A DNA stretch of 64,000 nt. Source: Treponemataceae bacterium (GTDB taxonomy: Bacteria > Spirochaetota > Spirochaetia > Treponematales > Rectinemataceae). Location: the NCBI GenBank assembly GCA_963677895.2, contig CAXXGJ010000018.1:288001-352000 (forward strand), in the 5' to 3' direction. This document shows positions 1 to 64,000 of the stretch, one piece after another (position 1 is the stretch's first letter; each line of letters starts with the position of its first letter). Under the pieces are notes generated by a model. The model did no database searches. It was not told the DNA's origin and saw only the letters and a program-made list of their open reading frames with translations. A program made the translations under genes and the position numbers.

Positions 1-1620
1 TGGATGCTCTGGATCGCCAAGCTTTCGTCCGCTTTGTTCCTCAAGTTCCTTCACTTTTTCGCGGATGGCTGCGGTGAGTACTTCCTTGAGGGCTCCATCA
101 GTATCCCAGCCGGCGAAGAAAGGGAAGCCGAGCACGAAGGCCGGAGGGACATGAAGTCCCAATCGCGCCATATCGATGATGCTGTTGCCTTTGCCGCCCA
201 ACGAGGCCCTGATGCTCTCGTCCGCTTCCTTCCATGTCGCGGCGATGAAGGATTGCTGATCCAGCTCGAGGCCGGCCTTGCCCGTGCTAAGGTCGGCGTA
301 CAGCTGCCTGTCGTCCGTCTGGCGTTCCAGCTCCCTGTCCACGGCCGCCGCCACTTTTTCGGTGAATTCGCTCAACACGTGTATCTGGGTGCGGCGGATG
401 AAGTTGTTGAAGAAGCGGGTTTTTATGGGGGAAAGCTTGGATGTGGGAACCTCGTACTCTTCCAGGGTTCTGTTCAGTATGCCGCTCATCTTGTCGATGA
501 TGTCCGACTGCAGATAGTGCTGCAGTTCGTTGCATATGGATCCCAGGCAACGTTTCGCCTTGATGAAATCGTATACGGACGATTCGCGAAGTTCGTCGAT
601 TTCGGCCTGATGGGCTTCGACATCGCCTATCGCGAGCCCTTTTATGCTGGAGATATTGAGCAGTTCGCGCATGACCGCCAGCGTGTCCCGGAGATTGCGG
701 GGGGTGACCTCCGCGAAGTGGTTGTTCGTCAGATCGTTCGCGAGCAGGAAGACGAGCCTGCCCAGCGACAGGTCCAGGAGCAGGAAATCGTAGAGGCTTA
801 TCCGCGATTCGTGGAATGATTCCTTGAGGTAATGTTTGAAGCTCGCCAGACGCTTCAGGAGATCGAGTTCGAGATAGGGCTTGGCCAGGTTGTCCGGCGT
901 GAGCATTTCGAGAAAACCCTTCACTTCGGCCTTGAGGAAGCATCGTTCAAAAAGGTCCAGATTCTGCTCAAGCTGCCGCTTGACGGACGCGAGGTTTCCC
1001 TTCTCATAGTCCCATAGATAATTCAAGCGCTCCAGAAGATCTTCGGCGAGCTCGATGAAATGGTTGCCTTCGTTTTCGGCGGAGAAGAGCCGCGGCAAGG
1101 CCACGTAACCCGCCTTCACCATCGGTTCGGGATTCCCATGCTTTGCCAACTGAAGGTAAGGCAGAAGGTAGCCATGGATGATTCTGGGCGAAAGGCGCCG
1201 GTGGACTTCTTTACGCAGGTCTCCGGCGAAGCCCAGAAGGGGGTCGTCCTCGCTGCGCTCCTCTTCGAAGGCTTCGGCCGTCGCGCGGATCTGCTCTATC
1301 ATCTCCTCGGCGTCCTGGCGCAGAGGCAGTTTCTTGAGCACCTCGCGGGCATAATAGATGAAGTTCGCCGATGGCTGACTTACCGCCGCGAGCATTTCCC
1401 TCGCTTCCCTTTCTATGTCGGCGTAAAGGGTTTCGATATCGCCCTTCTTCTGCCTCATGTCGGGAACGCATTCGTCCTGTCCCAGGAGGCGGAGATTGAT
1501 AAGGAGTTCTATGAGAAGCTTGATCCGCTCCGTTTCGCCGGAAACTGAGCGGACAAGACGCAGGTGGGAGATTATGCTTTCCCATGTGTTGAGTCGCAGA
1601 GCGCCGCCCCCTGCTTTCAC
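1..1620 (-). CDS. PPDK-like (PEP/pyruvate-binding domain) protein with long N-terminal extension; 3' end beyond left edge; start uncertain
   Basis: Hand translation gives a stop-free minus frame from GTG 1620 to the edge, ending ...RASLGGKGNSIIDMARLGLHVPPAFVLG...KELEEQSGRKLGDPEHP, the PPDK N-terminal signature. The + ORFs 4..819, 832..1017 and 1060..1548 are its antisense shadows. Confidence 0.85.
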   Translation of the reverse strand, partial: MKAGGGALRLNTWESIISHLRLVRSVSGETERIKLLIELLINLRLLGQDECVPDMRQKKGDIETLYADIEREAREMLAAVSQPSANFIYYAREVLKKLPLRQDAEEMIEQIRATAEAFEEERSEDDPLLGFAGDLRKEVHRRLSPRIIHGYLLPYLQLAKHGNPEPMVKAGYVALPRLFSAENEGNHFIELAEDLLERLNYLWDYEKGNLASVKRQLEQNLDLFERCFLKAEVKGFLEMLTPDNLAKPYLELDLLKRLASFKHYLKESFHESRISLYDFLLLDLSLGRLVFLLANDLTNNHFAEVTPRNLRDTLAVMRELLNISSIKGLAIGDVEAHQAEIDELRESSVYDFIKAKRCLGSICNELQHYLQSDIIDKMSGILNRTLEEYEVPTSKLSPIKTRFFNNFIRRTQIHVLSEFTEKVAAAVDRELERQTDDRQLYADLSTGKAGLELDQQSFIAATWKEADESIRASLGGKGNSIIDMARLGLHVPPAFVLGFPFFAGWDTDGALKEVLTAAIREKVKELEEQSGRKLGDPEHP

Positions 1621-1680
1621 TATGGAGAAAGGGCTTGCCCTTGTCAACAATTGGTGTATAAGTAAGGCTAGGAGGGTAAA

Positions 1681-2805
1681 TTGAAGATTCCGTTCGATCC
1701 TTCCAAACTGAACGATCTCATGAACGAGGCTGATGTTTCCCTTGTCATCGCGAACACGCGCCATAATGTCCGCTATGTAACGGGCGGCTACTATTATCAT
1801 TTTCACGCCAATTCCCAACGCATGGCCAGAAGCCAATACCTGCCCTTCGCGGGAATTCCGCGCGATGCTTACGAGAACGCTTTCTACATTCAAAGACCGG
1901 ACGAGGGCGGCCAGATCAGCGCGGAGGGACTCTGGATTCCGAATCGCCTGGAAGCGATCCGCGGCACGCTCACTTCAGCCGCCGTCCTTTCCAAACACAT
2001 CAGGAAGCTGTGGCTGTCCGATACCCGGATCGCGCTGGAAATGCCCTTTTTCCCTGCCGATGCCTTCCTCGCCCTGCGCGATGAACTTCCTCATGCCGAG
2101 TTCGTCGATGCCACACCCATATTCGAGGAGCTGCGGGCGAGAAAGAGCAAGGAAGAATTGGACATCATGCGACGAGCCTACGCGAGCCTGGCCGAAGCCA
2201 TTCATTCGACTTTTCTCGCCGCTCGACCGGGGGAAACCACGATGGAGATTTCCCGACGCGTGGAAATCGAAATCGCCGAAAGGGGCTTGTCCTTCCTTTT
2301 CGCTCTCGTATGCGCCGGGCCGGGTTTCCTTCGGGCCCCTTCCTCCGCGCGATGGGAGACTGGGCAGATTCTTCATATCGATGCGGGCGGCTCCGATCGC
2401 GACTACATCGCCGACATTTGCCGCATGGCATGCATTGGCGACCCCTCGCCCCTGGCCCGCGACCTCCATCGGGCATGCATCGAAGTGCAGGATCGCGTCA
2501 GGGCAAGGGTCAAGCCGGGGCTTCGCTGCAGGGAGCTTCTCGCCATGGGCGAAAAGGCCTCCTCCATGTATTCCTTCTCCCGTTACGCCCGTTTCGTCGT
2601 CCACGGCATCGGCATGGTGCCCTACGAGCAGCCGGTTTTCCTTCCCCTGAACGAAAGACCGCTCGAGCCGGGCATGGTTCTGTCGATTGAGACCGATTTC
2701 ATCCATCCGGATGTCGGGCACGTAAAAATCGAGGACGCGGTGGCCGTAACCGAAACCGGCTGCGAAGGTTTGGGCGATGCCGGCCGGGATTGGACGATAA
2801 TCTGA
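1681..2805 (+). CDS. M24 family (Xaa-Pro peptidase/creatinase-like) hydrolase
   Basis: RARKSKEE linker; metal ligands in IDAGG, ADICR, HGIG, SIETD, KIED; TTG start after GGAGG. Confidence 0.85.
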   Translation: MKIPFDPSKLNDLMNEADVSLVIANTRHNVRYVTGGYYYHFHANSQRMARSQYLPFAGIPRDAYENAFYIQRPDEGGQISAEGLWIPNRLEAIRGTLTSAAVLSKHIRKLWLSDTRIALEMPFFPADAFLALRDELPHAEFVDATPIFEELRARKSKEELDIMRRAYASLAEAIHSTFLAARPGETTMEISRRVEIEIAERGLSFLFALVCAGPGFLRAPSSARWETGQILHIDAGGSDRDYIADICRMACIGDPSPLARDLHRACIEVQDRVRARVKPGLRCRELLAMGEKASSMYSFSRYARFVVHGIGMVPYEQPVFLPLNERPLEPGMVLSIETDFIHPDVGHVKIEDAVAVTETGCEGLGDAGRDWTII

Positions 2806-2914
2806 TCGCCCCTTTTTGCCCATGCTCGCTATGTCGCTTTTATATAAATAATTAATTAACGATAGATCTCATTCAACTTCTCGCGTAAAACTTTTATTAA
2901 AAAAAATCTTTTTG

Positions 2915-2969
2915 TTGACAATCCGGGAAAGCGGGGTGAGAATGCTGGTAATGTATCAGCGATATATCG
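2915..2969 (+). promoter_or_regulatory. sigma70-type promoter plus palindromic operator candidate for the GntR operon
   Basis: TTGACA(2915)-17 nt-GAGAAT(2938); ATGTATC-agc-GATATAT inverted repeat 2951-2967; CGATATATCG palindrome 2960-2969. Confidence 0.6.
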
Positions 2970-2990
2970 GCCGGACTTTGGTGGATGGAC

Positions 2991-3040
2991 ATGAGGATTC
3001 ATGAGGATACATGAAGATACATGAGGATACATGAGGATAA
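2991..3040 (+). repeat. 5 x 10-bp tandem repeat, consensus ATGAGGATAC
   Basis: atgaggattc atgaggatac atgaagatac atgaggatac atgaggataa. Confidence 0.95.
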
Positions 3041-3044
3041 CGAA

Positions 3045-3737
3045 ATGGGCGAAATAGGTACCGTTCTGGAAAAACCGATGAGCAAGGTAAGCAAAAAGCT
3101 TCAGGTCTACGACATTTTAAAAAAACAGATCGTGCATAACGAGCTCAGGCCCCAGCAGTATCTGAACGAACAGGAGCTTTGCGAGAATCTTGGGGTCAGC
3201 AAGACACCGGTCAGGGAAGCCCTCCAGCAGCTCGAACGGAATCGGCTCGTGGTCATCATCCCCAATAAAGGTTGTTTCGTTTCGACCATCAGCCTCGATC
3301 TCATCCGCGAGGTCTTCGAGATTAGGGAAATCTATGAAAGCGCCGCGGCGCGCATAGCGGCCAGCCTGGATGACAGAAGTCAGTTCGAGGATATTTTTCA
3401 CAACCACGAATCCTTCCGGCTGGAAGATATCGAAAGCGTGAGAAAGTCCCTCCTCTCCGGCTACCATATACACGAGATCATAGTAAACGCGGCGGGCAAC
3501 AGTTTCCTGACCGAATATTACGGAAACATTCTGGATCACATCGTCCGCATACGCATCAATTTCATGTCCAACTTCGACGCCAAACGCCTGCACGAGACCT
3601 GCGAGGAGCATAGGGCCATTCTCAGGGCGATTATCGACGGAAATCCCGACGCGGCGGAGAAAGCGATGAGGAATCATCTGCAGCGCTCGCTCATAACGAT
3701 AGATAAGCTGGTCGGAAATACAAGGGGGAAGATATGA
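3045..3737 (+). CDS. GntR family (FCD) transcriptional regulator
   Basis: HTH LNEQELCENLGVSKTPVREAL; FCD C-terminus EHRAILRAI...MRNHL; start 3045 chosen from the GAGGA RBS. Confidence 0.92.
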   Translation: MGEIGTVLEKPMSKVSKKLQVYDILKKQIVHNELRPQQYLNEQELCENLGVSKTPVREALQQLERNRLVVIIPNKGCFVSTISLDLIREVFEIREIYESAAARIAASLDDRSQFEDIFHNHESFRLEDIESVRKSLLSGYHIHEIIVNAAGNSFLTEYYGNILDHIVRIRINFMSNFDAKRLHETCEEHRAILRAIIDGNPDAAEKAMRNHLQRSLITIDKLVGNTRGKI

Positions 3738-4408
3738 CCCATGTCCTGAAAGCCGTAAACGACCTGGACCCGGCGATGATCGAGGCTTTCAGCCGGCTCG
3801 ATGTGGCGACCGTGTACGAAGCGTCCGGAAGAAAAGGCTTTGTGGAAAAGGCTATTAGGCCCGCCGCGCGCGGCGACCGGATTTGCGGTCCGGCTTATAC
3901 GGTGCAATGCGCGCCAGGCGACAATCTGATGCTCCACAAGGCTCTCCAGAGGGCTCCCGCGGGTTCCGTCATCGTGGCGAGCGTCGGCGGCGCGGGCGAT
4001 TACGGTTATTGGGGCGGCCTCATGGCCACCGCGGCCGTGGCGCGCGGCATTCAGGGACTGGCTATCGACGGCTGCATACGCGATTCGGCCGAAATTGCCA
4101 AGATGGGCTTTCCCGTCTTCTGCCGGGGCTTCTGCATCAGGGGCACGGTAAAATCCACGATGGGCATCATCAACTATCCCGTGAATTTCGGTCAGATGAC
4201 CGTTTTCCCCGGCGATCTCATCCTTGGGGACGAAGACGGCATGGTGATCGTGCGAGCTTCCGAATGCAGGGAAGTGCTCGAAAAATCCCTGAAGCGAGTG
4301 GAGTTCGAGGAAGGCAAGGCGGCGCAGCTCAAAAGCGGCGTAAGCAGCGTCGAGCTGAACAGTCTCGGGAAGGTGTTTGAGTCTCTGGGTTTAGTGGAAG
4401 AAGAGTGA
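3734..4408 (+). CDS. HMG/CHA aldolase (RraA family, LigK/ProA-like)
   Basis: ATVYEASGR, PGDNLMLH, YWGGLM, DGCIRD, GTVKSTMG, PGDLILGDEDG. Confidence 0.88.
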   Translation: MTHVLKAVNDLDPAMIEAFSRLDVATVYEASGRKGFVEKAIRPAARGDRICGPAYTVQCAPGDNLMLHKALQRAPAGSVIVASVGGAGDYGYWGGLMATAAVARGIQGLAIDGCIRDSAEIAKMGFPVFCRGFCIRGTVKSTMGIINYPVNFGQMTVFPGDLILGDEDGMVIVRASECREVLEKSLKRVEFEEGKAAQLKSGVSSVELNSLGKVFESLGLVEEE

Positions 4409-4415
4409 GGCTGAT

Positions 4416-5465
4416 ATGAGAATAGCCGAAGGCTTGCTTCGCGATGCGGCCAAAGAAATCCTGATCGGGCTTGGCGAGGAAGAAGGCAACGCCGAAATCG
4501 CCGCCGAAATCCTGGTTCGATCCGATATGCGCGGCGTAAGCACTCATGGAGTCAACCTTCTTCGGCAGATCTGCAAGCGAGCGGCCGCTGGGATGCTCAA
4601 AATACCTACGAAGGTGGAAATTGTCAGGGAAGACGCCGCCACGGCCGTTCTCGATGGAAACGACGGACTTGGTCAGGTAGCCGGCTATCGCGCTTTGCGC
4701 ATGAGTGTCGAAAAAGCGAAGGGCAGCGGCCTTGGCATGGTTGCCCTGAGACACACGAACAACGTCGGCGCCCTGGGCTACTATACCTCCACGGCGGCTT
4801 CATCATATGGCGTGATTTCGATCTGCATGACCAACGGTAATCCCTCAGTGGCACCTTTTGGAAGCGCCGATCCCTTCTTCGGGACGAACCCGCTTTCCGT
4901 AGGCATCCCTCTAGCGGGCGGAAAACCTATCGTTCTCGACATGTCATCGAGCGTCGTGGCCCGGGGCAAGATCAGGCTGGCCGCCCTGAGCGGCGAAAGC
5001 ATTCCTCTGGGCTGGGCTTGCGACGAGACGGGGGCTCCCACGACGGATCCCAACAAGGCGCTCAATGGTTCCTTGCTGCCGCTTGGCGGCCCTAAAGGCT
5101 CGGGTCTTGCCATGATCATCGACATCATGTCCGGCATCCTCACCGGATCCTCATACGGTCTGAAATTGAAGAGTTTCCATGAGCTCGAAGGTCCCACGGG
5201 GGTGGGAGCGAGCTTTATCGCCATCGATATCGCGCGGTTCATCGATCCCGGGCTTTTCGCCGGGAATGTCCAGGCCTATGCCGAGGAGATCAGGAGCCTC
5301 CGCAAGCAGCCGGGAACCGAGGCGATTCTCCTGCCGGGCGAAGTGGAATTCATGAAGGAAGAAAAGAGCCGGATTTCCGGAATCGAAGTGCCAGAGGCTG
5401 TGGCCAAGGCGATCGATGAAATCCTGGTCAAATCGGGCAGCGCTATCCGAATAGCGGCGGAGTGA
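4416..5465 (+). CDS. Ldh_2 family (type 2 malate/L-lactate, AllD/ComC-like) 2-hydroxyacid oxidoreductase
   Basis: RGVSTHG, GTNPL, DMSSS, GGPKGSGL, LPGE motifs. Confidence 0.9.
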   Translation: MRIAEGLLRDAAKEILIGLGEEEGNAEIAAEILVRSDMRGVSTHGVNLLRQICKRAAAGMLKIPTKVEIVREDAATAVLDGNDGLGQVAGYRALRMSVEKAKGSGLGMVALRHTNNVGALGYYTSTAASSYGVISICMTNGNPSVAPFGSADPFFGTNPLSVGIPLAGGKPIVLDMSSSVVARGKIRLAALSGESIPLGWACDETGAPTTDPNKALNGSLLPLGGPKGSGLAMIIDIMSGILTGSSYGLKLKSFHELEGPTGVGASFIAIDIARFIDPGLFAGNVQAYAEEIRSLRKQPGTEAILLPGEVEFMKEEKSRISGIEVPEAVAKAIDEILVKSGSAIRIAAE

Positions 5466-5474
5466 GAGAGAAGG

Positions 5475-7208
5475 ATGGACAAGATAATGCGGGTGGATAC
5501 GAGGAAGCGGCGGATAGACGTCCTTCCCGTAACGGAAGAAGAGACGCGATGGGGCGGCAGGGGGCTCATAGCCCATGTCCTCCTGAGGGAAGTGCCGCCC
5601 ACCTGCGAGCCCACGGGCAGGCGCAACAAGCTCATTTTCGCTTCCGGACTCCTCGCCGACACGAACGTCACCACGGTGGGCCAGATGTCCATAGGCGGGA
5701 AAAGTCCGCTCACGGGCGGCGCCAAGGAATGCAACATCGGCGGAGGCGCCGGCCGCCGCCTCGCCAGGCTGGGCATCAGGGCTTTGATCATCGAGGATAC
5801 GCCCGCCGAAACCGCCAGAACCGACGTTCTCGAGATCAGGGCTAAAGGCTCCTGTCTTGTCGAGGCGCCCGAACTGAAAGGCAAGCTCGTCGATGAAACC
5901 ATAGCCGCGCTGCGGGCAAAATACGGCGTCAAGGTCGGCATCTTCTGCGTCGGCCCGGCCGGCGAAATGGTCATGTACGCCGCGGGCATCGCCTGTCCCG
6001 ACGACAGCGACGTTCAGATCCGCTTCGCGGGGCGTGGAGGGCTGGGCGCGCTGATGGGATCCAAGGGGATCAAGGCCATCGTCGTCGACGACTCGGGCTC
6101 GACCTACAAGGCTCCCATCCACGACAAAGCCCTTCTTCAGGAAACATCCAAATGGATGGCCGAAGCCCTCCTCAAGGATCCTAAGACCGAAAACCGGAAC
6201 ACCTTCGGCACTCCCGCCATCCTCGCGCTGGCGAGCGCCTCGGGCCTCATGCCCACGCGCAACTTCAGCTCGGGTACCTTTGAAAAGGCCGACGACATAG
6301 CCGGCGAGAGAGTCAGGGAGGAAATCCTCGCGCGCGGCGGCCAGACGGGCAAACCCTGCGTCACGGGCTGCGTCATCCAGTGTTCGAACCTTTTCCCCGA
6401 TAAAACCGGCAAAAAAATCGTCGCCTCGCTCCAGTACGAGAGCATCTGCCTCCTCGGCTCCAACTGCGGCATCGGCAGCCTGGACGACATCGCCGAGATG
6501 AACCATCTCTGCAATCAGGTCGGCGTCGATTCCATAGAGACGGGTGCGGCCATCGGCGTCGCCATGGAAGTCGGCGTCATTCCTTTCGGCGATGCCGAGG
6601 GCGCCAAGGATCTCATTCGCCAGATAGGGCAGGGTACCTGGCTCGGGCGCATCATCGGCCACGGAGCCAAGCTGGCCGGCCGCGTGCTGGGAGCGCGGCG
6701 GATCCCCGTCATCAAGGGCCAGGCTATTCCCGGCTACGACCCGCGCGGCGTCAAGGGCAACGGCGTCACCTATATCACCTCCCCCATGGGGGCCGACCAT
6801 ACCGCGGGCAATGCCTTCGAGACGCTGAAGTACATGGACGTGCTGAAGCCCGACGGGCAGGTGGAGATCTCCAGGAAGCTGCAGATCCGCGCCGCCCTCC
6901 TCGATACCCTCGGCCTCTGTCTCTTCGTGCGGCCTCCCTTCGTGAAGCGGCCCGAGCAGTTCGGCAACCTTCTGAAGGGACGCTACGGCTGGGATCTCTC
7001 CTTCCATGACGTCCAGCTTCTGGCCTGGGACACGATCAAGACCGAACGCGAGTTCAATGAAAGGGCTGGCGTTTCGGAGCGATTCTTCCCCATACCCGAG
7101 TTCATGGAAGACGAACCCCTGCCGCCAAAGAACGCGGTCTTCGACGTGAAAATGGACGACATGGGATCGATGTGGGACGGGGGCTTCACGCCCTTGGATG
7201 ATTTTTAA
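5475..7208 (+). CDS. Aldehyde:ferredoxin oxidoreductase family (tungstopterin) enzyme
   Basis: KSPLTGG, AGRGGLGALMGSK, CVTGCVIQC Fe-S motif, QYES, DSIE, GADH, EREFNERAG. Confidence 0.92.
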   Translation: MDKIMRVDTRKRRIDVLPVTEEETRWGGRGLIAHVLLREVPPTCEPTGRRNKLIFASGLLADTNVTTVGQMSIGGKSPLTGGAKECNIGGGAGRRLARLGIRALIIEDTPAETARTDVLEIRAKGSCLVEAPELKGKLVDETIAALRAKYGVKVGIFCVGPAGEMVMYAAGIACPDDSDVQIRFAGRGGLGALMGSKGIKAIVVDDSGSTYKAPIHDKALLQETSKWMAEALLKDPKTENRNTFGTPAILALASASGLMPTRNFSSGTFEKADDIAGERVREEILARGGQTGKPCVTGCVIQCSNLFPDKTGKKIVASLQYESICLLGSNCGIGSLDDIAEMNHLCNQVGVDSIETGAAIGVAMEVGVIPFGDAEGAKDLIRQIGQGTWLGRIIGHGAKLAGRVLGARRIPVIKGQAIPGYDPRGVKGNGVTYITSPMGADHTAGNAFETLKYMDVLKPDGQVEISRKLQIRAALLDTLGLCLFVRPPFVKRPEQFGNLLKGRYGWDLSFHDVQLLAWDTIKTEREFNERAGVSERFFPIPEFMEDEPLPPKNAVFDVKMDDMGSMWDGGFTPLDDF

Positions 7209-7227
7209 ACCGCGAGGAGCGCAAGGA

Positions 7228-7974
7228 ATGGAGCTGGAAAAAAAGGTAGTCATCGTCACGGGCGCCGGGCTGGGCTTGGGAAAGGCCATCGCCCGGAAGG
7301 TAGCCGCCGAAGGCGCCTTCGTCGCCCTATGGGACATGAATCTGGAATCCGTCCGGAAGCTGGCGAAGGAGCTCGATCCGAGCGGCGTTCGAGCGGCGGC
7401 CTTCGGCGTCAATGTCACCGATGAAGCCGATGTCGTGGCGGCTGTCGCCCATACGGTGGCCAAGTTCGGACGCGTCGACGTGCTCGTGAACAACGCTGGT
7501 ATTTCCCGCCACAAGGTTCTGGAGGAGATGACCCTCGAGCTTTTCGAGCAGGTGATCAAGGTGAACCTCACGGGGCCCTTCCTCTGCTGCAAGGCGGTCG
7601 CTCCCGTCATGAAAAAGCAGAATTTCGGCAAGATCGTGAACATCGCCTCCCTGGGCGGCAGGACGGGACGCCCGGGCGTGGGCGTAAACTACGCCGCGTC
7701 CAAGGCCGGCCTGATCGGCGTCACCAAGTGCCTGGCCAAGGAACTGGGGCCGAGCAATATCTACGTGAACGCGATCTGTCCGGGACCCATTCTCACGGAC
7801 CAGACGAAACAGTATCCGGAAGAAGTCTTCGCGTCGTGGAACGCGGGGAGGGCTGTATCCAAGAACGGCCTGCCCGAAGACATCGGAGACGCCGTGATCT
7901 TCCTTTCGTCCAATAGGTCGGACTGGATCACCGGCGTCACGCTGGATGTCAACGGCGGCATTTTCATCGGCTGA
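7228..7974 (+). CDS. SDR family NAD(P)-dependent oxidoreductase
   Basis: TGAGLGLG, NNAG, YAASK, VNGG. Confidence 0.93.
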   Translation: MELEKKVVIVTGAGLGLGKAIARKVAAEGAFVALWDMNLESVRKLAKELDPSGVRAAAFGVNVTDEADVVAAVAHTVAKFGRVDVLVNNAGISRHKVLEEMTLELFEQVIKVNLTGPFLCCKAVAPVMKKQNFGKIVNIASLGGRTGRPGVGVNYAASKAGLIGVTKCLAKELGPSNIYVNAICPGPILTDQTKQYPEEVFASWNAGRAVSKNGLPEDIGDAVIFLSSNRSDWITGVTLDVNGGIFIG

Positions 7975-8000
7975 CAGAGATCAGTTTCAAGGAGAGAGGA

Positions 8001-8360
8001 ATGGCAGGATTGAAGGTAGTCGATATCAACAAGGTGGAACCTGAGAGGAAAATCCCTCCCCGCGCCTCGTGGATACTCATCTCTGAAAAGACGGTGGGTT
8101 CGCAGAACCTGGCCCTCGGCGTCAACGAAACCGAGCCGGGATCGATGGTTCCCGAACACAGGCACGAGACTGAGGAGGAAGTGATGCTCTTCCTGGAAGG
8201 CGAAGGCAAGTTCATCACCGAGGATCAGGAGATCGACCTGAAGCCGGGCATCTGCGTCTACAACCCGCCTGGGGCTTTGCACAAGATCGTGAACACGGGG
8301 ACGACCAAGCTGAAGTTCGTGTGGGTATACGCCCCTCAGCTCAAGAGCCACAGGCTTTAA
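8001..8360 (+). CDS. Cupin domain protein
   Basis: PEHRHETEEE...G and PPGALHKIVN cupin motifs. Confidence 0.88.
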   Translation: MAGLKVVDINKVEPERKIPPRASWILISEKTVGSQNLALGVNETEPGSMVPEHRHETEEEVMLFLEGEGKFITEDQEIDLKPGICVYNPPGALHKIVNTGTTKLKFVWVYAPQLKSHRL

Positions 8361-8385
8361 GCCGCGGCGAATAAGGAGACCGAAG

Positions 8386-9354
8386 ATGAGCGACTGGAAT
8401 TTGCCGATTCGGGATGGCGGGCACATGGAAAGGCCTTCCAAGATTTATTTCCAGACGATGACCAAATTCGATGCCGAAGAGAGACTCCAGAAAGACGACA
8501 CCATCATCATTCCGATCGGCTCGACGGAGAATCACGGCAAGGCTGGTCCTTACGGCGAGGATACCTACATAGTCACCAGGATAGCGGAAATGGTAGCCAA
8601 GAAAACCGGCTGCACCGTCGCCGAGCCCATGTGGTATGGGTCTCACCCCTTCCATCATATCGGTCAGCCTGGAACCGTTCCGCTTCCCGACAGTGTTTTC
8701 TGCGACCATATCAGGTCGATGATCTCCGGTTTCTGGAACACGGGCTTCAGGAAGCAGATATTCATCAGCATGCATGGGCAGGAGTACGCCATCCCCTCCG
8801 CGATCCAGGAATGGGGCAAGAAGTACCAGATGCCGGCCATCATTATTTTTGTCGATCTCCCCCGCGTGATGGGCCAAGCTCTCATGGATAAAGCGCACGG
8901 CGGTCCTTTCGACTATCCCTTCCAGCATGCCTGCGAGGCCGAGACCTCGGTATCCATGGCTCTTTTTCCCGAAATGTGCCAGCTCGAGCACGCCGAAGAC
9001 ACGACCCCGAAGGGATTTCTTCCTCCCGGCCATGTCGACAAAGGCGGGGATATTTACGGCAACCCCATTCCCGGTCACTGCATCGTCGGCGGTACGGGAA
9101 TCGAGTGTATTACCTTCCCCGAAGGCGTCATCGGAAAGGCGAGCCTGGCCGAGCCGAGCAAGGCCTTCAAGGCGATCGAGAATGTCTGCGATTACCTGGT
9201 GAAACTCCACGACGATATTCTCGAAAAGTTCCCGGTCGGGAAATTGCCGCCGACGGAACTCATGACCCAGCGGAACAAGGAAGAGGTTGAGGCCATTCTC
9301 AAGGGTCCGACGAAGGGCGGCAAGCATCTCTATACGATAGCATGGCCGAGCTGA
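8386..9354 (+). CDS. iolN: Creatininase-family C-C hydrolase, close to 3-dehydro-scyllo-inosose hydrolase
   Basis: YFQTMT, PIGSTENHG, GEDT, GFWNTGFRKQI, HGQE, HACEAETS, FPVGKLPP; matches my recollection of Thermotoga IolN along its length. Confidence 0.75.
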   Translation: MSDWNLPIRDGGHMERPSKIYFQTMTKFDAEERLQKDDTIIIPIGSTENHGKAGPYGEDTYIVTRIAEMVAKKTGCTVAEPMWYGSHPFHHIGQPGTVPLPDSVFCDHIRSMISGFWNTGFRKQIFISMHGQEYAIPSAIQEWGKKYQMPAIIIFVDLPRVMGQALMDKAHGGPFDYPFQHACEAETSVSMALFPEMCQLEHAEDTTPKGFLPPGHVDKGGDIYGNPIPGHCIVGGTGIECITFPEGVIGKASLAEPSKAFKAIENVCDYLVKLHDDILEKFPVGKLPPTELMTQRNKEEVEAILKGPTKGGKHLYTIAWPS

Positions 9355-9413
9355 GCGGCTATGTGTCGGAGATAAAGTCCATCATTTTTTCCAGATTTCA
9401 AGGAGGCACTTGA

Positions 9414-10439
9414 ATGAAGAAACTGTTAATCGTGGCTTTAATGGCAACCATCGCGCTCACGGGCGCCTTCGGCCAAAAAGTGTTCGAGCTCAAGCTCGCG
9501 CACGCGGACTCGACAGACCCGACCGTCTCGCGCAAGCAGGCGCAGGCGCTCGCCTTCGCCAGCCTGGTCAACTCCAGGTCAGGCGGCAGGCTGGTGGTGA
9601 AAGTGTACGGCGCCGGCTCCCTGGGAGCCGAACGCGAGTATGTGGAAGGCATCAAGGCGGGTACCGTCGAAGCCGGCATCGCCTCGGGCGTCATCGCGAA
9701 CTTCTTCCCCACGGCCGCCGTCACCGACATTCCCTTCCTCTTCCCGACAAGCCAGGTGGCCTGGGACGTGATGGACGGACCCTTCGGCGACAAGCTTAGG
9801 GATCTCTTCCTGAAACAGACGGGCATGCGCGCTCTCGCCTTCGCCGAAGTAGGCTTCAGGCATTTCACGAACAATGTGCGCCCGATCAAGAGCCCGGCCG
9901 ATCTCAAGGGACTCAAGATCCGCGTGCAGGAAACCCCCGTCTACGTCAACATGCTGAAAGCGGTTGGCGCCAGTCCCACCCCCGTGGCCTGGACCGAAAC
10001 CTACACATCGCTCCAGACCGGCGTCGTCGACGGGCAGGAAAACCCCGTCGGCTCCATCCTCTCGGGCAAGATCTATGAAGTGCAGAAGTACGTGACCCTC
10101 GACGGCCACGTCTACGGCGTCGACTGGTTCATCATCAACGAGAAATTCTTCAAGAGTTTGCCCGCGGATCTCCAGTACATCGTTCTCGACTCCGCCCAGG
10201 CGAGCAGCACGGTGGGACGCGGCGTCCTCACCTACATCAACGCGGCCGGCATCCAGGTCCTCGTCGACAACAAGCTTCAGATCTATTCCCCGACCGAGGA
10301 AGAAATGGATCAGTTCAAGAAGGCCATGCAGCCCGCCGTCATCGACTGGCTCAAGACCAAAGTGGATCCCGCCCTCATCACCGAGGCGCAGAAAGCCGTG
10401 GCTGACGCCGTGGCGGACCAGAAAGCCAAACTGAAGTAA
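9414..10439 (+). CDS. dctP: TRAP transporter substrate-binding protein
   Basis: Signal peptide; GFRHF, DLKGLKIRV, LQTGVVDGQEN. Confidence 0.95.
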   Translation: MKKLLIVALMATIALTGAFGQKVFELKLAHADSTDPTVSRKQAQALAFASLVNSRSGGRLVVKVYGAGSLGAEREYVEGIKAGTVEAGIASGVIANFFPTAAVTDIPFLFPTSQVAWDVMDGPFGDKLRDLFLKQTGMRALAFAEVGFRHFTNNVRPIKSPADLKGLKIRVQETPVYVNMLKAVGASPTPVAWTETYTSLQTGVVDGQENPVGSILSGKIYEVQKYVTLDGHVYGVDWFIINEKFFKSLPADLQYIVLDSAQASSTVGRGVLTYINAAGIQVLVDNKLQIYSPTEEEMDQFKKAMQPAVIDWLKTKVDPALITEAQKAVADAVADQKAKLK

Positions 10440-10556
10440 GGAACAGCAAAGGTTCTTGACGTGGACGGCGCCTTCGGGCGCCTTCCACGCCTTTCGCCGC
10501 GCCTTCAGACGCGGGAATTCTCGCAATCATGTATAAAGCAAGGAATGGTAGGCAGG

Positions 10557-11069
10557 ATGCGGAACCTCGGTATCGTGGACAAAGCCATAACAGGCTTGGA
10601 AAAGGCTATTGCTTGGATCGTCACCATCATCATCGCCATGATGGTGATCAATATTACCGCGGGCGTTTTCTTCAGGTACGTGCTGGGCAATTCCCTCGTA
10701 TGGACCGAAGAAATGAGCCGCTACCTCATGGTCTGGGCTGGAATGCTCGGCGCCGGACTCGCCATGGCCGACGGAAGCCATGTCGGAATCGACCTGGTTG
10801 TCAATAAATGCCCTCCGGCTCTCGCCCATGCCCTGCGAATTACCGCGAAAATAATCATCCAGATCTTTCTGACGATCGTCATGATCAAATCCTTCGGCTA
10901 TCTCGAAACGCTGAAAATACAGAAATCCTCCGCTATGGAACTGCCGATGGTGATACCTTACCTGTCGGTCAGCGCCGGCGTCATTTTCATGTCCCTGGAA
11001 AATCTGCTGATCATTGTCCGCCTCTTTTTAAGGATAGAAAAGCCCGTAAACGGGGAAGTAGGAATATAA
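10557..11069 (+). CDS. dctQ: TRAP transporter small permease
   Basis: 4 TM; VFFRY, WTEEMSRYL, HVGID. Confidence 0.9.
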   Translation: MRNLGIVDKAITGLEKAIAWIVTIIIAMMVINITAGVFFRYVLGNSLVWTEEMSRYLMVWAGMLGAGLAMADGSHVGIDLVVNKCPPALAHALRITAKIIIQIFLTIVMIKSFGYLETLKIQKSSAMELPMVIPYLSVSAGVIFMSLENLLIIVRLFLRIEKPVNGEVGI

Positions 11070-11070
11070 A

Positions 11071-12351
11071 ATGCTATTGACCGTAATAGGCTTTGTCGTA
11101 TTCATCGTGATAGGCGTCCCCGTCTCCTTCAGCCTGGGCTGTTCCAGCCTGATCTACCTTCTTCAGAAAGGCATATCAGTCGGCCTCATAGCCCAGCGCA
11201 TGTTCACGGGGCTGGACTCCTTTCCCTTCATGGCCATCCCCTTCTTCATTCTCTCCGGCGAGCTCATGAACCATCTTGGAATATCCAAGCGCCTTGTCAC
11301 CCTCGCCGATGTCTTTGTGGGCAGGCTGCGAGGCGGGCTTGGTCACGTCAATGTTCTCACCTCTATGTTCTTCGCTGGCATATCCGGATCGGCGGTCGCG
11401 GACACCTCTTCGGAAGGCCCCCTGATCATCCCCGCCATGATAGCCGACGGCTACGACGCCGATTACGCGGCCGCCATAACCTGCGCCTCCTCGGTGATCG
11501 GCCCCATCATCCCGCCGAGCATCCCTTTCGTCGTGTACTCGCTGATAAGCTCCCAGTCGGTGGCCGCGCTTTTCCTGTCGGGAGTAATCCCGGGCGTCCT
11601 TCTTGGCATCAGCCAAATGATCGTCAACGCCATCATCGCGCACAAGCGCAATTATCCGCGATCGGATCGATGGCCGACCTTCAGGGAAATGGCGAAGGCC
11701 ATAGGGCAGGGCATCGTACCCCTCCTCATGCCCCTCATCATCTTGGGTGGTATTCTGGGTGGCATCTTCACAGCTACAGAGGCAGCGGCTGTCGCTGTCA
11801 TTTACGCCATGTTTATTGGCTTTTTTGTCTATAGGAATCTCAGCTGGAAAGGTCTCAAGGAATCCTTTATCGGAACGGCTAAGACGACAGGTGTCGTCTT
11901 CCTCCTCATCGCCCTCTCCAACGTCTTCAACTGGGCTCTCGTCGTCGAGCAGATACCGCAGACAATGGCCTTGTTCATCGGCAGGACCTTCACAAACAAG
12001 TACATGCTGCTTTTCGCGATCAACATCATGCTCCTTGTCGTTGGCTGCTTCATGGAAGGCACCGCCGCTCTCATAATCCTCGTGCCCATACTTCTCCAGA
12101 TCACTAAGCCATTCGGAATCAGTCCCATCATGTTGGGCACGGTCGTTGTATTGAACCTTATGATCGGCCTCATCACCCCGCCGGTCGGCCTCTGTCTCCA
12201 TATCGCCTGCAATATCGCCAAGCGGCCGATGGAGAAGGTGGCCAAGGCCTTGTGGCCTTTCCTCGTGGCATCGATCGCCACCCTTATGCTGGTGACGTAT
12301 TTTGAACCCCTTTCGATGTTCCTGCCCCGGCTGCTCGGCTACGTTAAATAG
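11071..12351 (+). CDS. dctM: TRAP transporter large permease
   Basis: AIPFFIL, ISGSAVAD, IIPPSIP, FTATEA, TPPVG. Confidence 0.95.
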   Translation: MLLTVIGFVVFIVIGVPVSFSLGCSSLIYLLQKGISVGLIAQRMFTGLDSFPFMAIPFFILSGELMNHLGISKRLVTLADVFVGRLRGGLGHVNVLTSMFFAGISGSAVADTSSEGPLIIPAMIADGYDADYAAAITCASSVIGPIIPPSIPFVVYSLISSQSVAALFLSGVIPGVLLGISQMIVNAIIAHKRNYPRSDRWPTFREMAKAIGQGIVPLLMPLIILGGILGGIFTATEAAAVAVIYAMFIGFFVYRNLSWKGLKESFIGTAKTTGVVFLLIALSNVFNWALVVEQIPQTMALFIGRTFTNKYMLLFAINIMLLVVGCFMEGTAALIILVPILLQITKPFGISPIMLGTVVVLNLMIGLITPPVGLCLHIACNIAKRPMEKVAKALWPFLVASIATLMLVTYFEPLSMFLPRLLGYVK

Positions 12352-12360
12352 GGGGAAGCG

Positions 12361-12774
12361 ATGAAACTGAATCATCTTGGATATGCGGCCAGGGATATAG
12401 GCAAGGCTGTGGACGCTTTTCTGGCGCTTGGCTACGTGAAGGTCCACGAGGAAGTGAAGCACCACCTGCCGAAGAACATGTTCGTCCAGCGCGTGAGGTT
12501 GAACGACACTATCGTGGAAATCATGGCGCCCGCCGATACCGCGAAACCTTCCTTTATATCGGGCGAACTCGCGACGACGAGCGCTCCCTTCATGCTGCAT
12601 CATCTCTGCTACGACGTGGAGGATATCCACTCGACGGTGGAAAGGCTCATGGCTTCGGGTGAGTACAGCGTCTATGAGCCCATAACGAGCGGCGTGTTCC
12701 AGAAAAACCTCATATGTTTCCTGCGGCACAAGGATATCGGGCTCATCGAATTCTTCGAGTGGCCGAAGGCGTAA
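12361..12774 (+). CDS. VOC (glyoxalase/methylmalonyl-CoA epimerase-like) family protein
   Basis: NHLGYA...VEIMAP...HHLCYDVEDI...LIEF metal-ligand pattern. Confidence 0.82.
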   Translation: MKLNHLGYAARDIGKAVDAFLALGYVKVHEEVKHHLPKNMFVQRVRLNDTIVEIMAPADTAKPSFISGELATTSAPFMLHHLCYDVEDIHSTVERLMASGEYSVYEPITSGVFQKNLICFLRHKDIGLIEFFEWPKA

Positions 12775-12789
12775 GGACGAAGCTTAACG

Positions 12790-13494
12790 ATGAGCGACGC
12801 CAAGATCGGATTTCTGCACACTACTCCCTCGACTATCGGGATGGTCGAGGGCTTCATGAAAGCCCGCCTTCCCGGCGCCGCGATTCTGCACATGTATGAC
12901 GGCAATGTTAAAGCAGCCAACTTCATTTCGCCCGTCGGCGTCACGCCGAAGATAAATCTTTTGCGTTGGGCGAACTTCGCCGAGCAGCTCCAGCGCTCGG
13001 GCTGCGACATCGTCGTGTCCTGCTGCAGCCTCATGCCAAGGGCGACTGCTTTCGCGCGGCAGGTCGTGGACATCCCCTGCGTCCAGCTCGACGCCTATCT
13101 TCTGGACCGGGCCGTGGAGAAATATTCGAGGATAGGCGTCATCACGACAACGGACTATACGGCGCCCTTGGTGAAGGAAGGCCTCGAAGCCAGGGCTCTC
13201 GCTGCGGGCAAACAAATTTCCCTGCGCTTCGGGGGGGACAAAAGCGCTCTCGATCTCTTCAACGCGGGCGAATTCGATAAACATGACGAGATCGTATTGC
13301 GTGACGTGGCAAGGCTGGCCGCGAGCGGCGTGGACTGCGTTCTCATGGGACAGATCCCTTTCGGTCTCCTCGAGGAAAAACTGAAAGCGCTGGATCTCGA
13401 AATTCCCGTTCTCTGCGCGGGGGCCGAAGCCTTCGACCGCCTCGGCATGCTGTTGGCCGGCCGCGACGAGCGCCGTACCGCCACGATGCGATGA
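12790..13494 (+). CDS. Asp/Glu/hydantoin racemase-like protein
   Basis: IGFLHT, SCCS, RIGVITT, DCVLMGQ pattern. Confidence 0.65.
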   Translation: MSDAKIGFLHTTPSTIGMVEGFMKARLPGAAILHMYDGNVKAANFISPVGVTPKINLLRWANFAEQLQRSGCDIVVSCCSLMPRATAFARQVVDIPCVQLDAYLLDRAVEKYSRIGVITTTDYTAPLVKEGLEARALAAGKQISLRFGGDKSALDLFNAGEFDKHDEIVLRDVARLAASGVDCVLMGQIPFGLLEEKLKALDLEIPVLCAGAEAFDRLGMLLAGRDERRTATMR

Positions 13495-13510
13495 AGGAAG
13501 TCGAAAACTT

Positions 13511-14143
13511 ATGAGCGTGCTGAATCTGGATTTTGCGGAACCGTTTTTCTCCGTGAAATATATCCAAAATGAAGGCGCCTTCGCCATTGCCGATAAGAGC
13601 ATCGTCTTCAACCTGGCAGAAAAGCCTATCGTTATCAGGGGACAGGGTTTGGGATTCTTCAAATCCACGATCGTCACGAACCTGGCGATCGAGGAGATCG
13701 AGCGCTGCCTTGTCATCGAGGATTTCGAGCGCAATAAAGACCACGATATTCTTTTCGAGCTGATCAAGAAGAAATGGACCATCGTCTACGAGGCTACAAA
13801 GGTTGAGCGACATAAGGGAGTGCGGCTCTACCGATCCCCGAAAACCAAGCTCGGAAACCTGGAAGTGAACATGTGCTTCGCGGAGGGTATACCGCTCAAC
13901 GTTGGACTCCATAGAACGCACTGGGGCGGCAAGCCTTTCAGGGAAGTCCATACGCAGATCCTGGGCTATGGGCGCATGCAGCAATACAGGGAGGAGGATC
14001 TCTCGACTCTCTACCGCGAAGACCCCATGTCTCCAGGCTGCACCCATGAACCGATGTACGACAAAGATTGCGTTTATCCCTGGCACCAGTACGAGACGAC
14101 GACAAAGGCCATTTTCATGGCGACGGAGATGCAGCTCGACTGA
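13511..14143 (+). CDS. Hypothetical protein with C-terminal cupin (possibly aldos-2-ulose dehydratase/isomerase-type)
   Basis: GLHRTH...FREVHTQILGYGRMQ...PGCTHEP...YPWHQY; operonic position. Confidence 0.55.
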   Translation: MSVLNLDFAEPFFSVKYIQNEGAFAIADKSIVFNLAEKPIVIRGQGLGFFKSTIVTNLAIEEIERCLVIEDFERNKDHDILFELIKKKWTIVYEATKVERHKGVRLYRSPKTKLGNLEVNMCFAEGIPLNVGLHRTHWGGKPFREVHTQILGYGRMQQYREEDLSTLYREDPMSPGCTHEPMYDKDCVYPWHQYETTTKAIFMATEMQLD

Positions 14144-14168
14144 AGCCCCGGCGCGTGAGGAGATCGTG

Positions 14169-14981
14169 ATGAAGATGCGACTGAGCTGTTTCGGTTTCAT
14201 AAAAGACCTCGACGATATCGCCGCGGCCGGCTACGACTGCGCCGAGCTCCACATCAGGGAGATCATGGCTTTCGACGACGCCGGATTCAGGGCAGCTCTT
14301 TCCCGCTTGCGCGCATGCGGCATCCCCGCCGAGGTTTTCGACAATCCCATACCCCTCGACTGCCGCGTGTCCGACCCCTCCTTCGACCTCGGTTTTTACC
14401 GCGGCTTCCTCGAGAAGGCCGCTGACAGGACGGCCGAAATGGGCGCCCGCTATTTTGTCTTCGGCAACGGCAAGGCGCGCAGTCTCCCTGTCGATGGCGA
14501 CATCGCCGGGGCGGCGGAAAAGTTCGACGAGTTCTTCTCGAGGCTGCTCGAGATAACCGCGGCGCGTAACATAACTGTGCTCATCGAGCCCCTCGGCAAA
14601 AAACTTTCCAACATCGTGAACAGCCTGCCCGAGGCGGTCGCCTTCATAAAAAAATTCGGCAAGCCCAACCTGAAAACCTTCGTCGATTATCGTTACATGG
14701 TGGAACTGAACAGACCCTTGAGCGAAATCGCGGAGTACGAACCCTGGATCAAGCATGTCCACCTCGACAATCCTCTCTCGGAATTCCCGAGGAGGGTAGT
14801 GCCCAGGCTCGACGACGGCTTCGATTACAGCCCCTTCCTGGAAGCGCTGAAGGGGATTGCCTACAAGGGGATACTCTCCGTCGAGGCCTCCGTCTTCGAG
14901 GATTTTCCCAAGGAGATCGGTGAATGCGTCGGCTTTTTCAAGGCACATGGCATCGAGCCTTACAGGGCTCCAAAGGAGTAG
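14169..14981 (+). CDS. Sugar phosphate isomerase/epimerase (xylose-isomerase-like TIM barrel)
   Basis: AGYDCAE, VFGNGKAR, IEPL, DYRYM, HVHL, SVE. Confidence 0.85.
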   Translation: MKMRLSCFGFIKDLDDIAAAGYDCAELHIREIMAFDDAGFRAALSRLRACGIPAEVFDNPIPLDCRVSDPSFDLGFYRGFLEKAADRTAEMGARYFVFGNGKARSLPVDGDIAGAAEKFDEFFSRLLEITAARNITVLIEPLGKKLSNIVNSLPEAVAFIKKFGKPNLKTFVDYRYMVELNRPLSEIAEYEPWIKHVHLDNPLSEFPRRVVPRLDDGFDYSPFLEALKGIAYKGILSVEASVFEDFPKEIGECVGFFKAHGIEPYRAPKE

Positions 14982-14984
14982 GCG

Positions 14985-16016
14985 ATGAAAGCATTGGTCT
15001 ATCACGGTCCGAGGGATCTGCGGTACGAGGAAGTCGAGACGCCGAAGCCGAAAAAGGGCGAGGTCCTGGTGAAGGTCAGATCCGTCTCCATCTGCGGCTC
15101 CGACCTTTCGGGGTACAAGGGCTGTTCGGCAATGCGCGTCGCCCCCCTCATCATGGGCCACGAATTCTCAGGCGAAATCGCCCAACTTGGCGAAGACGTC
15201 TCGGGGCTGAAGGTAGGCGCGCGGGTCGGCGTCGTCACCAACCTCTATTGCGGCACCTGTCAGGACTGCAAGGACGGTCTCCAAAACGTCTGCGACAACC
15301 GCCATATCATCGGCACGACGATGAAGGCCGGAAGCTGCAACGGCGCCATGGCTGACTATGTGATTGCCCCCGCCGTCAAGATAATGCCCCTGCCCGACTC
15401 GGTCTCCTTCGACGAGTGCGCCCTAGTCGAACCTCTCTCCATATCGTTGCGCGCCACCAAGCACGCCGGGGACATCAAAGGCAAGAATGTCGCCGTCTTC
15501 GGGGCCGGCCCGATCGGCCTCATGGGCGTGATGTGCCTCAAGAGCTTCGGCGCCAAGCGGATCGTCGCCATCGATATCGTGGAAAAGCGCCTCAAGATGG
15601 CTCTCCAGTGCGGGGCGACCGACGTCATCGATTCAAATGACGACGTCCTGGGCATCACCAGGAAGATGACGAACGGCGTCGGCCTCGATGTCGTCTTCGA
15701 CGCGGCCGGCGTCCCCGCCACCGTCAACACGGGCATCGAAATAGCGCGCAACGGCGGCACCCTTCTGCTCGTCGGCATGGCCTCGCCCAAGATGGAAATC
15801 GAGTACAAGCACGCGGTCGTCAAGGAACTGCGGCTCCAGAGCAGCTACATGTACACCTCCGAGATGAGGGAAGGCCTGCAGATGATCATCGACGGCAAGC
15901 TCGACGTGGCGCAGATGATCACATCCCGCTACCCCATGGCGGAAGGTCCGCGCATATTCGAGGAACTCGCCTCCGGAAAGACCAGCGACATCAAGGTGAT
16001 TCTGACGAACGAATGA
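14985..16016 (+). CDS. Zn-dependent polyol/sugar dehydrogenase (MDR)
   Basis: CGSD, GHEFSG, CGTCQDC...C, GAGPIG. Confidence 0.93.
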   Translation: MKALVYHGPRDLRYEEVETPKPKKGEVLVKVRSVSICGSDLSGYKGCSAMRVAPLIMGHEFSGEIAQLGEDVSGLKVGARVGVVTNLYCGTCQDCKDGLQNVCDNRHIIGTTMKAGSCNGAMADYVIAPAVKIMPLPDSVSFDECALVEPLSISLRATKHAGDIKGKNVAVFGAGPIGLMGVMCLKSFGAKRIVAIDIVEKRLKMALQCGATDVIDSNDDVLGITRKMTNGVGLDVVFDAAGVPATVNTGIEIARNGGTLLLVGMASPKMEIEYKHAVVKELRLQSSYMYTSEMREGLQMIIDGKLDVAQMITSRYPMAEGPRIFEELASGKTSDIKVILTNE

Positions 16017-16690
16017 AGCGGGCCGGGCGCTTCTACGGCGAATTCGCCCTCATCCTCGGTCTCTTGATCAACGCCTGCGCCGTGGCGTTTTTCGCGAAAT
16101 CCGATTTGGGGATGTCGACGCTCGCGCTCGCTTCCTTCGTCCTGAACGGCGCATTCCCCAGACTTTCGTACGGGACTTGGAACTACCTCATCCAATGCGC
16201 GCTGATCCTCGTCCTCGTCTTGCTGATTCGGAAAGTGGCGCCGAGCTTCGTCTTCTCTTTTTTCCTCGCCATCGTCTACGGTCTTCTCATCGACCTTTTT
16301 TCTTTTCTTATAGCGGGGCTTCCCGTTTCGATTCCGGCTCGCGCCCTATACTACCTGATCGGCTTTTCGGGTATCGCGATGGGAACGGCTTTTCTCATCC
16401 AAAGCGAAATGCCTATTCTCCCCTTCGATACCTTCATGAAGGAGATCTCGGCGCATTTCCTGATCCCCTACAAGAAGCTGCGAACCTGGTTCGACATATC
16501 GACCATCGTCATCTCGGCTGGGCTTGGGTACTGGAGGCTGGGGCATATCGTGGGCATTGGCGTCGGAACCCTGCTCAACGCCCTCTTTACGGGGCTGGCG
16601 GTATCCCGCGTGGCAAAGATCCTGGATGGACGATTTAAATTCGTGCCGCGTTTCAAATGGCTCGGATCCCTCGCGCCGCGGCGGCCTTAA
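16013..16690 (+). CDS. YczE/YitT-like membrane protein
   Basis: Hydrophobic; SDLGMS, LSYGTW, GIGVGTL; ATGA overlap with upstream gene. Confidence 0.7.
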   Translation: MKRAGRFYGEFALILGLLINACAVAFFAKSDLGMSTLALASFVLNGAFPRLSYGTWNYLIQCALILVLVLLIRKVAPSFVFSFFLAIVYGLLIDLFSFLIAGLPVSIPARALYYLIGFSGIAMGTAFLIQSEMPILPFDTFMKEISAHFLIPYKKLRTWFDISTIVISAGLGYWRLGHIVGIGVGTLLNALFTGLAVSRVAKILDGRFKFVPRFKWLGSLAPRRP

Positions 16691-16699
16691 TAAGTCCTT

Positions 16700-16942
16700 T
16701 CAGCCTCCCCCGATGAGGGGGAAGATTTCGAGGCTGTCGCCGTCGCGAAGGAGCTTGTCGGCGCTCACCTTGTCGCCGTTGCAGATGCATATGGCCACGG
16801 CATCTTCGGGAATTCCTTTTTCGCGCAGGAATTCACGGATCGTCTTTGGTCCCAAAACCTCGTGATCGATCGGATTATCGGGCATCCATTTCCGGAGGGA
16901 CGCGAAAAGGCGCAGCCGAATTCTGTACGCTTCCATCGCCAT
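16700..16942 (-). CDS. MoaD/ThiS family sulfur carrier
   Basis: LFASLR start; LRDGDSLEIFPLIGGG C-terminal di-Gly. Confidence 0.88.
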   Translation of the reverse strand: MAMEAYRIRLRLFASLRKWMPDNPIDHEVLGPKTIREFLREKGIPEDAVAICICNGDKVSADKLLRDGDSLEIFPLIGGG

Positions 16943-16955
16943 ATAATACTCTGAT

Positions 16956-17777
16956 TTACTCGTTTTTCGAAGCCATCCATTCCAGGACTGTCCTTACCGT
17001 TTCAGGGGCATGCTCGTTAAAGGGGAACAGGTGGCTCGCATCCTCGATGATATGCGTTTCGAAAGATGCCGCCCGGGGCGCGGCCTGGAGCAGGTATTCC
17101 GCCACATGGGTTGGAATGGTCTGGTCGCATTCGCCTAGAATCAGCAAGGTATGGGATTTGAGCCGTTTTAGATTCCTGCGGCAGAGTCGATTCAGACGCA
17201 TCAACTCGGCGGCCGGCGCCACCATCACATCGGCCCAATAATCAGGCTGCAAAGCTTTCCTCGCCGGGCTCTGCATATCAAAAGCGGAGAGCGGGCGGTT
17301 CTGGGGAATGACGCGCCAGAAACGCGCGATCAAGGGAGTCATGTTCATGTACTTTATGGAAATCTCAAAGGCCGGCGCCAAAAGGATCAGCTTCGGCGCG
17401 CCGAAACTTATCGCGATGGAAGAAGCCAACAGCCCACCCATGGAATGCCCCGCGACATGCACAACCTCATATTCCGCGCGTAGCTCGAGATAGGCATCAT
17501 ATGCCCTGCGTGTCCAATCCTCCGCCCTCGTCTGCAGAAAGTCGCGCCTGCAGGTCCCATGTCCTGGATAGCGTGGCGCGTAGACCGCGTACCCCGCGGA
17601 CGCCAAGCCCTGAGCCAAGGGTTCAAGTTCGCCGGGAATACCGCCGAAACCATGAAGCAGCAGCACCGCCTCGCGCGCTCCCTCCGGATCGATCCTGATC
17701 GGCAATGCTTCTTGCACGGGAAGTCTTATTTTTTTTGTCTCGGAATCGATCTGAAGCAACTCGTTTAGACGTGACAT
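16956..17777 (-). CDS. Alpha/beta hydrolase (carboxylesterase)
   Basis: LLHGFGG, PGHG, GHSMGG nucleophile elbow, D and H at C-terminus. Confidence 0.9.
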   Translation of the reverse strand: MSRLNELLQIDSETKKIRLPVQEALPIRIDPEGAREAVLLLHGFGGIPGELEPLAQGLASAGYAVYAPRYPGHGTCRRDFLQTRAEDWTRRAYDAYLELRAEYEVVHVAGHSMGGLLASSIAISFGAPKLILLAPAFEISIKYMNMTPLIARFWRVIPQNRPLSAFDMQSPARKALQPDYWADVMVAPAAELMRLNRLCRRNLKRLKSHTLLILGECDQTIPTHVAEYLLQAAPRAASFETHIIEDASHLFPFNEHAPETVRTVLEWMASKNE

Positions 17778-17917
17778 GATCCCATGCTAGCGCAGGATGG
17801 ACCTCAGAGCAAGCAAGGACTCGGCGACAGGTTGCCTTGAAATACTTGATAAAATACATGGCAACAGGCATATATTGGTTTGCATTTTTCCGCTGAAAGT
17901 GTTTCAATACCCGACTG

Positions 17918-18163
17918 ATGACCGATGTTACCTTCGACGATCCCGGCTTCCTTCTGCGACTCGCCAACGCACGTATGCCCTTTGGAAAGTACGCGGGGCG
18001 CCTACTAATCGACTTGCCCGAAGCCTATGTGGTTTGGTTTGCCCGATCCGGCTACCCAAATGGCGAGATTGGGGAACAGCTGGCTTCGCTTTACGCGATC
18101 AAGGAGAATGGGCTGGAGGGGCTTCTTCGACCATTGGTGCGGGAAGCGAATGTGGTCTCTTGA
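17918..18163 (+). CDS. DUF3820 family protein
   Basis: MPFGKYAGRLLIDLPEAYVVWF...IKENGLEGLLRPL. Confidence 0.85.
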   Translation: MTDVTFDDPGFLLRLANARMPFGKYAGRLLIDLPEAYVVWFARSGYPNGEIGEQLASLYAIKENGLEGLLRPLVREANVVS

Positions 18164-18207
18164 TATGCTATCGCTTTCGTTCAACCCTAGGATGTTATCC
18201 CAGAATA

Positions 18208-19821
18208 TTAGTCTCTTGTCAGTTGTATCCCTGTAGCTTTGGCGAAGATTCGCGCGAGCTGGTTGAGATATCCACCTTCAGCATGGTAGGCCTGCAACGA
18301 TATGGGGCTTGGGTGAATTAGCGGACCAGGATTTGCGGCCAATCCGCGCGCGCGCTGAGCCAGCGCATCGCGCTCTGATTCTGGCGCAAGCGCGCAAATT
18401 GCCGCCACGGCTGCGCCTGCCGCAGCTCCCGCGTTTGCGATGGGAAGAACTGGCTTGCGCCAGATTGCGGCTATCCTTTTGAGAATTCCGATGCTGGCAG
18501 TCGCTCCTCCCGTCACCGTGATGACGTCTCCATGACCAGTAAATTCTCTAGACGCAAGCGCCACAAGCCCTAATGTTGAGTCAACACATCCGGCATAATC
18601 CGTATCGAATTGTCCTGTTTTTCCGATATCAAGCGCAGGTGAGCAAGGAAAGCTTTCCGAAGTGCTCTGCAGCAGCCGCATTATAGTTCCTGGTTCAACG
18701 GTCGCAAGGGATTGCTCGGCTCTCCCGAAATCGTCTGCGTCGCCATAATGTGCGCGGATGCTCTCCAGGGTAAGGGATCCGTTTGTTCTGCAACCGAAGA
18801 GAAAAGGCCTGCCTAGACCATCATACATCGCATTGGCGGAGACGAGGGGGCGGGTTCCTTCTCCCATGATTACAAAACTGGTGCCAAGGGAGAGCAATGC
18901 CCCGGAAGCCAGAACCTTGGTCTGGGGGTTGTCGCCGGAGGATGCGATGATAAAACATTCCGGAGGGATACCATATCGTTCGGTAAAGTAGGCGGCAATC
19001 GTCCCGGTTTTGGAGAGCGGATGAGCGATTTCGGGAAGTCTGGATTTTAGGCCCTTCGTTCCTCCGCGTATTTTCCCGGCATTTGCGGCCGCCGCGATCA
19101 ATATTGGATCCCAACTTCGGCTTTCCCAATTCATTAAGCTTGTTCCGGAGCCGTTTCCCCAGTCTATCGGAGCATCCGGATTGCCCGAGAGAATTGCCGC
19201 GAGAAATGAAGATATCAAATGTATACGGTATGTTTTCTTATAGCTATCGGAGGATAGCTTCGCTGTACGCGCGAGTACGGCTCCTGAGAATCTCGCGGGG
19301 CTGTCCGAGCCGGATCGCGAGGTAACCGCTTCCGCACCTCCAAGTTCCTTCCTGATCGCATCAGCCTCGGGCTGCGCGTTGGAGCTCATCCAGATGGGTG
19401 CCCGGTCGTATGCCAAACCCGGGCAGACCTGATCAGCGAGAGACCTGGATAGAGCGAGTCCGGAGCCTTCTCGCCTGAGAGCGGCGATAGCCTTGCAGCC
19501 CGATTCTCCCACCCATACTTGGCCATGCTGTTGTGCAGAGAGATTTATTGCCGCGAGCCGGGATAATGCTTCTTGTGGCAGATCGGAAAAAATTGCGTCG
19601 AGCGCTTCAAGAAAAAGCTCCACAGGTTGGGATGCTTCCCCCTTTTCGATCGGGAACAGGATTGGCGCTCCAGAACCAAGACCTAAGTGCGATAAACGAG
19701 GATCTTCGCGATATTTGACTTTAGCTTCCGCGACAGTCGTGAAAGTTTCGCGGTCAAGGATAATGGCTGTAGTGCTCTGTGTGCTGGAATCAATGCCGAG
19801 TACATAGCTTTCGTCGTTCAT
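18208..19821 (-). CDS. xylB: FGGY kinase, eukaryote-type xylulokinase
   Basis: LGIDSSTQS, AQQHG, PIWMS, RFSG, LISSF, GDNP, SLGTS, TGGA. Confidence 0.8.
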   Translation of the reverse strand: MNDESYVLGIDSSTQSTTAIILDRETFTTVAEAKVKYREDPRLSHLGLGSGAPILFPIEKGEASQPVELFLEALDAIFSDLPQEALSRLAAINLSAQQHGQVWVGESGCKAIAALRREGSGLALSRSLADQVCPGLAYDRAPIWMSSNAQPEADAIRKELGGAEAVTSRSGSDSPARFSGAVLARTAKLSSDSYKKTYRIHLISSFLAAILSGNPDAPIDWGNGSGTSLMNWESRSWDPILIAAAANAGKIRGGTKGLKSRLPEIAHPLSKTGTIAAYFTERYGIPPECFIIASSGDNPQTKVLASGALLSLGTSFVIMGEGTRPLVSANAMYDGLGRPFLFGCRTNGSLTLESIRAHYGDADDFGRAEQSLATVEPGTIMRLLQSTSESFPCSPALDIGKTGQFDTDYAGCVDSTLGLVALASREFTGHGDVITVTGGATASIGILKRIAAIWRKPVLPIANAGAAAGAAVAAICALAPESERDALAQRARGLAANPGPLIHPSPISLQAYHAEGGYLNQLARIFAKATGIQLTRD

Positions 19822-19891
19822 TGAACTTTTCCTTGTCTGCGGTTATCTCGATTCTTAGAGTCTGCTCGCGCCGAGGGCAAATTATGCGCGG

Positions 19892-20929
19892 TCACATGCT
19901 GACCATGATTTTTATTGCATCCTCGGGCATAGTGGCGGCAAAATTGAACCCTTCAATCGCGTTCTTGAAATCGTAATGATGGGTAATGAGGGGTTTTACG
20001 GCCATGGTTCCGGCAGAAATCATGTTGATGGTTCGAGGGTACATGTTTCTGTATCTGAAAATATGCTTGATTTCGATTTCTTTTACTTCCGCTGCGACTA
20101 TGTCATACGGGAGAGGGCTGGAAGGCATACCGATCATCACCGCTTTCCCGGCCGGTCGCAGATAACGGATCATACTTGCGACGGCCTCAGCGCTGCCGCT
20201 TGCTTCAAAGACTACGTCAACACCTGTCGGCGCGTATTTAGATACTTCTTGATCAAGAGATTCCTTCGCCGAGTTGACGCATATGATGTTCTCTGAGAAG
20301 TTTTCCCTTACGATATCGAGCTTCTTCTGCTTAATATCGCTCAAGATAACCTTTGAGCAGCCTGACGCGAGCGCTGCCAGCGCCGTCACAATTCCTATAG
20401 TGCCAGCTCCAAAGACTAAAGCGACATTTCCGGGTTCCAGTTTTGCGGTTGTCGCCGCATAAACGCCTATCGCAAGAGGTTCCACTAAGGCGCCTTCTTC
20501 AAGTGACACATTGTCTGGAAGCTTAAAAGTAAAGCTCGCAGGATGAACAATGGATTCGCGCATACATCCATGAATGGGAGGGGTAGCCCAAAATCGTACG
20601 GAAGGGTCGAGATTATAATGACCGGAGAGCGTGGAATCACTGTCAAACTCAGGAATGCCAGGCTCCATGCAGACTCGATCTCCGACTTTCAAATTCTTTA
20701 CTTCTGTCCCGACTTCAAGAACTATCCCACTAGCTTCGTGGCCAAGGATCATCGGCTCCTTGACGACAAATTCTCCGATGCGCCCGTTTGTGAAGTAATG
20801 TATGTCGCTACCGCAAATACCCACTTTCTTGATGCTAATCCGCACGTCCCTTGGCGAGAGTGGTTCTTCTAGATGGAAATCCTCAATCGCCAGTATGTTC
20901 GTTTCTCTAAGAATCAACGCCTTCATCAT
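19892..20929 (-). CDS. Xylitol/sorbitol dehydrogenase (D-xylulose reductase-like)
   Basis: [41 protein letters not shown]. Confidence 0.88.
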
Positions 20930-21413
20930 AACCTCCAGACTTCGGCTAATAAAAACATCGTTGACAGCCTTATTTTCACACATCAGTTTCTACACAAAAA
21001 GCAAGGACTGTCAAGAAAAATTGTGAAATATATGCCAAATTTGCGCAAAATATATAATACTATATGATATCTACTTAATTATGGTTTTCTGAATGCCATT
21101 ATTGATTTGTTCCTTATGTCTATTCTCGTTTCATCAGGTGAGTCAATATGGGTATATATCTTTAGCAATATGATATACGGATATTATCTGCATGCGCGTT
21201 TTTCGATTTTCCAGTCTTTTTTATTGTCAGCCTGATTCCCGACTATGAGATTTATTTTTTGTGCGACAATAAATATTTTGCTTGACAATTTCAATAAAGG
21301 CTTTCAATAATAGTTCATGGTTAATTTTTCAAAGCATAATTTGCTGAAAAAATTAGCAAAAATGCTCGAAAAGCCATTACTCTGATCAGGAGTAGGCAGA
21401 ACAGGAGGACAAG

Positions 21414-22361
21414 ATGTCTAAAAAGATCGTTCTTGTAATGATGCTCGCCATTATGGTGTCTGGCGTAGCATTTGGACAAGGGAAAGTCTACAAAGTCGCG
21501 TACATCGCCCGCGCTCAAGCAGACTCCTTTGCGGCATGGTTGGCAAACTCCATCATAGAAGAAGCTAAGAAGTATCCGAATATTAGCCTCAAAGTGTTTG
21601 ACGGCCAAGCCAACGACGATACTGAAAACTCACTCATCGAGAACGCGATCACAAACAAGTTCGACGCGATTATTGTGCAGCCCAATAACGGTGAGTCGCA
21701 GCGTCCCTATGTTGAAAAGATTGTCAAAGCAGGCATCATTGCCATCACGACGAACGCCCGCATCGCTGGCATCAAGGGAGCCTCATCCGTCGATGCCGAC
21801 CCCTATGCCCAAGCCGCGGTAAACGCCAAGCTCGCCCTCAAACAGATTCCGCAGAACGCGAAAGTAGTCGTCCTGAATGGACCGTCCGGCAACTTCCATG
21901 CCGATGCTCGCCGTGCTAGCTGGCAGAAAGAATTCTTCGACAAGCGCAAAGACGTAAAAATTGTCGGCGAGCAAATCGCTCACTGGAACAAAGATGAAGC
22001 GATGCGCTACATGGAAGACTGGGTGCAGGCAAATCCCAAGATCGACGCTATCATCTCCATGAACGACAATATGGCGGCAGGCGCTCTCGAAGTCGTGAAG
22101 AACAAACCATCCTTCAAGGGAATCTTTGCCTATGGCGTCGATGGTACCGCTGAAGCCGCCCTTCTCATCAGGGATGGTCAACTTACCGCGACAAGCCTCC
22201 AAAGCGCTTATGATCTTGCCGTAAAAAACCTTGACACGGTAAACAAACTCCTTACCGGAAAGGCGAAACAGATCGATGTTGATATCGACTGTCCGCTTAT
22301 TACGAAGGAGAATGTCGAAAAACTGATAGAGACCCATAAAAAGGCCGGCGCGATTAAATAA
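21414..22361 (+). CDS. Sugar/polyol ABC substrate-binding protein (RbsB-like)
   Basis: Signal peptide; MNDNMAAGA, GVDG. Confidence 0.92.
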   Translation: MSKKIVLVMMLAIMVSGVAFGQGKVYKVAYIARAQADSFAAWLANSIIEEAKKYPNISLKVFDGQANDDTENSLIENAITNKFDAIIVQPNNGESQRPYVEKIVKAGIIAITTNARIAGIKGASSVDADPYAQAAVNAKLALKQIPQNAKVVVLNGPSGNFHADARRASWQKEFFDKRKDVKIVGEQIAHWNKDEAMRYMEDWVQANPKIDAIISMNDNMAAGALEVVKNKPSFKGIFAYGVDGTAEAALLIRDGQLTATSLQSAYDLAVKNLDTVNKLLTGKAKQIDVDIDCPLITKENVEKLIETHKKAGAIK

Positions 22362-22465
22362 TCTTCCGAGACTTGATTGAGACTTCTGCATGCCTTGAGC
22401 TTTTGCTCTTGGCATGCTTTTCTTTGAATATATCCAATATCAGGTTATGCAATGCAGAGGCTTAA

Positions 22466-23974
22466 ATGGATTCGTATAAGCTCCAGGTCAAGAATATTTG
22501 CAAATCGTTTCCCGGGGTTCTTGCCTTGGACAATATTACTTTAAATGCCCGTGCTGGTTCTGTTCTTGTGCTTTGTGGAGAGAATGGCGCCGGGAAATCC
22601 ACCTTGATGAAAATCATCGATGGCGTTTATCAGCCGGACAGGGGCGATATTCTGATCGACGGGAAGAAAGTCCACATCCGCAATCCCATCCAGGCTAGGG
22701 GCTATGGAATTTCCATGATTTTTCAGGAGCTAAATTACATTCCTGAAATGACGGTGGAAGAAAGTCTTTTTTGTGGGCGCTTGCCAAAAAATGCGTGCAA
22801 AATCGACTGGAAAGTTATCCGTTCTCGAACTAAGGAACTCCTTGAGAAGGAAAATCTTGCCTATTCGCCTACCATGCAGATGAAGGATCTTTCGGTATCC
22901 GATCGACAAATGCTTGAGATCATAAAGGCCATTTCCATCGATGCGAGAATCATCATCATGGATGAGCCAACCTCCGCAATATCCGATCGCGAAGTTGAGA
23001 GGCTTTTTTGCAAGATAGCCGAACTCAAGGCTCGTGGGACTTGCGTCATTTATATTTCCCACAAAATGGATGAGATCTTCCAGATTGCTGACGATATCGC
23101 AATCCTGCGAGATGGGAGGGTAATCGACTGCAGGCCGCGAGAGCAGCTGACGATCGATGAAGTCATCTCCTTGATGGTCGGACGAAAGATCGATAGCAAT
23201 TATCCGAAACGAATAATTCCAATTGGCGATGTTTCGCTCAACGTTACATCGCTCACTGAGCCCAATGTTTTCAAGAATATCAATTTCTTTGCCAAGCAAG
23301 GCGAGATCGTCGGCTTTTCCGGGCTCATGGGCGCTGGGCGAACCGAGGTGATGCGCGCCCTTTTCGGACTGGATCCTCATGAATCGGGAGACGTTGAAGT
23401 ACATGGCAAAAAAGTAAAAATTGGCAGTGTGCAGGATAGCATTAAAGCGGGGATCGCCATGCTATCGGAGGATAGGCATCGGTTTGGAATCATCCCGGTA
23501 CGCAGCGTCCGTGAGAATATCGGGCTATCAAGTCTGCATCGTTTTATTTATCGGGGTCGTCTCCATGCCGCGAAGGAAAATTCGGTTATTTCTGATATTT
23601 GTTCACGAATGAACGTCAAAACGCCATCGCTCGCCACGACGGTTGAAGCGCTGAGTGGCGGCAATCAGCAAAAGGTCGTCTTGAGCAAATGGATGTTAAG
23701 CGATCCTGACATTTTAATTCTTGATGAGCCTACCCGCGGCATTGATGTCGGCGCAAAATACGAGATTTATAAGCTTATCGGGGATCTTGCCGCCGAGAAA
23801 AAAACTCTGATTGTCGTTTCTTCGGAACTCCCCGAACTCATTGGAATGTGCGATCGTATCTATGTAATGTGTAAGGGCGAAATTGCCGGCGAGCTTAAGC
23901 ATGAAGAATTCAGCCAGGAAACTATCATGCGTTTAGCTACAGGATATGAAAAAGGAAAGAGGTGTACATTGTGA
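22466..23974 (+). CDS. Sugar ABC ATP-binding protein (double domain)
   Basis: GENGAGKST, DEPT, LSGGNQQK, GIDVGAK. Confidence 0.95.
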   Translation: MDSYKLQVKNICKSFPGVLALDNITLNARAGSVLVLCGENGAGKSTLMKIIDGVYQPDRGDILIDGKKVHIRNPIQARGYGISMIFQELNYIPEMTVEESLFCGRLPKNACKIDWKVIRSRTKELLEKENLAYSPTMQMKDLSVSDRQMLEIIKAISIDARIIIMDEPTSAISDREVERLFCKIAELKARGTCVIYISHKMDEIFQIADDIAILRDGRVIDCRPREQLTIDEVISLMVGRKIDSNYPKRIIPIGDVSLNVTSLTEPNVFKNINFFAKQGEIVGFSGLMGAGRTEVMRALFGLDPHESGDVEVHGKKVKIGSVQDSIKAGIAMLSEDRHRFGIIPVRSVRENIGLSSLHRFIYRGRLHAAKENSVISDICSRMNVKTPSLATTVEALSGGNQQKVVLSKWMLSDPDILILDEPTRGIDVGAKYEIYKLIGDLAAEKKTLIVVSSELPELIGMCDRIYVMCKGEIAGELKHEEFSQETIMRLATGYEKGKRCTL

Positions 23975-24954
23975 AAGAAGCGGGAAAGCAGCCAATCTCC
24001 TGGTCGACTATCAGCCGACGCTATAGCATCTACCTGGTGCTTCTGGCACTGGTAGTGATTAGTTCCATCATCAATTCTAATTTTCTTTCGGGTGAAAATA
24101 TTTCCAATGTCGCGAGACAAATTTCTGTAACGACGATCCTGGCCTTCGGCGAGACGATATTGATTATTTGCGGGCTCCTCGATCTTTCATCGGGATCTGT
24201 GCTTGCCTTATCCGGCTTGCTCTCGGTCGCGAGCTACAAATTGTCCGGTTCCATGCCATTGGCAATATTAGTCGCCGTAGGGGTCGCGATGCTCTGCAAC
24301 TTTATCACCGCCATCATGGTGACTCGATTTTCTGCTCCCGCTTTCATTGCGACCCTCGCCATGCAGGAAATGGCGCGTGGGTCGGCCCTGTTGTTTTCAA
24401 AAGGACAAAATATTTACCAGATAGGCAATTATACGATACTTGGACAGGGATCGATAGGATTTGCGCCTATCCCTCTTTTCTTTTTCGCGGGCATATTTCT
24501 GCTCACATTGTATATACTCAGCAATACCCGTTTCGGACGCGCGCTCTATGCGATCGGGGGGAATCAGGAAGCGGCGAAAGCGTCGGGCATCAACGTCAAT
24601 CGAACGAAAATAATCGCGTTTCTCATAAATGGATTGTTTGTCGGCATCGCAGGAGTTCTCTTTATGTCGCGCGTGAATGCGGGGCTTCCGAATGGTGCAA
24701 TAAACTATGAATTTCAGGCTTTGACATCCTCGATAATTGGAGGCACAAGTTTTTCTGGCGGTATAGGTACTGCCGGGGGTACTGTCGTGGGAGCCCTCAT
24801 CGTGGGATTTCTCAATAATATAATGAACCTTATGAATGTGAACTCCTATGTACAGCAGATCGCCCGCGGTGGCATAATCGCGCTGGCGGTAATTTATGAT
24901 ATTTGGACCAAGAACAGGCGCACAAGGAACCTCGTAAGGGCAGTCTTAAAGTAA
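23971..24954 (+). CDS. Sugar ABC permease (RbsC-like)
   Basis: DLSSGS, FIATLA, FGRALYAIGGN, IIGGTS; GTG start overlapping upstream stop. Confidence 0.92.
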   Translation: MKEAGKQPISWSTISRRYSIYLVLLALVVISSIINSNFLSGENISNVARQISVTTILAFGETILIICGLLDLSSGSVLALSGLLSVASYKLSGSMPLAILVAVGVAMLCNFITAIMVTRFSAPAFIATLAMQEMARGSALLFSKGQNIYQIGNYTILGQGSIGFAPIPLFFFAGIFLLTLYILSNTRFGRALYAIGGNQEAAKASGINVNRTKIIAFLINGLFVGIAGVLFMSRVNAGLPNGAINYEFQALTSSIIGGTSFSGGIGTAGGTVVGALIVGFLNNIMNLMNVNSYVQQIARGGIIALAVIYDIWTKNRRTRNLVRAVLK

Positions 24955-25070
24955 GTCCTGTCCCGGATAAGAATAGCTTGACGTGGAGACGAACGATCGA
25001 TACAGTTCTTTTGTCTATTCTATGTAATGCCGATTTACGCGGCTTTTAATGCACGCTAGGTGGAATCGTA

Positions 25071-26063
25071 TTGAAAAGCAAGCTTGTAAGACTTGAGGAT
25101 GTAGCACAGAAGGCCGGTGTATCTATTACGACCGTATCACATGTCATCAACAAGACGCGATACGTCAAGAGAGAAACCCGCGAGCTTGTGCTGAAAGTTC
25201 TCGAAGAGCTCAAGTATGATAAAAGAAAGACAGGACCGCATTCCCCATTCTCGAAGTTGATAGGTGTCATCGTTGCCGATATTACCGAGGATTACTATAT
25301 CTCCGTGATCAAGGCGATAGAGACGTATGCATCCGAACAAGGTTTTTCCATTCTTCTTTGTGATTCGGAAGACGATGTAGAGAAAGAAAAGTTCAACATT
25401 CGCAACATCCTCGAGAGAGATGTAGGCGGACTAATACTAGCCCCGGTGAACTCAGAGAAATGCCCAAAGGAGTTGCTGGAAACAGAAATCCCGATCGTTT
25501 TCGTCGATAGAAAGTATAGTCGGATAGATGGCGTGTTTGTGGGGATCAACAACATTGAGAGCGGTTACAATGGAACCAGATATCTAGCCTCGAAAGGCTG
25601 CAATTCAATCTGCTTCATAGGCTATCCTGATACCGTCTACACGGTGCATCAGAGGGCGATTGGCTACCGAGGCTATCTGCAGGAACATATTCCTGAATGC
25701 ACTCCAAAAGTACTCACTTTAAACTACCGCCAGGAAGATTCTAATCGTCTCATAAGCGAGTTTGTCGAGAGTGTCTGTCCCGATGGGGTGGTCTGCGCGA
25801 CATCCGATATTTGCTATCAGCTAATTGGAAGCCTTCAAGAGATGGGGACTCAGATCCCGGAACAGATAAAGATAGTAACCTACGATGATAATAAATGGCT
25901 TGATTACCTGCGATTCCCTGTTTCGGTGATCACGCAGCCTACTTCCGAAATTGGCTTTACCGCTATCCAGCGCCTCGTCCGCATGATGCTTCATCCTGAG
26001 GATATCCATAAAATAGGCACTTCAATTTTTCTAGAGACTGGCTTTATCGATCGATTATCGTAA
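25071..26063 (+). CDS. LacI family regulator
   Basis: LEDVAQKAGVSITTVSHVIN HTH; PBP-like C-domain. Confidence 0.95.
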   Translation: MKSKLVRLEDVAQKAGVSITTVSHVINKTRYVKRETRELVLKVLEELKYDKRKTGPHSPFSKLIGVIVADITEDYYISVIKAIETYASEQGFSILLCDSEDDVEKEKFNIRNILERDVGGLILAPVNSEKCPKELLETEIPIVFVDRKYSRIDGVFVGINNIESGYNGTRYLASKGCNSICFIGYPDTVYTVHQRAIGYRGYLQEHIPECTPKVLTLNYRQEDSNRLISEFVESVCPDGVVCATSDICYQLIGSLQEMGTQIPEQIKIVTYDDNKWLDYLRFPVSVITQPTSEIGFTAIQRLVRMMLHPEDIHKIGTSIFLETGFIDRLS

Positions 26064-26100
26064 GTAGCTTAAAATTCATGGATGCATAATTGGATGACGA

Positions 26101-27024
26101 CTATTGAACCACCTGACAGATCGCTTCCATATATTCTTTGGCGATCGGAGACAAAGGTCGGCTCTTGTTGACGATATAGCCAATCTCCAGTTTTAGCTGT
26201 TTATCGCTTAAGACTAAAGCCCTGACGTTCGTATAATACTGCGTGCTGGAATACGCGTGCCTGTTGTGCGTGCCGACCGTATAGGCGTCGGTCGTCGCTA
26301 TCAGCTCGTTGAGCGTCGCGCGGTCCTTGACGGTAATCCGCTTTTTGTTCTCCGCCATGCCGAGATCCTCCCATTCGGGAGCCATGCTGTAGTTCGCGTC
26401 CCGGTACATCACAAACGGATACTCGCTGAGCTGTTCCGTACTCACCTTGGTCTGCCCGTCCCTGCAGAGCGGGTGGTCTTTGCCCATTATAACGGCGACG
26501 CTCTCCGTCGCGAGCTGATGATATTCGATGCCGTTGTTGCCCAGCATATGGATGATGAGGCGCTTCTGCAGCGCGGAAAGAATGATCAGTCCGATTTCCG
26601 ATTCCTGCGAACGCACCGAATCCACTACTTCCTGGAAAGCGCCTTCAAAAAAGGAAAACTGAAAATTATCGCTTTTCCACTTCTGGCATATATTGATGAA
26701 AACGGTGTTAGCGAACCTGAGGTATTGGCTGGCGATGGATAGCGATAGGGGCGGGCGGCCGACGAGGGAATCGCAGAAATCCCCCAGCATCTTGAACTGC
26801 CTGTATGAAGGCTGCGCGTACGAGAGAAACTCTCTTCCGAAATGGGTCAGTTCGACTCCTTTTCCGGTTCGTTCGAAAATCCTCGAGCCCAGCTCCGTCT
26901 CCAGCTGTTTGAGCGAAAGCGAAAGGTTCGGCTGCGAGACATAGAGTTTTTGCGCCGCTTTGTTTATGGAACCCTCGGCGGCGATGGTCAGGACCTGTTC
27001 TATCTGAGCCATGCGCAAAATCAA
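26101..27024 (-). CDS. LysR family regulator
   Basis: GSINKAAQKLYVSQPNLSLSLKQLE. Confidence 0.95.
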   Translation of the reverse strand: MILRMAQIEQVLTIAAEGSINKAAQKLYVSQPNLSLSLKQLETELGSRIFERTGKGVELTHFGREFLSYAQPSYRQFKMLGDFCDSLVGRPPLSLSIASQYLRFANTVFINICQKWKSDNFQFSFFEGAFQEVVDSVRSQESEIGLIILSALQKRLIIHMLGNNGIEYHQLATESVAVIMGKDHPLCRDGQTKVSTEQLSEYPFVMYRDANYSMAPEWEDLGMAENKKRITVKDRATLNELIATTDAYTVGTHNRHAYSSTQYYTNVRALVLSDKQLKLEIGYIVNKSRPLSPIAKEYMEAICQVVQ

Positions 27025-27136
27025 CCTCTTATATTAATAATCATATAGATAGTAATTAAAATTATATATTATTGCGATATATGAATCAAGTGTTATACTT
27101 CCCGTGCTGAGTCCAATAGGTGGAAGGAGGAATTCG

Positions 27137-27847
27137 ATGAAGGACTATCTACAGGTAGCCAATAGCCCGTACATGTATATCGGTGTCGTGCTTTTGCTGA
27201 GCATTGTCTGCTGGCAGGCCGGCGTATTCATCAACAGGTCGCTGAAGCGAGCGCAGGCGCTTGGGATCCCCAGAGAAAAAATCAATAAGACGGTGAAAGT
27301 GGCCGCGTTGACCAGCCTTGTACCTAGTTTCGCGATCGTAGTCGCGTTGCTGACTCTCGCTCCGGTCTTGGGACTCCCGTTTTCCTGGACGAGGCTGTCC
27401 ATAATCGGGTCGCTTTCCTACGAACTGCTGGCGGCGGATATCGGAGCCAAGGCCGCGGGCGTGACCTTGGGCGGGGCGGGCTATGGCTCCAGCGCGTTCC
27501 TCGCTTCGGTCTGCACGCAGACAATCGGATCCTTCGTGACCTTAGGGCTCACTATCTTCGGATTCAAATGGTACAAGGATCGGCTGAATAAATCCCTGAA
27601 GAAGGAAGGGGACAAAAGCTGGAGCCGCATCCTGATAGCGGCGATCATTGTCTCCATGTATTCCCGGTTCATGGCCGAACCGGTCGCCAGAGGCGGAGTG
27701 GCGCTCATCACGATGCTGGTCAGCGCGGCATCGATGATACTCGTCGGTCTCTTGATCAAGAAATGCAAACTCAAATGGCTCTCCGATTTCGCCATTTCTC
27801 TCAGCATGATCGTCGGCATGGCGGCCGCGATCGTCTATTCATTCTAA
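27137..27847 (+). CDS. DUF5058-like membrane protein
   Basis: WTRLSIIGSLSYEL, KWLSDFAISLSM; GGAGG RBS. Confidence 0.75.
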   Translation: MKDYLQVANSPYMYIGVVLLLSIVCWQAGVFINRSLKRAQALGIPREKINKTVKVAALTSLVPSFAIVVALLTLAPVLGLPFSWTRLSIIGSLSYELLAADIGAKAAGVTLGGAGYGSSAFLASVCTQTIGSFVTLGLTIFGFKWYKDRLNKSLKKEGDKSWSRILIAAIIVSMYSRFMAEPVARGGVALITMLVSAASMILVGLLIKKCKLKWLSDFAISLSMIVGMAAAIVYSF

Positions 27848-27861
27848 AAGGAGATCCTCGG

Positions 27862-28524
27862 ATGAAACAAGAATTGACCTACGATGAAAACGCCCATCGT
27901 TTTGGAAGGATCAGCCTCATTGTCGGAACGATAGCCACCTGCGTCTTTCCGGCTATGCTGATCATTGGCTTCCATGTCCCCGTCGACATCAGAAGCATTC
28001 TCGGAGGAGCCGGCAACATACTCATATTGATGATACCGGTGTCTCTCAGCGAATTCCTGAGCATTTCGCCGATGATAGGAACCTCGGCAATGTACATCAT
28101 GGTATTGACGGGCAACTTCACCAACCTGAAGATCCCTTCCTCCATCGCGGCGATGGAGGCTGTCGGCCTTGACCCCGCGAACTACACCGACGAATCCGAT
28201 GTGATCTCCACCATAGCGATGGGTGTATCGACCATCGTCTGCATCGCCGTCATAGCGTTGGGCGCCCTGCTGATCGTACCGCTGTCCGGACCGCTTTCGA
28301 ACCCAATCCTCTCTCCCGCGTTCGAGAACATCGTACCGGCGCTGTTCGGCGCGCTCGGAATGGGGATGATGTCCAAGAATTTCAAGCTCGCCATCGCGCC
28401 ATTTATACTCGGCGTCGTCCTGCTCGCCACCGGGGTCATTCCCGGCGCGCTGGTCCTGCCTATCCTGATACTCGTCGGCATCGTCGCGGCCCGCGTCATG
28501 TATAAAAAGAATTGGGTGAAGTAA
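27862..28524 (+). CDS. Membrane protein, probable partner of DUF5058
   Basis: Multi-TM; LTGNFTNLKIP, PALFGALG. Confidence 0.7.
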   Translation: MKQELTYDENAHRFGRISLIVGTIATCVFPAMLIIGFHVPVDIRSILGGAGNILILMIPVSLSEFLSISPMIGTSAMYIMVLTGNFTNLKIPSSIAAMEAVGLDPANYTDESDVISTIAMGVSTIVCIAVIALGALLIVPLSGPLSNPILSPAFENIVPALFGALGMGMMSKNFKLAIAPFILGVVLLATGVIPGALVLPILILVGIVAARVMYKKNWVK

Positions 28525-28535
28525 AAAGGGAAATC

Positions 28536-30113
28536 ATGCTTGATCTATTGATAAAGAACGCGGCGGTCATCGATGGCACCGGCGCGGACCGCGTGACGAG
28601 AGATGTCGGGATAAAAGATGGCCGATTCCGCCTCGATGGAATCGGGAACGCGGAAGCGGGGGAAACTATCGACGCCGACGGCTTGGCGCTGACTCCAGGA
28701 TTCATCGACGCGCATGGGCATACGGATCTCTTCGCGTGGGTCGAGCCGCTGTGCTCGGCCAAACTCCGCCAGGGCATCACCACCGAGATAGCCGGCCAAT
28801 GCGGCATGTCTCCCGCCCCGGTCAGCGCGGAGTTTCAGCCTGTATATCGCCTGTATTATGAAAGCCAGGGCGCGCCGATCTATCCTGACCATACGGAACT
28901 CACATCGGTCGCCGCCCTCATGGACAGGCTGGAATCGCTGAAACTCGGTATCAATCTGGCGGTATTCGCGGCCCAAGGCACGCTTCGCATCGCGGCGATG
29001 GGCTTGAATCCCGCCAAACCGGACAGAGCCCAAATGGATCGCATGCGGGCGCAGGCCCGGGAGGCGATGCAGGCCGGCGCATTGGGAATATCCAGCGGCC
29101 TCATGTATCCCCCCGGTTCCTTTTCGGACGAGGACGAACTCGCGGCGCTCTGCGAAGCGATCGCCCCTTACGACGGCATCTATACTTCCCACATACGCAA
29201 TCAGGGAAACCAGCTCGCGCGAAGCGTCGAGGAAACGCTCTCCATCGCCCGCAGGGCGGGGATAAGCGCGAATATTTCGCATCATAAGGCCGCGGGCAAA
29301 GCCAACTGGGGGAAAGTGGCGGAGACAATTCGCATGATCCATGAAGAAGGGAACGCGACCCACGATGTATATCCCTATACGGCCAGCTCAACCTCCCTCT
29401 CTGCCACGCTCCCCCCTGCCTGCATGAAGGAAGGAATCGAAAAGCTGATCATTCACCTCGGAGATCCGTCCTATCTGCGGGAGCTTGAGAATAGGATATT
29501 CCAGCCTTACGAAGAATGGGACAACGACCTGATGGAATGCGGTTATGACGGCATCCTGGTCATCGACGCTCCCCTGACCGCCGACGCGCCGGGGCTCACT
29601 ATCGCGCAGTACGCGGCTAAATGGGCTATGAGGCCCTTCGACGCGTATATCCATCTCCTGCGCGAGAACCGCCTTCGCGTCAACGATGTGTGCTTCTCGA
29701 TGTCGCAGGCCGATGTGGACACCCTGATCGGCGATCCGTTGTGCATGTTCGGGACGGACTCGCTCTATGTGCCTGGAATGAAGATGACGCACCCTCGGGC
29801 AATCGGTACCTTCCCGCGAATTCTGGGGAGAAGCGTCAGGGAGCAAAAACTCATCACTCTTGAAGAAGCGATACGCAAGATGACCAGCCTGCCGGCGAAG
29901 CGCTATGGCCTATCGGGGAAAGGCATCATCGCGGAGGGGGCCGACGCGGATATGGTCCTGTTCGATCCGAAAACCGTCATGGATCGCGCCGACTATACTT
30001 CCCCTCTTGCCGAAAATGCGGGAATAGCGGGAGTGTATGTGGGAGGAATGCTCGCGGTGGATCATGGAACGCCAACCGGAGCGCGCAACGGACATGTGCT
30101 GAGAAAAGGCTGA
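28536..30113 (+). CDS. N-acyl-D-amino acid deacylase (amidohydrolase)
   Basis: PGFIDAHGH, GQCG, SSGLMYPPG, SHIR, ISHHK, DVYPY, GTD, HPRAIGTFPR. Confidence 0.9.
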   Translation: MLDLLIKNAAVIDGTGADRVTRDVGIKDGRFRLDGIGNAEAGETIDADGLALTPGFIDAHGHTDLFAWVEPLCSAKLRQGITTEIAGQCGMSPAPVSAEFQPVYRLYYESQGAPIYPDHTELTSVAALMDRLESLKLGINLAVFAAQGTLRIAAMGLNPAKPDRAQMDRMRAQAREAMQAGALGISSGLMYPPGSFSDEDELAALCEAIAPYDGIYTSHIRNQGNQLARSVEETLSIARRAGISANISHHKAAGKANWGKVAETIRMIHEEGNATHDVYPYTASSTSLSATLPPACMKEGIEKLIIHLGDPSYLRELENRIFQPYEEWDNDLMECGYDGILVIDAPLTADAPGLTIAQYAAKWAMRPFDAYIHLLRENRLRVNDVCFSMSQADVDTLIGDPLCMFGTDSLYVPGMKMTHPRAIGTFPRILGRSVREQKLITLEEAIRKMTSLPAKRYGLSGKGIIAEGADADMVLFDPKTVMDRADYTSPLAENAGIAGVYVGGMLAVDHGTPTGARNGHVLRKG

Positions 30114-30192
30114 TTTACTAGTTTCCCGCCCTTCCATTGTGGAATACAATGCGTACTCGCAGTATGTATCGCCATGGAAGAGGTGTGGAAAC

Positions 30193-31680
30193 GTGCCATT
30201 TCACTATGATGTCCTGATAATCGGCGGAGGCGTCGTCGGATGCGCCATCGCCAGGGAGTTGTCGCGCTTTCAGGTTAGGACCGCGGTCATCGAGAAAGAA
30301 CTGGATGTCGGGTTCGGAACGAGCTGCCGCAACAGCGGCGTCCTTCATGCCGGCTTCAACTATACCCCGGGAACGCTTCGGGCTTTTCTCTGCGTGAAGG
30401 GAAATGCCCTCATGGATGAGCTTTGCCGCGATCTCAAGGTGAAGATCCGACGGATCGGCAAGCTGACCGTGGCTCTCGACAAGGACGACGAAGCGACGCT
30501 CCATCGTCTCAAAACGCAAGGGGATGCCAACGGGGTTCCGGGTCTCGAACTCATCGGCGAAACGCGGATGCGGACGATCCAGCCCGGGGTGGAGGGCGCT
30601 CTTGCCCTGTATTCTCCTTCCAGCTCAATAATATCGCCCTATGCCCTCACCATCGGCCTGGCGGAAAACGCGCTCGACAATGGCGCGCATTTCCATCTTG
30701 GACAGGAGGTTGTCTCCATGGCGCGGTTGCCCGGATCGGGCTGGCGCGTAGGGACAGCTTCCGGCGACAGCTTTACGGCTAAAGTGATCGTCAACGCGGC
30801 GGGGCTCTATGCCGCGGAGGTCTGCGGCATGGCAGGCATCCTGGATTATCATATCTATCCTTGCCGGGGCGAATACTATGTCCTGGACAAGCGGCTCAAC
30901 GGAACGCTCAGCGCGCTTATCTATCCCGCTCCGAAGAAAAATTCCCCCGGACTTGGAATTCATCTCACGCCCACGGTGGACGGCAACATCCTCATCGGCC
31001 CCAGCGCCCAATACCTGGACGATCCCGCTGATTACGGATGCAGCGCCTGTGTCATGGAAGACCTTCGCCGCGAAGGGCAGAACCTTATGCCCGAAATACG
31101 AGTGACCGACTACATCCGCAGCTTTTCAGGCAACCGCGCCAAGCGTACGCCGCCTTCGGTCGGCGGGAACGCGGACTTCGTAATCGAAGACCGAAGGGAC
31201 AATGAGGGGTTCATCAACCTGTTGGGGATCGAAAGCCCCGGCTTGACCTCCTCTCCCGCCATCGCCCTGATGGTGAGGGATATGGTGGAAAAGCATGTCG
31301 CGCTGCGGCCTAATCCTTCCTTTAATCCGCTGCGGCGGGGCAACGCGCTCTTCTTCTCCGAGCTTCCTTCGGAGGAAAAGGCAGACCTCATAGCGAAAAA
31401 CCCCAATTATGGCGAGATCGTATGCCGCTGCGAGAAAATCACGAAACAGGAAATACTCGACGCGATACAAAATCCTCTTGGCGCCCGCACGCTCGCGAGC
31501 ATCAAGTACCGCGCCCGCGCGTCGATGGGGCGCTGCCAGGGCGGCTTCTGCATCCCCCGGATCGCCCGGATACTCCGCGACGAGTTTGGCTTCAGACCCG
31601 AGGATTTCCTGAAGAGCGGGGCAAGTTCCCCGCTCTTCGTGGGGAATGCGCGGCCCGCGGAAACGGGGGCTCACCGATGA
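30193..31680 (+). CDS. FAD-dependent oxidoreductase, glycerol-3-phosphate/L-2-hydroxyglutarate dehydrogenase-like, with BFD [2Fe-2S] domain
   Basis: IIGGGVVG, NSGVLHAG, IESPGLTSSPA, CRCE...GRCQGGFC. Confidence 0.9.
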   Translation: MPFHYDVLIIGGGVVGCAIARELSRFQVRTAVIEKELDVGFGTSCRNSGVLHAGFNYTPGTLRAFLCVKGNALMDELCRDLKVKIRRIGKLTVALDKDDEATLHRLKTQGDANGVPGLELIGETRMRTIQPGVEGALALYSPSSSIISPYALTIGLAENALDNGAHFHLGQEVVSMARLPGSGWRVGTASGDSFTAKVIVNAAGLYAAEVCGMAGILDYHIYPCRGEYYVLDKRLNGTLSALIYPAPKKNSPGLGIHLTPTVDGNILIGPSAQYLDDPADYGCSACVMEDLRREGQNLMPEIRVTDYIRSFSGNRAKRTPPSVGGNADFVIEDRRDNEGFINLLGIESPGLTSSPAIALMVRDMVEKHVALRPNPSFNPLRRGNALFFSELPSEEKADLIAKNPNYGEIVCRCEKITKQEILDAIQNPLGARTLASIKYRARASMGRCQGGFCIPRIARILRDEFGFRPEDFLKSGASSPLFVGNARPAETGAHR

Positions 31681-32939
31681 ACAAAATAACATCAGCCATC
31701 AGGGCTGAAAGCAGAGAGGTCGTGGTGATCGGCGGAGGCCCCGCGGGCCTCGCCGCGGCGATCGCCGCCAGGGAAGCGGGCTGCCGGGACGTTCTCCTCA
31801 TCGAACGCGACCGTCTCCTCGGCGGGATCCTGAACCAGTGCATCCACGATGGTTTCGGTCTGCTGACCTTCAAGGAAGCCCTCTCGGGTCCTGAATACGC
31901 GTCCCGCTTCATCGACAGGTTCGATGAGCTGGGCATAGAGGCGAAACTGGGAACCATCGTCCTTTCTCTTTCATCCGACCGAATCCTCGAAGTGAGCGCG
32001 AGAGGCGGCTACGAGCGCATCGAAGCCAAGGCCGTGGTGCTTGCCATGGGCTGCAGGGAGCGCGCGAGAGGAGCCATCTCCATCCCGGGGGACAGGCCGT
32101 CGGGAGTAATCACCGCCGGGGCGGCCCAGAACCTCATGAATATCGAAAACATCATGGTGGGAAAGAACGTCGCCATTCTGGGTTCGGGCGATATCGGCCT
32201 CATCATGGCGCGTCGCATGACCCTCGAGGGCGCCCATGTCCAGGCTGTTTTCGAGATACTTCCTTATTCCAGCGGACTTCCCCGGAACATTCAGCAGTGC
32301 CTGAACGACTACGATATCCCTCTCTTCCTGAACACCACGGTGACCGAAATCCGCGGCGAGGGGAGGCTCGAAGGCGTAAAAGTAGCCCAGGTGGGGCAAG
32401 ACAGATCGCCCATTCCCGAAACGGAACGCTATGTGCCCTGCGACACGCTGCTACTTTCGGTAGGTCTCATTCCCGAGAACGAACTGACAAGGGAAGCGGG
32501 CATCGTCATGGACGCCGTGACGAACGGCGCGCGCGTGAATGACGATTTCATGACGAGCGCGCCAGGAATTTTTGCCTGCGGGAACGTGCTTCATGTCCAT
32601 GATCTTGTGGACTGGGTTTCGGTGGAAGCGGCGGAAGCCGGACGCCGCGCCGCCTTCTTCGCCGCGAGCGAAAAGAGCGGATCTTCGCGAAACATTCCCG
32701 TAAAGCCGGGGAATGGCGTCCGCTATGCCCTGCCGCAGAGCGTTTCGGGCGAAGAGGATTTCACCCTTTCGCTTCGCGTGACGGCGCCTTGGCGGGACAG
32801 GGCCGTAGTCGTCAGGAGCGGAGAGAAAATAGTGGCGCGAAAAATGGCCAGGCGACTTCATCCAGCCGAGATGATGCGGATCGAGGTCGAGAAAAAGAAT
32901 CTGGCCGGCTGTTACTGCCTGGAGGTGACGCTGGAATGA
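31677..32939 (+). CDS. NAD(P)/FAD-dependent oxidoreductase
   Basis: GGGPAG, GGILNQCIH, GSGDIG, GNVLHVHDLVD. Confidence 0.9.
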   Translation: MNKITSAIRAESREVVVIGGGPAGLAAAIAAREAGCRDVLLIERDRLLGGILNQCIHDGFGLLTFKEALSGPEYASRFIDRFDELGIEAKLGTIVLSLSSDRILEVSARGGYERIEAKAVVLAMGCRERARGAISIPGDRPSGVITAGAAQNLMNIENIMVGKNVAILGSGDIGLIMARRMTLEGAHVQAVFEILPYSSGLPRNIQQCLNDYDIPLFLNTTVTEIRGEGRLEGVKVAQVGQDRSPIPETERYVPCDTLLLSVGLIPENELTREAGIVMDAVTNGARVNDDFMTSAPGIFACGNVLHVHDLVDWVSVEAAEAGRRAAFFAASEKSGSSRNIPVKPGNGVRYALPQSVSGEEDFTLSLRVTAPWRDRAVVVRSGEKIVARKMARRLHPAEMMRIEVEKKNLAGCYCLEVTLE

Positions 32940-33313
32940 GCGCGAAAGAATTTACCTGCGTAGTATGTCCCAACGGCTGTTCCATCGTCGTCGACATCGA
33001 TGACGATGAAACGCCCATCGTGACGGGGATTCAAGGGAATACCTGCAAAAGGGGCGCCGAATGGGCGCGTCAGGAAGTTGAAAACCCGATGCGGACCATA
33101 GCGTCCAGCGTCCCCGTTCGCGGCGGGGATTTCCCGCTCGCCAGCGTTCGGACGAATCGACCCATACCTTTGGCGAAAATTCGGCGAGTCATGGAGGAAA
33201 TCCGAAAAATCTCCGTGAACGCGCCGGTGGCCATAGGCGATGTCGTCATCGCGCGGCCGGCCGGCTGCGATACGGAGATCGTAGTCACCAGAAACGTCAG
33301 ATCTTCTTCTTAA
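32936..33313 (+). CDS. DUF1667 domain protein
   Basis: CVVCPNGC...GNTCKRG; usual third gene of this triplet. Confidence 0.85.
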   Translation: MSAKEFTCVVCPNGCSIVVDIDDDETPIVTGIQGNTCKRGAEWARQEVENPMRTIASSVPVRGGDFPLASVRTNRPIPLAKIRRVMEEIRKISVNAPVAIGDVVIARPAGCDTEIVVTRNVRSSS

Positions 33314-34277
33314 GGCTTCCGCCCTTGATCGCGTCTATCGATACCGAGATGATGAGCACGGAACCGATGACGACCTGCTGCCAGAACGAAGGGATGTTGA
33401 GCATAACCATGCCATTGTTCAGGGTGCAGAGCACGAGGACGCCGAAGAGGGTGCCCAGGATGGTGCCCCGACCGCCGGCGAGCCCGGCGCCTCCCAGAAT
33501 GACGGCCGACAGGGCCTGCATATTGATCTCGCCGGCGGCCTGCGGCAGAGCGGCGCCAGTCTGAGCCGAAAGCAGAAGGGCCGCGATTCCGGCCATGAGA
33601 CCATGGATCATGTACAGGGTAGCTTTGATCCGATTCACCTTTACGCCCGCGAGGAAGCTGGCTTGAGGATTGCCGCCCACCATGTAGATAGTCCGTCCGA
33701 ACACGGTCCGGCGCCCGATCACCGAGAAGATGATGTAGCAGACAAGCATGATTACCAATGACAGCGGGATGCTCCCGAAGAGCCGATGCCGCCCGATGTA
33801 CTGGAACACCGGATCCGACAGGACGTATGAGCTGCCGTCGTTGATGAGGTAGCAGATGCCGCGCATGATCTGCATGGAGGCGAGAGTGGTTATGAAGGGA
33901 TTCAGCTTCAAGACGGTGATGAAGAAGCCGTTGAAAGCCCCGAAGAGAAGGCCCGCGGCAAGCGATATCGGAATGACGGCCGCGATGGGAAGGTGGTAAT
34001 CGACCATCATCTTCCCCGCGATCATGCCAATGACAGCGATTTGGGAGCCCACCGACAGGTCGATGCAGCCGGACACGTTGATGAAGGTCATGCTGCAGGC
34101 GACCGTGCCCATGATGGCCGCGTAGAGGCCTATGTTCAGCAGGTTTCTGGTTGAAAGGAAATGGGGCGAAGTCAGGGAGAAGAAGACCATGAGAAGGGTG
34201 AGCGCCCCGATGACCGTTATCATCGACGAAGCGTTGTCGGAGGATAGATATCGCTTGATTCTTTCGGAAAACGTCAT
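33297..34277 (-). CDS. Sugar ABC permease
   Basis: IDLSVGS, FITTLA, FGRTIYMVGGN, ILGG. Confidence 0.92.
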   Translation of the reverse strand: MTFSERIKRYLSSDNASSMITVIGALTLLMVFFSLTSPHFLSTRNLLNIGLYAAIMGTVACSMTFINVSGCIDLSVGSQIAVIGMIAGKMMVDYHLPIAAVIPISLAAGLLFGAFNGFFITVLKLNPFITTLASMQIMRGICYLINDGSSYVLSDPVFQYIGRHRLFGSIPLSLVIMLVCYIIFSVIGRRTVFGRTIYMVGGNPQASFLAGVKVNRIKATLYMIHGLMAGIAALLLSAQTGAALPQAAGEINMQALSAVILGGAGLAGGRGTILGTLFGVLVLCTLNNGMVMLNIPSFWQQVVIGSVLIISVSIDAIKGGSLKKKI

Positions 34278-34308
34278 TCATTCCCGCCTTATGTTAAAAA
34301 AGAGTTGT

Positions 34309-35826
34309 CTAGCCGCCTATGGCCAGCCGGAGGACTTGTTCCTGGGTTGTCTCTTTCGCGTTCAGGATTCCCATGACCTTGCCTTCGTGCATCACCATGA
34401 TCTCATCGCTCATGTTGAGAAGCTCCGGCATCTCGGAGGTTATCATGATGACGCACTTGCCGAGCGCGCAGAGATCCTGGAGAAGTCGATAAATCTCCGC
34501 CTTGGCGCCGACGTCGATGCCTCGTGTCGGTTCGTTCAGGATGAGGACCGCTGGCTCCAGCTCGAGCCAGCGCGCCAGGACGACCTTCTGTTGATTGCCT
34601 CCCGAAAGGGACTCGGCGGCCGTTTCCCCGGAGGGTGTCTTCACGCTCAGATTCCCGATCCATTTAGCGCTGATGCTCTGTTCCAGGACCTTATCGATGA
34701 ATTTCCGCTTATGGAGGGCATAGTACGAAATCATGATGTTGCTCTTCACCGAAGCGTTCAGGACAAGACCTTCGATTTTCCGCTCCGCCGGAACATAGGC
34801 GATGCCTGCCTTCAAGGCTTCCAGGGGATTGGTGATCTTCATGGCCACGCCGTCGACCTTGATCTCGCCTTGGGCGTAATTCATCTGGCCGAAGACCGTC
34901 GGACCTACCTCGAGATGTCCCGATCCCAAAAGACCATATATCCCGAAAATCGTTCCCTTGCGCGCCTTGAAGCTCAAATCCCGGAAAGCATCGCTGGTGA
35001 GGTTCGCGACCTCGAGGGCCACGTCGCCCGCGACAGCCTCCCGCTTTGGGTACATGACGGATAGGTTTCTGCCCACCATCATGGAGATGAGCGTTTCCCG
35101 TGTCGCGTCGCGGATATCCACCTGACCGGTCACGATTCCGTCCCTGAGCACGACCACGCGGTCGGCCAGCCGGAACAGCTCGTCCAGTTTATGGGAGATG
35201 TATATGACGGCCACGCCCATGGACGCCATCCGATCCACCAGCTCGAAAAGCCGTTCCGTCTCCACGTCGTTGAGCGAACTTGTCGGTTCGTCGAGTATCA
35301 GGACTTTGACCTCCTCGGCCATTACCTTGGCTATTTCGATGAGCTGTTTCTGGGCGACCGTGCACTTGCCGAGCAGCATCCGGGGATCCAGGTCCAGCCC
35401 GATCCGGGCCATGATCTCCTTGGCCTCCCGCTCGAGCCTTTTCTGGTCCACGAAAGGGCCGTGCCTGGGCAGGTTGCTCATGAAAATATTCTCGGCCACG
35501 GAAATGCTCGGGACGTAGTTGAGTTCCTGGTGGACCACCCCTATACCCGCCGACCTGGCGTCCATGGGGATCTCGAAGACGCGAACTTGGCCGTCGAGCT
35601 CGAGCTGTCCGGCATCGCATTGATATACCCCGCAAAGTATCTTGATCAATGTCGATTTGCCCGCTCCGTTCTCCCCGAGCAAAGCCACGACCTCTCCCTT
35701 CCTGACGTTGAAATCCACCTTCGTGAGGGCTTTTACCCCCGGGAAAGACTTGCTGACGCCGATCGCCCGGAGAACTATCGCCGCACCGTCAAGGTTCCTT
35801 TTCTGCACCACAACCGCTCCTGCCAT
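34309..35826 (-). CDS. Sugar ABC ATP-binding protein
   Basis: GENGAGKST, LSGGNQQK; the ORF-track extension to 36150 overlaps the SBP gene, so the start is placed near 35826. Confidence 0.92.
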   Translation of the reverse strand: MAGAVVVQKRNLDGAAIVLRAIGVSKSFPGVKALTKVDFNVRKGEVVALLGENGAGKSTLIKILCGVYQCDAGQLELDGQVRVFEIPMDARSAGIGVVHQELNYVPSISVAENIFMSNLPRHGPFVDQKRLEREAKEIMARIGLDLDPRMLLGKCTVAQKQLIEIAKVMAEEVKVLILDEPTSSLNDVETERLFELVDRMASMGVAVIYISHKLDELFRLADRVVVLRDGIVTGQVDIRDATRETLISMMVGRNLSVMYPKREAVAGDVALEVANLTSDAFRDLSFKARKGTIFGIYGLLGSGHLEVGPTVFGQMNYAQGEIKVDGVAMKITNPLEALKAGIAYVPAERKIEGLVLNASVKSNIMISYYALHKRKFIDKVLEQSISAKWIGNLSVKTPSGETAAESLSGGNQQKVVLARWLELEPAVLILNEPTRGIDVGAKAEIYRLLQDLCALGKCVIMITSEMPELLNMSDEIMVMHEGKVMGILNAKETTQEQVLRLAIGG

Positions 35827-35929
35827 TCGACTTTGTCTCGATTCCACGCATCTGCGCAGGCGCCCCGGCTGTACAGCCGGGGCGCCGATGCCGTCCATCC
35901 AAGAGTATAGAATGGACGGCCTATCCTTG

Positions 35930-36916
35930 CTACTTGAGATTATTCCAGGGAAGGTTGTCCAGGGGATAGTACTTCTTGATATTGTCCCAGCTGACCGGCT
36001 CGTGCTGGATGAAATAGGTCGCTTCGGTTTTAGCCTTGGCCACCATCTTGTCCAGTATCTGGAATATCCATTCGCCGTAGCGGTTGGGGAAGAAGCCGAT
36101 GCTGGCGATCCAGTTGGTCTTGCCTTCCTTGGCGTACAGAGCCTCGACAAATTCTCTCGCGGAATTCTGCGAGACGATGACTACCTCTTTTGTCCTTCCG
36201 GCGATCTCGGCGGCCGAATAGGCGCCGTTGGCGTACAAGTCGTTCATGGAAGCCACCGCGATGCGCGTGGAGGCCGGGTGCGCCATGAGGAAATCGGAGA
36301 ACATCTGCTGCATCCTGGCTACGTCGCCTGAGGTGTCGAGCACGGTGATCTGGTTGGCGTTCACCTGGATGCCCTTGTTGCGCAGACCGTCGACGAACTT
36401 GTGCACGCGCGGAGCCACGGTCGCGCCGGACATGGCCTGGGCGAGGAGGACCACGTTATCCACCTGTCCTTTCCAATTCTTGTTGATCCAATCGCCGGCG
36501 AATTCGCCGCCGAGCGTGCCGGCGCGGATGTTGTCGGCCCCGAAGTAGATGGCGCCTGGATGCGGGATGTCGACCGCTATGACAGGTATCTTGGCCGCGT
36601 TGAATTTCTCCATGATGACGGGGGCGACTGAACCGTCAACATTGAATTCGATCATGTAGTCGATCTGCTGGGTGATGAGGTCGTCGGCGTTGCGCACCGC
36701 TGTCGCCCCATCCGAAGCGTTGTCCAGGCTGACGATGTCCCAACCGCGCTTCTTGGCTTCGACCTCAATGCCGTTGCGCACCATCTTGGTGAACGCCGAC
36801 CTCTCGTTGATGTTCGCGAACCCGATCTTGATTCGCTTGGTCGCCTTGGCCTGGCTGTAACCCATCGTCCCCAGGGCCAGCATCGCCACCGCGAAAACCG
36901 CTAATACTTTTCTCAT
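35930..36916 (-). CDS. Sugar ABC substrate-binding protein
   Basis: Signal peptide; PVIAVDIPHPGAIYFGADN. Confidence 0.92.
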   Translation of the reverse strand: MRKVLAVFAVAMLALGTMGYSQAKATKRIKIGFANINERSAFTKMVRNGIEVEAKKRGWDIVSLDNASDGATAVRNADDLITQQIDYMIEFNVDGSVAPVIMEKFNAAKIPVIAVDIPHPGAIYFGADNIRAGTLGGEFAGDWINKNWKGQVDNVVLLAQAMSGATVAPRVHKFVDGLRNKGIQVNANQITVLDTSGDVARMQQMFSDFLMAHPASTRIAVASMNDLYANGAYSAAEIAGRTKEVVIVSQNSAREFVEALYAKEGKTNWIASIGFFPNRYGEWIFQILDKMVAKAKTEATYFIQHEPVSWDNIKKYYPLDNLPWNNLK

Positions 36917-36973
36917 CGTTTCCTCCTTCGAATGATATGGCGCCCGCCTCCTGCGCGGCAGGCGCCGGAATGC

Positions 36974-38434
36974 CTAGTCATTGGATATCCGGGCGTAGTC
37001 GATCCCAAGCGCCTCGGCTACCTTCACCAACTCGTCGCCATGGTGCCCGATGCCCAAGGCGAAGTGGTGGGTCGGGCCCTCGGCCGTCCACCGCTTGAGA
37101 AAGGTCTTCAGATCAGGCTTGAAATAGCCGTGCGTGTTCGTGTTTCCCGTAGGAGGGATCGCCCCTTGGAGGGATTCTCCCTCGGCGATGACGAACTTGA
37201 GCCCTCCCTCTGCGTTCACGGTGACGCTCAGCATGGTGAGGGGGCCTTCCTTGATTTTGAACTCCACCCCAGCCCCGCTGCCAGGCTTGCCGTGATACTT
37301 GCTCAAGGACCTGAGCACCGGCTTGCTGTCAGCGATGTTCAGGTGGTGGGGACCATCGTGCCCCACCAGGATGGATCCCGTGTTGAAGTCCAGGGGGTGG
37401 AATTCGGCGAAGCTTCCGCCAATTTCCAGCCTGTCCATGATGAGCATGGCCACGCAGGTTTTCAGGTCGAACTCGCCGCACATCGGGAAGCCCGCCGCGG
37501 TGAGAAGGGAGTTGCCGACGATGAAATTCGTCACCATCGTGCGCAGATCGGAACCTGCCTCGCCCTCGTAATAATAGGCGAGTCCCGTGAGATCCAGCTC
37601 GTCGATGGCCATTTCCAGAGCCACAGCGGCCTTGGACGCCACCGTAAGATCGGTTTCCGCGAGCGTGGAGGTCAATATATCCGAGACTGGCTCCGGCGTG
37701 TCGAAGAAGGAAAGAATCCGTTCCCTCATGGCCGCGAGATCCGTACCGCCCAGACGAGTGTAATGTTTGAAGATATCCTCTGGCTCGACCTGCACCACAT
37801 GACAGCCGAAGGTGCGCGTCATGAGCGTGGGATCCACGTGCATATCGTACATGCATTCGAGGACATGGCCCATGAGCCCGATCCGGGCATTCTTCAGATC
37901 GTGAAGCACATGGGCGATCCTGCACCACGAGCGGATCTCTTCGTCGGCCTCTTCGTCTCCTTCCCTGAGCCCGATGACGAGGGGAGGGGTCTTCTTCCCC
38001 ATCCGGACCGCGACGGAGCAGAATTCGGGGACCGAGCAGAAATCGTCGTTGCAGAGCTGCATGAAGGTTGTGCCGCGCGCGTACTCCATAGCCTTGAGGG
38101 GTTGAAGGACCACGAGGACGATAGGTATGTTCAAGGCCTGGACCAGCGGCGCGAAGGTGGCCGACGTCGCGTAGGTCACCATATCGATGAAGAGCAGGTC
38201 GAGATCGGCCTTCCTGATTTCCTCGAGAGCGCGATACGCGGTCCGGGAATCGTCGATCAAACCGAAGTCATTGATTTCCACGGCGCAGCCTTCCAGCTTG
38301 AGCTTGAAGGCTGCCGTCTTCTGGACCATCACTTCGCGCAGTCCCTCGAATTGTTCCCAATATGTATGGTGTCCCACGCCCAACACACCGACGCGGGCGT
38401 AGAGCGGTCTTCTTCGTTCAATGATCATGGTCAC
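36974..38434 (-). CDS. L-fucose/L-arabinose isomerase family protein
   Basis: CGEFD, FAEFH, GHDGPHH, GPTHHFALG. Confidence 0.85.
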   Translation of the reverse strand: MTMIIERRRPLYARVGVLGVGHHTYWEQFEGLREVMVQKTAAFKLKLEGCAVEINDFGLIDDSRTAYRALEEIRKADLDLLFIDMVTYATSATFAPLVQALNIPIVLVVLQPLKAMEYARGTTFMQLCNDDFCSVPEFCSVAVRMGKKTPPLVIGLREGDEEADEEIRSWCRIAHVLHDLKNARIGLMGHVLECMYDMHVDPTLMTRTFGCHVVQVEPEDIFKHYTRLGGTDLAAMRERILSFFDTPEPVSDILTSTLAETDLTVASKAAVALEMAIDELDLTGLAYYYEGEAGSDLRTMVTNFIVGNSLLTAAGFPMCGEFDLKTCVAMLIMDRLEIGGSFAEFHPLDFNTGSILVGHDGPHHLNIADSKPVLRSLSKYHGKPGSGAGVEFKIKEGPLTMLSVTVNAEGGLKFVIAEGESLQGAIPPTGNTNTHGYFKPDLKTFLKRWTAEGPTHHFALGIGHHGDELVKVAEALGIDYARISND

Positions 38435-38655
38435 TCCTACTCGACTGTGATACTGATACTAAGCCCTTGCCGGAAAAAGCGTCAAATGAAATTCGTACAC
38501 TCAACTTGCGATTAGGTTGTAATTTAATAATTTTAAATATATATAATAAAAAGATATAAAAAATATATTACAATTAGTATCAAAAAAATTAGCATCTAGG
38601 TTGCGTGGTGGTTTTAATATTGCATTTTACCGAAAACGCCATTACACTCGGGACA

Positions 38656-40536
38656 ATGATGTTCAGCCCGAGACAGACAGCCATCCTGCGCATGGTCCAT
38701 AAGTGCGGAAGCCTCTCCATAGCCAAGCTCTCCGAGGCATTTCCCGTGAGCCGCGAAACCTTGAGAAAGGACCTGGTGTTTCTCGAGTCCAATGGCTATA
38801 TAGGCCGAAAGTATGGCCTCGTCGATTTTCTGGACGGAGAACCGGGCAAACAATGGTTGAGCATAGAGCGACGCCTGTCCGCCTCCCAGCGGCGGGATCG
38901 TATCCTGGAACTGGTTCAGGGCCATAAAAACGTCAGGATATCGGCCCTCGCGGCCAGGCTTAAGGTGTCCGGCATCACCGTGCGTTCGGATCTCCTGCAA
39001 TTGGAACGCTCGGGCCTCGTCGTGAGGAAGCACGGATCCGTATCGCCCCTCGCCGGAGCCGAGGATCGCTCGGAGACCGCCTCCTTCAACAACTTCCCGC
39101 CCAAGGTGCGCATCCTGGGCGAGCACGCCCTCCTGCGCATCAGCCCTGGCGATACAATCTACCTCGGCGCCGGCGAAATCGCCCGCTATATCGCCACTTC
39201 CTTGCCTTCCGACGCCAATATCACCGTCGTGTCGGACGACCTTGATATCCTTTCCCTGCTGCGCAGGAGGCGATACGCTTCCCCGATCCACGTTCTTCCC
39301 GGCAGGCTTCGGTTCGACTCGCCGACCATCGTCGTGGAGCATGCGCAGGGCGTCTTCGCCAGACTGATCATCGGCAAAGCCTTCCTCATGATCTCCTCCT
39401 ACGCGGACGGGACGTACTACATGGAAAGCCCGGAGGCCGTAGCCAACGCGGTCGAGGCGAGCAGGAACGCGGCGGCGCTCTACTTCATCCTCGAATCGGT
39501 CATGCTGGACAAACGCGGTAATTTCCCCTTCCCCTATCGCGATTTCCGCGAAAAAGTACAGGAAATCCTCATCGACGACAGCGTGGACCAATCGGTGGTC
39601 AACTACCTTTTCCCCCGGCGGGATCCCGTGGTCGTCCAAGGCGCCGACTTTTCCTTCAAACGCGGTCGAAGGCAGAAATTCAGGATCGGCTTCCTTGTCG
39701 ACCGGGATAGGGGATTCTTCATACAGGAAGTCTACAACAGCGTCCTGGACTCGGTCGCCGAGCACGACAACCTGTCACTGGAGATCCGCGAAACGGAGAG
39801 AGGCTTCTATTCGACGGTAAGAAATATAGACATGCTGCTGAACCAGCGCCCCGACCTTATAATCAACTTCAGCCTCTGCGCCGAGTCCCTTTCCTATATC
39901 GGAGACAAATGCAAGGTTCGCGGAATAAAACTTATGACCATCGACCTTCAGGACCGCGCCTCCGTCTATTTCGGCGCCGACAACGCTCTGGCCGGCGCCT
40001 TGGCGGCGAACCATACGATCCAGTATATCCAGCAGCATTGGAGAGGACGTCTCGACCATATCGTCGCCTTTGCCCGACGCGGCATCGATCCCGTCACCAA
40101 CCTGCGCGTAATGAGCGTGGTCGAAAGAATCCAGGCGGAGATATGCTGCTCCTCGCCCGAGCCCGAGGTCATCGAGTGGGACACTCCCAACGAGGCGCCC
40201 AAGGAGGCGCTCCTGAAGTTCCTGCTCGGCGTCCCCAAGAACGACAAGATACTTTTCATCACCTTCAATCTTCCCCATATACTGGGAAGCTATGAACTGA
40301 TAACCCAGTACAGGGACGCGCGGGATACGCTCATCGTAGGCCAGAATTTCAACGAACAGGTTCAGGAACTCATGCGGAAGCCCGATTCTCCAATCCTCGG
40401 CTGCGTATCCTACAGCCCCGAGAATTATGGGGCCCGAGTCATCGATATCGCCCTCCGCATGTTGAATGAAGAACCTGTCGACCCGGTGAACTACACGACC
40501 CACACATGGATTTCCAAGGAATCGGTGCTCAAGTAG
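38656..40536 (+). CDS. Fusion regulator: two DeoR HTH + DeoR C-terminal + periplasmic-binding-protein-like domain
   Basis: VSRETLRKDL and VSGITVRSDL HTHs; GDTIYLGAG DeoRC; YFGADN PBP domain. Confidence 0.88.
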   Translation: MMFSPRQTAILRMVHKCGSLSIAKLSEAFPVSRETLRKDLVFLESNGYIGRKYGLVDFLDGEPGKQWLSIERRLSASQRRDRILELVQGHKNVRISALAARLKVSGITVRSDLLQLERSGLVVRKHGSVSPLAGAEDRSETASFNNFPPKVRILGEHALLRISPGDTIYLGAGEIARYIATSLPSDANITVVSDDLDILSLLRRRRYASPIHVLPGRLRFDSPTIVVEHAQGVFARLIIGKAFLMISSYADGTYYMESPEAVANAVEASRNAAALYFILESVMLDKRGNFPFPYRDFREKVQEILIDDSVDQSVVNYLFPRRDPVVVQGADFSFKRGRRQKFRIGFLVDRDRGFFIQEVYNSVLDSVAEHDNLSLEIRETERGFYSTVRNIDMLLNQRPDLIINFSLCAESLSYIGDKCKVRGIKLMTIDLQDRASVYFGADNALAGALAANHTIQYIQQHWRGRLDHIVAFARRGIDPVTNLRVMSVVERIQAEICCSSPEPEVIEWDTPNEAPKEALLKFLLGVPKNDKILFITFNLPHILGSYELITQYRDARDTLIVGQNFNEQVQELMRKPDSPILGCVSYSPENYGARVIDIALRMLNEEPVDPVNYTTHTWISKESVLK

Positions 40537-40573
40537 TTCCAAGCTGAAGGGAATCACCGTATTCGCAGATAAA

Positions 40574-40620
40574 AAAAATTCCTGTAAATCTTTAAAAATA
40601 AAAGACTTACAGGAATTTTT
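40574..40620. terminator. 20-bp-arm inverted repeat between converging DeoR gene and tRNA
   Basis: aaaaattcctgtaaatcttt...aaagacttacaggaattttt (1 mismatch). Confidence 0.7.
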
Positions 40621-40624
40621 CGTG

Positions 40625-40697
40625 TGGAGAATAGGGGATTCGAACCCCTGACCTATAGATTGCGAACCTATCGCTCTACCAACTGAGCTAATTCCCC
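40625..40697 (-). tRNA. tRNA-Ala(CGC)
   Basis: GGGGAATTAGCTCAGTTGGTAGAGCGATAGGTTCGCAATCTATAGGTCAGGGGTTCGAATCCCCTATTCTCCA; G3:U70 pair; CCA not encoded. Confidence 0.97.
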
Positions 40698-40829
40698 AGA
40701 ACGAAGCGCCGGAAAGATGTCTATCGGCAAATTCCCGGATCGAAGCCACTATAATATACAGCTGGACGATTGATCAAGAGCTTTTTCTAGAACAGCGTCC
40801 CCCGGAGCCGCTCGTAACGTTCAATTAAT

Positions 40830-41297
40830 CTAAATCCTGTATTTTTTCGTCAGCCCTGCCAGGAAATTCCGCAGAAACTGGTCGCCGCAAAGGCGAAAAT
40901 TTTCCTGGTCCTTTTTCCTGAACAGCGCGTTGATTTCGGATTTGGATGCCTCGACATCGGCCAGACGCAATATGGCCACAATATCGTCGTCCCGCAGCTG
41001 GAGGGCGATGCGGATCGCCTTCAGCACATCGTTGTTCGTCGGGTTCCTCATCCATTCCTGACTCGCCGGCGCCGCGCCTTCCTTCCGGCCGCGCCTGCTC
41101 GTCACAAGACCATCGAGAAAAGCCCCGAGGGTAGGGCCATCGCACTCGTGAAATCCCTCATCTTCTTCCTTGAGGAAAAACGGGCGAAGTTCTTCCGCCG
41201 ACATGGGTTTCCCGGCGAGGGTGAAAAGTTCCACGAGCTTGTGGTCAGTAATATTGAGGGCATATCGCAGCCGTATCAGGATATCGTTGTTGATCAT
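40830..41297 (-). CDS. DUF1456 (YehS-like) protein
   Basis: NNDILIRLRYAL, NNDVLKAIRIAL, CGDQFLRNFL. Confidence 0.88.
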   Translation of the reverse strand: MINNDILIRLRYALNITDHKLVELFTLAGKPMSAEELRPFFLKEEDEGFHECDGPTLGAFLDGLVTSRRGRKEGAAPASQEWMRNPTNNDVLKAIRIALQLRDDDIVAILRLADVEASKSEINALFRKKDQENFRLCGDQFLRNFLAGLTKKYRI

Positions 41298-41506
41298 GCC
41301 CTGAATCATGAACCACTTTTCCGTTCTTGCGCAAGTCAGCGTTTTCTGGTGGCTCTCCTCAGATTATGCTATCGATATAGTCCATCAATCCCGCTTCATC
41401 GCGTATGTCATCCCAAGTTCCACGCGTCCTTGTCGAGAACTCCCGTCCAGAATGAATAGATGCACGTCGCTTTTAGGAGCAGTAAATTGGTTTTTGAACA
41501 TTTCGT

Positions 41507-41535
41507 TTGACAGTGGATAGAATAGGATTTACAAT
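41507..41535 (+). promoter_or_regulatory. sigma70 promoter of RraA-tct operon
   Basis: TTGACA-17 nt-TACAAT. Confidence 0.7.
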
Positions 41536-41591
41536 TGGATATCACTTATAAGAAACCGTGTACTCCAATAGAGAACACTACGGGAGGAAGA

Positions 41592-42422
41592 ATGGAACCT
41601 GAGAGTTGCTCAAGGGCGAATGCAGAGATAGCAGCACTCCGCGCGCAACGCGATGTCGATTATGAGGAGTATGAGAAAGCAGGGCGAATTTGGGGTTTGG
41701 TTCCTCGAGAAAGGATCACGAGGATAAAATTCCAGCGCGTCAGTAAAGAGATCGTCAACGGATTCTTGGCTATGGAGGATATGACGACAACTGTCTCGGA
41801 TGTTCTCGATTCGATGGGCATTTTTGGCTCCATACCGGCATCCTATATAAAGCCTGTCATCTCTGGTTCCAAGCTTGTCGGCCCCGCGGTCACTATCCGG
41901 AATCTTCCCGTCCGAAAGACGCCGACCCAAGGCGCCATCGATCGGGATTTCATCCAAATGTCGACGAGGGATATTTACTATTTAGGCGAACCCGGTGATG
42001 TTCTTGTTTCTGACTTCGGCGGCAACCTCGATGTCTCGAATATGGGTGGCCAAAGCTGTACGGTCGGGAAGAGTTGCGGTTTTGCGGGTAACATCGTCAA
42101 TGGCAGTGCGCGCGATATAAGTAGCATTCGCGATATGGGGTATCCAGTCTTCAGCGTCGGTTTGACTCCTCTCACTGGCAAATTCCGTATGGAATGCGTC
42201 GAGATGAATGGTCCGGTCACGCTTTGCGGTCGGCTCGTCGCCCCCGGAGACCTCATGGTTGCCGACGATTCTGGTGTTTGCATCGTGCCATATGAGAAGG
42301 CTGCGGAAGTATTGGTTAAATGCCAGGCGATAGCCGAAGAAGAGGAGCGGATGCGCAAATTGATCGTATCCAAGGCTCCAATCAACGAACTGAGGCTTTT
42401 ATTCCGAAAAAGATACAAATAG
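41592..42422 (+). CDS. RraA family aldolase/decarboxylase-like protein with N-terminal extension
   Basis: VSDVLD, GPAVT, PGDVLV, NGSARD, PGDLMVADDSG. Confidence 0.85.
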   Translation: MEPESCSRANAEIAALRAQRDVDYEEYEKAGRIWGLVPRERITRIKFQRVSKEIVNGFLAMEDMTTTVSDVLDSMGIFGSIPASYIKPVISGSKLVGPAVTIRNLPVRKTPTQGAIDRDFIQMSTRDIYYLGEPGDVLVSDFGGNLDVSNMGGQSCTVGKSCGFAGNIVNGSARDISSIRDMGYPVFSVGLTPLTGKFRMECVEMNGPVTLCGRLVAPGDLMVADDSGVCIVPYEKAAEVLVKCQAIAEEEERMRKLIVSKAPINELRLLFRKRYK

Positions 42423-42493
42423 GCGAATTTTGTAGGCGGCTATGCGCAGGCGATGCCTGTGATAATATCTCTTCACGAATGGAGGCAGTAAGT

Positions 42494-43462
42494 ATGAAGC
42501 GTATTTTGTCTTTAGTTTTCATCGCTATGATTGTCACGATGTTAGGATTCTCACAGGCTATCCAAGGCAATTTCTCATTCAAGTCCCCAATCACGGTAAT
42601 CATTCCTTTCAAGGCGGGGAGTACCACTGACCTCCAGGTTCGCTTCATGCAAAAGGCTCTCGAGAAGAATTTGGGCGTAAATCTAGTTATTGTGAATGAA
42701 GACGGCGGCTCGGGTATAATTGGAACCACTACATATATCAACGACTATAAAGCCGATGGATATTCGATCCTGTACGCATTGGCTACGCCTGTAGTGTATA
42801 AGCCGCTGACAGGAGACACGAAGTATTCCTATGATGCCGATCTCCAGGCTGTCTCACGCACAATGTCGTCACCGATGTATCTGGTAGTTCGGGATAATTA
42901 CGACAAGTCGGCACAGGAATTGATTCAGTACATCAAGAGTAAGCCGGGCGCGTTCAAGTATGCGCACGTCGGAACCGGGGGCAATGGTCATCTGGCTTTC
43001 GCTTCATTCCTGAGCGGCCAAGCTATGAAGGCAGTGGCGGTTCCCTATTCCGGCGGAACGGCCGATTGCTATGCTGCGACAATGGGCAAACAAACAGACG
43101 CCTATGTCTGCGGCGAAGCTGATGTAGCAGGACGTCAGGGTGTAAAAGCGCTCATCAATCTTGGCAGTGAGTCTGATAACGCCAAATTCAAAGACGTACC
43201 CACCTTGGCGTCCCTCGGATACCAAGGATATGAAACAAACAATCTTGCCGGATTCTATTATAAGAAGGGAGTTGATAAACGTATAGTCGACACCTTCGAT
43301 GCCGCCGTGAAGGCCGTACTCAAGGATCCTGCCTTGCAGGCACAGGCATTGAAGGCAGGTTTCACCTTCATCTACGATAACGCCGCTGCCTTCGACATGC
43401 AGATACGAGATACTATAGAAAAGGCCATACCAGCAATGAAGGAACTCGGGTTCAAGAAATAG
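42494..43462 (+). CDS. tctC: Tripartite tricarboxylate transporter binding protein
   Basis: IIPFKAGSTTD, GGSG, ADGY, VPYSGG, VPTL. Confidence 0.88.
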   Translation: MKRILSLVFIAMIVTMLGFSQAIQGNFSFKSPITVIIPFKAGSTTDLQVRFMQKALEKNLGVNLVIVNEDGGSGIIGTTTYINDYKADGYSILYALATPVVYKPLTGDTKYSYDADLQAVSRTMSSPMYLVVRDNYDKSAQELIQYIKSKPGAFKYAHVGTGGNGHLAFASFLSGQAMKAVAVPYSGGTADCYAATMGKQTDAYVCGEADVAGRQGVKALINLGSESDNAKFKDVPTLASLGYQGYETNNLAGFYYKKGVDKRIVDTFDAAVKAVLKDPALQAQALKAGFTFIYDNAAAFDMQIRDTIEKAIPAMKELGFKK

Positions 43463-43527
43463 ATTCTGATCTATCACAAACGAGGGGGGCCTAATCCCTC
43501 CTCGTTTTATCTGGAGGGACTTCGTTC

Positions 43528-43986
43528 ATGAACAAGAAAGACTTCATTACTTACAGCTTCTGGGGAGGGTTATTCCTCCTTGTCATGTTGTGGTGCAAGG
43601 CTTTGCCTGAATCGGTAGCATACTGGCCTCGGCTAATTAGCATCATCGGATTGTCGCTCTCTGCTATCGGGATTATTCGATGCGGGATCGCCTGGTTCAA
43701 GGAAAGAAACAAAGTCCGAGAAAAAATCTTTGTACTCGGCAAGGTTCAGACGAAACATGCTGCAGTCCTGCTCACTTTAATGATTGTATGGATTGCGTCC
43801 ATGAAAATCCTCGGTTTTTTGGTATCATCAGCCATAGTAGTGAATCTGATCGTGGTGTACTTCGAGGCGGCCAAAACTCGGAGGAAGCTGCTCTTGGATT
43901 TTGGTGTGACCTCGGTCCTGGTGATCGGCATGTATTTCCTCTTTGTCGCTCTAGGCGTTCGTTTCCCCCTAGGGATCTTGGGATGA
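43528..43986 (+). CDS. tctB: Tripartite tricarboxylate transporter small subunit
   Basis: TM protein ending LGVRFPLG, between tctC and tctA. Confidence 0.82.
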   Translation: MNKKDFITYSFWGGLFLLVMLWCKALPESVAYWPRLISIIGLSLSAIGIIRCGIAWFKERNKVREKIFVLGKVQTKHAAVLLTLMIVWIASMKILGFLVSSAIVVNLIVVYFEAAKTRRKLLLDFGVTSVLVIGMYFLFVALGVRFPLGILG

Positions 43987-44008
43987 CCGATCAAAGGAGC
44001 TATCAATA

Positions 44009-45514
44009 ATGAGCAATTTTATTCACTTAATCATGGCGACGCTTTCTTTCGCCAACCTGGCGATCGTGCTACTCGGAACGATTGTCGGTATAGTCGTTGG
44101 AGCCCTTCCTGGCTTTACCGCGACAATGGCTATCGCCATTTTAATTCCGATCACATATACATGGGACGCAACAATGGCGCTGATTTTCCTTGGTGCCATC
44201 TACTGTGGCTCGATGTATGGCGGATCAATTACCGCAATCCTCATCAACACTCCAGGAACCGCAGCCGCAGCTGCGACAACAATCGACGGCTTCGCGCTAA
44301 CGAAAAAGGGTAGGGCCCACGAGGCTTTAACGCAGGCTGCGGTCGCTTCGTTCTGGGGAAATATGCTCAGTGTTGTCGTACTTCTGTTCTTCGCCCCGTC
44401 CCTCGCGAAATGGGCTTTCAGTTTTGGAGCTCAGGAGCGTTTCCTCCTTGCGCTTTTTGGCTTGGCCATCATAGCATCGCTCTCTACGAAGAACATGCTT
44501 AAGGGCTTAATAATGGGATGCTTCGGACTGCTCATCGCGACTATGGGCATGGATCCCATAATGGGAAAGGCACGATTCACTTTTGGCTCGACATATCTTC
44601 TCGGCGGCATTAATCTGATCCCTGCTGTAATCGGGCTTTTCAGTATTACTCAAGTGTTCACCTCGGTTAACGATAGCTCTGAGGTTCTCCATAAGGAAAA
44701 TATTACCGAGTTCAAGAAGTCCAAGACTAACCTTAAGGATTTATTCAGGTATCCGGCAACTTATATTCGTGCTTCAATTATTGGCATCATCATTGGTATA
44801 ATCCCCGGCACAGGCGGAGACGTTGCATCTTACCTGTCGCATAACATCGGCAAGATGTTCTCCAAGGACAAGGAATATGGGAACGGCTCTCCGGAAGGCG
44901 TCGCTGCTTGCGAGGCTGCGAACAACGCGGTTGTCGGAGGCACTTTGATACCGACACTTACTCTGGGAATACCAGGCAATGCTACAACAGCTATCCTCAT
45001 GGGAGGATTGACCTTACATGGCCTTACCCCCGGCTATACATTATTCACATCCAATGCGGATACTATCTTCCCATTCATTTTCTCTTTGTTCATAGCGACT
45101 ATTCTCTTTCTCATTATTGGCCTCAAAGGTGCGAAGTACTTTGCGCTTGCAACTCTCACTCCTCGTAACTTACTTGCAGGTACGGTTCTCCTGCTAAGCA
45201 CAATCGGAAGTTATGCGATGAGGGGTAATATCATCGATGTCGTTGTTATGCTGGTATTCGGCGTTCTGGGCTATGTGCTAAAGCTCTATAAGTACAGCAT
45301 CGTACCGATCGTTCTTGGCATGATCCTTGGTCGAATGGCCGAGGAGTCACTCCAACAGGCATTGCTCCTTAATGATGACTCACTCGCCGCCGTTTTCAGA
45401 AGTTTCCTCGGAAGGCCGATATGTATTGTATTGGCAATCTTCATTCTCTTATCTGTAGCCTATCCGATCTATACGGAGAAAAAGAAAAAAAGTGTCATAG
45501 AGGAGAGCACCTAA
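44009..45514 (+). CDS. tctA: Tripartite tricarboxylate transporter large subunit
   Basis: GALPG, YGGSITAILINTPG, EAANNA, LTLGIPG. Confidence 0.93.
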   Translation: MSNFIHLIMATLSFANLAIVLLGTIVGIVVGALPGFTATMAIAILIPITYTWDATMALIFLGAIYCGSMYGGSITAILINTPGTAAAAATTIDGFALTKKGRAHEALTQAAVASFWGNMLSVVVLLFFAPSLAKWAFSFGAQERFLLALFGLAIIASLSTKNMLKGLIMGCFGLLIATMGMDPIMGKARFTFGSTYLLGGINLIPAVIGLFSITQVFTSVNDSSEVLHKENITEFKKSKTNLKDLFRYPATYIRASIIGIIIGIIPGTGGDVASYLSHNIGKMFSKDKEYGNGSPEGVAACEAANNAVVGGTLIPTLTLGIPGNATTAILMGGLTLHGLTPGYTLFTSNADTIFPFIFSLFIATILFLIIGLKGAKYFALATLTPRNLLAGTVLLLSTIGSYAMRGNIIDVVVMLVFGVLGYVLKLYKYSIVPIVLGMILGRMAEESLQQALLLNDDSLAAVFRSFLGRPICIVLAIFILLSVAYPIYTEKKKKSVIEEST

Positions 45515-45541
45515 CAGCCACCACTGGATATTATTATATCT

Positions 45542-46309
45542 CTAGTATTTTAAGCTGAACGTCGCGCCTTCGACAGAAAGATCCTTGCTCATTGTGTTGG
45601 CCGTTTCGACTAGAAGAGCTGAGTACAGCTTAATCTTTGCCTGGTCTATTCGGATTTTTGGCGCACCGATTGAAATTGCAGCCCAGACCTTCCCATTGGG
45701 ATCGCGTATCGGGGCGCCAATGCCGAAAGCTTCAGATGCGTACTCCTCGTCACTGATCGCGTACCCACGCTCGCGCACTTTTGCGAGATCTTCGAGGATC
45801 TTGTCCAGTGATGTAATCGTCTTCTTCGTAAGAGCGCGAATCGGCTCTCGAGAATACCATTCCTTGATTACTTCTACGTTTTCGTATGCTGCCAGAGTCT
45901 TTCCGATCGCGCTTGCGTAGAAGGGTCTTGGATCTCCTATTTTTCCCGTTATACGAACTACTTGGTGACTCTCTGCCCGACAGACGATAGTCGCCACATC
46001 ACCGACCATCATTCCTAGATTGACATTCTCATTAACGGCATCACGTAGGCGCTCCATATATGGCTTTGCGTAATGTGTTATTCCAATTTGCTCTTCATAC
46101 GTCTTGCCGATTAAATAGACCGCTAAGCCAAGCGTATATTTATGGCTGGCATTTTGCTTCGCGAAACCATTATTTACTAATACACTTAATAACTTGAATG
46201 TCCCACTTTTCCCGCAGCCGATCCTTTTACCCAGCTCAGTTACACCATATTCATAGGGCGATTGCGATAGGATTTTTAGCAGGGCTATCACCTTTTCTTG
46301 CGAATTCAT
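45542..46309 (-). CDS. IclR family regulator
   Basis: GVTELG..KSGTFKLL HTH; ASAIGK; RERGYAISDEE; GAPI. Confidence 0.93.
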   Translation of the reverse strand: MNSQEKVIALLKILSQSPYEYGVTELGKRIGCGKSGTFKLLSVLVNNGFAKQNASHKYTLGLAVYLIGKTYEEQIGITHYAKPYMERLRDAVNENVNLGMMVGDVATIVCRAESHQVVRITGKIGDPRPFYASAIGKTLAAYENVEVIKEWYSREPIRALTKKTITSLDKILEDLAKVRERGYAISDEEYASEAFGIGAPIRDPNGKVWAAISIGAPKIRIDQAKIKLYSALLVETANTMSKDLSVEGATFSLKY

Positions 46310-46470
46310 AGCTCCTCCCAATTTCATATTGCTATTGTTACTTTTATGATTGGTAGAACATAGCATAGGCGTAAAACTACCTCAAGGAAACTAGTCCTTA
46401 TAAAAAGGTATCGGTCACAGCATTCGTACCTCCTCGTTCATTATACATGGTATGAGCGTGGAGAGGGTCA

Positions 46471-46641
46471 TTATGCTTCATCTTCGTTTTTAGCTTTTAT
46501 AGACCGAACCATCGTATACTTGCCTTTTGTTTCTTTCCAGAGCTGGGCATAGAAGATCACGTTGCGGTTTTGGATGGAAAAAGGCTGTCTCCGGTCTACA
46601 AACACCTTCCCGCGACGAAGAATCTCATGCTTTCGTCTCAT
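46471..46641 (-). pseudogene. Probable truncated tyrosine-integrase N-terminus (56 aa)
   Basis: MRRKHEILRRGKVFVDRRQPFSIQNRNVIFYAQLWKETKGKYTMVRSIKAKNEDEA*; resembles integrase N-terminal DNA-binding segments as I recall them; starts 70 bp downstream of the tRNA 3' fragment. Confidence 0.45.
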
Positions 46642-46711
46642 AGTTGGATAAGTGTTTGGATTCCGGATCTCGGATCGCCAAACTATTTCATTATCTCGTA
46701 AAACTTAAAAT

Positions 46712-46756
46712 AGCCGAAGCCGGGAATCGAACCCGGTACCTGCGCATTACGAGTGC
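46712..46756 (-). mobile_element. 3' half of tRNA-Thr(CGT): att-site duplication of an integrative element
   Basis: GCACTCGTAATGCGCAGGTACCGGGTTCGATTCCCGGCTTCGGCT has anticodon loop, T-arm and acceptor 3' strand but no D-arm or 5' half. Confidence 0.88.
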
Positions 46757-46887
46757 ATATTATATTAAGCATGCAGTAGCTTACACAACTATAGTATTTA
46801 CATAAGTCATTTCAGTCAATAGATATAATTTCTATAGCGTTACTTATAATTACTTAGCTTTGCTCTACTAATTATGCAATTCTTGTC

Positions 46888-46911
46888 AACTTTGCTACAA
46901 ACTTTGCTACA
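46888..46911. repeat. Tandem 12-bp direct repeat, candidate integrase arm-type sites
   Basis: aactttgctaca aactttgctaca, about 130 bp inside the att core. Confidence 0.65.
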
Positions 46912-47107
46912 GGATTTTATCCCAGTTTTTAACTGATCAGTTTCATCTTGACTAAGCATCGGAGTCTTTTAGACGAATAATCACCACCTCAAGGCACTAA
47001 TGGCATCTCTCAACATCCTGATTCAGAATAACTAATAGGAAACAAATCTCTGTTTTGGGGAATTTTAGTTTGCAATAAACAGGTAAGATCGAGACTCAAA
47101 TATAAAG

Positions 47108-47145
47108 TGCCAGCAGACGAACTGTTTTCAGCTCATCTGTTGGCA
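47108..47145 (-). terminator. Imperfect hairpin downstream of the aconitase X operon
   Basis: tgccagcagacgaactg-tttt-cagctcatctgttggca. Confidence 0.5.
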
Positions 47146-47214
47146 GATTGATAATGATTAGAAGATAGCTAGTTAAACCAAATTCTGGCATGATGTATAA
47201 CTTTGATAATTCTA

Positions 47215-47628
47215 TTATTTCTTGGTAATTTCTACAATTCCTTTTTCTCCATCAACCTTTACCCAGTCACCAGTTTCAATTACAGCGGTTGGATCCTGAT
47301 CCAGATCAGTTACAGCTGGCACTCTCGTCACGACAGCGCCAAGAGCTATTTTTGTTGTAGTTTCAACATAGACCATTGCCAATGGCGCAACACCATTCAA
47401 TCTCGCTTCATGAAATTGCCCTGACCATCCTGAAGAACCTTTAGCACCATGGTAGACAAGTACTTTCCCCGCAAAGCACTTACCGGCAAGCTCATGACGT
47501 AAATCGATAATAATACCAGTTTTTGGGTCAATACCACCCCAACCAGAAATATAGTCTTTCGTCACAAGTGCTTCACCTTCCACACAGCCGCCGACGACTT
47601 TTCTTCCCTTAAGTATAATCTTGTTCAA
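47215..47628 (-). CDS. Aconitase X small (swivel, DUF126) subunit
   Basis: VEGEALV, ISGWGGIDP, HELAG, AKGSSGWS, TGDWVKVDG; TTG start. Confidence 0.9.
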   Translation of the reverse strand: MNKIILKGRKVVGGCVEGEALVTKDYISGWGGIDPKTGIIIDLRHELAGKCFAGKVLVYHGAKGSSGWSGQFHEARLNGVAPLAMVYVETTTKIALGAVVTRVPAVTDLDQDPTAVIETGDWVKVDGEKGIVEITKK

Positions 47629-48896
47629 TTGAGTTTCCCCTCCCATTTGCCAGTAAGGGCAGCATTAACACATTCTTCAGTAGATCCATACCAAGCTTCT
47701 ATACCCGTGATATTTGGAAGATAATGGGCTTGTTTTGCCGAATCGGTGGCCAATACAGTACTTCCTTGAGGCTTAAATCTCCCTAAGGCAGGACAGCAAT
47801 CACGCATCAGGATGGCACCAGTATCCTCGATAATCTTCTTGAATCCATTTCTTTCAGCTAAATCTTTCAAAGACTGTGGAACAAAAACCCACAAATTGAC
47901 ACCTTTCTTAATTTTTTTACCTTGCAGAAGCTTACAGAGACTCCATACTTGCTCAATGGAATAATGGGGACACCCTAACATGATAAAATCCACGTTTCTA
48001 TTACTGCCAATAGAATTCAAAATATCATAGGCTTCTTTCTTTTCTTTCTTTCCGAAGGTAAAGACTTCACGGGGCGTTTTTCCTCCAAACGCTTCGGTCA
48101 CGGAATTCGCCTCGGCGGTAATTCCCGGGATGTGAAACATTTCAACACCACCTGAGGAGGCAGAAGCGGCGCTGAAGTGTTTAAGCATATCGCGAGTTGG
48201 AGTTTTTGTTATATTTGCAATAACGGGTACTTTATCATGTACAACCTTGCCTGCATAATAACCGAGGAGTCCCCAATCCTCTATGGTTTCTATAGGACAT
48301 TCAACGTTAATAAGGTGTGTGCCCAAGCGATTTTCGGTAATATGATATCCCCAATAAGGTATTTTGCCTGTGAGCATTGCCGATGTTGTGCTTTCACGAC
48401 CTTCGCAATTTGTCCGCGCCCCGAGTACACCATTTATGTAGGCTACTGCCGAGGACTCCATCCATGCGCAATGCTCACCTTTTACAGGTACATTGCCTAC
48501 TTGGTAGGGAGTGCAGGTACACATCAGCTGGACGCCCATCTTTGAAAGATATTTCATGTTCTCCTGATAAAGATCGTAATCCGCCTTAGTCTTTCCAGCT
48601 AATTCATAATGATCAGGGTCCATGGATGTTTCAAATTGGCAGGAAGGAACTTTAACCTTAGGGAACACTACGGTTTCATCACTGTCCATGCTAACCTGCG
48701 AAAATAAAGCATCAAAGCTTTTATACGTCTGCATCTGCTTGAGATCGGCGATCATATAGCCACCCACATTGCTGGTATCGATAAGACGCTCAGCACCAAG
48801 CGCTTCGCAATACCGAACCAGCATTTCCATGGCTTTCTGGACCGCAAGCCCTTGTTCTCCATTTAGCATTGCTTTTTCGTCATCTTGTAAAATCAT
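47625..48896 (-). CDS. Aconitase X catalytic (DUF521) subunit
   Basis: CTCTPY, WMESSA, GARTN, MFHIPGITAEA, GCPH, DCC, TDSAKQAHY. Confidence 0.92.
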   Translation of the reverse strand: MILQDDEKAMLNGEQGLAVQKAMEMLVRYCEALGAERLIDTSNVGGYMIADLKQMQTYKSFDALFSQVSMDSDETVVFPKVKVPSCQFETSMDPDHYELAGKTKADYDLYQENMKYLSKMGVQLMCTCTPYQVGNVPVKGEHCAWMESSAVAYINGVLGARTNCEGRESTTSAMLTGKIPYWGYHITENRLGTHLINVECPIETIEDWGLLGYYAGKVVHDKVPVIANITKTPTRDMLKHFSAASASSGGVEMFHIPGITAEANSVTEAFGGKTPREVFTFGKKEKKEAYDILNSIGSNRNVDFIMLGCPHYSIEQVWSLCKLLQGKKIKKGVNLWVFVPQSLKDLAERNGFKKIIEDTGAILMRDCCPALGRFKPQGSTVLATDSAKQAHYLPNITGIEAWYGSTEECVNAALTGKWEGKLN

Positions 48897-48934
48897 AGGA
48901 TCCTCCTATTACATCATTTAGTGTCATAGAAATA

Positions 48935-50230
48935 TTAATCGATATTGAAGGCAATCCGCTTTTGGAGTAATCCGATATCAATGTCATGAACACTCCCTTT
49001 CCCAGAGAGAACAAGAACATGAGCGGCTGCAGCTCCGGTTGCAACGCAAGGTCCCATTACTCTTACCGATGAGAGAGCAGCAACATCGGCATCGATACAT
49101 CTGCCACAAGCTGCATAGTTGTCTGCTTCAGGTGAAAGAAGGCTACCAAGAGGTATATAGTGGACGTGATCTTCACTAAATACTTCCCAGATATATCCTT
49201 CGCCATGATTATGCAGCTCAACCGGCCAAGCTGATCTAGCAATTGCATCATGAGGGCGTTCTCCACTTCGTACGGCTTTTAATGACAGTTGCTTGACACC
49301 ATGTATCCACCTAGTCTGTCGCACTCCAGTCTGCCCATAAATTCTTACATTCGATTCTGAAAAGTTCTTGGGATACTCTGCCTTAAGAAATTTGACAACA
49401 TTGTCTACCTGATCCTTTCCTTTTATGGAAATCATAGATGCTTCCAGAGGATCCAAAGGAGTATCAACATGAGTCATATTCCCAATTGCTATACCGCCTC
49501 GTTGTGGACAATAAAACATGAGCCCCTTTTTTCGCAACAACCTATATTTGCCAGCTGTATGTTCCATTTTATCCATCAGTTCATTTTCTTCTGGAACAGA
49601 TTCGGTAAAATTAATTCCTTCAAGCAGGAACATTTCGCTTCCATACACTGCTCCATTTTCGGGAATGTTGCAGGGCAATCCAGCAAACCAAGCAAGTGCA
49701 GCATCCCCGCTGGCATCTATAAATCCTTCAGCAGAGATGACAACTTCTCCATAACGAGTTGCTGCATGAATCTTATTGATTCTTCTACCTTCGGTATCTA
49801 CCTTATTAAGAACCGCTCCGAGTAGAACTTGTACCCCAGTTTCGACAATTTTTTTTTCCGCCCATCGCAAGAATATTGTTTCATTATAATAGGGTACACG
49901 TGTGTTTTTTACGGGATTCTCGTAGAGCCCTCCAGCTGCTTTAAGTTCGCTGAATAGCTCATCAGCAATACCATGGGTAAACTGATAACCATTCGACCCA
50001 TTCGAAAAGAAACCACAGAAACAGCCAATTACTGCATTATATGTCTGTCCGCCTAGCTGATGTGAAGAATCGAGGAGCAAAACCTTTTTATTCTGCCGCG
50101 CTGCTTCTATGGCAGCAGAGAGTCCAGATATGCCTGCACCAACAACACAAATATCTACATCAATATTCCAGCCGTCTAGCAAATCTCCTCTTCTCACAGA
50201 TCTGGTTCTTGTCATATCAATATCGCTCAT
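48935..50230 (-). CDS. FAD-dependent oxidoreductase (FAD_oxidored family)
   Basis: VVGAGISG, IDASGDA, GVRQTR, WPVELH, GRCI, RVMGPC. Confidence 0.88.
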   Translation of the reverse strand: MSDIDMTRTRSVRRGDLLDGWNIDVDICVVGAGISGLSAAIEAARQNKKVLLLDSSHQLGGQTYNAVIGCFCGFFSNGSNGYQFTHGIADELFSELKAAGGLYENPVKNTRVPYYNETIFLRWAEKKIVETGVQVLLGAVLNKVDTEGRRINKIHAATRYGEVVISAEGFIDASGDAALAWFAGLPCNIPENGAVYGSEMFLLEGINFTESVPEENELMDKMEHTAGKYRLLRKKGLMFYCPQRGGIAIGNMTHVDTPLDPLEASMISIKGKDQVDNVVKFLKAEYPKNFSESNVRIYGQTGVRQTRWIHGVKQLSLKAVRSGERPHDAIARSAWPVELHNHGEGYIWEVFSEDHVHYIPLGSLLSPEADNYAACGRCIDADVAALSSVRVMGPCVATGAAAAHVLVLSGKGSVHDIDIGLLQKRIAFNID

Positions 50231-50267
50231 TTAGCATTACAACTCCCTATAGTAGATTTTATTAAAG

Positions 50268-51626
50268 TCAATTACCGCCGAGAATGAGTCTCGGGAGGAA
50301 TTCTGATGCTTCAGGTACAAATGTAACGAGAATAAGAATCGGTAAAGCCCCGAATAGAAAGAGAGGAATGAGTGGTTTTATCATCTCATTCACGGTAACC
50401 TTGCATATTTTCCCTGTTATGAAAAGACTCATAGCCATAGGTGGAGTAATGGTCCCGATGCCAACCGCTACGAACATCATTACTCCAAGCTGTACTTGGG
50501 ATAGCCCAATCATCACTGCCGTGGGTAAAAGCAGAGGAGTAAAAAGAAGGAGAAGAATTCCCGCATCAAGGAAAAATCCAGCAGCGAAAATTATAAAATC
50601 GATGATTAGGAGAATTACTGTCCGATTCGTAGATATCGAAGTTATAAGGGTTGTCACCATTTGTGGAACATCATTTACAACTAGAATCCTCGAGAACATA
50701 AGTGTCATAGGCATCATGATGAGAATCGATCCTAAAGACGAACCAGTATCGATGAAACTTTTAAATGCCTGCTTAAACGTCATCTTTTTGAATATAAAAA
50801 TTCCGACAATTAATGCATATAAACAGCCAACTCCTCCAGCTTCAGTAGGAGTAAAAACTCCACCATAAATGCCACCCATAATGATCACCGGCATCATAAA
50901 TGCAGGAAGAACGGAACGAATGATTGATTTTGTATTCCTTTCTTTTGGCTCATTGAAGTTGGCGCTTTCCACGGTTTTCGAATTGAGCGGAGAAGCGGAT
51001 ATCGCAGCTTTACTTGTTATAGAATTTTCTGGAGGATGATACCATTTTGTATATATAACTCTATTGATTATAATATAAAGAGCAGCCCAGATAAGACCAG
51101 GGATAATTGTCGCAAGAAACAATGCTGCAACAGAAGCACTGGAAACGGTAGTATATAATATCGCATTCATATTGGGCGGTATCATGTAACCGAGAGGTCC
51201 GGCTGCAGCTATGAAGGCAGCAATGTATCTTTTATCCCAGCCAAGCTCTTCGAGGCGAGGAGCCATCATTGTACTAAGCGTAGTGACCGTCGCTGTACCT
51301 GAACCGCTCAACGCACCAAAAAAACAGGCGACAACAGGTATGGTAGCGCCCATTCCTCCCTTTACTTTCTTCAATAGAACTTCAGCAAAATCTATTAACG
51401 TTCTTGCGATTCCACTACGTTCCATCAAGGTACCGGCTGCCATGAAGAGAGGAATCGCTAGAATTCCAAAAGAATTTTGTGAATAATATGCTGTCGATAC
51501 ATAAGAACCAGTACTTGCACCGGTAATCAAGGAGAATAGAAGAGATCCTGAAAGAAAGGAGAAAGGAATACTCATGCCTAAAAAAATGAGTAAGAGAATA
51601 GTGATCGACGCTATAATTAATGCCAT
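50268..51626 (-). CDS. dctM: TRAP transporter large permease
   Basis: AIPLF, LSGSG, MIPP, FTPTEAG, TPP. Confidence 0.92.
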   Translation of the reverse strand: MALIIASITILLLIFLGMSIPFSFLSGSLLFSLITGASTGSYVSTAYYSQNSFGILAIPLFMAAGTLMERSGIARTLIDFAEVLLKKVKGGMGATIPVVACFFGALSGSGTATVTTLSTMMAPRLEELGWDKRYIAAFIAAAGPLGYMIPPNMNAILYTTVSSASVAALFLATIIPGLIWAALYIIINRVIYTKWYHPPENSITSKAAISASPLNSKTVESANFNEPKERNTKSIIRSVLPAFMMPVIIMGGIYGGVFTPTEAGGVGCLYALIVGIFIFKKMTFKQAFKSFIDTGSSLGSILIMMPMTLMFSRILVVNDVPQMVTTLITSISTNRTVILLIIDFIIFAAGFFLDAGILLLLFTPLLLPTAVMIGLSQVQLGVMMFVAVGIGTITPPMAMSLFITGKICKVTVNEMIKPLIPLFLFGALPILILVTFVPEASEFLPRLILGGN

Positions 51627-52114
51627 GCTTGTACCACCTTTATCTCTTTGAAAATTAACCGAGCATAATAAATTGCCATAACGGAAGTGCTAAAAGGAAT
51701 AACAGCTTGGAGAATCCAAAGAGGAATCGCCAAACCAGCAGTCACATCATTCATCTCAAAAGTTCCCTTCACATAGCTAAAAGCTAGATAAGCAAAAACA
51801 GATATAACGACGAAGGTTAAAAATTTTATAAATATCTTGAATATTGCTAAAGATTTTTTATTTTTTACTACCATATCCAGAAGATCAATTTTAAAATGAT
51901 CGTCATTCCTTGAAACTAAAATAGCTGCAAGCCAAACACTCTGTATCATGAGGATAACCGGAAGTTCTTCTATTCCCCCTAGGGAAATCTTTAATACATA
52001 CCTCGCAATTACCTGTAGATTAATAATAAAGGCCAGAGCAGCCATTGCAATGCCAAGTAAAATCGAAATTGTAGAATTCAACCATGAATCTATATTTAAA
52101 AAAAACTTCTTCAA
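51617..52114 (-). CDS. dctQ: TRAP transporter small permease
   Basis: QVIARY, IEEL, HFKIDL; TTG start after GGAGG. Confidence 0.85.
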   Translation of the reverse strand: MKKFFLNIDSWLNSTISILLGIAMAALAFIINLQVIARYVLKISLGGIEELPVILMIQSVWLAAILVSRNDDHFKIDLLDMVVKNKKSLAIFKIFIKFLTFVVISVFAYLAFSYVKGTFEMNDVTAGLAIPLWILQAVIPFSTSVMAIYYARLIFKEIKVVQAWH

Positions 52115-52194
52115 TCTGGGACCTCCATTCGGTAACAAATGAGACGAAGAAATTATGAAATCTCTTCGTCTCATTTTGAAAAAAGAAGAAATGG

Positions 52195-53226
52195 TTATTT
52201 AAGAGCGTTCATAACGGCATCAAATGTTTCAGCTCCAATAGCCTCACGCATTTTTGGATCAAGAGATCGTGCAAAATCAATCCATGTTTTTCTTTCTACA
52301 GCAGTAAGGTGATAGACCTCTACGCCTTTTGACTTAAGCTCGCCTTCTGCCATAGCTTTGTTGGCAATCTCTTCTTTCTTCTGAAGGTCCATGGCTTCCC
52401 ATGCACAGTCAGTTATAATATTTTTAAGATCATCTGGAATACCTTTCCAAGTTTTCTTGGAAAAGATAATATTGGCTGCCCATGTCCATTGCCAGTCTAT
52501 GTCTGAGAAATATTTTCCGACATCATAATATTTGCTGGATAGTACAGAGGTATCGGCAAATTCAAGGCCATCAACCGTCTTTGTCTGAAGTGCTGTATAT
52601 ACTTCGCTATAGGCCATTGAGGTTGCATTGCAGATGCTCTTCCAGAAAAGATTAACAACTGGATCTTCATAGATACGAACTTTTAGATCTCTGACATCGC
52701 TGACTTTGGCTACACGATGCTTGATATTGAAGAATCCGCGGAATACGGAGGCGCCCGATGCGACAAGATAAGCGTTATTCTTGTCAACCCAACTCTGAGC
52801 CAGCTTAAAAAGAGGTGCGTCTTTGCTGGCGATAAGCTTCGTCACTTCATTATAATCAGCAAAGATATAGGGGACACTGAAAGCACCGAATCGTTTATCG
52901 ACCGTAGACATAGGCTGACCGTAAAATATATCGAGTTCTCCGCGCCTTAGTTGCTCGAAAAGCTCATCGCTTGCACCTAGAACTGAACTGTAATAGGGAG
53001 AGATTTCGACCCTGCCTCCTGATTTTTCTTTGACAAGTTCAACGAACTTTTTCATTGAACTACCAAAGGCATTAAATGCAGGACGAGCAACCGGATCATT
53101 GTAAATAGTACCCATCCTAAGCTTAATTACTTTTGCTGCTGGTGCAGCAAAAATATTTGAACTAACAAACAAAATAGCTAGAACTAACGAAATAATAGCT
53201 ACTCTACCTTTTCTGACCTTTGGCAT
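52195..53226 (-). CDS. dctP: TRAP transporter substrate-binding protein
   Basis: DLKVR, EVYTALQTKTVDG; signal peptide. Confidence 0.92.
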   Translation of the reverse strand: MPKVRKGRVAIISLVLAILFVSSNIFAAPAAKVIKLRMGTIYNDPVARPAFNAFGSSMKKFVELVKEKSGGRVEISPYYSSVLGASDELFEQLRRGELDIFYGQPMSTVDKRFGAFSVPYIFADYNEVTKLIASKDAPLFKLAQSWVDKNNAYLVASGASVFRGFFNIKHRVAKVSDVRDLKVRIYEDPVVNLFWKSICNATSMAYSEVYTALQTKTVDGLEFADTSVLSSKYYDVGKYFSDIDWQWTWAANIIFSKKTWKGIPDDLKNIITDCAWEAMDLQKKEEIANKAMAEGELKSKGVEVYHLTAVERKTWIDFARSLDPKMREAIGAETFDAVMNALK

Positions 53227-53371
53227 AAGCAAAACCTCCTGAAAGATTGCATCCAACCCAAATAGGTTGGTATAAAAACTGCTATTTGACTAGAAAAAGC
53301 CTAGATTAAGCAGAACTGAACTAAATTTACCCCCTGTTTTCTGTTCTGTACAATATTATTAAAGAATGATA

Positions 53372-53390
53372 TTATTCCAAATTGGAATAA
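53372..53390. promoter_or_regulatory. LysR-type operator (T-N11-A palindrome)
   Basis: ttattccaa-a-ttggaataa between divergent dctP and lysR. Confidence 0.7.
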
Positions 53391-53429
53391 CAAAGCCTAT
53401 GAGACTCTATCTTTTACTGGAGCAATTTT

Positions 53430-54332
53430 ATGGATCTACTACAGATGAAGTGTTTTTTAGCAGTAGCTAAAAATCTGAGTTTCACGAAAGCGTCTGAATG
53501 GATGTGTATATCTCAGTCAGCAGTCAGCAAGAGAATCTCCTCGCTAGAAGAGGAACTTGGCATAATGCTGTTTCATAGGACACAACATGTTGTAACACTC
53601 ACAGCTGCGGGTTCAATATTAAAGAAATCATTTGAAGAAATTATAAAGAGTATTGATAACGCAATTGAAAGTGCTCAAAAATATGGTAAGGGATTATCAG
53701 GCGAAATTAAAGTTGGCTTTCCTGGCCTTATGGATATTAAACGGATCATACCTGATTTTTTTGAGCAGTTCTCAAAAAAATTTCCAAATATAAATATTAT
53801 TGTAGAAACAAGAGAATTTAATGAATTATGGGAAATGCTAAATAAAGAAGAACTCGATATAATATTTACTTATTCATTTGAGCAAAGAGATAATCCATTA
53901 ATTTGCCGTGTTAAGCTTTGCCGCTCCAATTCCCGTTTATACTATTCAAAAGACATTCGTGCAGTTTGCGATATTAAACAACCGCTATTCACAAACTTTA
54001 AAAATGAAAAATTAATATTACTTCATCATAAGGAATCACTCGGCGCAAGGGATTTTATCCTAAATATATATAAGAGATATAATATGGAAATTCCGCCCAT
54101 AATCGAGGTGAATACTATGGAAGCGATGTTATTTCATCTGGAAGCAGGTACAGGAATTGCCATACTCGGCAATAGTTATCGAGTAAGCTTCGGCAACAGT
54201 ATTCGATCAATTGAGCTTAAGGATATACAGTCGATGGTTGGTACAGATGCATTATGGTTTCTGAAAAATACTAATCCGTCATTGCATATCTTTGAAAAAT
54301 GCCTTAAAGAACATTTGAACAAATGCATATGA
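53430..54332 (+). CDS. LysR family regulator
   Basis: LSFTKASEWMCISQSAVSKRISSLEEELG. Confidence 0.95.
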   Translation: MDLLQMKCFLAVAKNLSFTKASEWMCISQSAVSKRISSLEEELGIMLFHRTQHVVTLTAAGSILKKSFEEIIKSIDNAIESAQKYGKGLSGEIKVGFPGLMDIKRIIPDFFEQFSKKFPNINIIVETREFNELWEMLNKEELDIIFTYSFEQRDNPLICRVKLCRSNSRLYYSKDIRAVCDIKQPLFTNFKNEKLILLHHKESLGARDFILNIYKRYNMEIPPIIEVNTMEAMLFHLEAGTGIAILGNSYRVSFGNSIRSIELKDIQSMVGTDALWFLKNTNPSLHIFEKCLKEHLNKCI

Positions 54333-54455
54333 TCAAATCTTTCCTGAGATTTAATTGTCAACTGAATATCACTGGAATTATCATCAGTAGGGGGTACGGA
54401 CAAATTCCTAGACACAAATCATCGTCAGGATGCTGCTCGTGTATTCAAAAGAATA

Positions 54456-55380
54456 GACATGTTGCGTAACTAAAAGATATGATAAAATAAATCTATGGGC
54501 ATAGAAAGTGCCTTATCAAGCAACAGGACAAGTCAAGCAACAATAGGTCTTACAAAAGAAGTTTTCGAAACATTGATCCCATATTTTGAAAAGGGACTGA
54601 AGAAAAGCATAAAGAAAAACCCTTACAGAGGTGGGCGGCCAGATATACTAAAAACATCACGAGAGAAACTGTTTTTCATACTATTCTTCTTGAAAAACTA
54701 TCCGACCTATGATGTTTTAGGCGTTCAGTTTGGGATACATAGGTCAAATGCATTTCGGAAAGTGAATCGGTACACGATAGCACTGAAGCGAGCTTTAAAA
54801 GATAGTGGGGTACTACCATCTGATTCTATAACGGACTTGAATAAAAAGTTGAAAGGCGTACGTTTGGTAATTGTTGACGGTACTGAGCAGCGTAAAAACA
54901 GGCCCAAAGACAAGGAAAAGCAGAAAGACTATTACTTTGGTAAAAAAAATGCCATATAGTAAAGCATTTATGCATTTCTGATAGAAATACTAGGATCTTA
55001 TATGCATCAAATCATTATCCTGGCAAAATACATGATAAAACGATGATTATCGAAGAGTCACGAAAGAGAAAGCTACCACAGCGAATAAAGAAATTCTTTG
55101 ATCTTGCGTTCCTTGGTATGGACTCAGGCTACGATAATGTGGTCATGCCGCGAAAGAAGCCAAAAGGAAGGGAATTGACCCTGAAGCAAAAACGTTCAAA
55201 CAGAAATATAAGTCGTATACGAGTGAGAATCGAAAACGCCTTTGCCGGGGTAAAGCGGTTACGGATAGTCTACAATGTTTCACGAACACGTCGAAACGAC
55301 TTCATTGATTTGACATTCCGTGTTGCCTGTGGACTCTGGAATTACTATTTGTCGGAAAGTTCATAGTTTCGCAACAAGTC
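54456..55380 (+). mobile_element. IS5-family (ISL2-like) insertion sequence, about 925 bp
   Basis: IRs gacatgttgcgtaact / agtttcgcaacaagtc, each flanked by TA; two-ORF transposase. Confidence 0.88.
54495..55366 (+). CDS. Transposase, two ORFs joined by -1 frameshift at A8 (54942-54949)
   Basis: ORF1 HTH (YPTYDVLGVQFG), VDGTEQ, YFGKK; -1 frame continues KCHIVK...GKIHD...DLAFLG...RVRIENAFAGVKR. Confidence 0.85.
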
Positions 55381-55445
55381 TAATATCTAAACAGGGCTAT
55401 TTGCTTTAACGATTCTATCCTATAGGCTCAGTATAGCAAAAAAAG

Positions 55446-55501
55446 TTGACAACCCATTTTTGTGTGCTATAATTTTAATTGTATTCATAAAGTGTATACA
55501 A
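55446..55501 (+). promoter_or_regulatory. Consensus promoter plus GntR operator candidate
   Basis: TTGACA-16 nt-(TGc)TATAAT followed by TGTATTCA..TGTATACA. Confidence 0.72.
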
Positions 55502-55521
55502 TTTTCCATTTCGGAGAGCTT

Positions 55522-56226
55522 ATGGAAGAGAATCAGGTTGAAAAAGCCTGCCATCTTATTTCCAATATGATCTTCAGGTACCAGCTGCCTCCCGGGTCCC
55601 GTGTCTCCGATTTCTCTCTGAGCAAGACTCTCGGAATGAGCAGGACCCCCGTCCGCCAGGCCATCATGATTCTCCTAAACCAGGGTCTTGTTATCAGCAC
55701 CGAAAAAGGTTTCAAAGTCCCCGAGATAACCCTCGAAAGCATAGATGAGCTTTACGATGCACGCGTCTGCCTAGAAATAGCCGTTCTCCGGTTCGCCATG
55801 CAAAAAGGAGTGAGCAAAAACTCTCTGAAGCAGCTCAGGAAGGAAGTGGAGCTTGAAGAGAAATGCAACAAAAGCGGGAATATGATAGACGCTCTCGCCC
55901 ACGACTTCGAATTCCACAACATCCTGGATAGCCTCTGGCGAAACCAAAGACTGGAGAACGCTTTGGGCAATCTAAAGCTCCAGATGAGAATGCTCAACGT
56001 ATTATCCCTCGCATCCCTCAATATAGATACGCCCAGGGTATATTTCTCGATATGCGATGCAATAGAGGCGGGCGATACGGAGGACGCCTGTGCTAAACTC
56101 ACCGCTTCTATCGAGTCCGGAAGGCAGCAGAAGAAGAATGCAATGGCGAATTTCGGGATCTACGGAATCCAGGGCATCTATAGCTTCATAGCAAATAGTT
56201 TTAAAGGGTCCTTAAAAACTGATTAA
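55522..56226 (+). CDS. GntR family (FCD) regulator
   Basis: LPPGSRV, LGMSRTPVRQA, DFEFH. Confidence 0.9.
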   Translation: MEENQVEKACHLISNMIFRYQLPPGSRVSDFSLSKTLGMSRTPVRQAIMILLNQGLVISTEKGFKVPEITLESIDELYDARVCLEIAVLRFAMQKGVSKNSLKQLRKEVELEEKCNKSGNMIDALAHDFEFHNILDSLWRNQRLENALGNLKLQMRMLNVLSLASLNIDTPRVYFSICDAIEAGDTEDACAKLTASIESGRQQKKNAMANFGIYGIQGIYSFIANSFKGSLKTD

Positions 56227-56250
56227 CTAATTTTCAAGGAGGAGTCTAGG

Positions 56251-57534
56251 ATGAAAAAGGTATTGGCAACATTCTTGGTTTTGTTGGTAGCTCTCGGCGC
56301 CGTTTTCGCCACTGACACGCCTAAATCAGCTGCGCCGTCCGGCAAAAGAACGCTTCGTATCTCTGCAGAATCCTGGGAAGTAAACAAAATATTCCTAGAA
56401 CACGCAGCTCAGGAGTTCGAAGCGGCCCATCCGGACGTGGACGTAGAGATCATCACTCTTGCTGATCAGACCGTACTTGCCAACTATATCATTGACTGGA
56501 CCAAGGGGCATACGGATACTGATCTCGTATTCCTGGACGGCGGCTACATGTCCAAGACCTATGCCGCGAAGGGCCTGATCAACGACTTCAACAAGGATCT
56601 CAACTTCTTTGCCGACTACCCGGCCTCTAATTTCCAGCCCGGCGTTCTTGGAACTGGCGTAATCCAGGGAGCCCAGGTATGCCTTCCTGCCATCTACGAA
56701 GTATACGGCATCTCTATAAACACTGCGATGTTCAAAGAAGCTGGCCTCGTCGACGCACGCGGAAATCCACTTCCGATAAACACTTGGGACGACTTCTATA
56801 ACTTCGCGAAGAAGCTTACAAAAAAAGACGCCAACGGCAGAGTGACCCAGGTGGGCGCCTCAATACAGTTCGGCAACAACCTCGCCGGGATCATCGGCGG
56901 AGTCATCATAGCTCAGTCTGGCCACTCTACCACAGCCGATGGCTATACCTACGACTTCAACAACGACACGTTCCGCCACGTGGTCGACCTCTGGAAGAAA
57001 GGTGTCCAAAACGGTTACATCTCCACTGCTACGTTTGTGGACAATGCGGGCGGTCGTAACGGTTTCAAGGCGGGCCAGATCGCAATGTGCTACGAAGCCG
57101 CAGGACGTTGGATGGAAGCCGTCAATACCCTCGGTGCCAAGAATATTTCCCTCATGCCAATCCCCGGTGGACAGGGAACATATTGCTTCGGCTGCCAAAT
57201 GGTGATCCCCAAGCTATCTAAAAACGCGGACCTCGCATGCCAGTTCATCAAGGAAAGCATTTTCAGCGAGTACAACCAGACGAACGCCTTCACGCAATAC
57301 GGGAAGATGTCCGTAATAAAGAAACACTTCGCACAGTCTCTTAAGCAAACCCCGCTTTGGAACAACATAGCCGATTCCATGGCCAAAGCCGTAGCAATCC
57401 CCGAATGGGAAGAGCAGGCCAAGTGGCTCAAGGGCCTCAATACGATCTTCCAACAAGGACTCGTGGATTCCAAGTCGTCGGCCGATGACATCGTGGACAA
57501 GATGGTAGCACTTTCCAATTCGCTCAAGAAATAA
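56251..57534 (+). CDS. CUT1 carbohydrate ABC substrate-binding protein
   Basis: Signal peptide; FEAAHPDVDVE, NTAMFKEAG, TWDDF, FKAGQIAM. Confidence 0.9.
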   Translation: MKKVLATFLVLLVALGAVFATDTPKSAAPSGKRTLRISAESWEVNKIFLEHAAQEFEAAHPDVDVEIITLADQTVLANYIIDWTKGHTDTDLVFLDGGYMSKTYAAKGLINDFNKDLNFFADYPASNFQPGVLGTGVIQGAQVCLPAIYEVYGISINTAMFKEAGLVDARGNPLPINTWDDFYNFAKKLTKKDANGRVTQVGASIQFGNNLAGIIGGVIIAQSGHSTTADGYTYDFNNDTFRHVVDLWKKGVQNGYISTATFVDNAGGRNGFKAGQIAMCYEAAGRWMEAVNTLGAKNISLMPIPGGQGTYCFGCQMVIPKLSKNADLACQFIKESIFSEYNQTNAFTQYGKMSVIKKHFAQSLKQTPLWNNIADSMAKAVAIPEWEEQAKWLKGLNTIFQQGLVDSKSSADDIVDKMVALSNSLKK

Positions 57535-57610
57535 TTCGCAAAGGATACGATAAGGCAGCCGGCGGGCTCGGGCCCGCCGGCTGTTGTCTTATTCGCAAGG
57601 GATATAAATT

Positions 57611-58504
57611 ATGCAAGATACTATAAGAGCAAGGCGCAAATCTAAGGAGATGTGGGGAAGACTCTTCGTGCTTCCGACCGCGATCGTCCTTTTCCTCTTC
57701 GTAGTATACCCAATCAGCTACACAACGATCCTAAGCCTCTGCGACTATAACTTTGCATTCGACCAGAAGCCGACGTTCATAGGCTTTAAGAACTTCACGA
57801 ACATGTTCAAAGACAGTCTGTTCCTGACCGCGCTCTCGAATACACTTGTTTTTACCGCCGTCATGTTCGTCCTCTTGATAGTCCTCTCCTTTGCTTTCGC
57901 GTTCCTTCTGTTCAACAAGAAAAAGCACAGCTGGTTCTACAGGATTGCTATTTTCATGCCCATTGTAGTCCCTGCATCGCTCATCAGCCTTCTTTTCTCA
58001 TGGATGCTTGCGGACAATTTTGGCATTATAAACAAGTTCCTTTTAGAAATAGGACTTTCACAATTCATGCACAACTGGCTCACTGACGCTAAAAGCGCCA
58101 AATGGTGGGTCATAATCGTAAGCACATGGGGTAAAGTCGGGTTCAGCACAATACTCTTCCTCTCTGGCCTTCAAGGCATTTCCCAGGACATGCTCGAAGC
58201 TGCAGAGATAGATGGCGCCATCGGTTGGAAGAAACTTTTCTATATCATAATCCCGAGCCTCTCGGAAACATTTGTTGTCGCTGGCATCTGGTCAATCCTC
58301 CAGTGCTTCAAGCTTTACGTTACTCCCAATGTTCTGACCAACGGTGGACCGGCCAACGCAACGCTGGTCCTTTATCAGGAAATCTACAATGAGGCCTTCC
58401 TCAACTTCGAAATGGGCTACGCATCGGCGATTGCCTTCGTCCTAACGGCCTTAGTGATGATATTCTCAATACTCAATATGAAAATAAGCAGGAATGAGGG
58501 CTGA
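57611..58504 (+). CDS. Carbohydrate ABC permease
   Basis: FIGFKNF, EAAEIDGA, GYASA. Confidence 0.93.
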   Translation: MQDTIRARRKSKEMWGRLFVLPTAIVLFLFVVYPISYTTILSLCDYNFAFDQKPTFIGFKNFTNMFKDSLFLTALSNTLVFTAVMFVLLIVLSFAFAFLLFNKKKHSWFYRIAIFMPIVVPASLISLLFSWMLADNFGIINKFLLEIGLSQFMHNWLTDAKSAKWWVIIVSTWGKVGFSTILFLSGLQGISQDMLEAAEIDGAIGWKKLFYIIIPSLSETFVVAGIWSILQCFKLYVTPNVLTNGGPANATLVLYQEIYNEAFLNFEMGYASAIAFVLTALVMIFSILNMKISRNEG

Positions 58505-58505
58505 A

Positions 58506-59339
58506 ATGGCAAGAAAGCAGAAGAAATCAACCACCATACTGACCTCCGTCGTGCTCATGACAGTCTCGCTGCTCTTCGTACTGCCCATCGTCTTCAACGT
58601 CTTCACGTCGTTCAAGGAATCGGTGGAAATAATCAAGGATATAACGTTTTTCCCACACAAGTGGTCGCTAGTTAACTACGACTACGTTTTCGCGCGCGGG
58701 GCGAAATACCTAAAATACTACCTTAATACGATAATCATAACCATGTCTTCGGTCGCGATCACAGTCGTCCTTTCATCTCTCGCTGGGTATGCGTTCGTGA
58801 AGCTCCCGTTTAGGGGCAGCAACACCCTGCTAAAGGGAATCCTCTTCGTCCTCGCGTTCCCGCTTGCTGCCATACTCATACCGATCTACATAATGGAGTA
58901 CGACCTTGGCATGATAAACACATACATTGGGCTAATTTTCCCCAATCTGCTGATCATCCTGCCTTTCTCAATATTCATAATGCGGGGAACATTCATAAAC
59001 ATGCCCAGCGAGCTCGAGGATTCCGCCGAAATAGACGGATGCAGCGTGCCCCAGACATGGTGGTACATAATGCTCCCCCTTGCGCAAAACGCGCTCATCA
59101 TAGTCTTGGTCTCCGGCTTCTATAGCGTCTGGGGTGAATACACGATTTCCAAAATGCTTGCCACCAAGGACGCCATAATGCCCATCTCGGTAGCTCTCAC
59201 TCTGCTTAAGAGTGAGGACTGGAACTATGGTGTGCTCGCCGCCGCCATCACAATGTCCATAATCCCGCCCATTGTCGTTTTCGCGATTTTCCAGAACCGG
59301 CTTGTGGAAGGTATGTCGGCGGGTGCCGTAAAAGGTTGA
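58506..59339 (+). CDS. Carbohydrate ABC permease
   Basis: ELEDSAEIDG, GAVKG end. Confidence 0.93.
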   Translation: MARKQKKSTTILTSVVLMTVSLLFVLPIVFNVFTSFKESVEIIKDITFFPHKWSLVNYDYVFARGAKYLKYYLNTIIITMSSVAITVVLSSLAGYAFVKLPFRGSNTLLKGILFVLAFPLAAILIPIYIMEYDLGMINTYIGLIFPNLLIILPFSIFIMRGTFINMPSELEDSAEIDGCSVPQTWWYIMLPLAQNALIIVLVSGFYSVWGEYTISKMLATKDAIMPISVALTLLKSEDWNYGVLAAAITMSIIPPIVVFAIFQNRLVEGMSAGAVKG

Positions 59340-59343
59340 CAAT

Positions 59344-60534
59344 ATGAAAACACTCATAAAAAATGCATGCCTAATCCTGCCCGACAGGCTCATAGAAGAT
59401 GCCTGGCTTACCGCGTGCGATGGGATCATAGACGATTTTGGTACCGAAGCCTGCCCCCAAGCCGGTTTCGATAGTGTGATCGACGGGGAGGGCGAGTACC
59501 TCTCGCCCGGTTTCGTGGATACCCACGTCCATGGTGGCGGCGGAACGTGCTTCCACGACGGATCGGAAGAAGCGATTCTGAATTCTCTAAGGACCCACCT
59601 GAAAGGCGGCACCACCACGATACTTCCCACCCTCACGAGCCTACCCCACGATAAATACCTCAGTAGCCTCGGAATGTTCGCCCGGTTGAGCGATTATTTC
59701 CCTGACATGCCCGACATTCCTGAAGTGGAGGGTATCCATATGGAAGGACCTTACTGCTCAGGAGCCGTCCTAGGCGCCCAGGACACCAGAACCTACAGGG
59801 ATGTCGATTACTCCGAGGTGGAGAGGTACCTAGAAATATACCCGAAGATAAAAAAATGGACCGCGGCCTGCGAAAGGGTGGGCGGTATTGAGTTCGGGAG
59901 ATACCTGGAGAAAAAAGGAATAGTCGCTTCCATAGGTCATTCCAATGCGACCCTGCAACAAGTATTCGATGCATACGACTCAGGCTATCGCTGCATAACC
60001 CACCTTTATTCTGCATGCTCCTCCTACCACAGGAACGGCGCCTACCGCGAAGGCGGAATTGTGGAGGCCGCCTTCCTTATCAATGACATGGACGTAGAGA
60101 TGATAGGTGACGGCGTGCACCTCCCTAAGGAATTCCTGCAGTTGATATATAAGATAAAAGGACCGGAGCGCATTTCCTTGATAACCGACGCAACAAGATG
60201 GGCGGGAGTCCCTTTGCCCGACGGAATAAAAAAATACGGCGACGAGGATGAGAAGACTCTGATATACATAGAGCACGGCGTCGCGCTGGTGGAGAACAAA
60301 AGCTGCTTCGCTGGGAGCATAGCCACTTATGCCCGACTTGTGAGGACTGCTACGCAGATCGCCGGGATAAACATGCCCGACGCCATAAGAATGGCCACAC
60401 TTACGCCGGCCAGGTTAATAGGCCTGGACTCAGAAATCGGGAGCATATCGAGAGGGAAGAGGGCGAACCTTGTTCTTTTTGATGGCGACATCAATATAAA
60501 ACACGTTTTCTTGAGAGGGATTCTGGCCATATGA
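59344..60534 (+). CDS. nagA: N-acetylglucosamine-6-phosphate deacetylase (copy 1)
   Basis: PGFVDTHVHG, HMEGPY, GHSNA, THLY, DGVH, TDA, FAGS. Confidence 0.88.
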   Translation: MKTLIKNACLILPDRLIEDAWLTACDGIIDDFGTEACPQAGFDSVIDGEGEYLSPGFVDTHVHGGGGTCFHDGSEEAILNSLRTHLKGGTTTILPTLTSLPHDKYLSSLGMFARLSDYFPDMPDIPEVEGIHMEGPYCSGAVLGAQDTRTYRDVDYSEVERYLEIYPKIKKWTAACERVGGIEFGRYLEKKGIVASIGHSNATLQQVFDAYDSGYRCITHLYSACSSYHRNGAYREGGIVEAAFLINDMDVEMIGDGVHLPKEFLQLIYKIKGPERISLITDATRWAGVPLPDGIKKYGDEDEKTLIYIEHGVALVENKSCFAGSIATYARLVRTATQIAGINMPDAIRMATLTPARLIGLDSEIGSISRGKRANLVLFDGDINIKHVFLRGILAI

Positions 60535-60558
60535 AATTCCTGCACCTGAGGTTTGTCT

Positions 60559-61731
60559 ATGATCATTCGTAACTCCCGGATCGTACTGGAAAACAAAGTG
60601 GTACGCGGAAGTCTTAGAATAAAAGGCTCCCGTATTGTCGCAGTATCAAGATCGGAAATACCCCCGCTCGAAGGTGAAGAGCTTATCGATACAGAAGACT
60701 CCTATGTCATGCCCGGATTCGTAGATCTCCACACTCACGGCTCTGGAGGCTTCGATTTCATGGATGGGGAAGTGTCCGATATAACCGGTGCCGCGAGGAG
60801 CCTCGCCGTCCACGGCACCACGACCTGCCTTCCCACGTTGCTCACAAGCTCGGACGAGGACCTTTTCCTCTTCCTAAGAAACTTCAGGAAAGCCGTGAAG
60901 AAAAGCGGATATACGGTGACCTCCAAAATGCCCGGGATCCATCTGGAAGGACCTTATTTCTCCATGACGGAGAAGGGCGCTCAGGATCCCAGGTACATCC
61001 GCACCCCCGATAAAGCCCATTACATGAAGATAATAGAGGCCGCGGATGGCAGCATAATTCGCTGGTCCGTGGCTCCCGAGCTCGACGGCGCCCTTGAGAT
61101 GATAAACGCTCTCTCAAAAGAAGGCGTGCTCATCTCCGGTGGCCATACAGCCGCAACCTACGAGGACGTCACCAAGGCATACGACCTGGGAATGAAAATG
61201 CTCACCCATTTCTATTCCGGCATGTCCTCCATCACGAGACACGGAGGTTTCAGAGTGCTCGGGACGGTTGAGGCCGGATATCTTATAGATGATCTTTACC
61301 TCGAGCTCATAGGAGATGGCATGCACCTTCCTCCAGAACTATTGAAGCTTATCTTCAGATTCAAGCGCCACGATCGGATAACGGTCTGTTCCGACAGCAT
61401 GCGCGGGGCGGCTATGGGATGCGGACCCTCCATATTGGGCTCGAAGGCGAACGGCACTCCTGTGATCATCGAGGATGGGATCGCGAAGATGCCTGATCGC
61501 ACCTGTTTCGCCGGAAGCGTGGCCACGGGTGACGTGCTCGCCAGAACACTGCACAGGATAGTGGGGCTGGAGATGGAGGAAGTATCCAGGATAACTTCGT
61601 TTCTTCCCGCCGGGCTTATAGGCATAAGCGACGAGACCGGTTCCATAGCCGAAGGGAAAAAGGCAGACCTCGTCATATGCGACGACAATATTAATATCAA
61701 GAGCGTTTTCGTGGATGGAAAACGCGTGTGA
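60559..61731 (+). CDS. nagA: N-acetylglucosamine-6-phosphate deacetylase (copy 2)
   Basis: PGFVDLHTHG, HLEGPY, VAPE, GHTAA, THFY, DGMH, SDS, FAGS. Confidence 0.88.
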   Translation: MIIRNSRIVLENKVVRGSLRIKGSRIVAVSRSEIPPLEGEELIDTEDSYVMPGFVDLHTHGSGGFDFMDGEVSDITGAARSLAVHGTTTCLPTLLTSSDEDLFLFLRNFRKAVKKSGYTVTSKMPGIHLEGPYFSMTEKGAQDPRYIRTPDKAHYMKIIEAADGSIIRWSVAPELDGALEMINALSKEGVLISGGHTAATYEDVTKAYDLGMKMLTHFYSGMSSITRHGGFRVLGTVEAGYLIDDLYLELIGDGMHLPPELLKLIFRFKRHDRITVCSDSMRGAAMGCGPSILGSKANGTPVIIEDGIAKMPDRTCFAGSVATGDVLARTLHRIVGLEMEEVSRITSFLPAGLIGISDETGSIAEGKKADLVICDDNINIKSVFVDGKRV

Positions 61732-61740
61732 GGAGGATTG

Positions 61741-62499
61741 ATGAATATCAATATCAACGTTTCCGCTGATCCCGGGACCCTGGGACAAAGAGCTGCAGAA
61801 AAGATAGCGCAGTACCTCAGGGAAGCAATAATAAAGAAAAGGCATGCTAGAATGATCCTTTCCACCGGCGCAAGCCAGTTCGAGACCATCGCTGCTCTAG
61901 TGAAGGAAGACCTTGACTGGACCAAAGTCGAAATGTTCCATCTGGACGAGTACGTCGTTCTTCCCGAGAGCCATGTCGCGTCCTTCCGCAAGTACCTGAA
62001 GGAACGCTTCGTCGCCGAAGTCGCAAAGAATCCGCGCGGACCGCTGAAGGCCGCTCACTTCGTGAATGGAGAAGGCGATGTGCAGAAGAACATAATAGAG
62101 CTCACAAAGGAGCTCAGGGCGGACGAGATAGACGTGGGCGTAATCGGAATAGGCGAGAACGGACATATAGCGTTCAACGATCCGCCTGCGGATTTCGAAA
62201 TTGACGCGGCGTACAAGGTGGTAGACCTTGACAGGCGCTGCCGCATGCAGCAGGTAGGCGAGGGCTGGTTCAAAGGTTTGGATGACGTTCCCGTTCAGGC
62301 GATAACCATGTGTCCGAAACAGATTATGTCCTGTAGACACATCGTTACCTGCGTCCCACACTCCGTGAAGGCCGAGGCTATTTACAATACCGTCACGCAG
62401 CCTGTGACGCCAAAGGTTCCCGCTACGCTCATGAAGACTCATCCTGATTGGAGCCTCTTCATAGACGACGCTTCGGCCGCGAAGCTGTTTGCCATGTGA
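61741..62499 (+). CDS. nagB: Glucosamine-6-phosphate deaminase
   Basis: STGASQ, FHLDEY, GIGENGHIAFNDP, PAT. Confidence 0.88.
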   Translation: MNININVSADPGTLGQRAAEKIAQYLREAIIKKRHARMILSTGASQFETIAALVKEDLDWTKVEMFHLDEYVVLPESHVASFRKYLKERFVAEVAKNPRGPLKAAHFVNGEGDVQKNIIELTKELRADEIDVGVIGIGENGHIAFNDPPADFEIDAAYKVVDLDRRCRMQQVGEGWFKGLDDVPVQAITMCPKQIMSCRHIVTCVPHSVKAEAIYNTVTQPVTPKVPATLMKTHPDWSLFIDDASAAKLFAM

Positions 62500-62843
62500 T
62501 CGTTATTCTCTGATTTTTACTGGCCCGTCGCGAACATAAAATTTGCGGCGAGCTTTTTTTACCCGCAGCAAAAGAGACCATCCATGATCGTGAGATTCGC
62601 CTCTTAACATGTTGGCGGAATAAGATTGGACGCGGGCTCGATATTTGCCAAAAGCCATAGAGCTGGCTTGTTATTGAGGCGAGTAATTTTACCTGAGACC
62701 ATGCCTTGAAACGATGGTGGATATTTTCAAGGTGTGATCGAAGGTCGTATAGAAAGGGAATACCATCCACGGATGAATCTGTTCTTTTCTGTATTGACAA
62801 CAGTATCCAATAGATACAGTATAAATAAAAAGGAGAATTAAGA

Positions 62844-63986
62844 ATGAAAAAAAAATTCTTTTTCGGTCTCACCACGTTACTTATAATCGTATTATTCGTC
62901 TTGGCGGGTTGCGCAACCACAGTCGGAAGTACCTCTAAAGTGGATACCTACACCCACGCTTCGGCCAATCCGAAAGGTATGTCGGGTTTCCCCGATAAAA
63001 CGCCACTCACGGGAGCAAAGCTCCAGGGCGCCTACGACTTCCTGGCGGATTCTTCCCACTATGCGTACACTCAGAAGGATCTGCCGTCTTTTAACTCAGC
63101 AAAATATCCCCACGGGTTTGACGAAAACTGGCGTTCTAAGTTAAACGGTCGTGTATACCGGGGCCCCTACTACGATCCCTTATGCAGGTCCGTTGACTGG
63201 CTCTCCATTAACCCCAATGGCACAGTGGACGTATCCCTTGGTTCCTATTGGGGCATGGTGACTCCGAATAAGGAACTTCCGGTCTCTGAATTACCGGGAT
63301 ATCAAAAATCGAGCAAGTATCAGATTTTTTCCTACAACTCCTCGGGCCAGATGACCAAGAACTGGAAAGAGCGCAAACGCGGTACCTTTGCTATAGACGC
63401 CTCCCTGGCTGAGTATTATGGCATCGAAGGCAACGGCGTTCTTCTCGTAGAAGTGGCGCTGAACCACTACACCGACGTTGTGGTTACCCCGGAACAGTAC
63501 TATGACGGCTTGCTGCCCGAAAGCTGGTCGATGGGCACCAATTTCGGTCTCAAGGCCATCAATCCTACTTATCCTACCTGGACAGAATTCTGGAAACTGA
63601 ACGAATCGCAGCAAAAGGACGTTCTTGCCAAAATGAACGGCGATGTCAAGGTCAAGGAATTACTGGCGACCCGGGGCTCCTATTTCTGGTTTGATGTCCT
63701 GCAGATCGTCAGCGTTACCAACCTGATCGGCTTTGAGTTTGAATCCGCCAATGGTAAAGTTAACGGCATCGACAAGGACCACGACGGGTTCCTGGATAAA
63801 TATCCTGCTGGCCACGAAAAAGCCGGCCAGCCAATCATCTCCAAAATGTCAAATCTTCGGGTACCCGAGTACAGCCTTTACCTGAACTTTAACGACGGCT
63901 GGTGGTACGACCGCTGGTCCACTCCCGGCCAGATTAAAGTCGTCTATGCCGACGGTACTGTCGTGTCGGATCCCAGAAAGAAATAA
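62844..63986 (+). CDS. Hypothetical lipoprotein
   Basis: MKKK, hydrophobic stretch and LAGC lipobox; GGAG RBS; no family recognised. Confidence 0.8.
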   Translation: MKKKFFFGLTTLLIIVLFVLAGCATTVGSTSKVDTYTHASANPKGMSGFPDKTPLTGAKLQGAYDFLADSSHYAYTQKDLPSFNSAKYPHGFDENWRSKLNGRVYRGPYYDPLCRSVDWLSINPNGTVDVSLGSYWGMVTPNKELPVSELPGYQKSSKYQIFSYNSSGQMTKNWKERKRGTFAIDASLAEYYGIEGNGVLLVEVALNHYTDVVVTPEQYYDGLLPESWSMGTNFGLKAINPTYPTWTEFWKLNESQQKDVLAKMNGDVKVKELLATRGSYFWFDVLQIVSVTNLIGFEFESANGKVNGIDKDHDGFLDKYPAGHEKAGQPIISKMSNLRVPEYSLYLNFNDGWWYDRWSTPGQIKVVYADGTVVSDPRKK

Positions 63987-64000
63987 CGCACTTTCCCCGT

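Follow-up and report, generated by a model that had tools for sequence, protein, structure and literature searches.

A putative oxygen-independent operon for quinate breakdown built around an IolN-like hydrolase in a Treponemataceae bacterium

Which compound is broken down by a tightly packed gene run whose hydrolase carries the database name of an inosose hydrolase, and by what steps? The run lies in a 64,000-nucleotide stretch of a Treponemataceae genome (the window) and consists of 16 co-oriented open reading frames on the plus strand, from a GntR gene starting at 3045 to a DUF6198 membrane protein gene ending at 16690, with intergenic gaps of -4 to 117 bp. A sequence-only reading had described this run, together with a converging MoaD gene, and had proposed that it serves the anaerobic ring cleavage of quinate. 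Open reading frames, gaps and domains bore out the arrangement, and all of the gene-family labels held in profile searches. With a probability of roughly 0.6, in our estimate, the run is an operon for quinate catabolism without oxygen, which shikimate probably enters via 3-dehydroquinate; every substrate and reaction assigned to it below is deduced from sequence comparison.

IolN-family loci were compared across the clade of the window's hydrolase (B1, 60 loci), its sister clade (B2, 15 loci) and other branches (55 loci); related loci are kin, some of them identical, and p-values are therefore overstated. The conserved core consists of an RraA-family HMG/CHA-type aldolase (3734..4408; best PDB match 3NOJ, E 7.8e-46), an Ldh_2-family 2-hydroxyacid dehydrogenase (4416..5465; PF02615), an aldehyde:ferredoxin oxidoreductase (AOR; 5475..7208; AFOR_N and AFOR_C, best match 1AOR, E 2.5e-64), a small metal cupin (8001..8360; Cupin_2) and the IolN-like creatininase-fold C-C hydrolase (8386..9354). 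Of 34 related loci with enough sequence to contain the whole core, 31 had all of its genes, and the core is thus kept as a unit elsewhere, a point on which the sequence-only reading had staked its proposal. The unity of the whole run holds for only about 11 of its 16 genes, the others not being part of the conserved unit. In two loci (L063 and L077) the clade hydrolase has no cupin, AOR, Ldh_2 or aldolase gene nearby.

Judged by their occurrence in clade B1 loci, several genes are accessory: a VOC-family, methylmalonyl-CoA epimerase-like protein (12361..12774; Glyoxalase_4; 6/60), an Asp/Glu/hydantoin racemase-like protein (12790..13494; PF01177; 5/60), a stand-alone cupin of the aldos-2-ulose dehydratase C-terminal type (13511..14143; 6/60) and the DUF6198 membrane protein (16013..16690; profile match; 2/60). 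The MoaD/ThiS sulfur carrier converging on the minus strand (16700..16942; PF02597) occurs in 8/60. The stand-alone cupin has no Pfam match, but its structure model (pLDDT 92.9) aligned with aldos-2-ulose dehydratase 4A7Y at a TM score of 0.68, against 0.31 to 0.39 for the other listed matches, so its earlier label as a second cupin stands; an Atlas lead, PF18637, covered 33% of cluster members. Absent from the earlier description and just outside its range is a plus-strand gene for an M24/creatinase-fold protein (1681..2805; PF00557, PF01321), an accessory gene that often accompanies the cluster: orthologues of at least 45% identity occur in 5 of the 60 clade B1 loci, and in L105 and L106 the gene lies within the operon, adjoining aroE/aroQ. 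The operon begins with the GntR/FCD regulator (3045..3737; PF00392, PF07729). A plus-strand sigma-70-like match upstream of it (2915..2943; 10/12 consensus positions) is a lead only, as the region contains 6 such sites against 5.8 expected, and neither promoter nor terminator counts across the region exceeded chance. No plasmid match was found at E 1e-40.

In the proposed pathway, a TRAP transporter (DctP 9414-10439, DctQ 10557-11069 and DctM 11071-12351, all plus strand and identified by profile matches) would import the acid. Two dehydrogenations by a short-chain dehydrogenase (SDR) and a Zn-dependent dehydrogenase, helped by a TIM-barrel epimerase/isomerase, would give 3,5-didehydroquinate, a cyclic 2-hydroxy-1,3-diketone, and retro-Claisen hydrolysis by the IolN-like enzyme would open this ring and yield a terminal ketol diacid. 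The ketol would be converted by the small cupin to a 2-hydroxyaldehyde, which AOR (an aldehyde dehydrogenase in other genomes) would oxidize to a 2-hydroxy triacid with production of reduced ferredoxin; Ldh_2 and then the CHA aldolase would complete the conversion of quinate to pyruvate and oxaloacetate. Aldol cleavage requires a 4-hydroxy-2-oxo acid; quinate provides the necessary hydroxyl group from its C1. Counted against the quinate reading is that 3,5-didehydroquinate could dehydrate to gallate. The chain as drawn in the sequence-only reading fits the core and has comparative backing, with quinate still the substrate that we infer and the isomerase step passing to another enzyme. Independent support comes from its linkage to shikimate-pathway (aro) genes, the replacement of AOR by an aldehyde dehydrogenase, the two dehydrogenase slots and the retained residues of the aldolase. 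Arg170 of DctP, which lies within a K-I-R motif, suggests an acid ligand; the best structure matches of this protein were at about E 1e-57, and in some loci the TRAP system is exchanged for an ABC importer or another TRAP system.

The two slots for ring dehydrogenases are occupied by mutually exclusive families. In the window, slot 1 is held by the SDR (7228..7974, plus strand; adh_short, YxxxK at 156) and slot 2 by the Zn-dependent enzyme (14985..16016, plus strand; profile matches), whose clade B forms its own branch, separate from the inositol-cluster enzymes; in clade loci, the SDR and Zn-dehydrogenase clade C never co-occur. No AroE-type quinate dehydrogenase is present in the window's cluster, and the SDR and Zn enzyme resemble no characterized quinate enzyme. 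The sequence-only reading had given the ketol step to the TIM barrel (14169..14981, plus strand; AP_endonuc_2, ketose 3-epimerase-like), but this gene occurs in only 16 of the 60 clade B1 loci, always with Zn-dehydrogenase clade B, and we rejected it as the post-cleavage isomerase. Its PDB matches were weak, to ketose 3-epimerases and AsbF, and it may instead act with the Zn-dehydrogenase before ring opening. The small cupin fits the step better and is likely the ketol (keto-to-aldehyde) isomerase: it occurs in 53/60 clade B1 loci, 10/15 clade B2 loci and 0/55 other IolN loci, and its HxH..E..H motif is kept in 69/69 homologues.

The last steps can be compared with the protocatechuate 4,5-cleavage and gallate routes, which end with the HMG/CHA aldolase LigK/GalC. 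The window's aldolase scored above the cut-off of PRK09262 (203.8 against 179) and below that of TIGR02798 ligK (193.6 against 304.5). It keeps the equivalents of R40, N71, H75, R123, D124, G144, T145, K147, R195 and E199, and carries G at position D102, giving the motif G-X20-R-D-X2-E. For N71 and K147, a role in holding the additional carboxylate group of CHA has been proposed (PMC5065237). These two residues are kept in 38/38 and 37/38 cluster copies, respectively, and also in 2/3 unrelated paralogues of this genome. The final step and end products are probably shared with those routes, whereas the cluster lacks dioxygenase, tautomerase and hydratase families. The earlier statement that the cluster encodes no oxygenase was borne out, no oxygenase family being matched among its genes; a separate contig of the genome carries a weak LigB-family gene (C2:96689, E 4e-21), and genomes G021 and G762 yielded none. 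The AOR has an Fe-S cysteine motif (Cys 295/299/303) besides both AFOR domains, and its family membership would make tungsten its metal. Two genomes (G762 and G759) carry an NAD(P) aldehyde dehydrogenase within the cluster and have no detected AOR, which indicates an aldehyde intermediate. The Ldh_2 protein fell below all NCBIfam subfamily cut-offs, and PDB and Atlas searches of the SDR, Ldh_2 and small cupin returned generic families only.

The link to quinate and shikimate comes from the neighborhood of related loci. Genes of the shikimate pathway flank 14 of the 60 clade B1 loci and none of the 70 others (nominal p 8e-6, overstated by kinship among loci); three of the 14 (L036, L081 and L089) were matched by tblastn alone, and 46/60 have no aro gene in the sequence examined. 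Both dehydroquinase types are represented, in varied positions, with aroQ linked in 9/60 loci. Within the family, 8/9 genomes with the cluster have a divergent aroQ copy, compared with 4/60 of the remaining genomes; in two of these four, the aroQ pair lies at the edge of a contig next to gntR, aldolase, Ldh_2 and AOR genes. In G001 and G758, which have the divergent aroQ, the cluster cupin was not found. Within the window itself aro genes are absent; this genome has its aroQ pair on another contig (C2:169872-170809). Could aroQ simply be a housekeeping neighbor? Five cluster genomes encode a type I dehydroquinase and shikimate dehydrogenase in one separate frame, which makes their aroQ genes spare to biosynthesis and weakens that explanation; it retains its force for L070 and L074, which resemble housekeeping aro operons.

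Could the run be what its NCBI name suggests, an ordinary cluster for myo-inositol? The hydrolase scored 524.6 against IolN model NF041098 (cut-off, 245). However, it belongs to a 60-row clade with support of 100 and with substitutions of its own (M94Q, N128S, A220G and W230G among others), and a PDB search returned distant creatininases as the nearest structures and none of the IolN family. IolO lies beside the hydrolase in 0/75 loci of B1 and B2, against 28/55 outside; IolG is likewise absent from all 60 B1 loci (8/55 outside), which have cupin, AOR and Ldh_2 instead. The name "inosose hydrolase" is therefore probably misleading for this clade. The Zn-dehydrogenase scored 213 against IolM (cut-off, 450) and the TIM barrel 44 against IolO (cut-off, 300). 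IolG is missing from the cluster, and its best match in this 93% complete genome reached 147.6 against a cut-off of 355; above the cut-off, IolG was absent from G000, G020 and G021 but present in G019 and G762. Import by TRAP rather than a sugar ABC system and the separate Zn-dehydrogenase clades also speak against inositol, to which we give very little chance. The Thermotoga maritima pathway (TM0411-TM0416, with IolG, IolM, IolN and IolO) was reportedly described by Rodionova in 2013. As proposed here, the two systems share a double oxidation of a cyclitol to a diketone and ring hydrolysis by an IolN-family enzyme; they differ in gene set, hydrolase clade, importer and aro linkage, and the product here would pass to cupin, AOR, Ldh_2 and CHA-type aldolase rather than through the Thermotoga intermediates (given in PMC5931981).

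Three further readings keep more of the chemistry. The same reactions might act on another ring compound, a carboxylated cyclitol or a deoxy-inositol (quercitol) yielding a 4-hydroxy-2-oxo acid, with the aro link peripheral. Clade B2 runs the same module with other partners and with aro genes in 0/15 loci, which implies more than one substrate, and Gfo/Idh/MocA dehydrogenases join seven loci. We nevertheless find this reading unlikely: the association with aro genes is confined to clade B1 and extends to whole genomes, the arginine of DctP speaks for an acid, and the CHA enzyme is the nearest match of the aldolase. Quinate might also be processed by other later steps, the SDR making a 2-oxoaldehyde from the terminal alcohol for AOR or a glyoxalase-type cupin/VOC, or an HMGL-family lyase splitting the ketol directly in some gut-type loci. 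The SDR gene does separate AOR from cupin, within an operon whose gene order otherwise reverses that of the pathway, and L077 has an HMGL-like gene before the hydrolase where the downstream core is absent. Since cupin, AOR and Ldh_2 are retained in clade B2, where 0/15 loci have the SDR, the SDR is replaced by a Zn enzyme adjoining the other ring dehydrogenase, and AOR and Ldh_2 would be redundant, we find this scheme very unlikely. Gallate or 3-dehydroshikimate could reach the same diketone through reduction, AroQ hydration and reoxidation, an oxygen-free counterpart of the aerobic conversion of gallate to CHA. The required pair of oxidoreductases and dehydroquinase are all present or linked, but NAD(P)H reduction of a 1,2,3-trihydroxybenzene is unfavorable and most loci lack aroQ, leaving this variant a slim prospect. 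Its precedent, reductive dearomatization followed by retro-Claisen opening, is established for phloroglucinol in Clostridium scatologenes (PMC10470551). That pathway resembles the one proposed here in opening a cyclic 1,3-diketone without oxygen, differs in its "cyclase"-family hydrolase, phenolic substrate and downstream enzymes, and is described without mention of quinate or IolN.

The cluster, which occurs in many oxygen-avoiding bacteria, would most likely serve to break down quinate or shikimate by ring opening with water rather than oxygen. Close homologues of its proteins (mostly protein matches, with the neighborhood known for few) are named from Spirochaetota, Bacillota, Desulfobacterota-type bacteria, Synergistota, Atribacterota, Planctomycetota, Verrucomicrobiota and NC10, the Bacillota sources including the gut genera Blautia, Faecalicatena, Robinsoniella and Oscillibacter. 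Its distribution is patchy, only 4 genomes of a 301-genome Spirochaetota sample having the IolN family, and no clade B1 hydrolase was found in 301 Chloroflexota genomes (best identity, 57%). The B2 module of hydrolase, cupin, AOR and Ldh_2 is accompanied by a CoA transferase, a tripartite tricarboxylate transporter and malic enzyme; searches of Pfam, NCBIfam and the PDB gave no match for one B2 protein (L188:3273-4193).

Plants contain the acids quinate and shikimate in abundance; aerobically, these are degraded by quinate dehydrogenase, dehydroquinase and dehydroshikimate dehydratase to protocatechuate. The proposed route shares the likely substrates, 3-dehydroquinate and nearby dehydroquinases, and differs in using neither aromatization nor oxygenases. 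Brune and Schink are said to have found in 1992 that fermentation of these acids avoids aromatic intermediates. Ilyobacter insuetus and Propionivibrio limicola ferment quinate anaerobically; neither is named among the top homologues listed. According to PMC10512730, which cites Brune 2002, some bacteria ferment only quinate and shikimate. In the open-access literature we found no paper naming the enzymes of this fermentation and no description of an oxygen-free, water-opening route for quinate. More tentatively, at somewhat under even odds, the cluster may encode the route by which anaerobes ferment quinate and shikimate without forming aromatic intermediates. This hydrolytic route would be widespread and would assign a ferredoxin-reducing AOR to a fixed place in catabolism; a type II dehydroquinase of two subunits (the second having lost its catalytic His and Asp), itself undescribed, would feed it, and it would form one branch of a broader hydrolase-cupin-AOR-Ldh_2 module that the sister clade would use for a second ring compound. 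The cluster provides a concrete list of enzymes for assay. If the quinate reading is correct, it would turn quinate into pyruvate and oxaloacetate without oxygen, would give a clade of AORs a specific role and would correct the name "inosose hydrolase" on a large protein clade.

The 16 co-oriented genes from gntR (3045) to the DUF6198 gene (16690) and the converging moaD are present in the window (G000, the source genome, contig C18:288001-352000) as the sequence-only reading described them, with intergenic gaps of -4 to 117 bp. The hydrolase (8386-9354) scores above the IolN profile cut-off, so that its IolN-like label is upheld, and is the only one of nine creatininase-family matches in the genome to do so; another of the nine (C25:158250-158999) has an internal TGA. 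The Zn-dependent dehydrogenase (14985-16016) and the TIM barrel protein (14169-14981) fall below the IolM and IolO cut-offs, respectively, and the aldolase passes the cut-off of one of two profile models for aldolases of 4-carboxy-4-hydroxy-2-oxoadipate (hereafter CHA). The gene called a second cupin (13511-14143) has no Pfam match, but its predicted product was correctly named, as the fold resembles the C-terminal cupin of aldos-2-ulose dehydratase.

IolN-family loci with their flanks were drawn from titled genomes (among which Spirochaetota are the window's closest relatives), metagenomes (the best 80 of 527), relatives, and a 401-genome Bacillota sample; this sample is skewed toward relatives of the query and includes kin and identical rows. 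Of the 143 sources on which open reading frames were called, 130 gave a hydrolase alignment of 250 residues or more; the 13 left out were four flank-only stretches and nine truncated copies. In a quick IQ-TREE phylogeny of 133 hydrolase copies (midpoint root, without T. maritima), the window hydrolase falls within a 60-row clade, B1 (SH-aLRT 100), nested in the 75-row clade B (SH-aLRT 99). Locus groups were defined from this tree, independently of neighboring genes.

A neighborhood check of iolN, AOR (aldehyde:ferredoxin oxidoreductase), and ligK-like genes, proposed with the initial annotation, found the aldolase, Ldh_2, AOR, and cupin (8001-8360) together in 31 of the 34 B1 loci with at least 5.2 kb upstream, the exceptions being L057, L063, and L077. 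Across all 60 B1 loci, many of them short contigs, the cupin was present in 53, AOR in 45, Ldh_2 in 39, the aldolase in 38, and the short-chain dehydrogenase (SDR) in 35. Outside clade B, none of the 55 loci has an ortholog of any of these five; IolO (28/55), IolG (8/55), and sugar ABC importers occur there. The idea that all 16 genes form one set thus held for the core but not for the VOC, racemase-like, second cupin, and DUF6198 genes, which are rare in B1; these, the converging moaD, and the upstream M24 gene (1681-2805), each in 2 to 8 of 60 B1 loci, are accessory. The variant in L077 (7456-19549) and L063 has no cupin, AOR, Ldh_2, or aldolase nearby and carries Zn dehydrogenases together with a type I dehydroquinase, an amidohydrolase, and an NADH:flavin oxidoreductase; in L077 a TIM barrel, a shikimate dehydrogenase, and an HMGL-like gene are present as well. 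Apparent frameshifts, from either sequencing error or decay, break the AOR gene in L029 (7152-8820) and L216 (13059-13924).

A 10-bp unit repeated 5.1 times (2989-3039), each copy of which contains ATG and a GAGG element, immediately precedes the gntR start; no tandem copies of it were found in any related locus compared. An alpha/beta hydrolase gene (16956-17777, minus strand), oriented as moaD, probably lies outside the catabolic unit, because it has no homolog in the related loci compared. The adjoining xylulokinase-like, Zn-dehydrogenase, and sugar ABC cluster (18208-24954) has a lower GC content (about 46%) and is distinct from the catabolic cluster.

The sister clade, B2, retains the cupin (10/15), AOR (8/15), and Ldh_2 (6/15) at the thresholds used, with no aldolase or SDR orthologs in its 15 loci, and for this reason the hydrolase, cupin, AOR, and Ldh_2 are regarded as a single module. 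In B2 the partners are instead a tricarboxylate-type transporter alongside a CoA transferase, a nitroreductase, and malic enzyme; B2 would mark a second pathway on the same module. A fumarate/tartrate hydratase and a 306-aa protein that matched no Pfam, NCBIfam, or PDB entry are also seen among B2 loci (L168, L170 to L172, L174, L175, L188, L125, L090, L091, and L193). Since the cupin of B1 and B2 stands where inositol clusters outside clade B have IolO, we infer that it may be the ketol isomerase. The Zn enzymes of B1 form three clades of their own; the SDR (35 loci) never co-occurs with Zn clade C (11 loci), nor Zn clade A (21 loci) with clade B (20 loci), and therefore each complete cluster has two dehydrogenases, matching the need for two ring oxidations. 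Every one of the 16 loci with the TIM barrel has a Zn enzyme of clade B, and none has one of clade A. The isomerase step assigned to the TIM barrel after ring opening would pass to the cupin; as the constant companion of the clade B dehydrogenase, the TIM barrel would have its own step before ring opening.

The reading we favor, at a probability of roughly 0.6 and with every reaction assigned by inference, is a quinate route in which two oxidations would give 3,5-didehydroquinate, hydrolysis would open this to a ketol diacid, isomerization would yield a 2-hydroxyaldehyde, AOR and Ldh_2 would oxidize this to CHA, and the aldolase would split CHA to pyruvate and oxaloacetate. The aldolase is nearest to 3NOJ among PDB structures, and equivalents of N71, H75, R123, D124, G144, T145, R195, and E199 are invariant in all 38 cluster aldolases, with K147 in 37. 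PMC5065237 proposes that the additional carboxylate of CHA is bound by N71 and K147. This residue test discriminates only in part, because two of three paralogs in G000 keep both residues, though none keeps R195. An aldehyde intermediate is supported by two genomes of one genus, G762 (80% complete) and G759 (92% complete), cluster carriers with no genome-wide AOR match: in G762 a PF00171 aldehyde dehydrogenase sits between dctM and a tandem pair of type II dehydroquinase (aroQ) genes, and in G759 a 95% identical copy precedes the pair, replacing AOR.

Shikimate-pathway (aro) genes occur in 14 of 60 B1 loci (710 kb) versus 0 of 70 others (927 kb), and in 9 of 17 versus 0 of 35 when loci of at least 15 kb are considered. 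Eleven of the 14 were confirmed by profile or alignment and three were found by tblastn; in L078 a shikimate dehydrogenase was added by Pfam. The linked genes encode dehydroquinases, of type II and of type I, as well as shikimate dehydrogenases, and lie both upstream and downstream of the core. Among all 69 Rectinemataceae genomes, the B1 hydrolase (at least 65% identity) is found in 9 and a divergent aroQ copy (at least 78% identity) in 12, with both in 8 (nominal p 5e-7, n = 69). Four genomes seem to break the pattern: G775 and G778 carry gntR-aldolase-Ldh_2-AOR immediately beside the aroQ pair at a contig end, and in G001 and G758 a search for the cluster cupin found none. G019 has the cluster plus a single canonical aroQ about 10 kb beyond its end.

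In G000 the aroQ pair and a following TIM-barrel paralog lie outside the window (C2:169088-170809, minus strand; L204:9083-10809), and within the family the occurrence of this cassette follows that of the cluster. Because all five cluster genomes tested carry aroC as well as a frame that joins a type I dehydroquinase to a shikimate dehydrogenase, the pair is surplus to biosynthesis. Of the two copies, A is canonical. B retains the Arg and Tyr of the lid but has Phe at the His101 equivalent (Thr in L029) and Ser at the Asp88 equivalent (Asp in G001); PMC6011038 gives His101 as proton donor and Asp88 as the general base supplied by the neighboring subunit. The two copies are fused as a single open reading frame in L191, and the paralog lacks equivalents of the acidic active-site residues D173 and E239 in 5 of 5 copies checked. 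Our guess is that a mixed A/B oligomer might hydrate 3-dehydroshikimate, allowing shikimate to enter.

Set against the quinate route, the alternative with the most weight is that a different ring compound is the substrate, which we consider improbable. Two others are less probable still and nearly equal: that quinate is degraded with another order of steps after ring opening and, slightly behind it, that entry is at gallate. Inositol as the substrate is very improbable; the cluster works in a manner like the Thermotoga inositol route, yet is not a member of it.

In G019 and G020, the clusters are bordered by esterases and another TRAP system (L045; L046:17466-18392; L044:17491-19467); speculatively, this arrangement would suit the freeing of quinate from esters, chlorogenate for example. 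A gluconolactonase-family gene adjoins hydrolase or TRAP genes in L065 (5148-5975), L128 (1952-2779), and L093, and a lactone, for instance quinide, could be the substrate of its product. No description of the pathway was found in the open-access literature searched. The cluster encodes a real, conserved, and apparently undescribed catabolic pathway whose enzymes come from known families, and quinate or shikimate is the best-supported candidate substrate.
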